IMG/VR virus record: IMGVR_UViG_3300027969_000043
Location: 1 to 64,000 of that record
Reading direction: 5' to 3' (one strand)
Source of the DNA: a virus
Length of the DNA: 64,000 nucleotides
Part shown: positions 1 through 64,000 of the stretch, one piece after another
Position numbering within the stretch: the stretch's first letter is position 1
Layout: every line of letters starts with the position of its first letter
Notes under the pieces: model-generated
The model's input: the letters and a program-made list of their open reading frames with translations, nothing else
Databases searched by the model: none
What the model was told of the DNA's origin: nothing
Translations under genes and position numbers: made by a program

Positions 1-179
1 TAAACAAATTTATATGCCTCTTCAATTTCATCCACAATGTGTGGATATTTTTTCTTATGCATTTCTTTGTTTCTTGTTACTAACTCTTCCCAAGTTTCTC
101 TTCTTTGTAGTTCTGGCATGTACTTAGCATATTTCATATGTACGGTAATATCAGATAAAATTTTTGTTGATAAATCCAT
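1..179 (-). CDS. nrdJ: Ribonucleotide reductase, class II (B12-dependent) type, N-terminal fragment running off the left edge
   Basis: Manual translation from ATG at 179 gives MDLSTKILSDITVHMKYAKYMPELQRRETWEELVTRNKEMH. The KYA..RRETW.E.V.R motif is typical of NrdJ N-termini. Confidence 0.7.
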   Translation of the reverse strand, partial: MDLSTKILSDITVHMKYAKYMPELQRRETWEELVTRNKEMHKKKYPHIVDEIEEAYKFV

Positions 180-205
180 TTTAAATTAAATTTGTTTTTT
201 GGTTT

Positions 206-1639
206 TTAATTGTTGTTATTTTCTTCGTCTGAGACGTTATCTGTATTGTTAAGAACTTTTTTTCTTTCTTGCATTCCGTTTAATAAACCAGCAACATAGT
301 CGGTAGTTTCTTTTTCTTTCCCTTTATTGAATTCTCCTTGGGTCCTAGCTTTTTTATTAGGGTTCATATCTATTTGAATTCTAGAATTATCAAAGATTAT
401 GTCTTCTAATATTATACCATCCTTAGCAAATCTAGATTTTAAGATGGCCATGGTAGCCGTTCCATTTTCTTTTTGGTCTAGGGTTTTAGCTATTGAAACA
501 ACGAAGTGACCTATTTGTCCTTTCTTGATTGAGCCACCCATTTGGTCAGATTCAACAACTGTTGCTTTGATTGAACTTCTATTGCCCTGAACAGCGGTCC
601 ATCCTGCCATATCTAATTCAGATAATAATGTTTCAAATTGTCTCATTACATTACCTTCGCCAACATTAACATCATCAAATTTCCTAGATGGTTGTACGCA
701 GTCAATATAATCAACTAAAACGATATCTGGTCTAAAGCCTTGTGCTATCAACTTTCTAATATAGTTTCTAATAATTGGTATTGTTGTTCCATCACTAGGA
801 AATTTTTTAAGCCTTAGTACACCTTTTTCAGATTCTTTTTGTTTAACTAGATTCTTTAATTCATCCTTGTGTAATGATAAGCTATTAAGTTCGTAACCTG
901 ACCAACAAGCCAAATGCTTTCTTTGAATAACCTTTGCGGCATCTTCAAAAAATATTTGCAACACATTGTAACCTAAGTTCTTGGCTGTATTTGCTATCTT
1001 GGTAATCATTGTAGTTTTACCAACACCAAATGGTGCTAATATAATCGCAAGTTCACCTTTTGATAACCCACCATCCATGATTTCATCTAAACCCTTTATA
1101 CCAGTCGGTATTGGCTTTCTGAAGTCATCTAATAGTACGGACTCAATATTTTCTAGAACATTTATGCCATTATCTTTAAGGTCACCATGTTCTAATGCTT
1201 TTTTTAATAACTCTTCACACTCATCGTATCTAGCATCATCACCAACTTCAATAATACTGCTAATTTGCTTGATTGATTTTTTTAATTCTTGTGTTTTGCA
1301 AAACTTCATTGCTTTTTCTTGAACACCAAGAGTATCATTTAGGCTAACGTCTTTTATTCTCTTTAACTCCGCAAGCGCCCATTTTTTATCAATTTCATTA
1401 GTTATAACATCTAGTAGTCTGTATTCTAGACTACCGATATCTATTATAATGTTATGTTTTGCATAGGCCTCCTTTATTGTTGAAACAATAAGTTTTAGCG
1501 CATTACCCTCAAAATAGTTTGCATCAATTATTTCAATTATTGATTCGGCAAATCTGTTGTCAACAAGAAGTTGTGCGATTAGTCTAAGTTGAAAATCATC
1601 CCCTAGATACCCAAAACCTTCTCTATTTATTTTTGCCAT
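206..1639 (-). CDS. dnaB: Replicative DNA helicase (DnaB / T4 gp41-like)
   Basis: PTG..GLD...GGL..GEL, Walker A APFGVGKTT, Walker B VLVDYID, Q-x-N-R and KSRF motifs. Confidence 0.92.
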   Translation of the reverse strand: MAKINREGFGYLGDDFQLRLIAQLLVDNRFAESIIEIIDANYFEGNALKLIVSTIKEAYAKHNIIIDIGSLEYRLLDVITNEIDKKWALAELKRIKDVSLNDTLGVQEKAMKFCKTQELKKSIKQISSIIEVGDDARYDECEELLKKALEHGDLKDNGINVLENIESVLLDDFRKPIPTGIKGLDEIMDGGLSKGELAIILAPFGVGKTTMITKIANTAKNLGYNVLQIFFEDAAKVIQRKHLACWSGYELNSLSLHKDELKNLVKQKESEKGVLRLKKFPSDGTTIPIIRNYIRKLIAQGFRPDIVLVDYIDCVQPSRKFDDVNVGEGNVMRQFETLLSELDMAGWTAVQGNRSSIKATVVESDQMGGSIKKGQIGHFVVSIAKTLDQKENGTATMAILKSRFAKDGIILEDIIFDNSRIQIDMNPNKKARTQGEFNKGKEKETTDYVAGLLNGMQERKKVLNNTDNVSDEENNNN

Positions 1640-1683
1640 TTAATATTAACTTTTTTTGAAAACTTGTGATTTTTATAAATATA

Positions 1684-2163
1684 TTAAAGTTGCACATCGG
1701 CATACTTTGTTGTGTATTTTTTTTGACTTAACGTGTCCTTGATATCAGATATGATGTTGGGTATTAATTCTTTAATATCTACTTGATACCTTACTTGTGG
1801 CGGAAAATTATTTCCAGAAAACGTGCTCTGTGCAATAGGGTTTTTGTCCACTCTAATCTCAAAATCAAAAATATCTTCTTTTTCAAAAATGTTTTTATAT
1901 GGTTCTTCTTTTGAGGGCGCATATGGATTGTAAAATTTGTATAGATACTCACGCGATTTCTTTTTTAAATGGTTAGGAATCATACCCATAGCACCAAAAT
2001 CGTCATTGCTCATACCTACGATTCTGTCCATCAACTCTTTTAAATCTAATGATTTTGTTGAATTTTCATTATAGTCTCTGATACTAAAATATCTTTGACA
2101 AATAATGTGCTTGTTGATGTACAACAAGAATTCAAATCTCTGTTCTTCAATTTTTTTGTTCAT
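1684..2163 (-). CDS. Hypothetical protein (probable start MNKKIEEQ at 2163)
   Basis: Open frame in the replication operon. The 2205 start overlaps the upstream gene, so the internal ATG after an A-rich leader is preferred. Confidence 0.6.
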   Translation of the reverse strand: MNKKIEEQRFEFLLYINKHIICQRYFSIRDYNENSTKSLDLKELMDRIVGMSNDDFGAMGMIPNHLKKKSREYLYKFYNPYAPSKEEPYKNIFEKEDIFDFEIRVDKNPIAQSTFSGNNFPPQVRYQVDIKELIPNIISDIKDTLSQKKYTTKYADVQL

Positions 2164-2176
2164 AATGTTTGTTTTT

Positions 2177-3226
2177 TTAATTTGTTTGTTTAATCTCTCG
2201 TTCAATTAATTGTTTAAATGGTATTAAATAGTCAGCATATCTATAAGAACCTATTGTTTTTTCTAACCCATCAACCTTCATTTGTTTTAAGACATTTTTA
2301 AGACCCCTATCATCCATATTAAACTCACCATCAATTAGTTCGTTTAATTGTTCAATAGCCTCATTGGTTATTAACGGGTTATTTAAATCAACCAAAGCAG
2401 TATTTATTTCGTAAAGTTTATCACCCTGTACACCATCAGTAATGCCATTGATAATATTATCTAACGATTTTAATGGTTTTTGTTTGGAATTTAATCTTTC
2501 TTCCTGTAAAGATTTTGCTGATTCGATTAAGAAATCTAATGTAACTTTCTTGGTTTTGATATCGGGAAATAAAGCTATTAGCGTTGCTTCTTTTACACCC
2601 TTCACACCTTTGATAGTATCGCTATTATCACCAGTAATAATCTTTATTAGTGCAGAATTTTCGTGGTAATGATTAAAATGGTTTGAGTAGTTGTTGGTAT
2701 CAACGTATGTTTTTAAATCACAAAAATATATTCTAACCCTTTCAGATATCAACTGACACATATCTCTATCAGTGGTACAGATAGTTATGAATTCATTTTC
2801 ACCCCTATTTAAACAATAATAACCGATAAAATCATCACTCTCAACAAATTCATGTTGTGTTTGTCTAATACAAAGTTCTTCCAAATAATCCCGTATCATA
2901 TTTTTCTGTTTGATTTCGGATTCATCGGGTTCAGTACCTTCGATATAATTTTTACCACGACCACTTTTATATGGTTCGTATATGTTATACCTTAGTTTAC
3001 CACTAAACTTGCCATCCCAAAAAACATAAACTCTATGATATAGATTTTCACCTAATAGCTTACGCAATATAGTTAAAAACTGATATAACCCACCTATGTG
3101 TTCTCCACGATGGTTATATTCACTCTTGGCTCCGTGAAAACCAAATTTAAATAAGGCATTCCCGTCAACCAAGAGTGTATTTATAACTTTAATTCGTTCA
3201 CCATTTTTTGGTGGTCTTTTGTTCAA
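2177..3226 (-). CDS. 5'-3' exonuclease / flap endonuclease (T4 RNase H, PolI N-terminal family)
   Basis: LLVDGN, FWDG, YKSGR, ESDDFIG, TDRDMCQL and GDNSDTIKGVKGVKE (H3TH) motifs. Confidence 0.9.
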   Translation of the reverse strand: MNKRPPKNGERIKVINTLLVDGNALFKFGFHGAKSEYNHRGEHIGGLYQFLTILRKLLGENLYHRVYVFWDGKFSGKLRYNIYEPYKSGRGKNYIEGTEPDESEIKQKNMIRDYLEELCIRQTQHEFVESDDFIGYYCLNRGENEFITICTTDRDMCQLISERVRIYFCDLKTYVDTNNYSNHFNHYHENSALIKIITGDNSDTIKGVKGVKEATLIALFPDIKTKKVTLDFLIESAKSLQEERLNSKQKPLKSLDNIINGITDGVQGDKLYEINTALVDLNNPLITNEAIEQLNELIDGEFNMDDRGLKNVLKQMKVDGLEKTIGSYRYADYLIPFKQLIEREIKQTN

Positions 3227-3256
3227 AACTTAATTGTTAATGAGTGAAAAAATGTT

Positions 3257-4351
3257 TTAATCGCCTGTTTCAACACTACCTGAAATTAATTCAGTCTCAA
3301 TGACAAAGTCGTCATATTCTGTGTTTAACTTTTCTTTGATAAAATCTTTGTGTATCTCTTTGTAAGAGTCAATTTTGTCAGGGTTCCAATATCCGTGAGG
3401 TGTAGATGCAATGCTACCTTTTTGTTCAATACCATTTACCTGATTCTTTTCACAACGAATTTTTGTAACGATACCAAATTGGTATTCTTCACCTTTGTAT
3501 GTTGCTTTTAATTTTTCAGTACTATGTGTTAAGATACCACCAAAATGGAATATCATTCTTGGAGCGTAGAAGAAAGCTTCACCGCCTTTGTGTTTGATAA
3601 CTTTGTTTTCATTATCCAACCAAATCTGTTGAACAACGGCAAAGCTTGCTGTGTATGGTACGTCTTCTCTTCTAGACGCTGGAATACGATAGTTGATTAA
3701 TGACTTAAAACATGTTGCTAACGCACCTGCAGTCCATTGGTTGTTAGTTGTTTTAGATGTGGCACCCTTAAAGCAGTTGATTGAACCAACTGAATCCCAA
3801 AAGAACGCAACATCTCTAGGTAATGAACCCTCTTGTTGTTTATCCAATATGAAATGCATGTATGTTGATATGTCTTCAACAACAGGTTCATATCTTAGTG
3901 CTTTGGTCCCCATCTTGCTATGCTGATGGTCGTAGTTTTGATATTTTTTTAATAGGTCTGGACCTTGCATAAAGATGAAGTCACCTTTATAGTTAATAAT
4001 CTCACCAGTATCAGGGTCAACAACTTCTTCAAATTGCATACCAATGTTTCTAGCATGTTCCCAATTCCAGTTATTTTCAGTTTCAAAAATTATTGGTAAC
4101 ACGCCAATCTTTTGACAACCTGCAACGGCCTCATAGATTGAAGTTGATTTACCAGTATTTGAATATCCTCTGAATGATACAAAATAACCCATCGGAATCC
4201 CAGGCACTTTTACAGCCTCGTGAAAAGCTTCTGACAATGGAATCCATTGTATTTCTTTCTCTTTAACCGTAAAATCTAACCCTTCACTCTCTTTAAATGA
4301 ATCGATATTAAACGATTTTTTTTCAATAATTTTTTTCGGCTTTGTGCCCAT
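3257..4351 (-). CDS. RecA/UvsX-like recombinase
   Basis: Walker A GYSNTGKST, ETEN, WDSVGS, GGEAFFY and KNQV motifs in RecA order. Confidence 0.85.
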   Translation of the reverse strand: MGTKPKKIIEKKSFNIDSFKESEGLDFTVKEKEIQWIPLSEAFHEAVKVPGIPMGYFVSFRGYSNTGKSTSIYEAVAGCQKIGVLPIIFETENNWNWEHARNIGMQFEEVVDPDTGEIINYKGDFIFMQGPDLLKKYQNYDHQHSKMGTKALRYEPVVEDISTYMHFILDKQQEGSLPRDVAFFWDSVGSINCFKGATSKTTNNQWTAGALATCFKSLINYRIPASRREDVPYTASFAVVQQIWLDNENKVIKHKGGEAFFYAPRMIFHFGGILTHSTEKLKATYKGEEYQFGIVTKIRCEKNQVNGIEQKGSIASTPHGYWNPDKIDSYKEIHKDFIKEKLNTEYDDFVIETELISGSVETGD

Positions 4352-4387
4352 ATGTATGTTGTTAAAAATAATATTATTTAGATAATA

Positions 4388-4418
4388 AAGAATGGGTAGT
4401 TATGTACCACCCATTCTT
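4388..4418 (-). terminator. Hairpin downstream of ssb, probable terminator or processing stem
   Basis: Inverted repeat AAGAATGGGT...ACCCATTCTT. Confidence 0.55.
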
Positions 4419-4429
4419 ATTATAAATTA

Positions 4430-5365
4430 TTAGAACGGCAAATCGTCGTTTACATCTTTTTCACCTTCATTATCATCATCATCATCATCATCAGGCTCAG
4501 TAACTTTAATAGATGGTGCAGTTTTTTTTGAAGCTGCGGTAACGTTTGACTTAACGTTTGGTGTTCCTAATGTTAATTCTTCATCTAGGCCGTCGCTTTC
4601 TTGTGTTGTTAAAGAAGCTTTATCCACGAATTTTTTTGCTTCTTTATCCCAAGTAGGTACACCGCCTTTAACGATAATCTCAAGATAGTCGTATGGTTTA
4701 ACACTGTATACATCTTCCCAAGTTCTAGAATCTGATAACCATTCAGCTGAAACTTCAGCATCTTCAGAAAGTGGTGATGGGTCTAAATGAGAAATACTCT
4801 GAACAATTGGACGATTGTTTTGGTCTCTAGCAATCATAACCATCAAATCTCTACCAGTCTGTGCATCAGTAATGTTTTGTTTAATCGCAGTCAAAACACC
4901 ATAGATTTTGTCATAGATACCTTGTTTGCGGTAGTCATGGTTAAAACGCCAGAATTTAACACCATCAGCTTCATTATCTCTATCGATAATTTTTACAACG
5001 TACATTTTTTTAGCACTGTATTTTTTAGCTAACTCTTTATCTGAATCCTTGCCAGAAGCTAAAAGTGCTTCACGAGCTTCGCAGAAAGGACAGTCTTCAT
5101 CTTTTTCGTGCTTTAAACACATAAATGTTTTCCATTCTCCGTCAACCTGCATTTTGTGTCCGTGAACTTCTTTAAATGGTGTTGAGCCGTCAGAGGTAGG
5201 TAATACTCTGATTGTTTTAGTAGCTGTTTTTTGTTTGTCAGAAAGGTACGTTGTGAAGTAGTTCTTCAAATCATACTCTTTAGCTGAATTGTTTTTAGCA
5301 TAAGAACTAGAATTGTTCTCATACTGTTTCATCATCGCTTCAAATTGCGCATCTTGTTTACTCAT
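4430..5365 (-). CDS. ssb: Single-stranded DNA-binding protein (T4 gp32-like)
   Basis: IRVLP, H...C...CPFC zinc ligands, KFWRF, GRDL and an acidic tail ending DDLPF. Lies next to the recombinase. Confidence 0.85.
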   Translation of the reverse strand: MSKQDAQFEAMMKQYENNSSSYAKNNSAKEYDLKNYFTTYLSDKQKTATKTIRVLPTSDGSTPFKEVHGHKMQVDGEWKTFMCLKHEKDEDCPFCEAREALLASGKDSDKELAKKYSAKKMYVVKIIDRDNEADGVKFWRFNHDYRKQGIYDKIYGVLTAIKQNITDAQTGRDLMVMIARDQNNRPIVQSISHLDPSPLSEDAEVSAEWLSDSRTWEDVYSVKPYDYLEIIVKGGVPTWDKEAKKFVDKASLTTQESDGLDEELTLGTPNVKSNVTAASKKTAPSIKVTEPDDDDDDDNEGEKDVNDDLPF

Positions 5366-5418
5366 AATTGTTGTTTTTTAAAATATATGTAGATGTTATT
5401 TACTCGTTTTTAATTATA

Positions 5419-5448
5419 CAAATATACGAAAAATTCGGGAAAAGTCAA
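5419..5448 (-). promoter_or_regulatory. Bacteroidota-type primary-sigma promoter upstream of ssb (proximal)
   Basis: Minus strand TTG (5448-5446), 19-nt spacer, TATATTTG (5426-5419). Matches -33 TTG / -7 TAnnTTTG. Confidence 0.75.
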
Positions 5449-5492
5449 GTAGCGGGAAAACTTTTTAAGTTAAAAATATTACATCAATAAAG

Positions 5493-5524
5493 CAAATATA
5501 CTAACTTAATTAACATAGTGCAAA
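5493..5524 (-). promoter_or_regulatory. Second Bacteroidota-type promoter upstream of ssb (distal)
   Basis: Minus strand TTTG-N20-TATATTTG. Confidence 0.6.
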
Positions 5525-5525
5525 T

Positions 5526-5557
5526 AAAAAAGGGATGTTTTTTAACACCCCTTTTTT
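5526..5557. terminator. Intrinsic terminator with A/T tracts on both sides
   Basis: AAAAAAGGGATGTT-tttt-AACACCCCTTTTTT downstream of the 272-aa gene. Confidence 0.7.
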
Positions 5558-5579
5558 GTACTTTATTTACTTATTATGC

Positions 5580-6398
5580 TTATACGTCTTCTTCTTCGTA
5601 GTCTTCTGGAACATCAAATGTTTTTTTGATTGATGTGTCTACAACTCCGCCTGTATCTATATCATCTTTTTTTAAGATGTATTCTTTAGGTTTTTGTTCT
5701 CCAGTTGCGTCATACCCATCAACATCTTTCCAATAGTCGGTTAATTTTATATTGTACGGGAAAGAATCCATAGACCTCATTTCTAATTTTTCTACAGGTG
5801 TTGGGTTTCTTTTTACAATTTCTTTTTCAAGCGTATCAATTTTACTAGCTATTGAATCCATAGCAGCAACTCTTTGTTCTAAATCATTAAATTTATTTAA
5901 AAGTTCTGTTGTTTTTAAAAAACTTAAATCGGCAGATTTTTTAGCATCTTCACCACTCTTAACAAGTTGTGTTACGTCAATATCAACTTCTTCTTCCGCA
6001 CCAGCATCCTCGGTTCCAGCATCTTCCGTGCCAGCGTCATCGGCGCCTGCGTCATCAGTTCCAGCATCTTCGGTTCCAGCATCTTCGGTTCCAGCATCTT
6101 CAGTTCCATCGTCTTCAGTTCCATCGTCTTCAGTTCCAAACATATTTGAATCGTCAGTATCAGCTTCCGCACCCGCATCAGCACCAGCCTCGGCACCTGC
6201 TTCTGCTCCAGCTTCTGCTCCAGCCTCGGCAGTTTTTGAATCATCAACTGGTTCTTCATCAGCTTCCTCTAGATTAGAACCTAAGATTAAATCATCTTCT
6301 GTTCCTTTAGGTTCTTCTGTATAAAATGAATATTCAGATAAGAGTCTAAATTTTTTAAGCTCTTCGTTTAGTAATTTTTGATTAATTTTCTTAGCCAT
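5580..6398 (-). CDS. Acidic repeat-containing coiled-coil protein, possibly a head or scaffold-associated protein
   Basis: N-terminal LLNEELKKF, AEAG and DAGTE repeats, C-terminal coiled coil. Function is inferred only. Confidence 0.6.
   Translation of the reverse strand: MAKKINQKLLNEELKKFRLLSEYSFYTEEPKGTEDDLILGSNLEEADEEPVDDSKTAEAGAEAGAEAGAEAGADAGAEADTDDSNMFGTEDDGTEDDGTEDAGTEDAGTEDAGTDDAGADDAGTEDAGTEDAGAEEEVDIDVTQLVKSGEDAKKSADLSFLKTTELLNKFNDLEQRVAAMDSIASKIDTLEKEIVKRNPTPVEKLEMRSMDSFPYNIKLTDYWKDVDGYDATGEQKPKEYILKKDDIDTGGVVDTSIKKTFDVPEDYEEEDV
5995..6230 (-). repeat. In-frame tandem repeats: 15-nt (DAGTE/DDGTE) and 12-nt (AEAG) units
   Basis: Repeated ccagcatcttcggtt units at ~6000-6135 and ccagcttctgct-like units at ~6160-6230. 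Confidence 0.85.
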
Positions 6399-6399
6399 A

Positions 6400-6594
6400 T
6401 TAAGTTAATAATTGTCTTCCGTCTTCTGTTATTATCTTTTTGTTGATTCTTTCTAAAATGCTTTTATCATTTTTGATAATGCAAACACCTGAGCTGCAAT
6501 CCATTTCTTGATTTGACTCGTCTAGTGTTGGTTTTTCACCTAAAAAACTATCCATAGCTTTTTTAAGGTTTTTTTCATTAGTTTCGTTATACAT
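6400..6594 (-). CDS. Small hypothetical protein
   Basis: 64-aa ORF abutting the next gene, preceded by ATATTTATT at 6633-6625. Confidence 0.65.
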   Translation of the reverse strand: MYNETNEKNLKKAMDSFLGEKPTLDESNQEMDCSSGVCIIKNDKSILERINKKIITEDGRQLLT

Positions 6595-6643
6595 AAAATT
6601 TATTTTTTTGTAAATTATTATACTAATAAATATCTTAAATTAA

Positions 6644-7045
6644 TTAAAAAACTCGTTTTAAATCCAAAAGTACCAATTCTTTCTTATCTATCAGTATCAT
6701 TTTGTCTTGATACTCAGACCAATCTACTTGATACGACTTGTAATCTATATTACCAATGTCATCACCAAATTTAGATTCGATAAGTTTGTTTAGGGCATTT
6801 ATAGTGTAAAACGCTGTACCTTTTTTGTGGACGATTATGGCGTTAGGAAAGAAATTTTTAAGGTCTATTTTTTTACCCTCAGGTAATAATAATTTAAAAG
6901 TTAGTATGATTTTTGAGTCGTCATTTATATTATTATAACAGAAGACTTTATCTTTTGTTACATTAAATTTTGTATCTAAATAATTTAGAAACCAATCTAA
7001 TCGTTCTGGAAATATAAAGGACGCTAATAATATTGATTTATTCAT
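6644..7045 (-). CDS. Hypothetical protein
   Basis: 133-aa ORF whose start overlaps the upstream stop, suggesting translational coupling. Confidence 0.65.
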   Translation of the reverse strand: MNKSILLASFIFPERLDWFLNYLDTKFNVTKDKVFCYNNINDDSKIILTFKLLLPEGKKIDLKNFFPNAIIVHKKGTAFYTINALNKLIESKFGDDIGNIDYKSYQVDWSEYQDKMILIDKKELVLLDLKRVF

Positions 7046-7634
7046 TTTCTATAGAGTATAAGTATGGAATGTACTTGACCTGATTATCAAGGTTTTCAAT
7101 TCTAGTTTTATACTCAATAAATATCATATTTTTTTCTAAAAACACTTTACTTTTATTCTTTATTTTCAATAAGAATTTTTCAACATTCAAACCAATAAAC
7201 TCAATAAGTTCTAAATCAAAACCAAATATAAAATTATCAAAATATGTATATACCATTCTATCATGTCTATACGATATGATGTTGTTTGTTTTGTTAATCT
7301 TTTTTAATAGTTTTATGATTGTTTTTCTATCAAATATAATTGGGTCGATGAATGTGTATTTGATATCTTTGGTAAGTTGTTTGTAAACTCTTTCAACAAA
7401 ATTGTATATGTCTTCTTCGTGTAGTTCTCTTCTTTCGGTTTTTTTAAATGTCCAATATAGATTGTCGGATAATTTTCTATCTATGATGTCGTAGTCTGGA
7501 TAATGTTTCTTGATGTAATCCCATCCAATGATTAACGTGGGTAATCCCTGAACCGTTAGGTCCAAGGATTTAACCACATTAAAATCACAAGAAACATTTA
7601 CATTAGCAACTGAAACAATATTCGCTATAAGCAT
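7038..7634 (-). CDS. Hypothetical protein, probably a leaderless transcript
   Basis: 198-aa ORF. The promoter -7 element ends 5 nt before the ATG. Confidence 0.65.
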   Translation of the reverse strand: MLIANIVSVANVNVSCDFNVVKSLDLTVQGLPTLIIGWDYIKKHYPDYDIIDRKLSDNLYWTFKKTERRELHEEDIYNFVERVYKQLTKDIKYTFIDPIIFDRKTIIKLLKKINKTNNIISYRHDRMVYTYFDNFIFGFDLELIEFIGLNVEKFLLKIKNKSKVFLEKNMIFIEYKTRIENLDNQVKYIPYLYSIENE

Positions 7635-7638
7635 AACG

Positions 7639-7669
7639 CAAATATACGAAAAGTATTTTAAAAGTCAAA
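7639..7669 (-). promoter_or_regulatory. Bacteroidota-type promoter
   Basis: Minus strand TTTG (7669-7666)-N19-TATATTTG (7646-7639). Confidence 0.75.
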
Positions 7670-7670
7670 A

Positions 7671-10600
7671 TTATCCAATAAGTGATTTAATTTCATTTGC
7701 CAGTACAGGATAGTGTAACTTGTAAGGGCCAGTACAATTATGTGCTTCACCGTCTGATGCTGAATAACCAACACCTTGATTTAAAACTGTAACATTTGGT
7801 TGACCATTTAATACAGAATAATATGATATGACGTCAGTGTTATCATAAGTTGTTGTACCGTTTAATTTTGTACCGTATATTTTATTTATATCCCCATTAG
7901 GTTTATATTTTATATTTCCTATCCAACCACCACTTCCTCTGACAAATAGGTATTTTGCACTTGGAAATACTCTTCTAAGTTCTGTTAGTACTTTTAGTAA
8001 ATTGTTTGAATTTTGAAATCCATCATTAGTACCTATTGATACTACAACATTTTCTACCCCAGTGCTTACTGGATATTTTTTAAGTGCACCTATTAACCAT
8101 GTAGTGTCTTTTCCACCAAAATATAATGATGCATCACCTTGGGTTGGTGAAATTCTTCTTGCGGAAGAGCCTGCGGTTATTAAAATATTTTCTAAACAAA
8201 ATAACAATGAATCACCAACTAAAATGTTTTTTAAGGTTGTTGGTGTGTTGGTTGAAGTTGGTTGTGTTGATGAATTTAATGCTTGTGGGTTATAACCGCT
8301 TATTTTTTTAAATAATTTGAAATTATCTATCCCTACTTTAACAAATCCCTCTGTCATTATATCTGCATCATATTCATCATAATTTAGGTATCCACTTTTA
8401 CCCTTAAACGACCTTGTTATATATGGTTTATATACGTCATATTTTTTTCCCATTTGGAACATGCCAGCATATCCACTATTTGGGTCTGTATATGTTTGTA
8501 ACCCATTTTCCTGCATCCCCATTGTAATGATATTGTCAAGCGAAAAACCTTCATTTGGTTGTTCGTATTTTTTAAATATATCTTTAAGTCTTGAATATGG
8601 TCTACCCAAGTCATCCTTCGCACTACCATTGATTCGTGTTTGTGCCTCTGCTGCTTTTATTGGAAGTTGTTTAGTCCACACGTTAAGAAATCCATTGGCT
8701 AATTTTTTAGGGTCTGACCTATATAGTGTTGAAATGTCTGATTTTTTAACACCGTTATCTGCGACTAATGTACCTGGCCAATTGTCTGTGAAAAAATCAG
8801 TATTTACGTTGCTTTGATACGATGCTTGGGTACCACTAGCAACTTTGTAATGTTGAGATGCGCCATCAGGACCTTGTTGCCATGAAAAATATATCCAAAG
8901 TAAATCTGATGTTGATAATTCATAATTTGCTGTTCCTTTAACGGTAATAAAATCACAACCGCTATAAACAGCTTCTTTTCCATCTGGTTCTTTAGGATTT
9001 TTTACAACTGGGTCATATTGTGCGTTTGCTGGTATTGTTACGGTATTTTTTGGATTATTGACATATTTTGGTTCTTTCGTCTGCCATAGACATATTGCTG
9101 ATGTTCCGTGGTATTCAAAATGCCAAAACTCTTCGACACCGCTACCATCTCTTAAGCTGGTTGGCATCCAGAATCCATATCTCCAGCAATTTTCTAAAAA
9201 CCATTTTAGTGATATGTTTATATTTTGGTCAAAACCTCTTTTTAAATTATCCGCACTAGTTGATATTTGTAATGCATTACCATCAGCATCTATTGTTTGT
9301 AAATCAACAGCCAACCCCCATCCATGATAAGAAGTTCCAACAGCAGCAACAGCACCAGGGGGTTTTTTATTTTTTATATTATCTCTTACTAAATTTGTTT
9401 GTTTTGTTGCGTTACGATATAGGCTAGTAATAGTGATATAGTTTCCATCGCTAAATGTTTTATAATTATTTTGTTTTGCGTGTGTAACAAAATCAGTTAA
9501 CATTTTTTCTAACGCATTTGCAGCTTCTGTTATTAATGACTCGTTAAGTTCGTTTTCGTTGTCTGGGGCTGGAGCTTCTACCTGTGTACCAGCTTTTTGA
9601 TTACCAACACCGTTAGGTGCAACAACTTTTTTCATTGTTATTTGATTGTTTGTTTGAGTCAAATACGCATTTTTGCCATCATTTCTAAATATTGTTGCTG
9701 CAATAGGTGCTAATAGTTGAGTTGGGGTATACGTTACTGTACTACCAGCTGTTGCCGCTCCAATTTTTTGGCCAGATATCAATGAAGAATAAAGCGTCGC
9801 TTTATCTATCAATGGTGTTTTTGCTATTCTAATTCTTGTACCAGTAAATACGGTTGTCATATTATTTGGCACAATGCTATGAGTAACCTTTGTGATTAAA
9901 TAAGCACCATGAAACATTGGTATGTTATCCAATTGAAAATACATCATTGGTTGAATCATTGCATCGCCAAGCATTTCAACTTCAGCTTTATAGCTTCTTA
10001 CAGAATAAACATTGTATAGGTTTTGACCAACATATGACTGGTTTGCCGAACTTAGTGAGTTTGATATTGCGTCTGTTATTGCTAATGATTCGGCCGTTTC
10101 ATTAAATTCTGATTGGTCAAGCCTGATATCCTTAAATATGTTTTGATTTTGTTGTCCGTATTTAACAATAAATGCAGATGCAAAATCCTCCCAACTGGCT
10201 TTTTCTTCTGAAAAATCTTTAGGCCATGTTTTATCGTTTGTTATATCAAAACCATCGTTTGGATATTCCGAATCTGGACCGAAATCTAGCTTGGTTGATG
10301 TTTGCCCAACATATACGCAAACAAACGATGGGCCAGTTGCTGTTTCTTTTTGTGCCATATAATAAGGGTATGGTTCAAAAATGGAATGCAATTCTTTGGG
10401 GTCGTTAAAGTTAATAAAATTTGGTAATGCAATAAATTCAAAATTATTATCTGTTAATATTCTACCAAATAAATCATAAATGCTAGAATCAGGACTCTCA
10501 TACAGTTGATGCGTTACCATTACTGGATGTATTTGAAATTGTTTGCTAATATCTTCAAATGACCTACTGACAAATCTAAAACTATCAATAAGGTTTAATC

Positions 10601-13600
10601 CAGCAGGTGTTCCTTTACCGTATTCGGTATTTATGGCTGTATCGCCAGCTAATCTATATGGTTCATTTGTTCCTTTAGAACAACATTGAAATAATATATC
10701 ATTAAATGGTCTTGGGCTACCACCGACACCAGCAATCCATTTATCATATATTTTTTTACACGTTCTGTATATCTCTAATTTAATTTTTTCGTTTTCGCCT
10801 GGTGATACAATTGTTTTCTGGTCGTCAGTAACTTTGGCTATTAATGCTTGATTAATAGTATCGATATATTTTGCAAATTTTGATTTAAGAAATTTAGGTG
10901 TTGGGTTTGTATCTTTTATACCATTTGACCATATAAATACTGAGTTATTTTCAATATATTTATGTGAAAAAAGTAATTCTTTTAATTTTTTTTCTGCTGG
11001 ACCATTTAGTTTATATTCAATAAATAAATTATAATCAAATTTACCTAGTGTTGGTAATGCGTAAATATATGTCATAACTGAATAGTTATCCTCTAGTTTA
11101 CCAATATTTAATTTATTACCATATAGTTCGTTCATTTTGGCAAGCGTGTTAACGGTTATCTCGGTGTATGTACCATTAACGTCATATTCTTCCAAAGATT
11201 TTGCATCAGTTTTAACAACTGTGCTACTTCTTAATATGTCCCATTGTGCTTTCCACTGGCTATCGCCAAAAAATGCTGTTCCGTCCCCTTTGGTTATATC
11301 CAAAAGTGGTATGATATCATTTGTAAACTCTTCTTTAACAAATGTATCAAATTCACTAACAAATAAATCTTGAACTTTTGGTGGTAGTGCTAAAATTTCT
11401 GGGTCGATTTTTTCATAAGACATACCAAGTCTATCACAAAAAAACATTGAAAAATTGCTTTGGTTATCATTTAAAGCATCGTTACCAGTTGCAACTTGTA
11501 ATCCAAAAATATTTAAATTTGTTTTAGACGTTTCAAATGAAATAACCTCTGGATAAGCTTTTAAATATTCGTCATTTTTTGGATAATCGTCGTCATTTGT
11601 ACTAAACCCAGGTATTAAAGATTCGTTACCTATTTTAAACGTTACTGGTATTTTTCCAGCTAACCCTTCTCTGTATCTCCAAATTAAAGAGCCTATAAAT
11701 GCTGGCCATAATTTTGGAACTTTAACAAATCCATTTCTTATAGCAAATGTATTAAAAATTTCTTTTTGTTTAAAAATACCAACATCATCTGTTATACTCA
11801 ATATTCCAGTAGACCTTGATGATTTTCCAACTAGTCCTTTCCAAGGAAAACAATGTAAAAATAAAAAAGCTTTTGGATAAACGCTTGTTTGTGCGTTATA
11901 TAACCTACTACCAAACAATGAAAAGTTAAAAGAATATTTCCTAGTCTGTGCAGCAAAATTAAAAAATGGAAAAGAAACTTGGTCTTGTGTTGTTTCGTTT
12001 GAAAACAATGTTATATTTTTACCAACTGATTCGTGGTTATTTGAAAGTACATTATATCTTTCTCCTGGTATAAAAGTATCAATATATTCACTTGTTGTTA
12101 TATTTTCAAATGTATAAGCGGCAAAAGCACCACCAGAAAAAGTTAAATCAAGAGGCGTTTCACTATTAATTCTTCGTGTTGATAACCCATTTTGAATTCC
12201 TTCCCAACCATTTTCAATTAGCGGATTATCATAAAAAATACTATGATAACCTAACTGACCAGCACCATATTCAGATTTTGAGGAGTAATCGACCGATGAG
12301 TATTCTTGGACGCCATACTTACCATTACTAAGAAAAAAATCAGCATCTACTGGTGAAGTTAAATCGTTAGACAATAAGTCGTATTTAAAAATACTTGGAC
12401 CCCTAGCAAGAGGTGGTTGCGTCGTTATACTATCGTAATCATCGGCGCCAATAATACTAATATATTTTGCGGTATCTGCAGATTCGGCGTTATCATCGTA
12501 TTTTACACTCCCAGACCTATTTGATAATTTAAAATCAGAATAATTACCATAGTAAGGGTTTGTTATACTGTTAAAACCTTTATCAGCAGGTATTTCGTAT
12601 CTATTAAAAGGAGTACTTCCTTTAAATGGTATTTCAATATATTTATAATCCCAATGTTCAATATTATTATATGTGGATGCTGATAGTAGATTTTTTTCTG
12701 TACCATTAACAATACCTTTTACTGCAGAATATTTATCAACTGTATTGTAATTGCTAGTTAATGCTGGTAAAATAATTTTATTTGTTTTGTATTTTTGAAT
12801 TATTAACTCCGCTTCAGCCTTTGCAAATGATTCTATTTCTTTATCATCAATTAAGTTGCTAGGTTGCCAACCTAATACACCAGCAGCTCTTAAAACAATA
12901 AGTCTGGCAATATCATCTTGATTTGCGCTGTCTGGTAATCTATCGTATGGAGTTTTATCTGGTATTGACCTAATTGAATCAATTGGGCTAAATGCTTGCC
13001 AAGCTACAACACCATTTGAGTTTAATTGTACTGCCTCGTCCTCTTGTATATTTTTAACCATTTGTACGTACAAATCTTCAACGAATTTAACTTCTGGTAC
13101 TAGAAGTGGGTTTTCAAGAACACCCGCAGAACCAAGATATCTTTCCACATCGTTTTCAATGTATTCTGGCCATGGATATATTACAGCGTCATCAGTTTTT
13201 TTAATATCTAATCTTTGATTGTCAAGAGATTGTGATTTGAATTTTTTTAATTCATCAATTCTAGTTGTTTCTAGATACCTTGAAGAAACCTTAAACATTA
13301 GTTCTAGGAATATTTCAATATGTGCTGTAAACATTTTAAAAATATTCCTTATATTTGGTTCAAATGTTAACTTGCTTTCAATTGCATCTGCAATATCTAA
13401 AGCTAATGAGTCTGTAAAATCTTTTTGAGCTTTTTCTAATTCTGTTCTAGCATCTTGTATATATTGTCTAGTTTCTGTAACATCGCGTACTATAATATAT
13501 GCCTCACTAGGTGATACCGTTTTTGGTAATGCATTTTGAAATCTTTTTACAATACCACTAATTACTTCATTATTGGTACCGTCTATTAAATCTTCATAAC

Positions 13601-14792
13601 TTTCTTTTATATTATCAATCATGTCGGCGTTATTAACACCACCAGTTGGGCCAATTAATTCATTTACTTTTGCTATCGCCCCACCAGTAATTTGATTTGT
13701 TTCTATTAATTTTGCGCTCAATAAATTGCCAACCTTTGTGTTATATGCATCGCGTTTTTTTTTATATTCTTCTCTAAAAGTCTTACCAATTTTATACACA
13801 TTAGTATTTTTATATGCATCTCCAAAACTAGTTTCGCCCTCTTTACGTGGGTCTGGAAAAAAAACAATACTAGTTTGATAAGGCTCGGTTGTATCTCCAA
13901 GTATTGCCTCGCATATTGTTGGGTTTTTAAGGTCTCCAATGTAGCTATCTACTAAACCCTCGATAACCGTTAAATCACCCTGTAATTCATTAATTAATGC
14001 TACGTTATTTCTATTTACATTTGATGTATTTGCTAATTGTTCTTCCACTAATTTATCAATGTTATTCATATCTTTCATGAATTGATTGATAGAAATGGTA
14101 TCTTTACTTTTTAATAAATCAATTCCATCTGGTGTTCTAACAGCAGCTCTCAGATATCCAAGAATCATATCAGCAAACATCGCATATGTATAACCAACAA
14201 AGCTTGCACTAATTTCAAAATTACCAGTTTGTGAATTAAATTTAGTGTTGCATTTAACCATGTGTAAACAATATACAACAGGTTTACCATAAAACCCTTT
14301 GATTTTTAATTCAAATAATGGATAGGGTAATCTAAATAAAACATTATATATTGATTTTGCACCAGATTGGAAAATTGCTCCACCTCTAACATCAATAAAA
14401 TCTATATTGACCATTGGTGCATATGATGAGTTGAACTCTATTTGAATATTAGTAATTCCTAATGCTTCTTCAATTATATTTTCAGTTCCTAAGTCTGTAT
14501 AGCTAGTGGTTAAAAAATTACCATAACCTGTACTTCCGTCTTTTTTACCTTTGATAAAATTTACAATACTAGAACCTTCGCTATTTTTTTTTTGTGTACC
14601 GTTTTGAGTATTAATTAATACGCTTCTTGCTTTTTGTGTTGTAAGCAATTCAACAATAATACATAATTCTTCTGGCGGTACGGACATGTTATAATTTGTA
14701 TCACCAAAAATACTATCATTATATTGATAACCAAAATCGTTTGGGTCAACTATGCTGAATCTGCCACTACCTTTTCTATCACCTTTAGCCAT
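7671..14792 (-). CDS. Giant baseplate hub / tail-associated lysin with C-terminal M15 peptidase, lytic-transglycosylase-like and SGNH hydrolase domains
   Basis: Hub-like N-terminus (GITNIQIEF..IDFIDVRG) and hub-like VEMLGDAMIQPMMYFQL..GAYLITKVTHSI. M15 motifs SLYR, SYHGWGLAVD, EFWHFEY. Transglycosylase-like QENG...GMFQ. SGNH blocks GDS, G, GTND, DGEAH. Confidence 0.75.
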   Translation of the reverse strand: MAKGDRKGSGRFSIVDPNDFGYQYNDSIFGDTNYNMSVPPEELCIIVELLTTQKARSVLINTQNGTQKKNSEGSSIVNFIKGKKDGSTGYGNFLTTSYTDLGTENIIEEALGITNIQIEFNSSYAPMVNIDFIDVRGGAIFQSGAKSIYNVLFRLPYPLFELKIKGFYGKPVVYCLHMVKCNTKFNSQTGNFEISASFVGYTYAMFADMILGYLRAAVRTPDGIDLLKSKDTISINQFMKDMNNIDKLVEEQLANTSNVNRNNVALINELQGDLTVIEGLVDSYIGDLKNPTICEAILGDTTEPYQTSIVFFPDPRKEGETSFGDAYKNTNVYKIGKTFREEYKKKRDAYNTKVGNLLSAKLIETNQITGGAIAKVNELIGPTGGVNNADMIDNIKESYEDLIDGTNNEVISGIVKRFQNALPKTVSPSEAYIIVRDVTETRQYIQDARTELEKAQKDFTDSLALDIADAIESKLTFEPNIRNIFKMFTAHIEIFLELMFKVSSRYLETTRIDELKKFKSQSLDNQRLDIKKTDDAVIYPWPEYIENDVERYLGSAGVLENPLLVPEVKFVEDLYVQMVKNIQEDEAVQLNSNGVVAWQAFSPIDSIRSIPDKTPYDRLPDSANQDDIARLIVLRAAGVLGWQPSNLIDDKEIESFAKAEAELIIQKYKTNKIILPALTSNYNTVDKYSAVKGIVNGTEKNLLSASTYNNIEHWDYKYIEIPFKGSTPFNRYEIPADKGFNSITNPYYGNYSDFKLSNRSGSVKYDDNAESADTAKYISIIGADDYDSITTQPPLARGPSIFKYDLLSNDLTSPVDADFFLSNGKYGVQEYSSVDYSSKSEYGAGQLGYHSIFYDNPLIENGWEGIQNGLSTRRINSETPLDLTFSGGAFAAYTFENITTSEYIDTFIPGERYNVLSNNHESVGKNITLFSNETTQDQVSFPFFNFAAQTRKYSFNFSLFGSRLYNAQTSVYPKAFLFLHCFPWKGLVGKSSRSTGILSITDDVGIFKQKEIFNTFAIRNGFVKVPKLWPAFIGSLIWRYREGLAGKIPVTFKIGNESLIPGFSTNDDDYPKNDEYLKAYPEVISFETSKTNLNIFGLQVATGNDALNDNQSNFSMFFCDRLGMSYEKIDPEILALPPKVQDLFVSEFDTFVKEEFTNDIIPLLDITKGDGTAFFGDSQWKAQWDILRSSTVVKTDAKSLEEYDVNGTYTEITVNTLAKMNELYGNKLNIGKLEDNYSVMTYIYALPTLGKFDYNLFIEYKLNGPAEKKLKELLFSHKYIENNSVFIWSNGIKDTNPTPKFLKSKFAKYIDTINQALIAKVTDDQKTIVSPGENEKIKLEIYRTCKKIYDKWIAGVGGSPRPFNDILFQCCSKGTNEPYRLAGDTAINTEYGKGTPAGLNLIDSFRFVSRSFEDISKQFQIHPVMVTHQLYESPDSSIYDLFGRILTDNNFEFIALPNFINFNDPKELHSIFEPYPYYMAQKETATGPSFVCVYVGQTSTKLDFGPDSEYPNDGFDITNDKTWPKDFSEEKASWEDFASAFIVKYGQQNQNIFKDIRLDQSEFNETAESLAITDAISNSLSSANQSYVGQNLYNVYSVRSYKAEVEMLGDAMIQPMMYFQLDNIPMFHGAYLITKVTHSIVPNNMTTVFTGTRIRIAKTPLIDKATLYSSLISGQKIGAATAGSTVTYTPTQLLAPIAATIFRNDGKNAYLTQTNNQITMKKVVAPNGVGNQKAGTQVEAPAPDNENELNESLITEAANALEKMLTDFVTHAKQNNYKTFSDGNYITITSLYRNATKQTNLVRDNIKNKKPPGAVAAVGTSYHGWGLAVDLQTIDADGNALQISTSADNLKRGFDQNINISLKWFLENCWRYGFWMPTSLRDGSGVEEFWHFEYHGTSAICLWQTKEPKYVNNPKNTVTIPANAQYDPVVKNPKEPDGKEAVYSGCDFITVKGTANYELSTSDLLWIYFSWQQGPDGASQHYKVASGTQASYQSNVNTDFFTDNWPGTLVADNGVKKSDISTLYRSDPKKLANGFLNVWTKQLPIKAAEAQTRINGSAKDDLGRPYSRLKDIFKKYEQPNEGFSLDNIITMGMQENGLQTYTDPNSGYAGMFQMGKKYDVYKPYITRSFKGKSGYLNYDEYDADIMTEGFVKVGIDNFKLFKKISGYNPQALNSSTQPTSTNTPTTLKNILVGDSLLFCLENILITAGSSARRISPTQGDASLYFGGKDTTWLIGALKKYPVSTGVENVVVSIGTNDGFQNSNNLLKVLTELRRVFPSAKYLFVRGSGGWIGNIKYKPNGDINKIYGTKLNGTTTYDNTDVISYYSVLNGQPNVTVLNQGVGYSASDGEAHNCTGPYKLHYPVLANEIKSLIG

Positions 14793-14818
14793 GCTGTAAA
14801 TTGTTTTTTATTCTAAAA

Positions 14819-15139
14819 TTATACCCCATAAAGTAGTTTATAATTGTTTACTAATTGTATATATCTGCCTATTGCATCTTCAAAAGGAAACGGTACAACG
14901 ATTATTGTTTGGTCGGGTATTAAAAACTCCAAACCCCCAAATTGTGGGTTTGCAGACATTATTAACCAACCAAAGTATGGTGAATTATAATACGCATTGC
15001 TTACTTTGTCAAGTCTTGTTTCACCTAATTTATATAATACAGTTTTATCACCGCTTGTTTGGGTCAGCGTAAGGCCAGGTATTGGCTTCATCTTATCGTT
15101 ACTTCTAAATTCTTCGTATCTATCGAAATATCTTGGCAT
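14819..15139 (-). CDS. LysM-like baseplate wedge protein (T4 gp53 / P2 gpX-like)
   Basis: GETRLDKVSNAYY..PYFGWLIMSANP motif and position between the tube initiator and hub genes. Confidence 0.7.
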   Translation of the reverse strand: MPRYFDRYEEFRSNDKMKPIPGLTLTQTSGDKTVLYKLGETRLDKVSNAYYNSPYFGWLIMSANPQFGGLEFLIPDQTIIVVPFPFEDAIGRYIQLVNNYKLLYGV

Positions 15140-15153
15140 ATGTTTTTATTTTT

Positions 15154-18100
15154 TTATTTTGGTGGTTTTGTTACTGGTAATGTGTATTTAGCAAATTTTT
15201 GCCAGAAAGTACAAGTTTCTGTACCAATTTTTGATGAGAGGTTTATAAAATCACCTAATGCTACTAATTCTACACTGCTAGCGTCAGAAGGGAAATTTTT
15301 CTTAATGTTTTCAAGCAATCCTACTGTTGGTGGGTTTGTATTTGGATTTCCGTCATAATTTTCATTTGCTACCGCTAGGCTAGTTGCACTACCCCTGCTT
15401 GAGAATCCAACCCAAGCTTTTCCATCAGTACTTCTATCTATGGTAGCGGTCCAAGTAACTACAGGCCCCTTTACCGTAACTTCTACAGATATGACCGTTG
15501 GATTTATTCCAGCATCATATAGTGCATATAAAACTTTTGCAACTTTAGTATTCATTTCACCGACATTTCTAGAAACTCCATTAATTGTTGTACTTTGAAA
15601 TGCGTGTAGCTTGTCACGATTGTTACCAAAGTTAAATGTTGTTACGTCATAACTATCTTTTAAAGCATATGGTAATTGATATGGTGATGTTGGTGTAGAT
15701 GTTGGAGGCGGTGCTGGTGTATTGTCTAGATAAAAACTAATACCTGGTTGTCCGCCAGTTTCCCAATTTATTATAAATCGACTACTAGGGTCTTTTTGTG
15801 CTGCCAATATATTATTTTTATTATCTTCGTCAATATCTCCCAAATCTAAAACTCCCTGCCAAGTTGTACCTTTTTCCCAAGCTTTACCACTAGGTTGGTC
15901 TGCGGCTACTTCTGTATTTGCCACAATAACTTGACTACTTGAATCAGAACCAGAATCAAACACAACTGAGGTGTCGTCATTTCTACTAACATTAAATGTT
16001 CCGTCAACACCTAAACCAAGATTAAGGCTAGCACCATTTATATTTGCCTTTATGGTAACCATACCTTTATATGTTTTTGATGATTGTAATGCAAATGTTG
16101 GTAATTTATCTGTTCTACCCCATTCAAAATCAACGGTTATACTATTCAATGATTTATCATAAGGATAAACTTTTTTAATATTAATTGCATTAACAACATC
16201 AGCATCTTTACTATTACTAGCAGCTACTGGTGTTGGTGGTGCTGGTGCTGGTGTTACCGATGATGGTGTGGTTGGTTGTGTAAATGGTTGACTTACTAGA
16301 TTTAATTTATTAGGGTTGGTTGCCCCGTCAGGGTAATAGTCAACATTTAGCGTATATGTACCATCTTTTTTATCATTAACAATACAGCTTTGAGCATTTG
16401 CTCCTAAACAAACATTCGACACAATTTTACCCGAGTCATCTTTAAATTGTGTATTACCAACTTTCATAAAGTCATAGTTAGGGTCAATAATTCTTAACAC
16501 TAAATATTTACCAGTTGTTTGTTCTAAATTAAAATAACTAGCATCATTACCTTGTAATGTGCTAAACTCACCTAAATAATCAATAGTTATACCAGGTTTG
16601 CTTACGTTCGTATTTGCAGTATTGGTTAGCATTTCTGTATTTAATTGTACCTTTGTTGTATCGTTATACACTAACGTTTCTAGGCTATATTGTTTACCCT
16701 CTGTAAGCCCAGTGCACGGTGGTGTTACATTAGCAAGAGGAATTGAAAGAGCATTATCCTTTGTATTTTTTTTAAATGAAAAAGGGTCAAATTGAAGTAG
16801 TTGAGTACTATCGCTAGTGTCAAGATGTATATATTGATATTGTTCAAGTCCGTCAGCGCTTTTTATTGTCGATTTAACATTTAGTTTATACTGACTAAGT
16901 TCAGGTCTTGTTGGGTCTCCGTTATTATAAAGATTAAAACTAATAACCCCGTTTTTATTGTTTGTATTTGTAGTTGTTACATCTTTTACCGTTAAATTTT
17001 TAATAGCAGATTCTTGTTCTTGTTGAGAATTTGTTAATCCGTTAACATCTATATCATAACTACATGGGATTGAAACACCAGCAAAACTAAATACAATTTT
17101 ATATGGTATTTCATTTCCCTCAATTAATTCAGGTGTTTTTGGTTCTGTATTTGAAAAGTATAAATTATTGACTACCGAATTTGATTTTGTGAATGCGCTA
17201 GATACATCTATTGGTGTTTTCCATACATAGGTATCTTTTTCATTGATTTTACTAATTAGTGTTACCGTTAACTTGTAATCCTGAGATAATTCTACAGTTT
17301 TATCTGTTGCGTTAATAAAAAAGGAGATATAATTACCTTTGGTAGCATCTTTAAGTACTTTTAAATCTGGGTTTGACGTATCTGATTCTGATACACCTAT
17401 AGAAATTATTTGACCGTCGCTATCACATTTGGTTTCTGATTTGGTTACGATTCCTGTTGCTGTATCAAATATAATTTCACACGTTGGGTCATTAACACCC
17501 ACTAGTTGTATTGATACATTATATTCGCCACTATCAATTAATGATTGTGGTGGTGGGTTATCACCCCATATACCATTATCAGTTGGTGTACAATAAAAAT
17601 TATTATTCTCTGGTGCGTATGTTTTATTATCTTCAGCATAAAATAGTTTATTTGGATTAGTTGCTACATATATAACACTTAAATCGTTTATATCGTAAAC
17701 ATTAATATATGAGTCATATGGTTGTAATATTTTTACTGCTGAGTCATTATAATCAAATCTAAAACCAATAATATCTTCAAAAAAAGAAATTGGTTCATTT
17801 TTTTCATCTTGTACATTAAACCAATATAGGTTATCTTTATCTCTTTCACAAGAAGATGAAGTACCATCACCACCTTGAGTATCTGAGCTTGTTTGTTTTT
17901 TATCTTCATCACTAGTTGCTGTTTGGTCAACAGTCGGAGGTGCATACGTTGGTACTGTATCGCCAAAAGCTCCCATAGAAGTGGTAACGGAATCAAGACC
18001 TAGTACCAAGCCGTATGCTGTTTCTTGTGTACCTTCTGGCATTAGTTCTGTTTTAGAAGCAAATGTTGTTCTTGTATTTTCCCCCTTGTAATTCTTATCA

Positions 18101-21100
18101 AGCAATTTAATATCTTCAACAGTTGCGATATAATCAGCTCTGGGGTCATAAACTTGCGAGTTTGCAAAATAATTAAACGATAGTGCGTTTTGTAATTTAT
18201 TAATTGGGCCGTACATACTAGAACCACCAATATATTTAAAAGATATTGTTACATTAGCAATCATTGGTTGTACACCAACACCTTCTGGATTTAAATCCCA
18301 AACCAGCGGTTCGTAATCAATACTTAAATTATCCATCATTATTTTTGTATTGTAAAAATCACCAATTCTTAGTATACAAACTGGTGCTGGACCAAAAGCT
18401 AAATTGTTTGGGTTGTCATTTGCATTGCTTGTTGGCCCTTGTCTAGTGCATTGTAATAAGAATGTTAATCTAGAGTTTAAACCTTCTGGTGTTGTTGAAT
18501 GAAATGCTGGATGAAAATATCTTATTTGTTGTCTAATTTTATCAAAAACAAAAGAATCGTCTCTTGTTAATTTTTCAAAAAAATCCTGTTCAGTATAGAA
18601 TCTATTAGTTACTTGTGAATTTAAGGCTATTTGTTCAGGCTCTACTACTGTTCTTGGTTTTTTTGTTTTAGTTCCTTCAGCTTTATTTGTAAATTTAACT
18701 CTACCGTATCTGTCGTATTTAGGTCCTTGAGAATCTACAGGTGTTTTTGAAGTATACGGAAATTTTTGACCATCTTTGGTAGCTGTTTTTACTGTACCAA
18801 CAATTCTTTTCTTTTCAATAATGTTGTTATCTAATAACCATTTTTCCATTGCCGCAGCTCTATTTTTTGATAGTTGTTCATTCGCATATGTTTGTCCACC
18901 ACCTTGACTACTGGCATACCCCTCGATTTCAGCAACACAACTAGGGCACGTATTTTTTAAATAATCTCTAAGCGCAGTCTTATATGCTTCGTCGTTCCAT
19001 GTGTCAAATTCTTTATCTGGTGGTACTTTTAATTTTTTATTACCAAGAGACTTAGAAGTGCCAGGCTTGTTAAAACCATAGTTTGTTGAATCTGGCCAAT
19101 ACCCCGTATATCCTGTTGGTGGGGGGATTGTGGCATAATAATCAAGTTTTGGATTTGGGCTATCGTATCCCTCCGTATCCGTCGCATCTTTATATTGTTT
19201 TTCACCATTGTATTTTCCGTGTCCTGTAAGACCACCATCTTCGTAGTTCCACGCTAGAACAGTTTCTATTTTTGTTATATCGTTAGGAAAATAAATAGTA
19301 ATTTCGCTTGGTGCCTCTACTGGGGGTTCTGTTATCTCGTCAACATAAGTTTTAACTGTTTGTTTAACTGTTTCTTGCTCTTCTCTTGTTAATAAACTAG
19401 CATAATAGTCATCATCAATACAACCAGCAAACCATGAACGTATATATTCATCTGTTGGTCCGTTGTCACCTTTAAACCCATTCATCGAACTAGGATGGTC
19501 AACAACTATTTTAAACGAAAGATTACCTGTTCTTTCAGTATTATTATATGTATATAACGGTTCGCCTCTACCAATAAATAAATTACTTTCAAGACTAACT
19601 GAACTAGATTCACTAAATGTTAAATCATATGGTGGAAACCACATTATTCTACCAAACTTTCCTGTTAGTAGGTCGCCTGGTCCTTGTTCAATTGGTAATA
19701 AATTTACCGCTGGCGAACCAACCCATGCTAAATTCTCAATTGAGAACATGTATTTTTTGGGTATCGTTGACCTTCTAGTTAAATCGTCTGTTTTATATGG
19801 TGCAATTTTTGCAAATCCATTATCATCTAATACAGACATTCTTTCTGAGTTGTGTAATCTCCAACCTTTTGTTCCACCTGTTAATATTGGACCTCCAGAA
19901 CCTTCTTTTTGATTTAAACCACGACTTCTAATTAACTTATTAACAGTATCATATCTGTATTGTGGTATCCATGTTCTACAAAATGTATTTGTTGCTGAAT
20001 CATTTGAGCTACTATTCCCAAGAGTACCGTCTGGATTAAATCTAAATTTAGATAAAACACCAGAACCTTTAGATATAAATCCATTTGGTGATATGGCTGT
20101 TTGTATTTGTTCTTTGCTATTACCACCTTCAGCACTACCATATGCTGAAACCATTGTCCTCATACCCTTGCTATTAAATAGCATTTGTGTTTTACTTAAT
20201 AATGATTTTTTTTCACCAACAAATTGAGCGTTACTAGATTGGGGTGCTGCTGGTCCAACGAATTCTGCTTGTTGTGCTAATAAATTTGTTGTTGCACCTT
20301 TATTTGATGTCCAAGCAAAATTTTGTGCAAATGGTTTTGAATCTGATGCACTTGGTAACCCAATAAATCCAGAATCTGCAACCAATTTTTCACGATTCCA
20401 ATTTAAATCAGGAATAATTCCATCTGTAGGTATAAGAAAATTTTGTGTAAGAACCCCTTGAGGATTCATAAATGCGTACCCTTTTATATTTTTTACACCC
20501 TCGAAACCTGGTACATATCCACTTCTGAACGGACCTTGTATATTTTCACCATTTGCATTTATATTATATTTTAAAGCTTCTTTTTGACCCTTACCAGTAT
20601 TTTTTAACATACTGTTTGCACGTACAATATTATCAACGTATTTATTTTCTTCTGCAAATATTGAACCTTCAGGTTGTAAAAGGCTTTTAGGTACTTGAAA
20701 TCCTAATATCTTTTCACCTAATCCAAGTAATTGACCACCTAGTGTTGATGATACAGTAATCTTGTAATCTGGTCTAAGACCTATTGAACCTATATCCCCT
20801 TGAACTAAATTTAAAAGATTTTCATTAAGATTTAATTTACCTAATATTGCTTGCTCTGTATTAAATGCTGCGTTGTTTGCTAGGGCCAATGCTAATTGTT
20901 GGGCACCTATTGTCCCTAATTTTGTATCGTTAAGAACACCAGCAACGCCTAATACTCTACCAGCCAAAGATGACCTTAAATCAAAATTTGGTACCACATT
21001 AATTCCACCAGCACCACCAATACCACCAGCGATACCAACACCTTGACCATTTAATAGACTACCTAAAATATCTGCGGCTTGTGTCGCATCTTTACCAACA

Positions 21101-21678
21101 CCCAATAATTGACCATATGCTTCATCATAACTTGGTAATTGTTGCGCTGTTTGAATTGGTTGAAGTGATATATAGTCAGCCATATCAACTTGCTTGGTAG
21201 CATCTAAATATAGATTTTTAATTGTTGCTTGTTTTCTATATTCAGCAAAATCACTTTTTGCTAGTAAACCATATTGTTCTGTTGTTGAATCAGGTGTTGT
21301 TGGGTATTGAGTTGTTCCATTTGGCGGAACAGGATATATTGGTGTTGTTAAGGTATAATTAATATCTAAAAACTCTGGTGCAGCTGAATCTTGGTTTTTA
21401 TATAAATTCATTATGATAGCGTTATCATAACGAAACACACCATCAATAACAAGTGGATTTTGTTGAGGTACAGAACCATTACCAACCATTGTATCTAAAA
21501 ATGGCTCTCCACCTCTTGGTGAACCGTTGATAGATGTTGAATACTGTGGGTACCTAATTGGGTTTTGAATATTTAAATGTAATAAAAAATCACGAATACC
21601 AAAATCTAATGCCGTTCTAGTAATTGAGTTCTTATTTCCTGCCGTAGGTGCTGTTGTATCATAATATATTAATGGCAT
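15154..21678 (-). CDS. Giant baseplate / tail-tube-initiator-like protein with an OmpA-like domain and C-terminal beta-rich modules
   Basis: FIGRGEPLYTYNNTERTGNLSFKIVVD and PVCILRIGDFYNTKIMMDNLSIDYE (tube-initiator-like). IYFPND...IEGYASS...NEQLSKNRA (OmpA_C-like). P/T-rich linkers. Directly follows the tape measure gene. Confidence 0.65.
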   Translation of the reverse strand: MPLIYYDTTAPTAGNKNSITRTALDFGIRDFLLHLNIQNPIRYPQYSTSINGSPRGGEPFLDTMVGNGSVPQQNPLVIDGVFRYDNAIIMNLYKNQDSAAPEFLDINYTLTTPIYPVPPNGTTQYPTTPDSTTEQYGLLAKSDFAEYRKQATIKNLYLDATKQVDMADYISLQPIQTAQQLPSYDEAYGQLLGVGKDATQAADILGSLLNGQGVGIAGGIGGAGGINVVPNFDLRSSLAGRVLGVAGVLNDTKLGTIGAQQLALALANNAAFNTEQAILGKLNLNENLLNLVQGDIGSIGLRPDYKITVSSTLGGQLLGLGEKILGFQVPKSLLQPEGSIFAEENKYVDNIVRANSMLKNTGKGQKEALKYNINANGENIQGPFRSGYVPGFEGVKNIKGYAFMNPQGVLTQNFLIPTDGIIPDLNWNREKLVADSGFIGLPSASDSKPFAQNFAWTSNKGATTNLLAQQAEFVGPAAPQSSNAQFVGEKKSLLSKTQMLFNSKGMRTMVSAYGSAEGGNSKEQIQTAISPNGFISKGSGVLSKFRFNPDGTLGNSSSNDSATNTFCRTWIPQYRYDTVNKLIRSRGLNQKEGSGGPILTGGTKGWRLHNSERMSVLDDNGFAKIAPYKTDDLTRRSTIPKKYMFSIENLAWVGSPAVNLLPIEQGPGDLLTGKFGRIMWFPPYDLTFSESSSVSLESNLFIGRGEPLYTYNNTERTGNLSFKIVVDHPSSMNGFKGDNGPTDEYIRSWFAGCIDDDYYASLLTREEQETVKQTVKTYVDEITEPPVEAPSEITIYFPNDITKIETVLAWNYEDGGLTGHGKYNGEKQYKDATDTEGYDSPNPKLDYYATIPPPTGYTGYWPDSTNYGFNKPGTSKSLGNKKLKVPPDKEFDTWNDEAYKTALRDYLKNTCPSCVAEIEGYASSQGGGQTYANEQLSKNRAAAMEKWLLDNNIIEKKRIVGTVKTATKDGQKFPYTSKTPVDSQGPKYDRYGRVKFTNKAEGTKTKKPRTVVEPEQIALNSQVTNRFYTEQDFFEKLTRDDSFVFDKIRQQIRYFHPAFHSTTPEGLNSRLTFLLQCTRQGPTSNANDNPNNLAFGPAPVCILRIGDFYNTKIMMDNLSIDYEPLVWDLNPEGVGVQPMIANVTISFKYIGGSSMYGPINKLQNALSFNYFANSQVYDPRADYIATVEDIKLLDKNYKGENTRTTFASKTELMPEGTQETAYGLVLGLDSVTTSMGAFGDTVPTYAPPTVDQTATSDEDKKQTSSDTQGGDGTSSSCERDKDNLYWFNVQDEKNEPISFFEDIIGFRFDYNDSAVKILQPYDSYINVYDINDLSVIYVATNPNKLFYAEDNKTYAPENNNFYCTPTDNGIWGDNPPPQSLIDSGEYNVSIQLVGVNDPTCEIIFDTATGIVTKSETKCDSDGQIISIGVSESDTSNPDLKVLKDATKGNYISFFINATDKTVELSQDYKLTVTLISKINEKDTYVWKTPIDVSSAFTKSNSVVNNLYFSNTEPKTPELIEGNEIPYKIVFSFAGVSIPCSYDIDVNGLTNSQQEQESAIKNLTVKDVTTTNTNNKNGVISFNLYNNGDPTRPELSQYKLNVKSTIKSADGLEQYQYIHLDTSDSTQLLQFDPFSFKKNTKDNALSIPLANVTPPCTGLTEGKQYSLETLVYNDTTKVQLNTEMLTNTANTNVSKPGITIDYLGEFSTLQGNDASYFNLEQTTGKYLVLRIIDPNYDFMKVGNTQFKDDSGKIVSNVCLGANAQSCIVNDKKDGTYTLNVDYYPDGATNPNKLNLVSQPFTQPTTPSSVTPAPAPPTPVAASNSKDADVVNAINIKKVYPYDKSLNSITVDFEWGRTDKLPTFALQSSKTYKGMVTIKANINGASLNLGLGVDGTFNVSRNDDTSVVFDSGSDSSSQVIVANTEVAADQPSGKAWEKGTTWQGVLDLGDIDEDNKNNILAAQKDPSSRFIINWETGGQPGISFYLDNTPAPPPTSTPTSPYQLPYALKDSYDVTTFNFGNNRDKLHAFQSTTINGVSRNVGEMNTKVAKVLYALYDAGINPTVISVEVTVKGPVVTWTATIDRSTDGKAWVGFSSRGSATSLAVANENYDGNPNTNPPTVGLLENIKKNFPSDASSVELVALGDFINLSSKIGTETCTFWQKFAKYTLPVTKPPK

Positions 21679-21756
21679 AACTGTAAATTATTTAATTATA
21701 AATATAATACCATAGTATTTTATGTAAATAAACCTAAAATTGTTTTATCTTTATAA

Positions 21757-21786
21757 CAAAATAAGCCCACGACGGGCTTACTATTT
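21757..21786 (-). terminator. Intrinsic terminator
   Basis: TAAGCCC-acgac-GGGCTTA stem (21762-21780) followed by TTTTGT on the minus strand. Confidence 0.65.
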
Positions 21787-21851
21787 TTATTATTGATTTA
21801 ATTGTTTATTTATAATTATTTTATTTTTTTTATTAATATTAATAATATATT

Positions 21852-21882
21852 CAAATATACGGTTTTTTTTCCAATAAGTCAA
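21852..21882 (-). promoter_or_regulatory. Bacteroidota-type promoter in the tape measure / baseplate intergenic region
   Basis: Minus strand TTG (21882-21880)-N20-TATATTTG (21859-21852). Confidence 0.6.
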
Positions 21883-21885
21883 GTA

Positions 21886-24489
21886 CTAATCGTTTTTACC
21901 TTTAAGTGCTTTATTTGCCGCTTCATTAACTTTAAGTGATAACTGTCTAAGAAACAATGGGTCGCTCATTAAATCCTTTCCAACTTCTCTAGATTCTTGA
22001 GTTGATTCACCATTTATTCTTACGTCAATTACTCCACCTATCTTCATATCATCAACCCTTACACTAGCAGACGCGTTTGAATTAGCCGAGCCAGGCGACC
22101 CACCATACATTGACATTATTGACCTTGCAAGATTATTATTACCGTTAGCATTTGTACCAGCTATCATCGTTGAGTCATTCAACTTCATAAATTTATCTTT
22201 AGCATTAAAACTAACAAGACCATCATCTAATTGAGCAGTTGCGGCACCAGATACAACATCATCTGGATACTTATCTGGATTTGCCTTGATATCAGCAATT
22301 AAATCTTTATTAGATGGTATAATATCTTTTACTTCGGGGTGTAATTTTCTATAAACAGCCCTACCTAATGCAACATCGTCTGTCCCCATACCTTTGATAC
22401 CCAAACCAAAACCTTGTGTATCTAAACCAAAAGCTTTAGGTAGTATTTCAAGTATCCCAACACCAGTACCACCCAAAGCTTCCAACCAACCAGCACCGCC
22501 TGTACTTCTTGCACTTTTTGACGAAAAAAAGTCAACTTGGTCTTTTACTGTTTTAGCTACAGAAACTACAGCTGCCGCAGTAGCAGCAGCGGCTCCAGCA
22601 CCACCAGACCCAGCAGCTGCAGTACCAGTAGTAGTCGCACCTCTAGCAGCAGTACTCGCCGCAGCATTACCACCCATACCAAATAAACCTGAACCCATCA
22701 TTCCCATTCTAAAACCTACAGCTAAAGACGCACCATTAGCAATCCACATAGCAGCTTTACCAGCTAATGCAATAGCAAAAGATTTAATTGGGTTTTCAGT
22801 AACGTATTCAATAAATTCACTAATTTTACCACCAACCCAATCAAGAATAACCCCAATTTTATCAAATATTTTTTCTTTTTCAAACCATGCGGTGAATTTA
22901 CTAATTGCTGCTCTAAGTTTATCACCAACACCACCTTTTTTACCAAAAGTGTCTGCTAATTTTTCTGCAAACGGCATTAAAAATATTTTAAATTGTTCAA
23001 TTAACCCATTAATTTGTTGGTCAAAACTCATAGCATCCTTAGCTCTTTTTTCAAGACCAGCTTTTTCTGCCATTTGTGCTCGAATAACCTCTTTTGCTGA
23101 ACTACCTAATTGACTAAGTAATTTTTCGTTTCCGTCAATTTCAATATACGCTTGCCCCTTATCATTAAATTGTGATATATTTTCCAGAAATTCTTTTTCA
23201 TCATCTTTTAACCCTGTAACATCCATTTGGGTTCTAATTTTTTTAAACTTAGCCATATTTTTACCTGCCGTTACCAATGTTTCCAACTCAACACCAGTTG
23301 CTTCAGACACCTCTCTAAGCCTTGCCATCTCAACAGCCGCCAATTGTATATTACCATCTTTGTCTATCCTTGCATTTTGAGATGCAGCATCAGCAACGGC
23401 TTTTGTTAAACCCTCCATATCATTACGAGCCATATACATCAACTTAAAAGGGTCAGCCAATTGAGACCATTTACCACCTAAAACTTGAAGTTTAGCTGAC
23501 ATTTCAACTGCACCCTCAATATTCATCAACTTATCAGCCATACCAGCTACAGAATTCATATTTATACCTAACTTGGTAACTGTTTCTGCCATTTTTTTAA
23601 ACCCTTGAACCCCACCTTTAAAGTTATACCTATTAAGCATTTTCATATTAGATGTGATATTCTTAATAACCTTAGATGAATTTAACCCCATTTTACTCGC
23701 ATCTTCCATGGTGTTATTCATAAACGTTGCAACCTTTTCAACGGACATACCCTGAGCCTCAAATTCAGCGGCCATTTTAGCAGCTTCATCAGCCCCCATA
23801 CCAGTTCCTTTAGCAATGGCGGTAATATTAACTAAATTTTTAGCACCCAATAGCACCGACCTTCCAATTTCTTCACTATATGCTGATTGCATCTTTGTGG
23901 TCTCTTCAAGTGTACCACCCATTTCGGTAATTTGACCTGAAGCAACCCTTATACTACTACGAAAAGAATCACTTCTTTTTTTCAATAACCCCATACTTAA
24001 AGCCGAACTCCTAACCGCTTTATCCATATCAAAAAGTCCATAACCCTTAATCTTGTTGTAAACATCTACTATAGCACCAGGCAACTTACCCAACGCCTTA
24101 GAAGTTTCATTAACAAGCATTTTAGTCTTACTAACTGCTTTAAGGTTTGCTTCGTATAGTTGTTTTTGTGCTTTTAATTTGTCAATTTCTTCGTCTAAAG
24201 CTTTTTGTAATTTTTCGGTTTCGGCCGCGTTTTTTCCAACAGCTAACGCTTTTTGTTTTTGTAAAAAAAGGATATCTTTTTCGAGCTCTTTAGTTTTTTT
24301 AGCATATGTTACGTATTGTTTAGCGTCACCAAGTATGGTTTTTTGTATATCCATACTTTCTCTGGTATTTTGAAGATATTCGTATTGCGACGAATTTAAA
24401 CCCGTTGATAGTTGATTTGCTTTTTCTAAAAGTTTTATTCTCTTAATTAACTCTTCATTAGTTAATTTTGATAATTCATAATCATTCAT
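21886..24489 (-). CDS. Tape measure protein
   Basis: Long helical Ala/Lys/Met-rich protein with hydrophobic Gly/Ala segments, in the order tube - chaperones - TMP - baseplate. Confidence 0.8.
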   Translation of the reverse strand: MNDYELSKLTNEELIKRIKLLEKANQLSTGLNSSQYEYLQNTRESMDIQKTILGDAKQYVTYAKKTKELEKDILFLQKQKALAVGKNAAETEKLQKALDEEIDKLKAQKQLYEANLKAVSKTKMLVNETSKALGKLPGAIVDVYNKIKGYGLFDMDKAVRSSALSMGLLKKRSDSFRSSIRVASGQITEMGGTLEETTKMQSAYSEEIGRSVLLGAKNLVNITAIAKGTGMGADEAAKMAAEFEAQGMSVEKVATFMNNTMEDASKMGLNSSKVIKNITSNMKMLNRYNFKGGVQGFKKMAETVTKLGINMNSVAGMADKLMNIEGAVEMSAKLQVLGGKWSQLADPFKLMYMARNDMEGLTKAVADAASQNARIDKDGNIQLAAVEMARLREVSEATGVELETLVTAGKNMAKFKKIRTQMDVTGLKDDEKEFLENISQFNDKGQAYIEIDGNEKLLSQLGSSAKEVIRAQMAEKAGLEKRAKDAMSFDQQINGLIEQFKIFLMPFAEKLADTFGKKGGVGDKLRAAISKFTAWFEKEKIFDKIGVILDWVGGKISEFIEYVTENPIKSFAIALAGKAAMWIANGASLAVGFRMGMMGSGLFGMGGNAAASTAARGATTTGTAAAGSGGAGAAAATAAAVVSVAKTVKDQVDFFSSKSARSTGGAGWLEALGGTGVGILEILPKAFGLDTQGFGLGIKGMGTDDVALGRAVYRKLHPEVKDIIPSNKDLIADIKANPDKYPDDVVSGAATAQLDDGLVSFNAKDKFMKLNDSTMIAGTNANGNNNLARSIMSMYGGSPGSANSNASASVRVDDMKIGGVIDVRINGESTQESREVGKDLMSDPLFLRQLSLKVNEAANKALKGKND

Positions 24490-24533
24490 ATATTAAATTC
24501 TTAGCAATATTATTATTATAAATATCTAGAAAT

Positions 24534-24558
24534 AAAAAAACCCTATAAATAGGGTTTT
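24534..24558 (-). terminator. Intrinsic terminator after the chaperone gene pair
   Basis: AAAACCCTAT-aa-ATAGGGTTTT stem with a T-tract on the minus strand. Confidence 0.65.
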
Positions 24559-24829
24559 ATGATAAGGGAACTTCCCCAGATTTTATTTTATTTTTTAATG
24601 CTTCACCACTCACCTTTGTTTTTCTACTACCCTTAGCGTTTGGATTTCCCCTATTTGTTATCTCTTCAGCCTTAGCTTGTTCTTCTTGTTTTGACTTAAT
24701 AAGCATTCCCATGTAGTATCTTCTTTCATTTGTTGGCATATTTAAAACGTCATTATAACCTATTTTTAAATATTGCATACAAACAAATATCTCTTCCCAT
24801 AAAGATGGTTTATATTGGTAAGTCAGGCC
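24557..24829 (-). CDS. Tail assembly chaperone second ORF, probably expressed as a frameshift extension (gpT-like)
   Basis: Overlaps the 3' end of the 412-aa gene at a U7 run. LWEEIF..MQYLKIGYNDVLNMPTNERRYY resembles gpT / gp51-type short helical chaperones. Confidence 0.65.
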   Translation of the reverse strand, partial: GLTYQYKPSLWEEIFVCMQYLKIGYNDVLNMPTNERRYYMGMLIKSKQEEQAKAEEITNRGNPNAKGSRKTKVSGEALKNKIKSGEVPLS

Positions 24830-26048
24830 AAAAAAATCTGACGTTAAGGGGAAGAAAGGTAGAAATAGACTCACCTCTAGGAGTCTTAACTTCGATTGAT
24901 AGGTCAACCCCACAATCTATTTTTTCAATGTAATCTTTTAATTCTTTAGAATCACGAACCCTCATTTTTTCGATAAAATCTTTAATAAAGCCTTTATCTC
25001 TATTACCATTTATATCTACAATTTGTCTCTCTAATCTATATGTAATTACACTATTTACAGGTATTTCATTTTTTTCATCCTCAGCAACCAACTTTTCAAT
25101 TTGGTTTAAATCACCTACTGTCAACAATTTAAATTTAATATTTGCCTTTGCTATTGGTAAATAAAAATCAAAATAACCTTCAGCATCTGGCTCTTTCGAT
25201 AATTTAATAGTTTTTAGGCTATTTAAATCAACTTCGCTTTCAAATGGTGCACCATCTTCATCATACATTGTAATCGGGTACATTTCACCATAACTTGTTG
25301 CTCTTAACCATAACATGATAGCATTTCTATCACCAACATGTAAATCATTATATCTTAGGTCTGGTTCCAATAATTTTCTATTAATTAGAATTTCCAAAAA
25401 TTCACCACTCTGTAATAGATTCGGAGACGTTAGGATATTCTCATCTGCCGTTGTCATATAGGCAACCTTAACACTTGATTTTTTATTTTTATATAGTTTA
25501 CCCTCAGAAGGTAAAGGAATAACGTCAAAAGCTGCGTTATATTGTGGTTGGCTTAATTGTTGAATATACATATCACTGTTATTCATAATTAAATTAGATG
25601 GTCCCATATTAGTTATTGGTTGTTTAGATTCTGATTTCAAAGGAACTTTTTGTGGTTCTTGATACTGCGGCTGTTGTTGTTGATATTGCTGCTGCTGATA
25701 CTGCTGCTGATATTGTTCTTGTTGTACCTGTTGCTTTTGTGGTTGTTGTGGTTGTTGTTGATACGGTTGCTGTGTCCTTTCAGACGCCGTATTAAAACTA
25801 TTTTGATATTGTTGAGTATTCTCAACATTTCTTTTCAATTGTTCATCTCTTAATCTAATTTGTTCTTCAGTCCTTTGACGCATAACTTCGACCGCTGACA
25901 TGTTAGTTTCGTTCATCGAGTTGGTATATATTTCGTTTGCGGCTTCGATTCTCTTTGCTTCGTAATCCGAATCAACATTAACTGGTTGTTGAGGTGTGTT
26001 TTGGCTTTGTGGTGTGTTTGTTGGAAACACATTTGGTTTTTTGTCCAT
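24810..26048 (-). CDS. Tail assembly chaperone / baseplate hub assembly protein (T4 gp26-like) with a Gln-rich N-terminus
   Basis: IPLPSEGKLY..VAYMTTADENIL..DRNAIMLWLRATSYG..C-terminal FFWP. Lies between tube and tape measure genes. Confidence 0.72.
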   Translation of the reverse strand: MDKKPNVFPTNTPQSQNTPQQPVNVDSDYEAKRIEAANEIYTNSMNETNMSAVEVMRQRTEEQIRLRDEQLKRNVENTQQYQNSFNTASERTQQPYQQQPQQPQKQQVQQEQYQQQYQQQQYQQQQPQYQEPQKVPLKSESKQPITNMGPSNLIMNNSDMYIQQLSQPQYNAAFDVIPLPSEGKLYKNKKSSVKVAYMTTADENILTSPNLLQSGEFLEILINRKLLEPDLRYNDLHVGDRNAIMLWLRATSYGEMYPITMYDEDGAPFESEVDLNSLKTIKLSKEPDAEGYFDFYLPIAKANIKFKLLTVGDLNQIEKLVAEDEKNEIPVNSVITYRLERQIVDINGNRDKGFIKDFIEKMRVRDSKELKDYIEKIDCGVDLSIEVKTPRGESISTFLPLNVRFFWPDLPI

Positions 26049-26141
26049 AATTAAAACTTTTTATTTACTATAAATATAGAACATTCGTTTTTTTTGTAAA
26101 TAGGGTTTACAATTTTTAAATTTTTTTGTAAATTTGTGTAT

Positions 26142-26246
26142 ATGTTAAAACTAATAGTAAAAATTAAAAATTATTTTGTTAAAAAGCAGAAATACAAAAC
26201 TGCTAAATTTTTTCAAAAGATAGAACTTAGATTGCAAGATAATTAA
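26142..26246 (+). CDS. Unannotated 34-aa basic peptide with a UVR-like motif
   Basis: Manual translation MLKLIVKIKNYFVKKQKYKTAKFFQKIELRLQDN. TAAATTTG (-7 element) at 26129-26136 lies 5 nt upstream and a hairpin follows the stop. Confidence 0.45.
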   Translation: MLKLIVKIKNYFVKKQKYKTAKFFQKIELRLQDN

Positions 26247-26279
26247 AAATACCCCATGAAAATATCACAGGGTATCTTT
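26247..26279. terminator. Probably bidirectional terminator between the tube gene and the small plus-strand ORF
   Basis: AAAAATACCC...GGGTATCTTT inverted repeat. Confidence 0.55.
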
Positions 26280-26297
26280 AATATATTTTTTTATATC

Positions 26298-26786
26298 TTA
26301 GAATAATAAGATTGCTCTGTCAAATCTAAGTGTTGCGGTGATTTGAGCGATACCATCATCATCCATTGCTAAGTCACCAAAGCCAACGTTTGTAAGCATA
26401 GTACCATCTAATAACCATTTTTCTACAACAACACCCGTCGGGTCAAGCATTTCAAGTTCAACAGGTCTTTTGTAACCAGCTGCGTAACCTTGACGACCAG
26501 TAATAGATTCAGAGTGTAAACGAACCCACTCCATTATAGCTTGAGTAGCTGAAGGACCAATAGGGTCTCTAAAAGTAACATCAATAGTTTCCCATGTAAA
26601 TCTACCAATAACCCAAGTAGAAGTATTCAAGAATGGAATCTCAACTTCATTTTGTGTGATTGAAGGTCTAGAAGCAGTTTCTAACCACCATTGCTGAATA
26701 CCCAAATCAGCTGGGAAAGTGATAAGCCAACGATTCTTTTTCTTCGGTTCGTAAGGCAAGGGCATCTTCATGAGTAAATCGGCCAT
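26298..26786 (-). CDS. Tail tube protein (T4 gp19-like)
   Basis: 162 aa with EPKKKNRW, RPSI, W..IDVTFRDPI, MEWVR, EKWLL and ITATLRFD. Downstream of the sheath gene. Confidence 0.88.
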   Translation of the reverse strand: MADLLMKMPLPYEPKKKNRWLITFPADLGIQQWWLETASRPSITQNEVEIPFLNTSTWVIGRFTWETIDVTFRDPIGPSATQAIMEWVRLHSESITGRQGYAAGYKRPVELEMLDPTGVVVEKWLLDGTMLTNVGFGDLAMDDDGIAQITATLRFDRAILLF

Positions 26787-26843
26787 ATTCTAAAAATTTT
26801 AATTTTTTGTTTTATTATTATAAATATGTAGTTTTTTATTTTT

Positions 26844-29783
26844 TTATATTAAACTACTCATTATTTTTTTTATTCTTTCTATCTCTTCAGTCAATACTTT
26901 ATTTTTACCATTAACCGATTCATATGTTGCTGGTTTAAATGGTTTAGGTTCATCATCTGATGATTCACCACCACCACCAGACTCACCTGAAGACGCATCA
27001 GCATCTGAAGCTCCAGCATCACCACCACTAGGCGGCGTAGCCGTAGGTGCACCACTTCCACTAGCAGCACCCCCACCAGTACCACCTCCACCAGCAGCAC
27101 TTCCACCCTTTCCATCTGGTTTTGACTTAATACCTAATTTAGCAGCCTGCTTATCTGTATTTTGTTGTTGACCACCCTTTGCAGCCATATTTTTTTTCTG
27201 TTGGAACATATATTGAAACAAACCTATTGCATCAGTCATAAATTGCATTAAATGCTTTTTAAATTTACCTCTATCTTGAGCATCTTTTTCTATTTGTGTA
27301 CGTTTAAATTGAGCCTCAGCCTCGTCAATATTTTTAGCACCAACTTTACCCATTCCAGCTAACTTATCCATTAAATCACCTTTTTTAAATTTACCAGTAT
27401 ATACTGTTTTAAAAATGTCATTGATAAATTTAGCTAAATTTTCATACGTTTGTGGGTTAGCAGATGAAAGATTAAACATTTTATTAAAATCAGTTAATAT
27501 AATTGGATTTTGTTTAAATGTTTGAAGTTTTTGGTTAAAAACTTTATCATCCCCACTTTTCATATTTCTAAGCTTATTCCTAATCTGCTCAATTCTATTT
27601 AAAAAATCTTCAAACTCTTTAACTCTTTTAGGACTAACGTTTTTATTAAGATATTTAACAAGCTCTTTATCTCTAAAGTATTTAGCTTCAGACAAAGGCT
27701 TTTTTAAATCTGCCGTCTTAACCGCGTATGTTTTTTTCTGAGGTCCGTCACCATCAGCATCTATTTGTGTACTTCCTGGTGAAACATCTGGAATTGTAAC
27801 TGTAACGTTTCTACCTTTGTAAATTGCTTTATCACCCTTTTTAAATGTTGTTACATTTGTATCTACATTTGATTCATCATCTGATTTACCCTCTGCTCCA
27901 GCACCAAACTTCTTATTGCTAGCAACAACAAATCTAAATAAGTTTAATAATGAATTATATAAATCATCGTTAAAACCGCCTTTACCATCACCTTTACCTT
28001 TATCACCACCTTCTTCTTTACCTTTATCTTCAATTTTTTTAGGGTCTTGTGCTTCATCTTTATCAATGGTTGGACCTTCTGGTTCTACAATACCAGCACC
28101 ACCCTCAATGTTTAACATTGATTGGTATAGGTCATTAAGTGTTTTTGCTCTAGATTGTTTTTGACCTTTCATTCTCATTATCTTAACAAGAGCACCAGCA
28201 CCCAAAAGAGCAACACCGATTGGGCCTAATACGGCACCAAATCCTTTTGCTACTAAATATCCAGTACCAGTCTTAATACCTGTTTTAATTGCTACTTTGG
28301 TAACAATTTGTGGTACCATTTTAATAAGAATAGATGTCAAGTTTCTACCAGCTATTGTACCGTATAAAGTTGTGTCAGGAGTTAATTTACCCGTTCCAGA
28401 TGCGCCACCGTGGAACATATCATTAAGTGTTTTAAATTGGTTTGGGTTATTAACTAAATCATGAAGACCTTTAGCTGCTTCAGTTGGTTTCATCATTACA
28501 CCACCTCTCTGACATAATAAATCAATACCCTTATTAGCATCACCACCACCAATTTGCTTAAGTGCGTCAACCAATTCTTGAGGTTTTGAATTTGCATCTA
28601 ACGGATGCTCTGTAAGACGACCTAAAAGTTTATAAACACCTTCACCAGGCTTAATATCATTTAATATTTCACTTTTTGTTTGCAGTAACTCAGTTGTTGT
28701 TTCTGTGTCAGTATAGTTATACGGTTGGTCAAATAAATGCTTAAACCATTCTGTATTTGCTATCCAACTAAATGCACCCATTGAACCACCTATACCTGCT
28801 AATAACAATGGAAGTTTATTTGACTTAAGTGTTTTCATTCTTTCACTGTCAAAATCTTTACCACCATCACCACGTTTAGCTTGCAATGTTTTTCTTACAT
28901 TTGCTGCATCATCTTCATTAATTGAGTAGTCAACACCCTCTTCATATCTAGAAGCTAATGTGCTAGGACCATCCCAATTACCTACTTCACCTAATCCTAA
29001 TTCTTCTCTACAATCATTAAGTTCTAATAGGTATAAATAATTTAATTTATCTGAGTCTGTAATACCTTTTGATATAGCAAGGTCAACAATTGCTTTTGCT
29101 CTTTCTTCACATTCTTTAGGACTACTTATAGAATATTTTAAATTTTTACCAGCTTTTTTAAGCTTGTCACCAATATTGTCAAAAAAACCTTCTTCTATTT
29201 TTGTTTCACCTAAACCAAAACTTTCGTCTATTTCTTTTAATTCCTCTTCAGACACTTCAACAACGTTTCCCTCAGCCTCATCAACAACTGAATAAGCTGC
29301 TGTTAAATCAACATCTAAGAATTTTTTAACATATTCTCTAAGGTCGTTGATAATACCGTTGGCCGCATCGATAGGTAAATAACCCTCTTCATTTGGTTGT
29401 TTTAATGTTGCAGCAACAATTGAATCATAAACAGAAGAAATACCCATAACGGTATTTAAAAAATCAGCACCCTTTTCATTATTAGGGAATTCTGGATTTT
29501 GTTCTTTCATTTGAGCATCAAGGGCTTTAATCATTTCATTACCCTTTTTATCTATGATTTGCTGAATTTTAGCTGCGGCCTCTTGGTCAATTTTTCCCTT
29601 GCCAAAAATTTTACCACCAGCCTTATATCTACCCAATTTAGATAGACCATATTTAATTTTTTCCCACATTCCTTCGTCAATCATTTCTTCATTCATTGTT
29701 GGGTCAACTTCAACCATCTCTCTTAACATGTGGTTGATAACAACATAATGTTGTTCTTCTGTTAATATAATTTTTTGCGGCAT
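26844..29783 (-). CDS. Large putative virion internal / ejection protein with two hydrophobic segments
   Basis: N-terminal KIILTEEQ, many [ILMV]-x-E motifs, C-terminal LTEEIERIKKIM. TM-like LPLLLAGIGGSMGAFSWIA and GFGAVLGPIGVALLGAGALV. ATATTTATA upstream. Confidence 0.5.
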   Translation of the reverse strand: MPQKIILTEEQHYVVINHMLREMVEVDPTMNEEMIDEGMWEKIKYGLSKLGRYKAGGKIFGKGKIDQEAAAKIQQIIDKKGNEMIKALDAQMKEQNPEFPNNEKGADFLNTVMGISSVYDSIVAATLKQPNEEGYLPIDAANGIINDLREYVKKFLDVDLTAAYSVVDEAEGNVVEVSEEELKEIDESFGLGETKIEEGFFDNIGDKLKKAGKNLKYSISSPKECEERAKAIVDLAISKGITDSDKLNYLYLLELNDCREELGLGEVGNWDGPSTLASRYEEGVDYSINEDDAANVRKTLQAKRGDGGKDFDSERMKTLKSNKLPLLLAGIGGSMGAFSWIANTEWFKHLFDQPYNYTDTETTTELLQTKSEILNDIKPGEGVYKLLGRLTEHPLDANSKPQELVDALKQIGGGDANKGIDLLCQRGGVMMKPTEAAKGLHDLVNNPNQFKTLNDMFHGGASGTGKLTPDTTLYGTIAGRNLTSILIKMVPQIVTKVAIKTGIKTGTGYLVAKGFGAVLGPIGVALLGAGALVKIMRMKGQKQSRAKTLNDLYQSMLNIEGGAGIVEPEGPTIDKDEAQDPKKIEDKGKEEGGDKGKGDGKGGFNDDLYNSLLNLFRFVVASNKKFGAGAEGKSDDESNVDTNVTTFKKGDKAIYKGRNVTVTIPDVSPGSTQIDADGDGPQKKTYAVKTADLKKPLSEAKYFRDKELVKYLNKNVSPKRVKEFEDFLNRIEQIRNKLRNMKSGDDKVFNQKLQTFKQNPIILTDFNKMFNLSSANPQTYENLAKFINDIFKTVYTGKFKKGDLMDKLAGMGKVGAKNIDEAEAQFKRTQIEKDAQDRGKFKKHLMQFMTDAIGLFQYMFQQKKNMAAKGGQQQNTDKQAAKLGIKSKPDGKGGSAAGGGGTGGGAASGSGAPTATPPSGGDAGASDADASSGESGGGGESSDDEPKPFKPATYESVNGKNKVLTEEIERIKKIMSSLI

Positions 29784-29817
29784 AATTACTTTTTTTATTA
29801 TATAAATATCTGTTATT

Positions 29818-30225
29818 TTAGTAAAATTTAAAGTCTGGAAACTTTTTTAATACAAATTCTTTTACTCTTTCTGGGTTATATCCTAATAGTATCCCTATCT
29901 CGTATGTTTCCTCTGGTGTTTTGGTTGGTAGATAACCATCTCTTTTTCTTGCTATGCTAGCCAATCTTGTTGCTTCTTCCTCATGGCCGTCACGATAAAA
30001 TACATACGCTCTATTTATACCCAACGGAAAATACTTTAATCCTGACGCTTCCAATGCGTCAACATCTGCAAATGTTGCACCGCCGTAAAATCCAACACCT
30101 CTTTTTCCGTCAATAACTGTCTTTAATGCTCTTGGATGTGAATATGCGTCCTCTGGTTCAATCTCTTCTGATAAGTGTTCTTTAATAAGACCATATTGTC
30201 GTTCGGTTATTATTATTTTTGCCAT
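29818..30225 (-). CDS. Hypothetical, possibly virion-internal protein (probable start MAKIIITERQ at 30225)
   Basis: Shares the KII(I/L)TE-x-Q N-terminus with the 979-aa neighbour. Confidence 0.6.
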   Translation of the reverse strand: MAKIIITERQYGLIKEHLSEEIEPEDAYSHPRALKTVIDGKRGVGFYGGATFADVDALEASGLKYFPLGINRAYVFYRDGHEEEATRLASIARKRDGYLPTKTPEETYEIGILLGYNPERVKEFVLKKFPDFKFY

Positions 30226-30244
30226 AAATATAAATATCATATAA

Positions 30245-30272
30245 AATAAAAAACCCCCTGATTTAGGGGGTT
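30245..30272 (-). terminator. Intrinsic terminator
   Basis: AACCCCCT-gattt-AGGGGGTT stem with a T-tract on the minus strand. Confidence 0.7.
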
Positions 30273-30278
30273 CTTTAC

Positions 30279-31802
30279 TTATTCTATATTTAGTTCAAAT
30301 TTCATATTACCACAATCCCATATTCTATCATAACCCTTAATTTTCATTATTTCAAATTCAGATAGTTTGTTATCAAAACCTTCTTTAACTAATACATCCT
30401 TTCTAAAATTAAACCTATGATACCTATTGTTATATTCACCTATTTTAACATACCAATAATTTGGTGGTGTATTTTCAATAAATGTAAACCCATTTTTATA
30501 ATAAACAGTATTTTTATAATCTAAACCTGACCACCTAATGTCGGCATATGTTATTACTTTATTTGGTTTGTAATTATCAATAAAATATTTTAATAGTCTT
30601 GAAAACCCACCAACAACCCTGTGATTTTTTTTATTAACAAACCTCATTAATTCGTATTGATTTTCTTTATCACACCTACCCATTATTTTTCTTAATTTAC
30701 CAAATGTAATCAGACTAACTAATTCGTTATCATAAAATAATCCAAGTCTTATTTTATCGATTGAAGAATCTTGAATATGGTTTTTATTTAAAAATTCATC
30801 GGACACTTTCTTATCAACGCTCATTATTGAACATTTTCTAGCATATATTTTTTTATTATTTATCATTAAAAAATTTGATAACCTAGAAAGTACTATATCT
30901 TTCTTATATAAAATTTCATCTTCAAATATATGAACTAATTTTATGTTTGATTCGTGCGCTAGCTTAGATTTATTAATATGGTAATTTCTATCCTTTTCAC
31001 CATTTATCTCACTATGGTAAAAATTACCATTAACCTCGATTCCTAAATTATAGTCATGTAATAACAAATCTATTTCCTGCCCGCTTAATAGTTTTCTAGA
31101 ATTATCTAAATGGTCAATATTATTTTCGTTTAAAAAATCACGTATAAATGCTTCTAATTTAGAATTTTTAACCAAAGGAAAACATTTTCTACATATTGGT
31201 ATTTTACCAGAACCCAAAACTGTACTTGTAAACACGTTATTGCATTTTAAACATTTAAAATTATACGGCATAGATGTTGTCCCACTTTTATTTGCTGTAT
31301 ACTCATCTAATAACAATAAATTATTATCCTCTAATTTTGGTAATAAATTATTTATTTGTTTTTCTTTTAACGTATTCTTTAATTTGGTAACCAACCCTTC
31401 ATGTTTCATTGGATTATCAACTCCGTACTTATCCACCAAAATTTTCTTTAACCCATTTTTAAACTCATTTTTTTTAAAAATGGAATCAACTCCGTGTTTT
31501 TCAAAAAAACTTTTTTTACTAGCTAATATTCTTTTATCTTTATTCTCCTTAATTTTTCCCCACTTTATCCTACATTCACCAGAACATAACTTTTTTTTAT
31601 TGTTTATCTTAACTTCAAAATCATTGTTACACATATCGCATTTTCTAACCTCCCTAATACTTTCATCTTTTTTTCTACCTATCGTTTTGTTTTTGTTGGC
31701 AAATTCAAAATAGCAACTTCTTGAACAATACTTCTTATCCCTATGTTTATATTCGGCAATAAAATTATTATCACAATTAATACATTTTAATTCTATGTTC
31801 AT
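30279..31802 (-). mobile_element. Free-standing Hef-like homing endonuclease gene (zinc ribbons, PD-(D/E)xK/Vsr-like nuclease, GNAT-like C-terminal domain)
   Basis: CxxC...CSxxC repeats, K(H/Y)GVD repeats, EIDLLL...GIEVNGNFYHS and a C-terminal YELMRF...YADIRWS...YDRIWDCG domain. Has its own promoter and terminator and interrupts the sheath-tube region. Confidence 0.75.
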
Positions 31803-31852
31803 GGTATTATATTTTTTAATCTAACAAGGGCTTATCTACAAATAAATATTTG

Positions 31853-31884
31853 CAAATATACCTAAAAAACAAAAAAGGTGCAAA
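31853..31884 (-). promoter_or_regulatory. Bacteroidota-type promoter for the endonuclease gene
   Basis: Minus strand TTTG-N20-TATATTTG, plus ATATTTATT at 31849-31841. Confidence 0.55.
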
Positions 31885-31901
31885 TATTTGCACCCTTTTT
31901 T
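31871..31901. terminator. Terminator after the sheath gene
   Basis: AAAAAAGGTGCAAAT/ATTTGCACCCTTTTTT inverted repeat. Confidence 0.7.
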
Positions 31902-31920
31902 AATTTATTTTATTTTTTTA

Positions 31921-34900
31921 TTAAATGTTATCAAATGAAGCCCCTGTATTCATAATATTAAATTCTACAATTATAAATTCTAGAGCTCTTGTTGGTTTAA
32001 GGTAAATCTTACCAGTTAATTGATTTCTATCGATATCTTCTGGGTCGTTACTTAAAACAACTCTGAAATCTACTAAACCTCTTTCGGTTCTAATGCTATC
32101 CAATATTGGATTAACAAGTGACAAGAATTGATTTCTTACGATAGTATCATTTTGTTCGAACAACAATCTAATAGCCACAGCAGAGATAAGTTTTCTAGCT
32201 TGTAAAAGAAGTCTTCTAACATTGATTCTGTCAAGAGCACTTTCTTTAACTTGTAGTGTTTTATTACCCCAAATCTTAATACCATCAGATGTAAATGTTG
32301 CGATTGGGTTGATTCTATTTTCGTAAAGAACATCTCTTTCACTTAAAGTTAACTTCTTACGAGCTTTAAGAGCGTCAACGTCACCTCTTTGAATACCTGC
32401 TACTGCGAACCAAGGGAATGCTATGTTATCAGTCAAAGCGATGTTTCTCACAACGTCTCTTGTTGGTGGAACGTAAACATACACATTGTTCTCAGCATCA
32501 AGGATTTGAATCCAAGGCCAGTATGTTGCTGTGTAGCTACTATCATACATATCTGATAATTGGTCTGTTACGTCACCAACTGTTAATACTGTTCCTGCAG
32601 AATCGGTATCAGGCGTTGTTACAACATATAAAGAGTCAGCTCTGTCTTGCTCAATCATTTCGATACTAGCTTCAACAAGATTTGTGTTATCAAACGTATC
32701 AATACCAGGCGTAGCAAACACATTAACATTTACAGCCTCTGGGTTTTTAAATGTCCAGATACCCTCTAAGTAAGCGTAGTAATCAGATGTAATACCTAAA
32801 TCACCGTTAGTTAGAGTTTTGTTTGCAAACGTACCTACTGCTAAACCAGCAGCACCCTTGGTACCATTGATAGTAAAGCTATCTAAGTTAGTTCTTCTTG
32901 TTCTGTAAGGGTCGAAACCGTCGAATCCGCCATAAGGTGCAAAAGTAAATTTACGAGCGTACACTTTCTCATATGGGCCGTTAGCTAAACCAGCGTCAGT
33001 TCTAAACTGCCAGTCACCAGTATCAAATAAGAATATTGGACTATATGTGTTACCTGAGTTATCAATAACAACTTTAACATTGTCAATTGTAGCACCTGTA
33101 GCGTCGATATCCATGTGGAAACCTTTGGTTAAACCAGTCCACATATCATAATCTTGTCCAACAGGTATACCTTTGTAATCAAAGAAATCAGCGTCTATAC
33201 CTATTGTATTAGATAAACCTAAATAGTATTTACGTTTGTTTTCAAAAGCGCCATATTTTTGCTTATACATTATGCTTGGTGTTTGAACATCAGGGTTAGA
33301 GTTAATTTCATAATCTCTAACTGGGAATCCAACAAAACCAGCTGGGAATGCATCACTTGTATCAGAACTTTCATCAAGTTCAAGTAAAATGTGAGCAGAT
33401 TTTGATGCATATACACCATCTAATGTACCGATTCTTCTAGCAACAAAGTTGTTTGAAGTTGGGTCCATTGTACAACGTGTGTAAGCTTCGATGATATTAG
33501 GTGCCGCATCTGTATCATAAAAACCTCTTACCAATACATCAAACTCTCTTGTATCTGGTTTAATGTTAGCAATTGAAATTTTATATTGTTCGTTTGCTGC
33601 GTTACCGTCAGATATTGTCCAAATTCTAAATAATCTTAACAATTTATTACCTCTTAATTCTGATACAACATAAGGTGTAACAGCTGGTTGGTATTCTTGT
33701 AAGTAGTCAGAGTATTGACCAGCGTAGTCGATAATATCTAAATTGATACCTCTAACTTTACCATCATTAACATACTCAACAAACATTTTATCAAAGAATT
33801 CTTCAACGTATACTGCAGTTTCACCATCTAAAGCAGTTCTACCAAGAACTTTTGTTATGTAATTTCTTTGTGTTCTATCGAAAGAGCAATCATAAGAGAA
33901 TGCACCCTGTGTATTTGATGTACCAATTAAAGCGAATGAACCGTAAGGGTTTTGTTCTGCTGTGGTAATGCTTGAATTAAAATTCAATCCTGTTGTTGCA
34001 CTAACTTGGAATACTGGTAATTGAGTTTGAGCATTAACTTTACCTCTAGAACGAAGCAAAGTAATTAATTTATCCTCAACATCTGCGTATCCTTTACCAA
34101 CAGTATATGTTGTAAAACCAGATGTTGTACCTGTTTTATACATTGATATTGAAGTACCTGAGTAATAGTTTACAACTGCTGATGTTGTACCAGTATTATA
34201 AAACAAACCAGTACCTGAATATACACCTGTAAAACCAGATGTTGTACCTGTTCTATAAACTGTTAATGGGTCACCAGAGAAGTAGAATACATTACCAATA
34301 GTTGTACCTGTTTTATAGTTAATACCAGAACCAGAATAGAATGTTGTAACACCTGAGGCTTGGCCTGATATGTATGCTGCTGTTTGAGCGCCACTATACT
34401 GTATTGTAAATCCAGATGTTGTACCTGAGATAAGTCTAGTGTTTGAAGCACCAGTATAATATTGAATATACCCACTTGTCAAACCAGTATAAATATTTGG
34501 TGTTGATGTTGAACCTGTACTTAAAATAATTGCAACACCATAAACACCAACATAAGTTGTTGCATTTATTGCGGTATAAGAACTAGGAACACCTTGTACA
34601 CTATATAGTAATCCAACACCAGTTCCAGGTGAATTTTTTAAACCAAAATAATTACCTTGCAATATTCCAGCGGTTTCCATTGTATTATATGGTTCACTAG
34701 TTGTTAAATAAGTAACATTTACAGTGCTAGATGTTGTAGCGGCAGTAAATCGTATAAATGAACTAATAAGTGGTGTTGCTCCGCTAAAACCTACCGAACT
34801 TTGATTTAAACTTTGTGGTGTTACACCAGAAGTTGCTGCAGAGAATACCGCAGAAGCACCAACATAAGATGAACCGCTTTGTACAAAACTAAGAGGTACA

Positions 34901-36831
34901 CTAAACGATGTACCAACTGGTGCACCACTAAACAATGTGGCTAAACTAAAGTTATTAGCAACATACATTGCATTAAGAACATTGTTATTAATAACATAAC
35001 TTGTGCTGTTTGTTATTGGGTTTGTTTGATAAGTAATTAACGGATTAGCATTTATAGGGGTGGCAACACCACCTGTAGCACCAGTAGTTGTTGTATTAAT
35101 TGCTGCTGGAACAGTTACTTTACTTACAATAATATAACTTGAAGAAGCACCAGTATAAACCGCACCAGAACCTGTCATAACAAAAGGAATTACACCTCTA
35201 ACACCAGAATTTAACCCAGGTAATGAAGCTAAACTAAATAAAGAAGCGCCATAAAATGCACTTGTTAATGGGTCTGAAATTACAGTATTTGTTAATGAAC
35301 CACTAGTTGTTGCTGTATATCTAATTAATGGGTTATAGTTTGCTGTTGTTGAAACACCAGTACTAGATGCATTGAAATAGTATGGTGTAATACCTGTTTG
35401 TGATACAGTATATGTTGAACTAGCACCAGTAAAAATTGAACCGTTATAAATAAATGATAAAGGTATTGTACTAGTTGTACCAGTTGCTGTTGCGGGTAAT
35501 CCGCTAAGACTAATATTACCAGCTTGGTATAAACTATTAGTTAATGGGTCTGCAATAGTTGCGGTAATTAATGTATTACCAGTTGTTGCTGTATAATTTA
35601 TAAATGGTACAAAACTACCACTAGTTGTAGCCGCAGTTGTTGTTGTATTAATACCACTTTGCGTTAAGCCAGTGGCAATTACAACGTAGTTAGATTCATT
35701 ACCAGTAAAACTAGTACCTACGTTTACATAGTTTCTAGCTATTGAACCAGTCGCACCAACTGCCAAGCTAGATAACCCAGTTAAACTAAAATTTGAGTTA
35801 TTATAACCAGCATTTGTATTTGGCTCGTTGATTTGAACAGCAGAAAGAACACCACCAGTTGTTGATGTATAAACAATAAATGGATTTGTATTTGCGCTAC
35901 TAATTAAAGCAACACTAGCAGCACTTAAAGTCATTGTTGTTGTACCAGCAGAAATAAGTGTATAAACTGCACCAGCACCACTATAATTTGAACCACCAAC
36001 ATTTATAAATGAATTAGAAATAACATCAGATTGACTTATTGTTAGACTAGGCAATGTACTAAGACTAAAATTACCGTTGTTATAAAGGCTTGATAATAGA
36101 GTATCATTTATAGTTACTGTTACCAAATTATTTGAGGCGTCTGCTGTAAATGATGCAAATGGGAGGATACTTACATTTGTTAGTGTTGCACCTGTAGTTG
36201 TTGGGTCTAACACATTTGGTGTTGAACCAGCGTTAACAACCAACAATTGACTGCTAGCACCTGTAAATAAACCACCAACTTTTTCTAGCGAAACACTCAA
36301 CGATAATATTTGACCATTTGTTAATGTTGGTAACAAAGCTAAACTAACACTACCATTGTTAACTAAATAACTTAATAATGGGTCACTAATAGTTGTACCT
36401 ATTAATACGTTAGAGTTTGTTGCAGTATATACAATACTAGGATTATACGAGCTTGTTGTTGCTGTTATTGTTGAATTATCCAAAGCAGCATCCATCGTTA
36501 TACCCCAAGCTTTACCTGCATCATAACCAGAAAAACCAAGAATTCTTGTTACAAATAATTGGTTTGATTGTGATAGATATGATTTTGCGATATATGGTAA
36601 TTCATACAAAGGTGCGCCGTTTCCGTCTGGACCGTTTACCAATGTATTATTTAAACCACCGAAAAACGATTGAAACTCGCCGTAGTTACTTACGAAAATA
36701 GGTTGAAATGCTGGTCCTTTGGTTGTTTCACCCACCAAACCCAATGTCGTAACACCTACTTGACGTGTTACAAATGTTAAGTCTTTTTCTGAGGTGTAGA
36801 CACCTGGACTAACGAATACTTTTTCTGCCAT
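31921..36831 (-). CDS. Contractile tail sheath protein (T4 gp18-like) with an ~800-aa repeat insertion
   Basis: N-terminal SPGVYTSEKD...GETTKGP. C-terminal ATYWPW, PWFAVAGIQRG, LYENRINPI, WGNKTL, INVRRLL, FEQND and IYLKPTRALEFI. Confidence 0.95.
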   Translation of the reverse strand: MAEKVFVSPGVYTSEKDLTFVTRQVGVTTLGLVGETTKGPAFQPIFVSNYGEFQSFFGGLNNTLVNGPDGNGAPLYELPYIAKSYLSQSNQLFVTRILGFSGYDAGKAWGITMDAALDNSTITATTSSYNPSIVYTATNSNVLIGTTISDPLLSYLVNNGSVSLALLPTLTNGQILSLSVSLEKVGGLFTGASSQLLVVNAGSTPNVLDPTTTGATLTNVSILPFASFTADASNNLVTVTINDTLLSSLYNNGNFSLSTLPSLTISQSDVISNSFINVGGSNYSGAGAVYTLISAGTTTMTLSAASVALISSANTNPFIVYTSTTGGVLSAVQINEPNTNAGYNNSNFSLTGLSSLAVGATGSIARNYVNVGTSFTGNESNYVVIATGLTQSGINTTTTAATTSGSFVPFINYTATTGNTLITATIADPLTNSLYQAGNISLSGLPATATGTTSTIPLSFIYNGSIFTGASSTYTVSQTGITPYYFNASSTGVSTTANYNPLIRYTATTSGSLTNTVISDPLTSAFYGASLFSLASLPGLNSGVRGVIPFVMTGSGAVYTGASSSYIIVSKVTVPAAINTTTTGATGGVATPINANPLITYQTNPITNSTSYVINNNVLNAMYVANNFSLATLFSGAPVGTSFSVPLSFVQSGSSYVGASAVFSAATSGVTPQSLNQSSVGFSGATPLISSFIRFTAATTSSTVNVTYLTTSEPYNTMETAGILQGNYFGLKNSPGTGVGLLYSVQGVPSSYTAINATTYVGVYGVAIILSTGSTSTPNIYTGLTSGYIQYYTGASNTRLISGTTSGFTIQYSGAQTAAYISGQASGVTTFYSGSGINYKTGTTIGNVFYFSGDPLTVYRTGTTSGFTGVYSGTGLFYNTGTTSAVVNYYSGTSISMYKTGTTSGFTTYTVGKGYADVEDKLITLLRSRGKVNAQTQLPVFQVSATTGLNFNSSITTAEQNPYGSFALIGTSNTQGAFSYDCSFDRTQRNYITKVLGRTALDGETAVYVEEFFDKMFVEYVNDGKVRGINLDIIDYAGQYSDYLQEYQPAVTPYVVSELRGNKLLRLFRIWTISDGNAANEQYKISIANIKPDTREFDVLVRGFYDTDAAPNIIEAYTRCTMDPTSNNFVARRIGTLDGVYASKSAHILLELDESSDTSDAFPAGFVGFPVRDYEINSNPDVQTPSIMYKQKYGAFENKRKYYLGLSNTIGIDADFFDYKGIPVGQDYDMWTGLTKGFHMDIDATGATIDNVKVVIDNSGNTYSPIFLFDTGDWQFRTDAGLANGPYEKVYARKFTFAPYGGFDGFDPYRTRRTNLDSFTINGTKGAAGLAVGTFANKTLTNGDLGITSDYYAYLEGIWTFKNPEAVNVNVFATPGIDTFDNTNLVEASIEMIEQDRADSLYVVTTPDTDSAGTVLTVGDVTDQLSDMYDSSYTATYWPWIQILDAENNVYVYVPPTRDVVRNIALTDNIAFPWFAVAGIQRGDVDALKARKKLTLSERDVLYENRINPIATFTSDGIKIWGNKTLQVKESALDRINVRRLLLQARKLISAVAIRLLFEQNDTIVRNQFLSLVNPILDSIRTERGLVDFRVVLSNDPEDIDRNQLTGKIYLKPTRALEFIIVEFNIMNTGASFDNI
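34087..34494 (-). repeat. Seven ~19-aa repeats (Y-x-TGTTSG-x4-YSG) in the sheath insertion
   Basis: IYTGLTSGYIQYYTG / LISGTTSGFTIQYSG / YISGQASGVTTFYSG / YKTGTTIGNVFYFSG / YRTGTTSGFTGVYSG / YNTGTTSAVVNYYSG / YKTGTTSGFTTYTVG. Confidence 0.9.
34495..36489 (-). repeat. Seven diverged ~92-106-aa Ser/Thr/Gly-rich repeats in the sheath insertion
   Basis: Units start at about 36489, 36213, 35931, 35655, 35379, 35103 and 34812. Consensus P[LF]I.[YF]TAT...I.DPL...Y..GN[FI]SL..LP...SF...G..[FY]TGASS.Y.V...G.T. Confidence 0.85.
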
Positions 36832-36994
36832 GTTATTTTTTTTTTACTTTTTTTAAAAATTATTTCTTGTTACTAAATAAATATTCAAGAAAAACCGAAA
36901 ATTAAATATATAAGGATAAATATTTGAAAATTACCATTCTAGGTTTTTTTATGAAAAAATATAAAAATAAAATAACATATTTTTTAACCAAATA

Positions 36995-37576
36995 TTACCA
37001 AGGTAATGGTAAATTAACTATTTGTGGGGATATTTTTTGGTTAATTATATTATCTAATTTTTCTTGTAATAAACTTACGTTTTCTGTACCCTCAATCCAA
37101 CTTATAACGGTATTTTCATTTAAACTACTATAATTAATATACTGTCCATTTAAATTATTAAAACTTGATTGACCTTCAATATTTGCTGTTAAACCAGAAT
37201 CAGATGTTGCATTATATCTCCAGCTTACACCTGTAACAAAATTTTCATACCCCTCAAAATTAGGGATAGTATTAAGACTGTATATAAACCATCTATATGT
37301 TCTTGGATAAACAATATTATATATTTTAATATTAATTTTATTCTGAAAATTACCAATATCATTAGAACTAATAACCATATTAATCAAATCATCTTGTATT
37401 ATTGACGTGTATAAAGATTCTTCAGTATAATAATTTGTACCATCTTCATATGATGTTATATTATTTTCATTTGTACCACGATACCTCCAATCAATTCTTG
37501 ATATATATGTAACATTATTTTCAGAATCTATCGATTCAACATAATTAAGTATTTCAAAAGCATATACTATATTCAT
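36995..37576 (-). CDS. Hypothetical fibre-associated protein made of two similar domains
   Basis: Internal duplication (IDWRYRGT...EDG / VSWRYNAT...IEG). Last gene of the fibre cluster. Confidence 0.6.
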   Translation of the reverse strand: MNIVYAFEILNYVESIDSENNVTYISRIDWRYRGTNENNITSYEDGTNYYTEESLYTSIIQDDLINMVISSNDIGNFQNKINIKIYNIVYPRTYRWFIYSLNTIPNFEGYENFVTGVSWRYNATSDSGLTANIEGQSSFNNLNGQYINYSSLNENTVISWIEGTENVSLLQEKLDNIINQKISPQIVNLPLPW

Positions 37577-37600
37577 TTTATTATTTTTTATAATTTATTA

Positions 37601-38611
37601 TTACCATGTATAAACCCTTACTTCACCACGACCACCAGTACCACCAGCACCACTATTTCCAGTGTTGGTAGCATTACCACCACCACCACCTCCACCACCA
37701 CATGCACCACCATTTCCTCCTGCTTCACCGTTAATATTACCAGAAGCAGCCGCAGCACCCCCACCACCACCACCACCATTACCACATTTTATGGAATTTC
37801 CGCTAGCACCTGTACTACCAGATGTTGGCGCTGTTGAACTATTAGCCCCAGGTGCAGAACCACCACCTGAAATATATGACCCCGAAGTGCCACCAGAAGT
37901 CGGAGCAACACCAACATTACCACTACCAGTACTACCACCAACACCACCGCCACCAGCACCAAATATCGAACTACCCCCATCTTTAGGGATAAGGTTAGTA
38001 ACACCTCTAGAACCGCCAGAGCCACCACCATATTCAGCGTTTCCACTACCTAAACCAGCTGTACTAGAACCTAGTCCAGACGCTCCTTGACCACCTATAG
38101 CTATTAAAGATGCTACTCCAGGTACCCCACCACCGTATGTTGCAGTTGTAGTAATACCACTTAAACCAGCACCACCATTACCACCACCACCACCACCAAC
38201 CTGAGCTGTCGTTGCTGACAAACCACCAATACCACCACCACCAGCATAACCAATTAATTGTGTTGCTCCAGAACTAAAAAAAGAGTTTTCACCATTACCA
38301 CCACCTCTTCCAATACCAGAAATAGTTACACTAGCCCCACCAATACCGCCAGAACCAACAAATATTGGTTCTGTACTAGACAACGTACTTGCTAAATAAA
38401 ATTTTTCAGCATATGCGCCACCACCACCACCAGTCCCACCCGTTCTATTATTACCGTTGTTTGCTTTTGCGCCACTACCACCTCCACCCCCAGCACCAAT
38501 ACATACAACATATACGAATTTTGCACCTGTCGGTTTTACCCAAGTCGAATTACCAACAGTTGTAAACACCTGTAAATCTGGTACTTCGTTTATATTATTA
38601 TTTATTGCCAT
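37601..38611 (-). CDS. Glycine-rich (polyglycine II bundle) adhesin-like protein, paralog 3
   Basis: QVFTTVG..TW.KPTGAKFVYVVCIGAGGGGG ... GGRGEVRVYTW. Confidence 0.75.
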   Translation of the reverse strand: MAINNNINEVPDLQVFTTVGNSTWVKPTGAKFVYVVCIGAGGGGGSGAKANNGNNRTGGTGGGGGAYAEKFYLASTLSSTEPIFVGSGGIGGASVTISGIGRGGGNGENSFFSSGATQLIGYAGGGGIGGLSATTAQVGGGGGGNGGAGLSGITTTATYGGGVPGVASLIAIGGQGASGLGSSTAGLGSGNAEYGGGSGGSRGVTNLIPKDGGSSIFGAGGGGVGGSTGSGNVGVAPTSGGTSGSYISGGGSAPGANSSTAPTSGSTGASGNSIKCGNGGGGGGGAAAASGNINGEAGGNGGACGGGGGGGGNATNTGNSGAGGTGGRGEVRVYTW

Positions 38612-38623
38612 AATTATTTTTTT

Positions 38624-39610
38624 TTAAAAAGTATACACTCTTACTTCACCACGACCACCAGCACCACCATTACCAGCACCAATATCCGCACCACAACCAC
38701 CTCCACCACCTCCACCGCCTGCACCGCCTACACCACCATTACCACCTATTGTGTTTGGTGTTATTGTTCCACCACCACCACCACCACCAACACCATATGA
38801 AGTACCTGTACCACCTGATGTTGGTGATGCACCATTTGTACCGCCTGAAGCACCACCACCAACAACATAAGAACGACTAGTACCGCCTGAGGTTGAATTT
38901 ACAAGTATAGTACCAAGATAATTTGAGGTTCCACCAGCACCACCACCGCCACCACCAAATAATGATGAACCTCCAGGACCAATTGCTGGTGTAAGACTAC
39001 CATCATGACCACAACCACCTCCACCACCATATTCAGTTAAACCTCCATTAGTTGGGTTACTACCACCACTTGCCCCCGTACCACCAATACAAGTTTGAGC
39101 CACTACAGGGCTTACTGCGGCATAACCTGGTTGCCCTCCAATAGCAACCAATGAATCACCAACACTACCAGCCCCACCAGTACCACCACCACCACCACCA
39201 CCAGCACCTATATCAATACCACCTCTAGCACCACCACCACCACCATAACTAACCAAATATGTTGTTGCACCTGTACCAAAAAAAGAACTACCACCAATTC
39301 CACCAGATGTTGTTGACCCTGAAAGTCCACTGGTACCACCAGTACCACCAGCACCTACAACAATAGGCACCGTGTTAGCTAAATCACTTGCACTAAATAC
39401 TTTATAAGCAAAAGCACCACCACCACCACCAGCACCACCCCATTTAGGTGCTGTTCCTAAAGAGTATGAAGCACCACCACCACCTCCACCAGCACCAATA
39501 CACACAACATATACGAATTTTGCACCAGTCGGTTTTATCCATGTCGAACTACCAACAGTTGTAAACACCTGTATGTTTCTTGCAGAATTTATACTATTAT
39601 TTATTGCCAT
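38624..39610 (-). CDS. Glycine-rich adhesin-like protein, paralog 2
   Basis: Same conserved N- and C-terminal motifs, ending GGRGEVRVYTF. Confidence 0.75.
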   Translation of the reverse strand: MAINNSINSARNIQVFTTVGSSTWIKPTGAKFVYVVCIGAGGGGGGASYSLGTAPKWGGAGGGGGAFAYKVFSASDLANTVPIVVGAGGTGGTSGLSGSTTSGGIGGSSFFGTGATTYLVSYGGGGGARGGIDIGAGGGGGGGTGGAGSVGDSLVAIGGQPGYAAVSPVVAQTCIGGTGASGGSNPTNGGLTEYGGGGGCGHDGSLTPAIGPGGSSLFGGGGGGAGGTSNYLGTILVNSTSGGTSRSYVVGGGASGGTNGASPTSGGTGTSYGVGGGGGGGTITPNTIGGNGGVGGAGGGGGGGGCGADIGAGNGGAGGRGEVRVYTF

Positions 39611-39623
39611 TTTTAATTTATTA

Positions 39624-40616
39624 TTACCACGAATAAACCCTTATTTCACCGCGACCACCAGCACCGCCAGTGCCACCACTGCTAGCACGTGTACCGCCCC
39701 CACCACCTCCACCACCGCCACCAGGCGCACCACCAACACCACCATTAGTACCTGCTGTATTTAAAGTTGCGGTTCCACCGCCACCTCCACCTCCATCGCC
39801 AGAACCATTACCTTTATTTGTACCTGTTCCACCCGAAGTTGGTGATATACCACTTGTTCCAAAAGCACCACCCGTAATACCAGTATAAGTACCTGAACTT
39901 CCGCCTGGTTTTGCGTCATAAACAGTCGGTACGCTATTTGCACCTCCACCAGCACCGCCTCCGCCACCACCATATAATGAACATCCGCCTGAAAAATTAA
40001 TACCAGTCGTCGAAGTTCCACCACCCCCAGCACCACCATATTGAGCAGCACCACCCGACGGAGCAGCAATTGTTCCAGCGCCACCAGTGCCACCAAAAGC
40101 TAAAGTGGTTGTACTTGCTCCTGCTGGATTACCACCTGCAACAGCGGCACCAGCACCAGCAGCACCAACACTAACAGTACCACCTCCACCACCACCTGAA
40201 TTAGAAACTGCCGTAACTCTACCCCCAGCACCAGAACCACCTCCATAGGCTGTTAATATTGTTAAACCTGAACTAAATATTGAATTACCACCTGTAGAAC
40301 CAATAACACCTACGTTAGAGGCATTACCAGCACCACCCGCACCACCAGTCCCACCCGAGGCAACTGTAATTGGTTCTGATAACGATAACTCCGAGGCTAA
40401 GTAAAGTTTTGAAACAAAAGAAGCCCCTCCACCGCCACCACCACCCATTCTATATGTTGCTCCAGATGCTGAACCTCCGCCACCTCCGCCACCTCCGCCA
40501 CCAATACATTCAACATACACGAATTTAACCCCAACGGGTTTTATCCAAGTATTAGAACCTACGGACGTAAATATTTGAACGTTTGAAACTTCATTTATAC
40601 TATTATTTACTGCCAT
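39624..40616 (-). CDS. Glycine-rich adhesin-like protein, paralog 1
   Basis: Same conserved N- and C-terminal motifs, ending GGRGEIRVYSW. Confidence 0.75.
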   Translation of the reverse strand: MAVNNSINEVSNVQIFTSVGSNTWIKPVGVKFVYVECIGGGGGGGGGGSASGATYRMGGGGGGGASFVSKLYLASELSLSEPITVASGGTGGAGGAGNASNVGVIGSTGGNSIFSSGLTILTAYGGGSGAGGRVTAVSNSGGGGGGTVSVGAAGAGAAVAGGNPAGASTTTLAFGGTGGAGTIAAPSGGAAQYGGAGGGGTSTTGINFSGGCSLYGGGGGGAGGGANSVPTVYDAKPGGSSGTYTGITGGAFGTSGISPTSGGTGTNKGNGSGDGGGGGGGTATLNTAGTNGGVGGAPGGGGGGGGGGTRASSGGTGGAGGRGEIRVYSW

Positions 40617-40623
40617 AAAACAA

Positions 40624-41745
40624 TTAATTTAATGTTATCGTACCTACCGCAGATACCACAGTAAATACCGTATTTGCACTAGTACAAACTAATCTAATAG
40701 AATCACCATTATTTTGTGAAACTAATGTACCTGATGTTTGTGTTGTCGTTATAATACCAAATCTTATAAATTGATTTACGTTTTGTGTTATTGTAAATAA
40801 ACTATCTGACGCTGAAACAACTTCAATAACACTACCCAAGCTTGCGGATACTGGCAAATTAATTAATGTTGTGCCTGTTGTTATATATCCATTATTAGTT
40901 GATGCTGTTATTGGAGACGTTGCAAATTGCCATGTTAATCCACCACTACCAGTACTAAAACCTGTTATTGTGTTTCCATTAACATTTCCCGTTCCACTTA
41001 ATGTGATTGTTCCGTTAGAATATGTTCCACCTGTAACAGCATTAACATTTTGATATGTTGTTGCTGATATTGTATTTGCTGTTAACCCACTAATAAATGA
41101 TGTTGCACCACTAACTGTACCACCTGTAAAAGATGTTGCTGTATTTGTACTAAAACCTGTAATTTGTATTCCGTTAACACCACCACTACCACTAAGCGTA
41201 AGCGTTCCGTTTAAATAAGAACCACCTGTAACAGCACTAATGGTGTAAGTAACTGCCGCACTACTATTTGATGTAACACTCAATACATTACCTGATAGTG
41301 TAGTTGCACTAATATAAGTAGGTAAATTAAGATACGTTGTTGCACTTATTGTATTTGCCGTTAATCCTGATAATAAAGTATTACCTGTAACATTTAATGT
41401 GTTTGCGGTTAATCCCGATTGGAATATTGTATTTCCCGTTACCGTACCCCCACTTAATGGGAGATACGCTCCCGACGTAGATGAACTACCCGTATATGCG
41501 GACAGGCTTATTGTAAATGCAGAATACTGTCCTGTTATATTTTGCCTTAAAGTTATTGTATTACTAGATAACGTAAACCCCGTAACAAACGTATCAGTTG
41601 TAACTGGTAAGTTAAGATATGTTGTTGCAGATAACGTATTTGCTGTCAGACCACTAACAATTATATTGTCAAAATTACCACTAGCGTTTAACTGCGGATA
41701 CCCATATGGCTGATTAGCCCTATCTAATGTTATTATTGTCTTCAT
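40624..41745 (-). CDS. Tail fibre-like protein
   Basis: GLTANTISATTY repeats, shared DTFVTGFTLSSNTITL...YLPLSGGTV cassette, C-terminal beta domain (LINLP...GSVIEV). Confidence 0.65.
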   Translation of the reverse strand: MKTIITLDRANQPYGYPQLNASGNFDNIIVSGLTANTLSATTYLNLPVTTDTFVTGFTLSSNTITLRQNITGQYSAFTISLSAYTGSSSTSGAYLPLSGGTVTGNTIFQSGLTANTLNVTGNTLLSGLTANTISATTYLNLPTYISATTLSGNVLSVTSNSSAAVTYTISAVTGGSYLNGTLTLSGSGGVNGIQITGFSTNTATSFTGGTVSGATSFISGLTANTISATTYQNVNAVTGGTYSNGTITLSGTGNVNGNTITGFSTGSGGLTWQFATSPITASTNNGYITTGTTLINLPVSASLGSVIEVVSASDSLFTITQNVNQFIRFGIITTTQTSGTLVSQNNGDSIRLVCTSANTVFTVVSAVGTITLN

Positions 41746-41752
41746 ATATTAA

Positions 41753-42199
41753 TTATGAGAATTTACCACCTCTCCATTTATCTTTTATTGCAACAAATTG
41801 ATATTGGTCTGTTGAACCAATTGAAGTAATTTGTGAGTTACTACCTTTATCATATGGTTGAAAACCATTATTATTTATAGTAATACTGTTACTACCATCA
41901 CTATTTATGACCGTAATTGTTTGACCCGTTAAAGTTGTTGGGTTTGGAAAAAACAATTCATTACCACCCGATGCGGTAATAATTTCATAAACACCTCCAC
42001 CCGATATAGTGTAATTACCACTAGATAAATCAATATCTGGATAGGTTGGTGACGCTGTTGTAAATGTTGGAAACGAAGAATTTCCAGTACTATTGGTTAC
42101 CACCAATTGACCTAATGAGTTTAATGAAAGTATTAATTTGCTTACATCTGATGAAGCTGGGACACTTGCGTTTTTATCTAATTCTATGTAACTTGGCAT
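41753..42199 (-). CDS. Small fibre or decoration-like protein
   Basis: Ser/Thr-rich beta-type sequence (FPNPTTLTGQTITVIN) within the fibre cluster. Confidence 0.55.
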   Translation of the reverse strand: MPSYIELDKNASVPASSDVSKLILSLNSLGQLVVTNSTGNSSFPTFTTASPTYPDIDLSSGNYTISGGGVYEIITASGGNELFFPNPTTLTGQTITVINSDGSNSITINNNGFQPYDKGSNSQITSIGSTDQYQFVAIKDKWRGGKFS

Positions 42200-42217
42200 A
42201 TATTTTAATTTTTGTTT

Positions 42218-43153
42218 TTATTCTATTATTCCTGAACCTGTTATAGTACCTCTATTATAAATAACCCCACCAACCTTTAAAGTTCCGTCAACAACAATAT
42301 CACCATAATTATATAAATCACCCAATATATAGTAGTCGGCGTTAGTATCAACTATAAATACACTTGTACTTAATACCGTTAAGTCAGAAGGATTAAAAAT
42401 TGATTGATTTATTGTTATTGTATCTGTCGCACCTGAATTTGTCTCGTTTCTTAAAAATGCACCACCAACTGAAGATGATGATACTTTATGTATAACACCA
42501 CTTCCATCTATTGTTAATAATTCAGTGTCGGTACCTGTTTGTACCCCTTCTACTTTAATTGGGTCGGTTGCTGCAAATACATGTAATTTATTTGATGGTG
42601 ATACTGTTCCAATACCAACATTACCACCACTCTGTGCATTTAATACTAAAGGGTCGCCTTCTACATCTAAACGCCTCCAAGTTGAACCATTTTGAATTGA
42701 ATATATTTGCCCAATATTTGGACCAGTAACTGGATGTCCAAATGAAAAGTGTAATCCATTTACAGTACTACTTGTATTCCATTGACCTGTTATGGTTGTA
42801 AGTCCACTAACTTGTAATTTTGATTCTGGTGTTCTTGTTCCAATACCAACATTTGTACCACTAATAACAAACGTATTGGTATTTGCGGAACCACCAATAA
42901 TAGAACTATTTGAATTTACTTGAAATATTGAATTACCAATATTATTATTTACTGTTAATAACGAACCAGTTAATGTATCCGTTACCGACATCAATTGACC
43001 ACTAGTACCTCTAACATCAATAAGTGTTGAGCCGCTTGTAATACCAGTAAACGTCGTTGTACCAGCTGTTGAAACAATAACCCTGTTTGTGCTATTTGTT
43101 GATAGCTTTAACCCTTGTGTTTGACTATAGAATGCTCCGTTATTTACTGCCAT
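42218..43153 (-). CDS. Tail fibre-like protein
   Basis: NVGIGT..P..KL.V repeats. ATATTTATA motif upstream at 43179-43171. Confidence 0.6.
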   Translation of the reverse strand: MAVNNGAFYSQTQGLKLSTNSTNRVIVSTAGTTTFTGITSGSTLIDVRGTSGQLMSVTDTLTGSLLTVNNNIGNSIFQVNSNSSIIGGSANTNTFVISGTNVGIGTRTPESKLQVSGLTTITGQWNTSSTVNGLHFSFGHPVTGPNIGQIYSIQNGSTWRRLDVEGDPLVLNAQSGGNVGIGTVSPSNKLHVFAATDPIKVEGVQTGTDTELLTIDGSGVIHKVSSSSVGGAFLRNETNSGATDTITINQSIFNPSDLTVLSTSVFIVDTNADYYILGDLYNYGDIVVDGTLKVGGVIYNRGTITGSGIIE

Positions 43154-43191
43154 TTAATATATTTGTTATTTATAAATATTAGAGTTTATTA

Positions 43192-44364
43192 TTAGTTTCC
43201 ATTAAGCCTAATTAAACAATTAGCAGTTACACCATCATAAGTTGTAAAATTTCCACAAACTAGTATTTTTCCATCTGATTGAATTGTACCTGAGCGAGTC
43301 GAATCATTAAATCCAACACCAGTAATAAATGAATTATCTTTACTACCATCAGAATTTAATCTAATTATACGGTTTGATGTGCCTCCATTATATAGTGTAT
43401 ACGAACCCATAAAAATTATTTTTCCACTACCATCTATTATATTACGAAACAATGAATTGCTATTAGCAAACCCAGTACCATAAACGAATAAATTATCTTT
43501 GCTACCATCTGAATTTAATCTAATAATACCATTTGCTGATATACCACTGTATGTTGAAAAAGTACCACCAACCAATATTTTTCCATCAGTTTGCAAACTC
43601 AAACCTTGAACAGTACTATCAAACCCAGCACCTATATTAAATGATGAATCTTTGGTACCATCAGAATTTAACCTAATAATACGATTTGCTGATATACCAC
43701 TGTATGTTGTAAAAGTACCACCAGCCAATATTTTTCCGTCACTTTGAATTGCTAAAGCGAAAAGAAAGTTTGTATTGAACCCAGTACCATAAACAAACGA
43801 ATTATCCTTGCTACCGTCAGAATTTAATCTAATAATATTATTTGCTGATATACCACTAAATGTTGAAAAAGCACCACATACTAGTATTTTATTATCAGAC
43901 TGAATTTTAATATCCCAAATTTGTACACCAATAATATCTTTACTAAATCCAGTACCTATATTAAATGATGAATCTTTACTACCATCTGAATTCAATCTGA
44001 TTAATCCATTTGCTGATATACCACTGTATGTTGAAAAAGCACCACCAACCAATATTTTTCCATCTGTTTGTAAACTTAAACTTAGAACAAGGCCATCAAA
44101 CCCAGCACCTGTATTAAATGATGAATCTTTACTACCATCTGAATTTAATCTAATAATACCATTTGCTGATATACCACTGTATGTTGTAAAATTACCAACA
44201 ACAAGAATTTTATTATCTGTCTGAACTGATACCGAATGCACTAAGGCATTAAACCCATCACCGATGTTAAATGATGGGTCGGCAAGACCTGGGATAGTGT
44301 TTGGATTTGGTCCAAATATTGCATTTCCTTTTATAATAGTATTTCCTAGTATATTAACGCCCAT
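43192..44364 (-). CDS. Delta-60 repeat beta-propeller protein
   Basis: About seven ~54-aa repeats of D.SF..G.GF...IQ.DGKILVGG.F.TYSG.SAN.IIRLNSDG. Confidence 0.85.
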   Translation of the reverse strand: MGVNILGNTIIKGNAIFGPNPNTIPGLADPSFNIGDGFNALVHSVSVQTDNKILVVGNFTTYSGISANGIIRLNSDGSKDSSFNTGAGFDGLVLSLSLQTDGKILVGGAFSTYSGISANGLIRLNSDGSKDSSFNIGTGFSKDIIGVQIWDIKIQSDNKILVCGAFSTFSGISANNIIRLNSDGSKDNSFVYGTGFNTNFLFALAIQSDGKILAGGTFTTYSGISANRIIRLNSDGTKDSSFNIGAGFDSTVQGLSLQTDGKILVGGTFSTYSGISANGIIRLNSDGSKDNLFVYGTGFANSNSLFRNIIDGSGKIIFMGSYTLYNGGTSNRIIRLNSDGSKDNSFITGVGFNDSTRSGTIQSDGKILVCGNFTTYDGVTANCLIRLNGN

Positions 44365-44367
44365 ATA

Positions 44368-47307
44368 TTACATTATTTGAACCCAACCAAATGATTTATA
44401 TAAAAAATAACCCTCATCGGCATCGGTTTGATAAACAATTAAACCAGCTGTTGCAGTTATTGCCAATCTTTGTGCTTCAGTCATTCTTGGACCTAAAAAC
44501 CCTTTGGTTGTTGAAGAAATTTCAAACAAGGCTGAAGCAGAAGGTGTTGCTGTTCCAATACCCACACTACCACCACTTAGTACAAGATTATTTGCTGACG
44601 TAGATGAACTAAAATTTAATGTCCTTCCACTTAAATCAACTATCCTATTACTATTTAAAACACCATTACCCGTATACAACGTGTTAGGTAAATTTTGATA
44701 TGTTGTTGCTGATACCGTATTTGCTGTTAAACCACTAATAAATGATGTTGCACCACTTACAGTACCACCACTTAATGGTAAAAATGCCCCACTTACAGAT
44801 GTTGAGCTACCAGTATATGCAGACAGGCTTATTGTAAATGCAGAATACTGTCCTGTTCTATTCTGTGTTAGTGTTATTGTATTTGACGATAATGTAAACC
44901 CTGTGACAAAAGTGTCGGCAGTTACAGGTAAATTTTGATATGTAGTTGCAGATATTGTACTTGCTGTTAAACCAGCTAAAAGTGTATTACCAGTTATAGT
45001 TAATGTATTTGCTGTTAAACCAGCTAAAAGTGTATTACCAGTTATAGTTAATGTATTTGCTGTTAAACCAGCTAATCTAGTATTTCCAGTTACAGTTAAC
45101 GTATCAGCAGTTACAGCGGCTAATCTAGTACTGCCAGTTACATTTAATGTATTTGCGGTTATAGCAGCTAATCTAGTACTGCCAGTTACGGTTAATGTAT
45201 TTGCAGTTATATTACTTAAATTTGTATTACCAGTTACATTTAATGTATTTGCTGTTAAACCACCAGTAAATACCGTATTACCTGTTACCGTACCACCACT
45301 TAATGGAAGATAAGCACCTGATGCAGATGAACTACCTGTATACGCCGATAAACTAATTGTAAACGCTGAGTATTGGTCGGCTCTATTTTGTGTAAGTGTT
45401 ATTGTATTTGACGATAATGTAAACCCTGTGACAAAAGTGTCGGCAGTTACAGGTAAATTTTGATATGTAGTTGCAGATATTGTATTTGCCGTTAGCCCAC
45501 TTAAGAAATTTGTTGCACCACTAACTGTACCACCAGTAAATGTAGTACTAGAAGTAATACCACTAACATTAAATGTACCGCCTGTGTTATTTGTAAATAT
45601 AAGTGTACTAGCAGCAGCGCTATATGTACCACCAGTTACAAATACATCTTTAGGTAAATTTTCATACGTTGTTGCTGATATTGTATTTGCTGTTAACCCG
45701 CTTTGGAATACTGTTGGACCACTTACTGTTCCACCAGTAAAAGTAACCGCATTAGAAATAACTTGCGTACTTAGTTTACCTGTACTATCAGCAACAACCA
45801 TTCTTGTAGTACTACCTGATAGATTACCAAATATTATATCACCTGTTTTATTTTCAAATGCAATATGTGTTGTACCCGTTAGTGCAGAAAGAGTTGGATT
45901 ATAATATATACCCCTGACTTTAGTACCTGTTTGTCCTGTAATATTAATTACTGGGTCTATTAGTAATGTTGCTGCTTCAAAGTTAATATCATTAGGGGTT
46001 TGCCACCCATAATTAATGTCAACTATAGATGAATTAGTTTGATTCCATTCTCTAGTTTGCCCATAACTAAATCTTGATATAAATGCCCATTTATCTTTAG
46101 CACCACCTTGTTCATCTTCCATGAAATATGTAGATGCACCATTTATCTTTCTTCTCCATATACCTACATATCCACTTGGGATACTTGTAGATGTGGTATC
46201 TATTTGAAAATAATTATTTATATATAAATTTGTGTCAACATATAATTCATTAGTAAATCTACCATTCCCAAATACATCTAATTTATAAGTAGGTGTATCT
46301 GTTCCAATACCTATTTTACTATCGTTACTTAATACTAATAGATTAGTATTCCATGTACTTGCTGAACTACTTGTTGTTTCTAATATCAATTTAGCACCTG
46401 TAGTGGTTAATCCACTAGGATTTGTAGAAAGTACACGAGCCCCAGGCGTATACGCCACATTTACATTTGAATGACCAAATTCTAATACATTTCTATTTAG
46501 AGGTGCGCTACCTTTATCCCATAATCTTAACGCAACATTTTCAAATGTGCTAGCTCCGCCTATGATTGATACTCCTGGACCTGCACCAATACCATAATCA
46601 ACTTCTAATTTAGCTGTTGGCGTTGTTGTCCCTATACCGACATTACCACCACTCATAACAAGCGTGTCAGGATTTGTTACTGAACTAAAATTTAATGTTT
46701 TTCCACTTAAATCAACTATTCTATTACCACTTAAAACACCATTACCCGTATACAACGTGTTAGGTAAATTTTGATATGTTGTTGCCGATATTGTATTTGC
46801 AGTTAATCCACTAGTAAATACTGTTGCACCATTAACAGTACCACCTGTAAATTGAGCACTAGCGATTATTCCCGTTAATTTAGAGCCATCCCCATAAAAC
46901 GTATCACCACTTATTGTTGTTGCTGATATCGTACTAGCTGTCAAACCACTTTGGAATATTGTATTACCAGTAACAGTACCACCACTTAACGGTAAATAGT
47001 TACCAGACGCTGTTGATGTTGAACCTGTTGTAAAACCTGTAACTTGAAATGTACCGCCTGTTGAATTAACAAATGTTGCAGTACCTGTAGTATTATTATA
47101 TGTACCACCAGTCACATACACATTTAATGATGAACCAGTAAGTCCTGATAATGTTATAGTAAAAGCTGAATATTGGTCAATTCTATTTTGTGTTAGGGTA
47201 ATATTGTTTGATGACAAGGTAAACCCAGTCACAAAGGTATCATCAAGCACCAACGGCTCAATTATAAATGTTTCATTAATATCCCCAAAGTTATTTATAC
47301 AGCTCAT
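44368..47307 (-). CDS. Long tail fibre-like protein with internal duplications
   Basis: Repeated cassettes, 15-aa LTANTL.VTG.T.L repeats, C-terminal SALFEISSTTKGFLGPRMT module. Confidence 0.7.
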   Translation of the reverse strand: MSCINNFGDINETFIIEPLVLDDTFVTGFTLSSNNITLTQNRIDQYSAFTITLSGLTGSSLNVYVTGGTYNNTTGTATFVNSTGGTFQVTGFTTGSTSTASGNYLPLSGGTVTGNTIFQSGLTASTISATTISGDTFYGDGSKLTGIIASAQFTGGTVNGATVFTSGLTANTISATTYQNLPNTLYTGNGVLSGNRIVDLSGKTLNFSSVTNPDTLVMSGGNVGIGTTTPTAKLEVDYGIGAGPGVSIIGGASTFENVALRLWDKGSAPLNRNVLEFGHSNVNVAYTPGARVLSTNPSGLTTTGAKLILETTSSSASTWNTNLLVLSNDSKIGIGTDTPTYKLDVFGNGRFTNELYVDTNLYINNYFQIDTTSTSIPSGYVGIWRRKINGASTYFMEDEQGGAKDKWAFISRFSYGQTREWNQTNSSIVDINYGWQTPNDINFEAATLLIDPVINITGQTGTKVRGIYYNPTLSALTGTTHIAFENKTGDIIFGNLSGSTTRMVVADSTGKLSTQVISNAVTFTGGTVSGPTVFQSGLTANTISATTYENLPKDVFVTGGTYSAAASTLIFTNNTGGTFNVSGITSSTTFTGGTVSGATNFLSGLTANTISATTYQNLPVTADTFVTGFTLSSNTITLTQNRADQYSAFTISLSAYTGSSSASGAYLPLSGGTVTGNTVFTGGLTANTLNVTGNTNLSNITANTLTVTGSTRLAAITANTLNVTGSTRLAAVTADTLTVTGNTRLAGLTANTLTITGNTLLAGLTANTLTITGNTLLAGLTASTISATTYQNLPVTADTFVTGFTLSSNTITLTQNRTGQYSAFTISLSAYTGSSTSVSGAFLPLSGGTVSGATSFISGLTANTVSATTYQNLPNTLYTGNGVLNSNRIVDLSGRTLNFSSSTSANNLVLSGGSVGIGTATPSASALFEISSTTKGFLGPRMTEAQRLAITATAGLIVYQTDADEGYFLYKSFGWVQIM
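44870..45484. repeat. 90-nt identical direct repeat (44870-44959 = 45395-45484)
   Basis: agtgttattgtatttgacgataatgtaaaccctgtgacaaaagtgtcggcagttacaggtaaattttgatatgtagttgcagatattgta occurs twice, 525 nt apart. Confidence 0.85.
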
Positions 47308-48356
47308 ATTGTATTACCGATTAATTGAAATTTACCTGTTGCTAAATTTGATTTATATACTCTTATACTAACAGTGCTATTGGCACTTATTGCTATTGGT
47401 GACGTTAATGTCAATCCATCAAACACACCAACACCATTAACTGATATTACAATCCTGCTAATATCCTCAACATTTATTAGTTGGTTAAAACTAATAGCAT
47501 ATTGCGCATTAAATGAAAACCTAGGTTCAGACCTTGGTTTAAATACAAACGTATACGTCGCGGTATTCCCCTTTACAATAGGGTCAAATATAACATTATG
47601 AAATGTTTTATTTTCATCCAACTCAATTAGTGTATACACCCTATTAATAGTTGGGATAACCTCAAAATCATTTTCGTCTAAAATATATCCAAGTAATGTC
47701 ATATCAAATAATTGAACATAAAATCTTGCATTTTCAAAATCATCAATATCACTCTCGTCACTAATACCCTCTAAATGAACGGGCATTGGATGCCCTTTAA
47801 CATTAATGTATGCTTGTCTAGATTGAAATGTTCTTTGAACCAACGAATTTAATTTATTTAAATCCTTCATTCTATTTGTAAAAATCCTAATCTCGTAACT
47901 AATATCAACAGATGTCGGTTGCGGTACCTTATATACATCAACACCCTTTCTAGCTCCATCCCAAGTTGGAACTTTCATGTATGTGTAGGTTCTATTTCCT
48001 GGAATATTGTAATTACCTGCTTGGTTTTGACCTACTTGAGCATCTGGTTTTCTAACAATTGTAATAAAAGGTAATTGTATATCGTTATACTTATCACTAA
48101 ATTGCCATGTTTTTGTAAATTCAGACCATCTTTGTATTGTTAAAAATAATACAGGCACCTTTCCATCATCAACAGTAATACCTAATTCATTTTTAACAAA
48201 ATCAACAAATGTTTCATCCATATCTTCTTCAGAAACACCTCTTGGTAAAAAAGTACCGTGGTCTGCAATATCGTCAAGAATTTCTTGTCTTCTTTCTGGG
48301 CCAATCTTACCTGGATTAATATTTATGTTATTTCTAAAGCCTTTTGGAACTGCCAT
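47304..48356 (-). CDS. Tail terminator / sheath stabiliser (T4 gp15-like) with a C-terminal extension
   Basis: LPFITIVRK, VPQPTSVDISYEIRIFT..MKDLNKL and F..TLLGYI. Lies next to the neck gene. Confidence 0.6.
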   Translation of the reverse strand: MAVPKGFRNNININPGKIGPERRQEILDDIADHGTFLPRGVSEEDMDETFVDFVKNELGITVDDGKVPVLFLTIQRWSEFTKTWQFSDKYNDIQLPFITIVRKPDAQVGQNQAGNYNIPGNRTYTYMKVPTWDGARKGVDVYKVPQPTSVDISYEIRIFTNRMKDLNKLNSLVQRTFQSRQAYINVKGHPMPVHLEGISDESDIDDFENARFYVQLFDMTLLGYILDENDFEVIPTINRVYTLIELDENKTFHNVIFDPIVKGNTATYTFVFKPRSEPRFSFNAQYAISFNQLINVEDISRIVISVNGVGVFDGLTLTSPIAISANSTVSIRVYKSNLATGKFQLIGNTI

Positions 48357-48381
48357 TTTTTTATTTTTAATTTAATTTTTA

Positions 48382-48903
48382 TTACAAAGCGCGAAACTCT
48401 GAAGAATCCACAGGTGCACAAAGAATTGTTCTAAATGCACCCTTCCACCCCATTATTGTATGCGCGTTATCAAAATTCTTTTTTCCATCATTTGATACAC
48501 TAAAATATATTATACTTGTTTCAGTTACTGGATATCCGATATAATCACCATAAAGAATATCAATTTTTTGTTCGGTAAGCTGAGCATCATAAATACCGAA
48601 TGTTAATGGTCCATCTAGTAAATATCTAGCCGAACCATTTGGGTTATAGGTTCTATTTTCTGGTTCCGCCATTATTGGTATTACCTTAAGCTCAATTGGT
48701 GGTAAAAATCTAATACCATCTTTGGTTGCTTCGGTATACAAATCATCATACTGAGTCATCTCTCTATCAACTCTATAAAGAATAACGGTAAAATTACCAT
48801 CACCTTCAATAGCTTCTCTACTCATACTAACTTCTAGTTCAAAATCTTCACCAGAAAAAAACTTGTTTATTCGCGTTATTGGTGTTATTTTAGAGTTTAC
48901 CAT
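48382..48903 (-). CDS. Neck / head-closure protein (T4 gp14-like)
   Basis: VILYRVD....DDLY.E....F.PP and GDYI motifs, plus structural context. Confidence 0.55.
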   Translation of the reverse strand: MVNSKITPITRINKFFSGEDFELEVSMSREAIEGDGNFTVILYRVDREMTQYDDLYTEATKDGIRFLPPIELKVIPIMAEPENRTYNPNGSARYLLDGPLTFGIYDAQLTEQKIDILYGDYIGYPVTETSIIYFSVSNDGKKNFDNAHTIMGWKGAFRTILCAPVDSSEFRAL

Positions 48904-48950
48904 ATCTTTTATTCATAAATATTTAGATTAGGTTAAATATTCTTAAGTAC

Positions 48951-48980
48951 TTGATTTTATTTGATATTTTATTATATTAG
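48951..48980 (+). promoter_or_regulatory. Bacteroidota-type promoter for the SNF2 helicase (one mismatch)
   Basis: TTG (48951-53)-N19-TATATTAG (48973-80). Confidence 0.5.
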
Positions 48981-49012
48981 TAATATAATATTTATATTAA
49001 AATACAGTCAAA

Positions 49013-50860
49013 TTGATTAATTTAGACGATATCAAGGGTCATTCAGCACTTAACTTATTGGAAGAATATTCTGGTATAAATCCGTATATTCGCAAAATGA
49101 AAAAGGAATATTTAAAAAATAAAAAAATTACATTAACGGAAACGCAAATAAAATACATTATTGACAACCATCAAAAGGAACCTATACCGATAAATAAAGT
49201 TGTAAATATCACACCTTTCTTAGGTGAAGAACTACAAAAAAAAGAAGAACTATCTTTTTTACCTGAAAGAGTATTGATTGAATATATTTTAGCAGAAAAC
49301 GAAAAAACATTTCACATATATGGTAAGCTAAAAAGAAACCAAACAGAATCAAAAATGTATTGGTTACCAAAAACACAAGTTTTAGACGACCCATATTATG
49401 AAAAAATAGATATAGATGTAAATTTTGATAAATATAATGACGTTTTAAAGAAAACAGGAAAACAATTATACAAACATCAAGAAGAAGGTATAAAATTTTT
49501 ATTATCTAGAAACGGTAGTATCCTAGCTGACGATATGGGATTGGGCAAGTCAATACAATCAATCATTGCAGCGCTAGAAAGCGGTGCTAAAAACATACTT
49601 GTTGTTTGCCCCTCAGCTGTTAAAATAAATTGGAAACGAGAAATAAATGTATTTTGTGACGACGTCGCTATCGTTGAGGGTAGAAAATGGCAAAACGCAA
49701 AATTTACTATCATTAATTATGACATCCTTAAAAACTTTCATACACTAGGTGACGGTAAAAAGAAAAAAGATACCGACCCAGTATTAGAATATAATAGACA
49801 CATAGTAAATGCAAAGTTTGACCTTGTTATTGTAGATGAAGCACATTACTTAAAAAACAATAAAAGCATTCGTGGTGAAATAATGGTCGACTTGGTTGTT
49901 AACCATAATATTGAAAGAGTTTGGTTATTAACAGGAACACCTGTGGCCAATAGACCAATGGACTTCTTTAACTTATTAAAGATAATTAAATCACCAATAG
50001 CGGATAATTGGCAATATTTTGCAACCAGATATTGCGATGCAAGAAAATTCTTTAGAACATTAAAAAACGGACAAAGAAAACAAATATGGTTAACAGACGG
50101 AGCATCAAACCTAGACGAATTAGCAGCAAAAACAAAAAATTTAATACTTAGAAGATTGAAAGAGAATGTGTTAGATATGCCAGATAAAGTTATTACACCT
50201 ATGTACCATCAATTATCCGATAAAGGTTGGGACGAGTACGATAGACTTTGGGAAGATTATTTAGATAAAAGAAAAGCTGAAAAGAAAAAAGGTTCAATAC
50301 AAAGAGATTTGGTTGAACTAATTCTTTTAAGAAAGTTTATTGCTATTGAAGCCATCCCACAAACTATCGAGATGGTTGAAAACATATTAGAAACAGGTAA
50401 AAAAGTTATTATATTTACTAGTTTTACCGACGAACTAAATGAACTGGCTGAACATTTTGGTAAATTATGCGTAACACATAATGGGCCCATGAATGATAAA
50501 CAAAAACAACGTTCGGTTGATGATTTTCAAAACAATGATAAAATTAAAGTATTTATTGGTAATATAAAATCGGCTGGTGTTGGTATCACATTAACAAAAG
50601 CTAATTTTGTTGTCTTTAATTCATTTGATTGGGTGCCAGGCAGCAACGAACAAGCCGAAGACAGAGCATATAGAATTGGACAAAATAATAACGTAAATGT
50701 TTACTATCAATTATTTGAAGATACAATATCAACTAGAATGTGGGAAACACTTAGAACAAAAAAAGATATCATATCTACAATCATAGGTGATAATCAATTA
50801 TCTGAAGAAGAAATAATTGAAATAATGACAAATAAATTAATCGATGAAGACAATGGTTAG
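49013..50860 (+). CDS. SNF2-family helicase (SMARCAL1/HARP-like)
   Basis: LYKHQ, ADDMGLGKS, VVCP, DEAH, LTGTP, GVGITLT and QAEDRAYRIGQ motifs. Confidence 0.92.
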   Translation: MINLDDIKGHSALNLLEEYSGINPYIRKMKKEYLKNKKITLTETQIKYIIDNHQKEPIPINKVVNITPFLGEELQKKEELSFLPERVLIEYILAENEKTFHIYGKLKRNQTESKMYWLPKTQVLDDPYYEKIDIDVNFDKYNDVLKKTGKQLYKHQEEGIKFLLSRNGSILADDMGLGKSIQSIIAALESGAKNILVVCPSAVKINWKREINVFCDDVAIVEGRKWQNAKFTIINYDILKNFHTLGDGKKKKDTDPVLEYNRHIVNAKFDLVIVDEAHYLKNNKSIRGEIMVDLVVNHNIERVWLLTGTPVANRPMDFFNLLKIIKSPIADNWQYFATRYCDARKFFRTLKNGQRKQIWLTDGASNLDELAAKTKNLILRRLKENVLDMPDKVITPMYHQLSDKGWDEYDRLWEDYLDKRKAEKKKGSIQRDLVELILLRKFIAIEAIPQTIEMVENILETGKKVIIFTSFTDELNELAEHFGKLCVTHNGPMNDKQKQRSVDDFQNNDKIKVFIGNIKSAGVGITLTKANFVVFNSFDWVPGSNEQAEDRAYRIGQNNNVNVYYQLFEDTISTRMWETLRTKKDIISTIIGDNQLSEEEIIEIMTNKLIDEDNG

Positions 50861-51107
50861 ATTATATACTGTTGAAAACTGCCCATATTGTGCAGAACTA
50901 AAAGAAATTTTTATAAATGAAGGTGTTGAATTTGTTGAGGTTGATGTTAACAAACCAGAAAACGAACCTGAATTTAATAAGCTATATGAAGTAGCAAAAT
51001 GTGATGATGTACCAATGGTTAAAATTGGTCCACAAATTCTTATCCCACATACTAGTTTCAGGTCAATTCGAGAAGCTGCCGATTTAACTAAGAAGTTTTT
51101 AGTTTAA
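50844..51107 (+). CDS. Glutaredoxin (NrdH/Grx-like)
   Basis: CPYC active site and VP cis-Pro motif. The true start may be 50853 (MVRLYT). Confidence 0.85.
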   Translation: MKTMVRLYTVENCPYCAELKEIFINEGVEFVEVDVNKPENEPEFNKLYEVAKCDDVPMVKIGPQILIPHTSFRSIREAADLTKKFLV

Positions 51108-51121
51108 TTCGTTATTTTCAA

Positions 51122-51130
51122 ATATTTATA
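51122..51130 (+). promoter_or_regulatory. Phage promoter-like motif ATATTTATA, plus-strand instance
   Basis: 14 nt upstream of the neck gene ATG. Shows that the motif follows gene orientation. Confidence 0.65.
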
Positions 51131-51144
51131 AGAAAATAACAAAT

Positions 51145-52293
51145 ATGTCAGTTAGCTCAGAAGACCGTGAAAGATTATTCACACAATTTAGACATTCAGT
51201 TGGCGCACCTATTCGTCAAATAGAAATGACAGACGACCAACTGTGTACCTTATTGGACATAGCCGTAGAGGATTATGCCCAATATGTTCAAGAATGGCTC
51301 GTAGAACATCAATGGTTATCAATACTTGGTAAAAACATCGATACAATCGATATGGCATTTGCTCTTAGCGTTAGGTCATTTGATTTTGTAACACAATATA
51401 CATACGCGTACTCAAAACAAGTTGGACTACAAGCAGCTGGTCCATGGGAATTAAAAAAGGATTATGTTGAACTTGAAGAAGGTAGACAAGTATATCAAAT
51501 TCCTGCAAACAGAGAAATAAACGAAGTTCTTTGGTTAACACCAACAGCCATTAGCCAAGCACTATTAGCAAACTATGGTGGTATTGACTACGGTTTTGGT
51601 GGTGGTTTTGCACAAATGGGTGGAGGATACGGCACAGCTGGTACAGGTACTGGTGGCGGTAGAAGCGGATACTATATATCCCCAGCTTTTGATATATTAT
51701 TAACAGCTTCGGATATGAATCTTAAAAATAGAATTGTAAGAAGCGAATTAGTATATAAAATAACCGCTGGCCCTAATGGTACAAAATTATTACATCTCCT
51801 AAGTACACCTGGCTCAAGACTATCATTTGGTCAAGGTATTGGTGGTGTCGGAAACTCAATTAACTTATCTGGTTGTCAAGTATGGTATCACTATTATGAT
51901 ACAGATGGCGCAAACGTAGACGAATGCAGAAGAGACAATCCAGATATCATTAAATTACCAAACGAAGTACCACTTTCAAAATTAGATTATTCAACATTTA
52001 ACGAACCAACTAAAACTCTTATCAGACAATTATTTATTGCTGAAGCAAAGAGAGCGCTAGGTAGAGTAAGAGGTAAGTTTGGCGGTATTGTAGGTCCACC
52101 AGAGGCAGAAAGAACAATGGACTATGAAACACTTATTAGTGAAGGTAACGACGAAAGAAAGGCTGTTTTAGAAAGGCTGGACGCAAGACTTGATAGACTT
52201 TCATCTACAAAACAACTTGAAAGAGCTGCAAATGAGTCAGAGTTTTTAAATAAACAATTAAAATATAGACCACTAGGTTTCTGGGTGTATTAA
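51145..52293 (+). CDS. Neck / head-tail adaptor protein (T4 gp13-like)
   Basis: GAPIRQIEMTDDQL...A N-terminus and AKRALGRVRGKFGG..GP....MDYETLISEG C-terminus. Confidence 0.72.
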   Translation: MSVSSEDRERLFTQFRHSVGAPIRQIEMTDDQLCTLLDIAVEDYAQYVQEWLVEHQWLSILGKNIDTIDMAFALSVRSFDFVTQYTYAYSKQVGLQAAGPWELKKDYVELEEGRQVYQIPANREINEVLWLTPTAISQALLANYGGIDYGFGGGFAQMGGGYGTAGTGTGGGRSGYYISPAFDILLTASDMNLKNRIVRSELVYKITAGPNGTKLLHLLSTPGSRLSFGQGIGGVGNSINLSGCQVWYHYYDTDGANVDECRRDNPDIIKLPNEVPLSKLDYSTFNEPTKTLIRQLFIAEAKRALGRVRGKFGGIVGPPEAERTMDYETLISEGNDERKAVLERLDARLDRLSSTKQLERAANESEFLNKQLKYRPLGFWVY

Positions 52294-52299
52294 AATATT

Positions 52300-52326
52300 A
52301 ATGGGAGGCAATGCCTCCCATTTTTT
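52300..52326. terminator. Terminator between the convergent neck and polymerase genes
   Basis: AATGGGAGGCA-a-TGCCTCCCATT followed by TTTT. Confidence 0.75.
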
Positions 52327-52327
52327 A

Positions 52328-55300
52328 TTAAAAGTTCCATTCATCATCTTCTATTTCATCTCTTTCTGTTTTTAGGCTTTCCATCAGCACTTTAACATAA
52401 TCAACCTCAGCAGCTGGCTCGGTATCAGGTGTAAAACTTTTCGTTTCGATTTCAAAATGAATCCTTTCAAGTTCTGGAATAAATTCATCTGTAACATCTA
52501 ATTCTTCGGTATCGTCTTCTTCGTCTTCTTCGTCACCATCATCATCCTCTTCAGTTTCTTTCTTTTGTTTAACGGGTTTTAATTTTAACTGTGTTTCAAT
52601 CGGTGCTATATTTTCTTTTAATGAAAGGATATCTTCACTAGACAATTGTTCGCCACCCAAACCTATTTCTATCGATTGCTCCGATTTGTATTCCAACCAT
52701 AATTCGTATCTATTATCAGAATGTTTGTTGGTGTTTTTATACCAATAACTTCTTTCAATCGCCTCATTCTCATATTTAAACATTTCATTAACATGGTATA
52801 ATTGAGCACCCCATTTTCTAGAAATAAAATATCCACCCTCATTAACCGTTGCGATGATTAATATCTCTTTTGGTAGAATTAACTTTTCGGAAACATCATC
52901 TAATTCATTAATTTCCATTTGTTTAAAGATACTATCTAATCTATCTAATTCAAACTTAATACCATTTTCTCTTTCAATAATCATTCTTTGACGATAGTCA
53001 TCTCTAGTTGCGTACCAATCATTTTCATCCATATTATTTGGTACTTTATTAACAGAATCCCAGAATCTTATTTCTTTATCTTCCATTGTCATAAGTTCTT
53101 CGTAGGTATCTTGGTCTGTTGGTTTATTTGGCATACCTGATACAAGCGTACATTGCTCTTCCGTGAATATATTTTTATCTGTTAACTTTTCAAGTTTAGT
53201 TTTCTTATCCTTTTTAATTGTCAATAATATCCTATCTCTAATATCAGAATGAAAACAAACTAATAGTGGTTTAACTTTTTTATTAAATGATTCCAAATAT
53301 TTTGCAACATTATAATCATCAGTTAACAATCCAGATTCAATCTGTTCAATTTGTGAATTGATTTCGTTTATTTTATCTTCATCAGCAACACCTACCAATA
53401 ACTTTTTAAGTGTTTCAATCTCTTTAATCATTTCTAGGTTTGAATCAACAACTAATGTGTCAATTAATTGACAATTGATTTGTATTTCCGTTTCAAACTT
53501 AGGGTAATGACCATTAGCATTAAAATACGTTTCCAATTCTTTTTTTGTCATCTTAGACTTATTCAAAGTCTTTATATCACCCTGCGTTTTACCCTTACCT
53601 GTATTAACATAATAAATTGTATCACCAAGATTAACATTTAAATCATGTTTAAGTGCCAATTCCATGTGCGCCTGTTTAGGCATTGGATTGCCAGCTTTAT
53701 TTTTCTTATTCGCTTTAGCCTTATATTCAGAAATAGAACATTTAACTTTTGATTTAGATGCAATTTTAACTAGCGGTATGTTGAAGTTATAAATCTTATC
53801 TACATAGTCATGATAATGGGTGATGAATTCCTTACCCTTACCATCAAGCAATAACCTAATCGCCTTATCTAAAAAATCTTCGATATATACAGGCATCTTT
53901 TTAGACTTGATAGAGTTACCAACAAACTTAATTTTACCACCTATATCATTTGCGTAGTTCTTTCTAGAAAAGTTAATCGTTGAATTACAAATATCATCAA
54001 TATCTAAACCCATCCTACCAATCATATAATTTTCATTAAACTCGGCCAACACTGCCTCTAACCCAACTAATTCAACACCAGCATTTTTTTCTGTTTTCCA
54101 ATGTGAGCCCCTAGCTAAATATTTAATATCATTAATATTATCAGGGAACGAAAAGTTGAAACCATCCGTATCACCAACAAGCGCTTTAAAACCATATTTC
54201 TCACTAAAATGCCTAACCATCAATCTAAGATACTGACGACCACGACAAGTAGTTTCTTCTGCACAGTTTGTATCACCCCAGTTAAAAATATACGGGGCAC
54301 CATAAGCACCGAACCAAGAGTTAGCTAATATCTTTAACGGCAATTGTTTTTTGTCATAAAGACCAGCCAAAGCTTTGTGTTTTTTGATTTCTTTTGTATG
54401 GTTTTCCAAACCATCACCGAGAGTGTTTTCAATAAGTTTTCGAAGCCCTTTAACAATATCTTTTTCTTCTGACGTAAGAAATTTAAACTTATCACGGGTA
54501 TCAACAATGTATGTTAACAACCCTTCCATAACACCACTAATATCTAAATCTGGAAAAATACCCCATGTTATCTCTGTTTTAGGATAAAGAGCAGCATAAT
54601 CAAGTTTAACAACATTCCTAGCATAACCCACTTCAAGCAACCTAGAAAGACCACCAGTAAATTCTCTTTTTGGTTCAGTCTCTGGAATTGCCAATTCATT
54701 TTCATATGACCAAGCGGCCATGATTAATTTCCACTGACTAGCGGTACCCATAGTAGAACTTCTACTATATGTTGTTGGTAACAGTTTAGAAATCAAAAAT
54801 GCGGCCTGATTAAATATATTATCAATCTGCTCCGTTTCCCAAAGGTCATCTAATAGATATCTCTTAACAATATAATCACCACCAACCTCTTCATACCCTT
54901 CTTTTAACGGCATTCTATCTGATATCTTGTAATAATCTCCGTTGGTATCGTTTAATGCGTATTTGCTTTCTTTGTCAGACCATGTTGAATGTATTTTATC
55001 ACCAGCGACGTATACCCGATTTGGTTTTGCAACATCAGAATATTTTGTGATGTACTTTAACCCCCAACTTTTAATATCTGAATTAATAGCCTGTGCTCTA
55101 CGAACAGAGTGAGCAATATCGATGATATTATAACCCCACATGTACGTTTGTTCAAAAGTCTCTTGCTCATTACCTAGCTTAAGCATTGCAGGTTTTCTTT
55201 TCAGTGGGGTTTCCCCGTCCAGCGTTATCGCAATATCATTTGCCGATATATACAATCTTTTGCAGGTATCAATAATAAATTTCCAGTCAAAAGACTCTGA

Positions 55301-56020
55301 GTTATAACCACTAATGATGTCGGGTTTAAGATGATTAATAACTTTAAAAAAAGTTTTTAAATTTTTTCTTTCTGAATCTCTTCTTTCTTTATGTGTATCA
55401 CCAGTTGTTTCTAACACGTATTCAAAACCCCTATTGTCTTTCATTCCTATTTGGAATATTGCATTTTTAGAACCCAACAACCCCTCTGTCTCCAAGTCAA
55501 ATTGAAAACGATGTAGGTCATTATAATCTTCCATACCCTTAAACAACCTAATACCTGATTGAATCATAAATTGTTCAACAGGTGAGAACATGAAAAATAG
55601 TTTTGAATATTTTTTATCAAAAACATCAATACCACCCTCCTTAAAAAATTGTATTAAATTATTATAAGACCCCTTACATTGAGCAATGTATTTATATCCG
55701 TTTTCTAATCTTTGGGGTACATCACCATTATCGTGGTGTGTTCTAAGGGCTTTTATCTTGATATTGTGCTTTTCTCTAGCCGCGATAATTTTACTTCTCT
55801 TGCCCTCATACATTATTTCCGTAACATCATGTTTAAACCATAAAAACGGTTGGAACTTATGTTTCTCTATTTTTTTACCCTCATCAGGGTCGTTTATAAT
55901 AAGGTGTACAAATGGCTGATTGTAACTAGCTTCGATACTTACAACGTATTTTTTAGGGTTACTACCATGTAAAAAATTCTCAATAACTTCAGGGTCTACC
56001 TTCTTTTTATTATCACTCAT
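52328..56020 (-). CDS. polB: Family B DNA polymerase with 3'-5' exonuclease
   Basis: Exonuclease motifs FDLETEG, YNSESFDW and YLLDD. Polymerase motifs DYAALYP, KILANSWFG, GDTDG and KNYA. No intein seen. Confidence 0.93.
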   Translation of the reverse strand: MSDNKKKVDPEVIENFLHGSNPKKYVVSIEASYNQPFVHLIINDPDEGKKIEKHKFQPFLWFKHDVTEIMYEGKRSKIIAAREKHNIKIKALRTHHDNGDVPQRLENGYKYIAQCKGSYNNLIQFFKEGGIDVFDKKYSKLFFMFSPVEQFMIQSGIRLFKGMEDYNDLHRFQFDLETEGLLGSKNAIFQIGMKDNRGFEYVLETTGDTHKERRDSERKNLKTFFKVINHLKPDIISGYNSESFDWKFIIDTCKRLYISANDIAITLDGETPLKRKPAMLKLGNEQETFEQTYMWGYNIIDIAHSVRRAQAINSDIKSWGLKYITKYSDVAKPNRVYVAGDKIHSTWSDKESKYALNDTNGDYYKISDRMPLKEGYEEVGGDYIVKRYLLDDLWETEQIDNIFNQAAFLISKLLPTTYSRSSTMGTASQWKLIMAAWSYENELAIPETEPKREFTGGLSRLLEVGYARNVVKLDYAALYPKTEITWGIFPDLDISGVMEGLLTYIVDTRDKFKFLTSEEKDIVKGLRKLIENTLGDGLENHTKEIKKHKALAGLYDKKQLPLKILANSWFGAYGAPYIFNWGDTNCAEETTCRGRQYLRLMVRHFSEKYGFKALVGDTDGFNFSFPDNINDIKYLARGSHWKTEKNAGVELVGLEAVLAEFNENYMIGRMGLDIDDICNSTINFSRKNYANDIGGKIKFVGNSIKSKKMPVYIEDFLDKAIRLLLDGKGKEFITHYHDYVDKIYNFNIPLVKIASKSKVKCSISEYKAKANKKNKAGNPMPKQAHMELALKHDLNVNLGDTIYYVNTGKGKTQGDIKTLNKSKMTKKELETYFNANGHYPKFETEIQINCQLIDTLVVDSNLEMIKEIETLKKLLVGVADEDKINEINSQIEQIESGLLTDDYNVAKYLESFNKKVKPLLVCFHSDIRDRILLTIKKDKKTKLEKLTDKNIFTEEQCTLVSGMPNKPTDQDTYEELMTMEDKEIRFWDSVNKVPNNMDENDWYATRDDYRQRMIIERENGIKFELDRLDSIFKQMEINELDDVSEKLILPKEILIIATVNEGGYFISRKWGAQLYHVNEMFKYENEAIERSYWYKNTNKHSDNRYELWLEYKSEQSIEIGLGGEQLSSEDILSLKENIAPIETQLKLKPVKQKKETEEDDDGDEEDEEDDTEELDVTDEFIPELERIHFEIETKSFTPDTEPAAEVDYVKVLMESLKTERDEIEDDEWNF

Positions 56021-56035
56021 TATAAAATATTTTTA

Positions 56036-56067
56036 CAAATATACAAAGGATATTACACCAAAACAAA
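56036..56067 (-). promoter_or_regulatory. Bacteroidota-type promoter for polB
   Basis: Minus strand TTTG-N20-TATATTTG. A second copy lies at 56141-56110. Confidence 0.65.
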
Positions 56068-56078
56068 TTATTTGGGAT

Positions 56079-56109
56079 AAAAAAATTTGAGCCCTTATGT
56101 AGGGCTCAA
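56079..56109 (-). terminator. Intrinsic terminator after the ArdC-like gene
   Basis: TTGAGCCCT-tatgt-AGGGCTCAA stem followed by a T-tract on the minus strand. Confidence 0.75.
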
Positions 56110-56128
56110 CAAATATACGAAATATTTT

Positions 56129-57370
56129 TTAAAGATACAAATCAAATCCCTCGTCAACATCATTTTTTTCGGATGAATTTTGTGCGGCAACTTTATCAAT
56201 TTCATCGATGATAAATTTAGCAACATCAGAAATAACTTTTATGTTTGCTAAAATTTTTTCTTTATTAGCTTTCCATAACGCTAGGTATGTTGTTTGATGA
56301 GTAACTGGCAATCCATAATGTTTCATTACAATATATGCAACACTTTCTGCTTGTAATTCTTTAATTGCACTATCATATTTAACCTCATCACCTTGATAGT
56401 ATATTGATGATTTTTTCCAATGCATTAATTCGTGTGCTAATTCATGTATAAGTGTTGACACTTCACCAGCACCCTCAACTTCAGATGACATATTAATATG
56501 ATTACCAGCGGAATAACCTTTCTCACCAGCTTTTGCATCACCCTTAGTTAATTTAACCCCCATAACATCAAGAATTTCTGATAAGTATTTATATAATTCT
56601 TTTGTTCTTTCGGTTGGTTCACTATCTTGAAACCATTTTGGTGTTTCAGGAACATCACCTCTTTCGTCAATTGCCTCTGTATCAGAAATATCAAATACGT
56701 ATACAGGCATAAACCTAACTGGCATACCCTTTTTAACTTCGTTATCTAATTGTGTATCATTAACTTGGGTATCATCTTTTGCTGTTTTTGACATAACAGG
56801 TGCAAATATCATAATTCCTTTTGCACCTTTTTTAACCCTTCTAAATTTCTTTTCCCATTGTCTAAAACCAGCAACTTTTTTTGCGTCTGGTTTTTGAATC
56901 CATATAAGTAATGTGTTATAAAAACTATGACCTCTAAACCCAGCAAAAAATGTAAGATATCTTTTAATCTCAGCGGTCATTGCTTTTTCATCGGTGGCAT
57001 TTGCTAAATCTTGAACATACATGTTGATTTTATCCATAAGATTTCCCTTACCTTTAAAATCTTCTGAATTAGAAACAAATTCTTCTAAGTTTTCAAGTTT
57101 ATCAATAAATTCACCTGACTTATTAATATCAGACAAAACTTTTTTAGCGTTTTCAAAATTATCCATATCTGTCACCCAAACTGGTGCGGGATAATTAGCA
57201 CTTGGGCCCCATTTAAAACCAGAAGCTTTAAGTGTTTCTTTATTTCTAAATGTTTCTTGTGATGCTTTTTTTGCGTCAACCTCATTTGATTGAACAACCA
57301 GCATATTTTTATCTTTATCAGCCTTAAGTATCAATGCTTCATCAAGCATTTTTTTTATTAAATCTATCAT
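56129..57370 (-). CDS. ArdC-like ssDNA-binding protein with a zincin (HExxH) metallopeptidase domain
   Basis: HSFYNTLLIW.Q....VAGFRQW....RRVKKGAKGI.I.AP...VFDISDT (ArdC N domain). HELAHELMH...ELQAESVAY (MPTase-like). Confidence 0.8.
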   Translation of the reverse strand: MIDLIKKMLDEALILKADKDKNMLVVQSNEVDAKKASQETFRNKETLKASGFKWGPSANYPAPVWVTDMDNFENAKKVLSDINKSGEFIDKLENLEEFVSNSEDFKGKGNLMDKINMYVQDLANATDEKAMTAEIKRYLTFFAGFRGHSFYNTLLIWIQKPDAKKVAGFRQWEKKFRRVKKGAKGIMIFAPVMSKTAKDDTQVNDTQLDNEVKKGMPVRFMPVYVFDISDTEAIDERGDVPETPKWFQDSEPTERTKELYKYLSEILDVMGVKLTKGDAKAGEKGYSAGNHINMSSEVEGAGEVSTLIHELAHELMHWKKSSIYYQGDEVKYDSAIKELQAESVAYIVMKHYGLPVTHQTTYLALWKANKEKILANIKVISDVAKFIIDEIDKVAAQNSSEKNDVDEGFDLYL

Positions 57371-57399
57371 TTTTTATTTCTTTAATAATAAATATATTA

Positions 57400-60036
57400 T
57401 TATGGGCAAACAACAACGCTGCTACCCTTAATTGTAACATTAATTGATGAAACCAATCCTTTTGAATCTTTAATAGTACATACATACGTTCCAGCTTTTA
57501 ACCCTGTATAGCTTGTTGTTGTTGTAAATGCTGAAGTACCAACTTTATACGTATAAGGCGCTGTTCCACCAGAACCACTTAAAGTTATTGTCCCATCATT
57601 TCTAGTTTTACATGTTGTGTTTGTTGATGATACCAATACAACATTTGGTGTTGCTGAATATTTGTATAATCCAATATCCATCGTACTAGTTAAAGGTGCA
57701 CCAGCAAAATCTTTATTAATTCCACTAATCAATGAACCATTACCAATACCATAACTCCCAGGCACCAAAGTAAAATCCCAATTTTCAGGATTTGGTGACG
57801 TTGTATTTTTAAATATTTGTTGTGAACCAGTATAAAGCACTTCTCCTGAATTTAAACTTGCGCCATCTCCGAGTCTAGAAACATTATTAAAACTTGTTCC
57901 TTGTCCTGTAGGGAATGTATGTGAAAACCCACCATTCACATAATAGATATTGTTTTTTCTTTTTATTCTTGTTCCATTAGAATTTGTGACTCTACTATCA
58001 GGATAAATTAATTGTAGTCCAGTCGTACCCCAAATAATATTATTTCTCATGTCGATAAGTGTATCGTAATCATTACCATAACATGCTGGACCTGAAAAGA
58101 ACGCAAACAATCTATCATTATCTGCATTGTTATCAAAACCACCATAGTAACCACTTGACGATGGATTGTTTGGTTGACTCCACCTAATACCCTTGGTAGA
58201 TAATGGCGGGAAAGCCAAAAATTCTACATCAACTCCTGTTCTTTGCGGCGCTTTGTCTAGTGTTATTGAATTTACACCTAAAGATGTTACTGTTGCATAA
58301 TCTCTATCCCCACCAGCAAAATATGGTGGGACCGCTTTTTCAGGTCCGTACACTGTTGACCCCACTTGAATACCATCCATTCTTGATAAGGATGTTATTT
58401 GGTTTGAACCTGATGTAAAGGTACCTGTCGGGTCAATATTTCCAGTTGTTAAAAAATTCGCACCCCAAAACCACCATTTAAAATCTTGGCCATCACCATA
58501 CACATCACCACCAAATCCATTACCTGAAAATCTACTTTTGTCGTTTTCTACAACTATATTATTCCAAATTCTTATATTATATTGCGCTGCGGCAAAAACA
58601 TCACCACAAGGTAAATGTAAACTAATAACATCCAACGAATTTATTATTAAGTTAAATGCAATTGTATCGTTATTCATACCTGAAGTAATATCATCATTGT
58701 CTATGCTTCCTGCTTCAATAAAACTACTACAGTCGATTACTTTATTATATACTATTTTTGAATTTTGTAAATTAAACACGTCTAAAGTTATACCACCCAT
58801 TCCTTGTGTTGATGAATTTCTACCTGATTTGGCCCAAGCACCTTTAAAATAATTATAACTAATTTCCAGATTTTTACCATTTAAAGCTTCTATTGCGCCA
58901 GCTAATACATCATTAATCCCAAACGTATCAACCGTACTTTTAAAGTTGGTGAATACATTTTTAGTAATCTTACTATTAAAAGCACTTACTGAACCAATAC
59001 CGAATGACATATTACTAAAATAACAGTTTTGAACTGTAAAATTAAATACACTACCTTTTCTATCACCATAATCTCTGTTAGTGCCCCAAATTGTATCGGT
59101 ACCATTAACTTTAGTGTCTTGGTATTCACCCATTAACATTCCACCGTAACTATACGCAGGATTTTGTTTATCGGCAACAGGAAAACGGGTATCATTAAAT
59201 TGTAACCCATCTATTATTATATTGCTAACACCACCAAATTGTGCAACCCAGTGAGTGGGACCATCTTTATATGGGGATTCAGCCGTTGGAAAAACAAAAT
59301 TAGGTAATGGCAAAGACTTGTCACCATAACTTGAAAACACAATCGGTTTTTCAGGTGTTCCACTAGGTGCGGTAAAATCGTCATACGGCCTATCAATATA
59401 TGAAAAACTCACAAAATTAAAATAACCAAGGGTACCATCATATCCGTTTGCAAACATGTCACCTCTTTTAAACAGTATTGAATCACCAGGCAAGAAAGTA
59501 ACATTTGGACTTGATGTCATATTTTGAAGAGCAATCAACGTTTTTTTAGGTGTACTTGGTGATAAACCATCATTATCATCGTTACCTGAAGTACTAAAAT
59601 AGTATTTTTTATTTGGGCCAGCAGCAAGTGTTGTAAATGTAAGTTCATTACCATACGAAGTATCAACAGCATTTATAGCAAACGCTCTGATATAATAAGT
59701 TGTTGATGGTAATAATGGCATAATTCCACCACCACCATCTGGATAATTCGGTGGTATAACGGCAACAAAATGATTAACATAAGGACCAGTACCTGTAGAA
59801 GGATAACCTAGTCTATAGTATTTAACATAAGGGCTTAATTTTGGATTTGGAGAAGTACTCCAAACAACACCTCTTTTTGTTACTGGAGAACCCCCATCAC
59901 TTGTTACATTACCACCACTTTCTGCTCTAAGTGCCTCAATACGACTTATCGCATTAGTTGTAACCGTTGGCGCTGTTTGACTAAAACCAAAAATCGTTAA
60001 TAAACTTAACGTTAATACTAGTAATACTTTTTTCAT
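57400..60036 (-). CDS. Secreted right-handed beta-helix protein with an FN3-like N-domain and a C-terminal SprB-like repeat
   Basis: Signal peptide MKKVLLVLTLSLLTIFGFS|Q. GVVWST...YYIRAFA.N...YG (FN3-like). YYFSTSGNDDNDG.SP.TP.KTL beta-helix start. TTC...DGTITL..SGGTAPYTY (SprB). Confidence 0.72.
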   Translation of the reverse strand: MKKVLLVLTLSLLTIFGFSQTAPTVTTNAISRIEALRAESGGNVTSDGGSPVTKRGVVWSTSPNPKLSPYVKYYRLGYPSTGTGPYVNHFVAVIPPNYPDGGGGIMPLLPSTTYYIRAFAINAVDTSYGNELTFTTLAAGPNKKYYFSTSGNDDNDGLSPSTPKKTLIALQNMTSSPNVTFLPGDSILFKRGDMFANGYDGTLGYFNFVSFSYIDRPYDDFTAPSGTPEKPIVFSSYGDKSLPLPNFVFPTAESPYKDGPTHWVAQFGGVSNIIIDGLQFNDTRFPVADKQNPAYSYGGMLMGEYQDTKVNGTDTIWGTNRDYGDRKGSVFNFTVQNCYFSNMSFGIGSVSAFNSKITKNVFTNFKSTVDTFGINDVLAGAIEALNGKNLEISYNYFKGAWAKSGRNSSTQGMGGITLDVFNLQNSKIVYNKVIDCSSFIEAGSIDNDDITSGMNNDTIAFNLIINSLDVISLHLPCGDVFAAAQYNIRIWNNIVVENDKSRFSGNGFGGDVYGDGQDFKWWFWGANFLTTGNIDPTGTFTSGSNQITSLSRMDGIQVGSTVYGPEKAVPPYFAGGDRDYATVTSLGVNSITLDKAPQRTGVDVEFLAFPPLSTKGIRWSQPNNPSSSGYYGGFDNNADNDRLFAFFSGPACYGNDYDTLIDMRNNIIWGTTGLQLIYPDSRVTNSNGTRIKRKNNIYYVNGGFSHTFPTGQGTSFNNVSRLGDGASLNSGEVLYTGSQQIFKNTTSPNPENWDFTLVPGSYGIGNGSLISGINKDFAGAPLTSTMDIGLYKYSATPNVVLVSSTNTTCKTRNDGTITLSGSGGTAPYTYKVGTSAFTTTTSYTGLKAGTYVCTIKDSKGLVSSINVTIKGSSVVVCP

Positions 60037-60061
60037 TTTTTTTATTTTTTTAATTTTTTAT

Positions 60062-61036
60062 TTAACAATTAGTTACATCTATAGTCCATCCACTTGAAAC
60101 CAGACTTGTATATGCGCTATATCCTAATGTATTGGCAGATAAACAACCATTACCAGTTTGATTAAATAATGTTATTGTATTTGGATTTTGCCAATACGTA
60201 GTTGCACTCAATTTAATTAATGTGTTAGTTATACCACTATTAGGCAACGAATTATCGTTCAAATATATATACGAAATAAAATTAGGGAATGGATTACCTA
60301 ACGACCATGGATTAAATGTTGATATTGAATTATAACTTAAATCTAACACCTGCAATCTGCTAGGTAATGGTTGATACGGTGTAAAATTAGTTATTGAATT
60401 ATAGCTTAAATTTAATGTTTGAATACTTGGTATTGGTAATGATGGGTCATAATTTGTGATTAAATTATTATTCAAATAAAGATTTGAAATACCCAAAGGA
60501 AAAGGAACTGTTGGGGTGAACCCTGTCAATAAATTATTATTTAAATATAAATCAGTCAGCCCTTGTGGTAAACTAGTCGGTGTAAATGCTGTTACACTAT
60601 TATACGATAAATCCAACGTTTGAACCGAACTAGGTAATGTTGAAATTCTACTATCAAAGTTATTGATTAAGTTACCACTTAAATTTAAATACGTTAAACC
60701 ACTTAAATTCTCTAAACCTATTATATCCCTTAATCTATTATTACCATACCCTGAAGATATGTCCAAATTGTTAATTAATATTGGGTTGTTAATAGCTGTT
60801 GATGCGGTATAGTTACCGTTAATTGAATATGTGTGTGATGGTGTATAGTTATCAGAACTTAAATATGTATTTTGAGAGCCATCACCCCAATTTACTGTCA
60901 TTGTGAAATTAGAGGAGCCCTGAACAAAAAAGTTTAACGAATTACCTGTTGAATTAAAAACAAATTTTAATTGTCCTTCCGTAGATGCAGATGTTTTATA
61001 TGATGAGGCTGTTAAACCAATATAAAATAATTTCAT
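60062..61036 (-). CDS. Leucine-rich repeat protein with an N-terminal PKD-like module
   Basis: VNWGDG...SHTY motif, then repeated L..L.LSYNSIT.F.P...LP units. Confidence 0.8.
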   Translation of the reverse strand: MKLFYIGLTASSYKTSASTEGQLKFVFNSTGNSLNFFVQGSSNFTMTVNWGDGSQNTYLSSDNYTPSHTYSINGNYTASTAINNPILINNLDISSGYGNNRLRDIIGLENLSGLTYLNLSGNLINNFDSRISTLPSSVQTLDLSYNSVTAFTPTSLPQGLTDLYLNNNLLTGFTPTVPFPLGISNLYLNNNLITNYDPSLPIPSIQTLNLSYNSITNFTPYQPLPSRLQVLDLSYNSISTFNPWSLGNPFPNFISYIYLNDNSLPNSGITNTLIKLSATTYWQNPNTITLFNQTGNGCLSANTLGYSAYTSLVSSGWTIDVTNC

Positions 61037-61039
61037 ATT

Positions 61040-61411
61040 TTATTTTTTTATGCTCCCTTCTAAGACATTTATAAATAATTCTTCTCTAATTGGAACAACC
61101 AACGTTCCACTACCATCTAAAAATTCTATCGTAAAAGTACCAACATATCTTCCAGCCTTTTCAGTATCCCTTTCAGAAAATTGATAAACTAGATAATATT
61201 CCTCACCAACACAATCAACAGGTATTACAAGTTGGGTACCAGCAATTTTTCTACCGATTCTTTTAACGCCTGTTGTTACATCAGACATACTAAAATATAT
61301 TGTTGCATTTTGAATTTGTTCAAAAAATCTTCTGAAATCATTTCTACCATCTTGAATTAGCTCAAGCTTTAGGATAGGTAATGTTGCGCCTTTATTTATA
61401 AAAAATTCCAT
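61040..61411 (-). CDS. BppU-like (baseplate upper / fibre-anchoring) domain protein
   Basis: FFINKGATLP.L, Y.F...DT..AG.Y.G.F.I.F and L.VP....L.I.V pattern. Confidence 0.55.
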   Translation of the reverse strand: MEFFINKGATLPILKLELIQDGRNDFRRFFEQIQNATIYFSMSDVTTGVKRIGRKIAGTQLVIPVDCVGEEYYLVYQFSERDTEKAGRYVGTFTIEFLDGSGTLVVPIREELFINVLEGSIKK

Positions 61412-61425
61412 ATATTATTTTAATA

Positions 61426-64000
61426 TTAATCATAAACTCTTATTTCTATCACAGTATAATAGGTATCGCCAAATACCCTATCTGAGGTTGCCTTAGCTAC
61501 TTGTATTTTACTTGAATCTACAAAATTGGTAAACATAAAACCATAAGTAGCTACTGTTATATCACCCCCACCCTTAGATACACCACATGTAGCAAAAATT
61601 GCCGTTTTATCAGTAGTAAATGGTGTACCAGTAGATGCGCTAATTGTTATTACTTTTACACTCCTATCGTAAACTACACCAATTGTTGTGTTAAGTTCAT
61701 TTTCTAAAACAATAGGATAACCAGCAGTCATATTATTTCCAGAATCTATATCAACCGCCGCAACATATCTTTTATAAGGGTTTATTGTTCTCCACATAGT
61801 ACCATCATACAACTGGAGACCAGCATATCTCCTTGTAGGAGTACTTCCAGAGGCATCTGAATGAACAATAAGTCCTTTTGCTGGACTACTTGGCAAATCT
61901 CCACTACCTACTCTTGGTGGTAAAAAACCTTTAGATGTTGATGTTAAATCTAATATCGCACTAGAATTTGGTTTATTAATGCCAATACTTACAGCACTAC
62001 CAGTAATTGCGGTAAATATTGAACTTGAAACATCGTTTGAATTACATCCAGTCCCAAATAAAACACCACCTATATTAAACGAATTTACTGTACCCGAACT
62101 TAATGTTATATTAGTACCAATAATAATATTATTGTTACCAAATCCACCACTAGAAGCAGCTTTACTACCTATTATGATACTTGAGTTAGATGTTGTTCCG
62201 CTACCAGCACTAGGGCCAATAATTATTGTGGATGCGGCTGTTTTTACATTCAACCCCGCATTAACACCAATTGCTATCATGTTATCACTAGTACCAACAC
62301 CAGACCCAGCTAAATTTCCAATAAAAATACCATTAGTTGTACCTGTTACACCTTCACCAGAATTACTACCAATAAAAATACCCCTGTCAGCACCTGTTGA
62401 ATTCTTACCAGCATCAGCACCAATCATAACTGCATTTGGGGCGATATCACCAGCATTACCAGCATTACTTCCAATCATAACTGCGGTACTAGAACCATTT
62501 GCTCCGACACCAGCATTAGTACCAATAAAAACAGAACCACTAGAAGTATGAGCTAATTCACCAGCACTAGTACCAATATACACCCCATTTAGGCTTGTAC
62601 TACCCGTAATACCCCTAGCTGTTCCATTACCTATGATTACAGATGATGTTGAATTTACCGAGCTTTGACCTGCTTGGTATCCTATATATACACCCTTATC
62701 GTTATTTGAGGATGATTTAAGAGCCTCATACCCAATAGCAATACTATATTCTGATTTACCCGTTAAATTGGTGGAATTATCACCAGCACTTCGACCAATA
62801 AATGTTGAACCACTAGCACTTGTTGCATTTTTACCAGCGTCCTCACCAATAAATAGTGAGTAGCTAGCGTTAGTTGCACCACTACCAGCATTTTTACCTA
62901 TAAAAGCCGAACTAGTAACAGAGCTAGCACTCCAACCAGCACCAGAACCAGCAAAGAATGAATAAGTTGCACCAGTAGCACCTTTACCAGCGCTAACGCC
63001 AAAAAATTGAGAATTATTAGCAGATGTTGCACCATAACCCGCCTGACTACCAATCATTATTGAGTTATTTGCGCTAGTACCACCTAATCCACTTTGTGTA
63101 CCAATAAATGTTGAATTACTAGCGCTACTAGCATTAGAACCAGCACCAACACCAATAAATGTTGAATTATTAGCGTTACTGGATTGATAACCAGCTTGGT
63201 CACCGATAAATAAAGAATTATCGGCAAAAGTTGCACCAAAACCACTTCTATCACCAATAAATGTTGAACCACTAGCGTTAGTGGCTGATGTACCAGCGCT
63301 TAAACCAAATACAAACATACTGCTAGCTAAAGCTTTAGCTCCATTACCAAAAGCTATAGAACCAGTACCTGTAGCTACTGGAATAACAGCAGGTGGTGTA
63401 TTATTTTCATCGTACCAATAAAGTGTTGCACCAATATTACCAAGAACATTACCACCAGTTATATCAGTAATGCTCTTAAACGAAACACTTCCGTTAGATT
63501 CTCTTGTTAATAACTGAGGAGCTGTAGTACCACTAGAAATACCAGATAATGTTAATGTATTTGCAGTTAAACCACTAGTAAATACCGTACCACCACTTAC
63601 TGTTCCACCACTTAATGGAAGATAAGCACCTGAAGCAGACGACGAACCTGTATACGCAGATAGGCTTATTGTAAATGCTGAATATCCGTCTGTTCTATTT
63701 TGAGTTAAGGTTATTGTATTTGATGATAACGTAAACCCTGTTACAAAAGTATCTGCAGTAAGATTACCACCACCTATATCATTAATGTTTTTAAATGAAA
63801 CATTTCCGTTAGATTCTCTTGTTAATACCTGAGTAGCAGTAGCAGCACTAGAAATACTAGACAATGTTACATCACCACCAAAATATGTTGTACCTGTTTG
63901 AACCTTTAACGCATATGTATCACCTGATACATTAGACCCCTTTATTGGTGCACCAGCAATGTATACGTTACTTAAAGCACTATACGTAACACCAGATGTA
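61426..64000 (-). CDS. Tail fibre / adhesin with YadA-head-like beta-roll repeats; 5' end lies beyond the window
   Basis: The frame stays open from 63999 (TSGVTYSALSNVYIAGAP...). Many ~17-aa (N/S)S.FIG..AG repeats, the shared DTFVTGFTLSSN cassette and SAILDLTSTSKGFLPPRV. Confidence 0.78.
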   Translation of the reverse strand, partial: TSGVTYSALSNVYIAGAPIKGSNVSGDTYALKVQTGTTYFGGDVTLSSISSAATATQVLTRESNGNVSFKNINDIGGGNLTADTFVTGFTLSSNTITLTQNRTDGYSAFTISLSAYTGSSSASGAYLPLSGGTVSGGTVFTSGLTANTLTLSGISSGTTAPQLLTRESNGSVSFKSITDITGGNVLGNIGATLYWYDENNTPPAVIPVATGTGSIAFGNGAKALASSMFVFGLSAGTSATNASGSTFIGDRSGFGATFADNSLFIGDQAGYQSSNANNSTFIGVGAGSNASSASNSTFIGTQSGLGGTSANNSIMIGSQAGYGATSANNSQFFGVSAGKGATGATYSFFAGSGAGWSASSVTSSAFIGKNAGSGATNASYSLFIGEDAGKNATSASGSTFIGRSAGDNSTNLTGKSEYSIAIGYEALKSSSNNDKGVYIGYQAGQSSVNSTSSVIIGNGTARGITGSTSLNGVYIGTSAGELAHTSSGSVFIGTNAGVGANGSSTAVMIGSNAGNAGDIAPNAVMIGADAGKNSTGADRGIFIGSNSGEGVTGTTNGIFIGNLAGSGVGTSDNMIAIGVNAGLNVKTAASTIIIGPSAGSGTTSNSSIIIGSKAASSGGFGNNNIIIGTNITLSSGTVNSFNIGGVLFGTGCNSNDVSSSIFTAITGSAVSIGINKPNSSAILDLTSTSKGFLPPRVGSGDLPSSPAKGLIVHSDASGSTPTRRYAGLQLYDGTMWRTINPYKRYVAAVDIDSGNNMTAGYPIVLENELNTTIGVVYDRSVKVITISASTGTPFTTDKTAIFATCGVSKGGGDITVATYGFMFTNFVDSSKIQVAKATSDRVFGDTYYTVIEIRVYD

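Follow-up and report, generated by a model that had tools for sequence, protein, structure and literature searches.

In the tail sheath protein of phage T4, gp18, domains I-IV are nested (PDB 3FOA and 3J2M): accessory domains lie between conserved N- and C-terminal parts, one within another, with the outermost away from the tail (PMC3004832). Domain I, a single contiguous piece of 91 aa, juts outward and makes no inter-subunit contacts (PMC3004832). Outward accessory domains also occur in the 'type 3' multi-domain sheaths of large-genome phages (Evseev et al., 2022), where some domains are formed by an outgoing and a returning segment of the chain, and where adhesion or virion stability has been proposed as their role; these are 'five and more' mostly Ig-like, non-repeated domains, and the words 'repeat' and 'nested' are absent from the text of that paper (PMC9230969). 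A deeper arrangement is found in SI3 of the cyanobacterial RNA polymerase beta', in which related small beta-rich domains are recursively inserted to six levels, the principle A1-B1-C-B2-A2 being applied repeatedly (PMC13114784). Both nested accessory sheath domains and six-level nesting are thus already known. The variant presented here is nevertheless unusual for a sheath; the novelty suggested by the initial annotation for nesting at this depth is to be tempered by the six levels of SI3.

The window analysed is a 64,000-nucleotide stretch of viral DNA (positions 1 to 64,000 of IMG/VR record IMGVR_UViG_3300027969_000043). Its minus strand carries, at 31921..36831, an ORF of 1636 aa, P0001, which on sequence comparison is a contractile tail sheath protein of the T4 gp18 type. 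Residues 1352-1634 match the PHROG tail sheath family phrog_23 (E 2.7e-56), and a profile of close relatives matches the solved T4 gp18 with E-values of 1.8e-33 to 8.4e-35 (gp18 residues 355-653 for the match at 1.8e-33). The Pfam families Phage_sheath_1 and Phage_sheath_1C (PF04984 and PF17482) score just under their gathering thresholds (28.1 bits against 31.4, and 23.0 against 26.9, respectively), and tblastn matched annotated sheath genes in 2665 phage records. The VSPGVY region in the N-terminal 60 residues aligns weakly, with only 8.9 bits, to the N-terminus of the solved 656-aa sheath chain 9ev2; this N-terminal segment is almost unchanged across relatives. A T4_baseplate match (PF12322) and a baseplate-hub PHROG at 24810-26048 place the gene in a tail/baseplate module. 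Tail-fibre-like paralogues are located at 37601-40616, and no tube gene was identified.

The conserved body of P0001 is divided in two. The N-terminal sheath core (residues 1-114, 36490..36831, minus strand) presents a mean divergence of 3.7% among eleven seven-unit homologues; the remaining body, i.e., the middle and the conserved C-terminal sheath domains (residues 916-1636, 31924..34086, minus strand), shares 72-98% identity with that of relatives carrying one, two or seven units, and diverges by 9% on average inside the seven-unit clade. In residues 115-915 (34087-36489), seven diverged long units (A1-A7) precede seven short ones (B1-B7), exactly as initially mapped. The long units are 92-98 aa in length, a narrower range than the 92-106 aa proposed at first, and score 65-114 bits each against the unit HMM. 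All units lie on the minus strand. A1 spans residues 122-214 (36190..36468), A2 215-312 (35896..36189), A3 313-404 (35620..35895), A4 405-498 (35338..35619), A5 499-593 (35053..35337), A6 594-686 (34774..35052), and A7 687-779 (34495..34773). The short units are B1 (residues 780-800, 34432..34494), B2-B6 (801-898, 34138..34431; i.e., B2 801-820, B3 821-839, B4 840-859, B5 860-878 and B6 879-898), and B7 (899-915, 34087..34137). They measure 17-21 aa, in keeping with the annotated length of about 19 aa, and every one fits the motif x-Y-x-TGTTSG-x4-YSG, with 23-32 bits apiece. The annotated link between A7 and B1, STGSTSTPN, is present at residues 771-779, where it ends A7, and the sheath core restarts at KGYADVEDK.

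A1-A6 share 25-42% identity among themselves, and were delimited by unit HMM and hhalign, with scores of 57-114 in comparisons with one another; the first long unit of two-unit relatives and the single A of one-unit relatives score 52-135 against them. Within this range, the proximal unit A1 reaches 135 with the former and 110 with the latter, and the unit tree groups it with both; A1 is the orthologue of the single A. A7 is the most diverged, with 17-29% identity to the other units, a mean divergence of 62% among homologues and a top hhalign score of 41 (against A2). The second long unit of two-unit relatives matches the single A with a probability of 94% (E 1.1e-7), and host and inserted units are homologous on these profile comparisons. 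At the other end of the insert, MAFFT aligns the single B of 1+1 relatives with the last B, and B7 is its orthologue; B1 is the most variable short unit (50% divergence), and the A7-B1 junction is similar to the beta5-turn-B hairpin of the 1+1 relatives. The insert differs from the core in composition, with 3.2% charged residues and 50% T/S/G/N vs 21.4% and 28.4%. An assembly artefact was considered and ruled out: units that are merely 17-42% identical could be neither collapsed nor expanded by an assembler, and the same architecture appears in 10 further protein clusters, which come from several sources. The retention of 7+7 in all ten homologues from independent samples likewise indicates neither chance nor artefact.

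Co-variation of long and short counts across homologues had been set beforehand as a test, and the outcome was favourable: the counts co-vary strictly, as 1:1, 2:2 and 7:7. The sheath homologues inspected (134, with bodies 65-98% identical, or 71-98% for the 120 listed ones) comprise 109 proteins with 1A+1B and an insert of 164-180 aa, 14 with 2A+2B and 282-294 aa, and 11 with 7A+7B and 854-872 aa, with no insert lengths between. Units were counted with HMMs broader than those derived from P0001 only, which lacked sensitivity for distant relatives. The broader HMMs gave (1,1) in 108 of 109, (2,2) in 14 of 14 and (7,7) in 8 of 11 proteins, the other three missing only the divergent A7 or B1. 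Among IMG/VR loci with both flanks (73, from the best 80 of 313), 70 have the one-unit length, one the two-unit length and two the seven-unit length. No unbalanced A/B form was seen among the 134 homologues and 73 loci, and neither was any form with 3-6 or more than 7 units; the inspection covered the best 120 of 6223 protein matches and the best 80 of 313 loci, and the proteins searched were of 899-2863 aa.

These relatives also suggest where units may be added. In the MAFFT alignment, the single A is aligned to the first long unit (a1) and the single B to the second short unit (b2) of the two-unit proteins, and a single gap spans a2 and b1. Homologues P0036 (2+2) and P0038 (1+1) share 97% identity; what sets them apart is a single contiguous block of 116 aa (linker, A and B) that sits exactly at the hairpin preceding B. 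The annotated idea that B is the terminal strand of its domain, with insertion at the A/B hairpin, fits this indel.

The nesting itself is predicted most directly for a two-unit relative. The confident AlphaFold2 model of P0014 (residues 94-378) has a mean pLDDT of 85.8, and 98 over b2. In structural comparison with single-domain PDB entries, a set of about 35 targets aligns 60-80 residues of this model across the range 33..246, which corresponds to a1+b2, while a second set aligns 75-103 residues across about 114-128..223-233, which corresponds to a2+b1. The boundaries are the first and last aligned residues of low-Z matches (Z of at most 5.3), and the underlying alignment held 109 one-unit rows with a gap across a2+b1, which could favour a1-b2 coupling. 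In this model, the host domain (a1+b2) is interrupted by a complete inserted domain (a2+b1), i.e., the units are recursively nested.

For P0001, nesting across the domains is well supported but indirectly, by the balanced counts in relatives, the 2+2 model and the indel; the 7:7 count and the homologous junction motifs are indirect evidence for each of the seven levels. The initial annotation had short repeat k completing long repeat 8-k; this is what the 2+2 model depicts, with the last short unit beside the first long one and the first short unit beside the second, but the seven-level model (P0001 residues 96-935, 11 homologues) is uninformative, with a pLDDT of 39.6 and a pTM of 0.22. When the N-flank with A1 and A2 was folded against B6 and B7 with the C-flank as a split chain, an ipSAE of 0.59 was obtained (runs of 0.65, 0.59 and 0.57; best control 0.00), with a partner pLDDT of 61-62 and at least 75% of contacts in common between runs. 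Of the calibration cases, 58 of 80 solved complexes and 2 of 110 mismatches attained the mark, yet scores of 0.60 or below came from only 7 of the 80 complexes, plus both passing mismatches, and the presence of both flanks may add to the interface. The predicted pairing of A1-A2 with B6-B7 thus receives weak support. Gap and terminal artefacts dominated the mean-field DCA of a 123-row alignment (Meff of about 69), which yielded no usable contacts.

The fold of the units is within the range of common arrangements. The best PDB comparison has a Z of 5.3 (rmsd 2.8 A, 66 aligned residues), PAS domains match the 2+2 model with Z of 4.8-5.1 over 77-81 residues, and the weak structural matches include PAS, roadblock or longin-type alpha/beta arrangements. 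Foldseek returned no match at E<=0.001 against PDB and BFVD, and an Atlas shape search was weak (best TM-score 0.32), with Ig-fold clusters among its weak rows only (TM 0.22-0.23). Pfam has no match within residues 115-915, and no ligand-binding family was recognised there.

We propose that the sheath of this jumbo T4-like phage carries a tower at the site of the outward-facing accessory domains of gp18, composed of seven homologous alpha/beta domains of about 110 aa each in a loosely PAS-like arrangement. In each domain, A would provide two strands, helices and two long strands, and B one long returning strand, with the next domain inside the hairpin that joins the last A strand to B. From the sheath, the chain would run out through A1 to A7, turn at STGSTSTPN and return through B1 to B7, such that A7 is completed by B1 at the putative distal tip, A6 down to A2 by B2-B6 (a register drawn from chain connectivity and the 2+2 model), and A1 by B7; the tower would be anchored at its two ends in the sheath body. 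Every subunit would then bear an elongated projection, serving as a surface decoration that is exchangeable, evolves fast and binds glycans of host or environmental surfaces in a weak, multivalent manner, most variable in A7 and B1. Overall, a nested seven-domain tower acting as an outward surface decoration is, in our judgement, the probable explanation of the data. The elongated shape, the same nesting at all seven levels and the decoration or glycan-binding role are what we infer; the decoration reading is based on the low charge, the fast divergence of the insert, DNA divergence limited to the cassette, and the outward position of gp18 domain I. More tentatively, and with the balance somewhat against it, the tower may be a rigid, double-anchored stalk of seven copies, perhaps 20-35 nm long, giving a bottle-brush tail. 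Its levels (1, 2 or 7) would form an evolvable, exchangeable cassette grown by A+B insertion at the terminal hairpin, and this natural A^nB^n protein would tune by its length the reach of the tail to host or particle surfaces.

In comparison with gp18, P0001 has a similar conserved C-terminal part, probably a similar N-terminal one, and accessory domains between them, and its tower begins approximately where gp18 domains II and I begin; no sequence similarity to gp18 domains I-II was detected by tblastn or profile search. While gp18 nests three different folds, P0001 would nest one fold up to seven times, with a long piece going out and a short strand coming back at each level, in a protein 2.5 times longer. 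The 'type 3' sheaths share with P0001 the large-genome phages and the outward accessory domains, whereas the P0001 units are not recognised as Ig-like. SI3 follows the same insertion principle, but in an unrelated protein of different fold and function, and it is branched, with 8 domains at 6 levels, rather than linear (A^nB^n); no count polymorphism of the 1/2/7 type among close relatives is described for it (PMC13114784). By analogy of function only, the tower resembles the Hoc-type Ig-like decoration domains (Fraser et al., 2006, as cited in PMC9230969), which are exposed, dispensable, fast-evolving, exchangeable and thought to bind carbohydrates weakly; they differ from it in fold and topology, and binding by P0001 is putative.

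Within the seven-unit clade, the insert diverges by 25-62%, vs 9% in the core, and A7 and B1 change fastest. The seven units persist as orthologous sets throughout the 11 homologues, whose inserts are 45% diverged. If A(k) and B(8-k) form one domain, their divergences may be correlated: rho is 0.64 in this register (permutation p 0.07), and 0.43 (p 0.40) without A7 and B1. A7-B1 has the largest mirror-tree residual (0.78), the other pairs giving a mixed picture, and neither the conservation nor the mirror-tree register test is significant after removal of A7 and B1. The unit phylogeny presents neither a pattern of serial innermost insertion nor mirrored histories of A and B; for such a resolution the B units are too short. 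Two near-identical phages differ in DNA (by about 13%) only within the cassette, and the cassette holding the one recent 1-versus-2 difference looks recombined. Growth by serial insertion into the innermost hairpin, as annotated, is demonstrated neither by the unit tree, which lacks the predicted pattern, nor by the sole recent count difference, which lies in a recombined-looking cassette.

The nesting may be right and the role different: the seven domains could lie along or around the sheath and touch neighbouring subunits, as an outer coat or mesh that stabilises or shields the tail rather than mediating adhesion. We consider this unlikely. Virion stabilisation is among the possible roles of extra sheath domains listed by Evseev et al., domain II of phage 812 is cited there as touching a neighbouring subunit (PMC9230969), the strands of 16-18 residues in the P0014 model suggest a stiff element, and a low-charge, T/S-rich surface could self-pack. 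However, the equivalent outermost domain of gp18 has no inter-subunit contacts (PMC3004832), relatives with near-identical cores thrive on 1, 2 or 7 units, which argues against a fixed lattice role, and both the fastest evolution at the inferred tip and the swapping of the cassette between near-identical phages are more typical of environment-facing modules. It is still less probable that the repeats grew neutrally in a tolerant surface loop, the tower having no function of its own. Contraction does not need accessory sheath domains (PMC9230969), and the failure to recognise a ligand-binding family in P0001 agrees with such a view, but the retention of the seven orthologous units despite the divergence of the insert, the lack of truncated or unbalanced forms among the 134 homologues, and the cost of carrying about 2.4 kb more coding sequence in a structural gene with high expression all speak against it.

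Finally, equal counts would be coincidental if the long units were self-sufficient beads and the short ones a separate beta-solenoid or linker, i.e., two independent tandem arrays. Tandem duplication is the commonest origin of repeats, and in the low-confidence model of the full insert every A has a beta-beta-alpha-beta-beta pattern to itself. Nevertheless, long and short counts match in each of the three forms, over 134 proteins and 73 loci; a single B, as in the 1+1 proteins, cannot be a solenoid; the 2+2 model puts b2 with a1 and b1 with a2; and an insert in a surface loop must rejoin its two ends, which a string of seven beads alone cannot do. We hold this reading to be very improbable.

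If real, the nested seven-domain tower would be the deepest nesting of one domain type found reported for a virion protein, and an exceptionally clear natural example of recursive domain insertion. Its occurrence at depths 1, 2 and 7 among close relatives would offer a ready system for studying the folding of discontinuous domains and the growth of insertion architectures. It would also predict a new type of tail, 'hairy' on the sheath and not by way of separate fibres like those of phAPEC6 (PMC7247149), and would point to a sheath cassette that evolves fast, can be swapped and may influence adsorption. Matched counts of long and short repeats could serve annotation as a simple sequence signature of nested domains. 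In database searches, phmmer with residues 110-920 against 1.84 billion cluster representatives gave 0 matches, its own cluster included, with the bias filter as the probable cause, likely because the insert is near-uncharged and rich in T/S/G/N; the empty result is not taken as a sign that relatives are lacking. A word-indexed search with the repeat region returned the seven-unit clade only, and the 1+1 and 2+2 relatives were reached with a core-region query.

The tail sheath gene occupies window positions 31921-36831 on the minus strand and encodes P0001, a protein of 1636 aa, in a single ORF that holds the whole insert. A match to PHROG tail sheath family 23 (E 2.7e-56) covers the final 285 residues, and the Pfam models Phage_sheath_1 and Phage_sheath_1C match the C-terminal part with scores slightly below the curated cut-offs. 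Annotated sheath genes of T4-like, cyanophage and Flavobacterium phages match residues ~1320-1636 at 32-40% identity (tblastn), and a profile of close relatives of P0001 matches the solved T4 gp18 at E 1.8e-33. A T4-type baseplate protein and tail-fibre-like paralogues are encoded near the sheath gene. Given that the source record is a 168,871-bp IMG/VR virus contig estimated by CheckV to be 48% complete, the virus is probably a jumbo phage.

Window positions 34087-36489 map exactly onto residues 115-915 of P0001, for which the initial annotation had claimed seven long repeats followed by seven short ones. This count is borne out by alignment, by unit HMMs and by 10 of 10 homologues from other samples, which keep seven plus seven units while being 53-93% identical over the repeat region. 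The long units (A1-A7; 92-98 aa each) are alignable over their full length. A1-A6 share 25-42% identity with one another, A7 is 17-29% identical to the others, and the unit-HMM scores are 65-114 bits. The short units (B1-B7; 17-21 aa) share the motif x-Y-x-TGTTSG-x4-YSG and score 23-32 bits each. STGSTSTPN links A7 to B1, and KGYADVEDK marks the point after B7 where the sheath body restarts. The insert is 3.2% charged and 50% T/S/G/N; the corresponding figures for P0001 outside it are 21.4% and 28.4%. An exhaustive phmmer search with residues 110-920 returned zero matches and so missed even the cluster to which P0001 belongs, probably because the insert is 50% T/S/G/N; routine searches with composition filters may miss a whole class of such inserts.

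Relatives were found by querying with the sheath body (residues 916-1636), which matched thousands of proteins. The best 120 of these are 71-98% identical in the body and fall into three length classes of ~945-956, 1060-1067 and 1635-1653 aa. Between the conserved flanks the insert measures 164-180 aa (109 proteins), 282-294 aa (14) or 854-872 aa (11), with no intermediate lengths among these proteins. By sequence inspection, the short class reads one A then one B, and the middle class reads A-A-B-B. Unit HMMs counted (1,1) in 108 of 109, (2,2) in 14 of 14 and (7,7) in 8 of 11, counts that serve as annotation rather than independent discovery, given the HMMs were built from units of all classes and thus trained on the same proteins. 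In the three seven-unit exceptions, the threshold used missed only a highly divergent A7 or B1. A scan of IMG/VR contributed a further 73 loci in which both flanks are present: 70 have the one-unit length, 1 the two-unit length and 2 the seven-unit length. Hence, long and short counts co-vary (1:1, 2:2, 7:7) across these best-scoring relatives and added loci, as the nested scheme of the initial annotation anticipated.

When AlphaFold2 was applied to the entire seven-unit insert with 11 sequences, the pLDDT was 39.6, and a natural 2+2 homologue was therefore modelled instead (P0014, residues 94-378), using a MAFFT alignment of 14 two-unit and 109 one-unit sequences with no manual editing. This model has a mean pLDDT of 85.8, and of 98 across the last short unit. 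Each A consists of two short strands, helices and two long strands, and each B is one strand of 16-17 residues. The domain split was judged from the extents of matches in an exhaustive structural comparison, not from coordinates. Around 35 single-domain targets (PAS, roadblock, longin-like; Z at most 5.3, too low for fold naming and used for segmentation only) align just 60-80 residues yet cover model positions 33..246, i.e., a1 plus b2, and another set of targets aligns over ~114-128..223-233 (75-103 residues), i.e., a2 plus b1. The predicted structure therefore comprises an outer domain, a1+b2, and an inner domain, a2+b1, sitting in the outer domain's last hairpin, with the caveat that MAFFT aligned the one-unit rows to a1 and b2, leaving one gap across a2+b1, and such rows could favour a1-b2 coupling. 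The earlier proposal that each B completes an A in nested fashion is thus supported by the 2+2 homologue model.

Several comparisons connect this model with the proposed seven-level tower. A1 is orthologous to the single A and to a1 (hhalign 110 and 135), A1-A6 form one family with A7 the most diverged, and a2 is homologous to A (hhalign probability 94%). In one-unit proteins, the turn that leads from the last A strand into B (e.g., ...IISSTGST-FTGITSG...) resembles the A7/B1 junction (...IILSTGSTSTPN-IYTGLTSG...), and the linkers leaving A1-A6 carry a P-x-x-[LIF]-[ND]-x-[ST][ST]-T-G-like motif common to the a1-to-a2 linker of the P0014 model. The mirrored register A(k):B(8-k) would be the only simple arrangement, because B1 follows A7 directly, without a linker, and later B units are spaced 3-6 residues from the preceding one. 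In a split-chain prediction on P0001, the N-flank with A1 and A2 was paired with B6, B7 and the C-flank, leaving out the 565 intervening residues. The ipSAE was 0.59 (runs 0.65, 0.59 and 0.57) against 0.00 for the best control, graded as "weak support"; when the test was calibrated, 58 of 80 solved complexes and 2 of 110 mismatches attained the mark, with scores of 0.60 or less coming from only 7 of the 80 complexes plus both passing mismatches. The runs had at least 75% of their contacts in common, with partner pLDDT at 61-62. This prediction, which ran on author-built alignments and in which both flanks may add to the interface, lends minor support to A1-A2/B6-B7 pairing. Nested topology is well supported, for the seven-level insert indirectly, through the comparative data and the homologue model.

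Regarding unit gain and loss, the sheath-body tree places the seven-unit proteins in a single clade (support 1.0) and disperses the two-unit proteins among one-unit ones. P0036 (2+2) and P0038 (1+1) are 97% identical and differ by one 116-aa block, consisting of a linker and a complete A and B, located exactly at the hairpin preceding the last B, which shows that the unit of gain or loss is the whole nested module. Since their genes are ~99-100% identical in DNA outside the cassette and ~13% diverged within a1, with unrelated upstream genes, the difference has the look of an exchanged cassette or a local hot spot, not of a new insertion. Each A(k) forms an orthologous set throughout the seven-unit clade in the unit tree, by which the tower is judged older than that clade. 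A1 clusters with the one-unit A and a1, and A7 and a2 lie on separate long branches. Serial self-insertion at the innermost hairpin should have left the innermost units youngest and most alike, a pattern absent from this tree, which is saturated and permits no firm conclusion. In two phages (L081 1-1500 versus L009), sheath bodies are ~99-100% identical in DNA and the sequence right upstream of the sheath start is unrelated, a sharp mosaic boundary at the gene's 5' end; one of these phages has a Laminin_G_3 protein upstream of the sheath.

The 11 seven-unit homologues diverge on average by 9% in the body and by 3.7% at the N-terminus, against 25-37% in A1-A6, 19-26% in B2-B7, 62% in A7 and 50% in B1. 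As a module, the tower evolves fast, can be swapped, carries almost no charge and is rich in hydroxyl groups and tyrosine. The outermost domain of gp18, at a position matching the tower's, is solvent-exposed (PMC3004832), and weak multivalent surface binding has been proposed for accessory sheath domains generally (PMC9230969). By analogy, the tower may be an outward decoration for such binding, a role that would fit its tempo, composition and position; the main alternative is that it forms a stabilising outer coat.

A seven-unit nested tower would be striking for a sheath; nesting as such is already known. In gp18 three different domains are nested (PMC3004832), whereas related units are repeated seven-fold in P0001. 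According to Evseev et al., sheaths may have "five and more" accessory domains, and in some of these domains an outgoing segment of the chain combines with a returning one (PMC9230969); a text search of that paper found neither "repeat" nor "nested". The "hairy" tails of the phAPEC6 type carry separate fibres at three rings and no sheath outgrowths (PMC7247149), unlike the tower, which is part of the sheath protein. In SI3 of cyanobacterial RNA polymerase, related domains are recursively nested to six levels (PMC13114784).

The genes of the window that are listed below lie on the minus strand. Directly downstream of the sheath, a 507-aa gene (window 30279-31802) strongly matches PHROG "homing endonuclease" families (phrog_3339, E 6e-107). 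In two other phages the place next to the sheath is likewise taken by a homologue of 506 aa with a weak DUF7487 match (as at L081 4812-6192). From sequence, the gene would be either a long-fixed endonuclease or a misnamed conserved gene. The 140-aa (29818-30240) and 979-aa (26844-29783) genes after the sheath are without Pfam or PHROG matches, and a tail tube gene, expected close to the sheath, was not found among the Pfam and PHROG matches of the neighbouring genes. Three tandem paralogous genes of 328-336 aa (37601-40616) match tail-fibre-assembly and minor-tail PHROGs (phrog_863, phrog_754); G+C is 0.47 at 38001-40000 vs ~0.32 elsewhere. The tail module also encodes a 390-aa protein (43192-44364) with seven DUF5122 beta-propeller repeats (E 4.5e-96).
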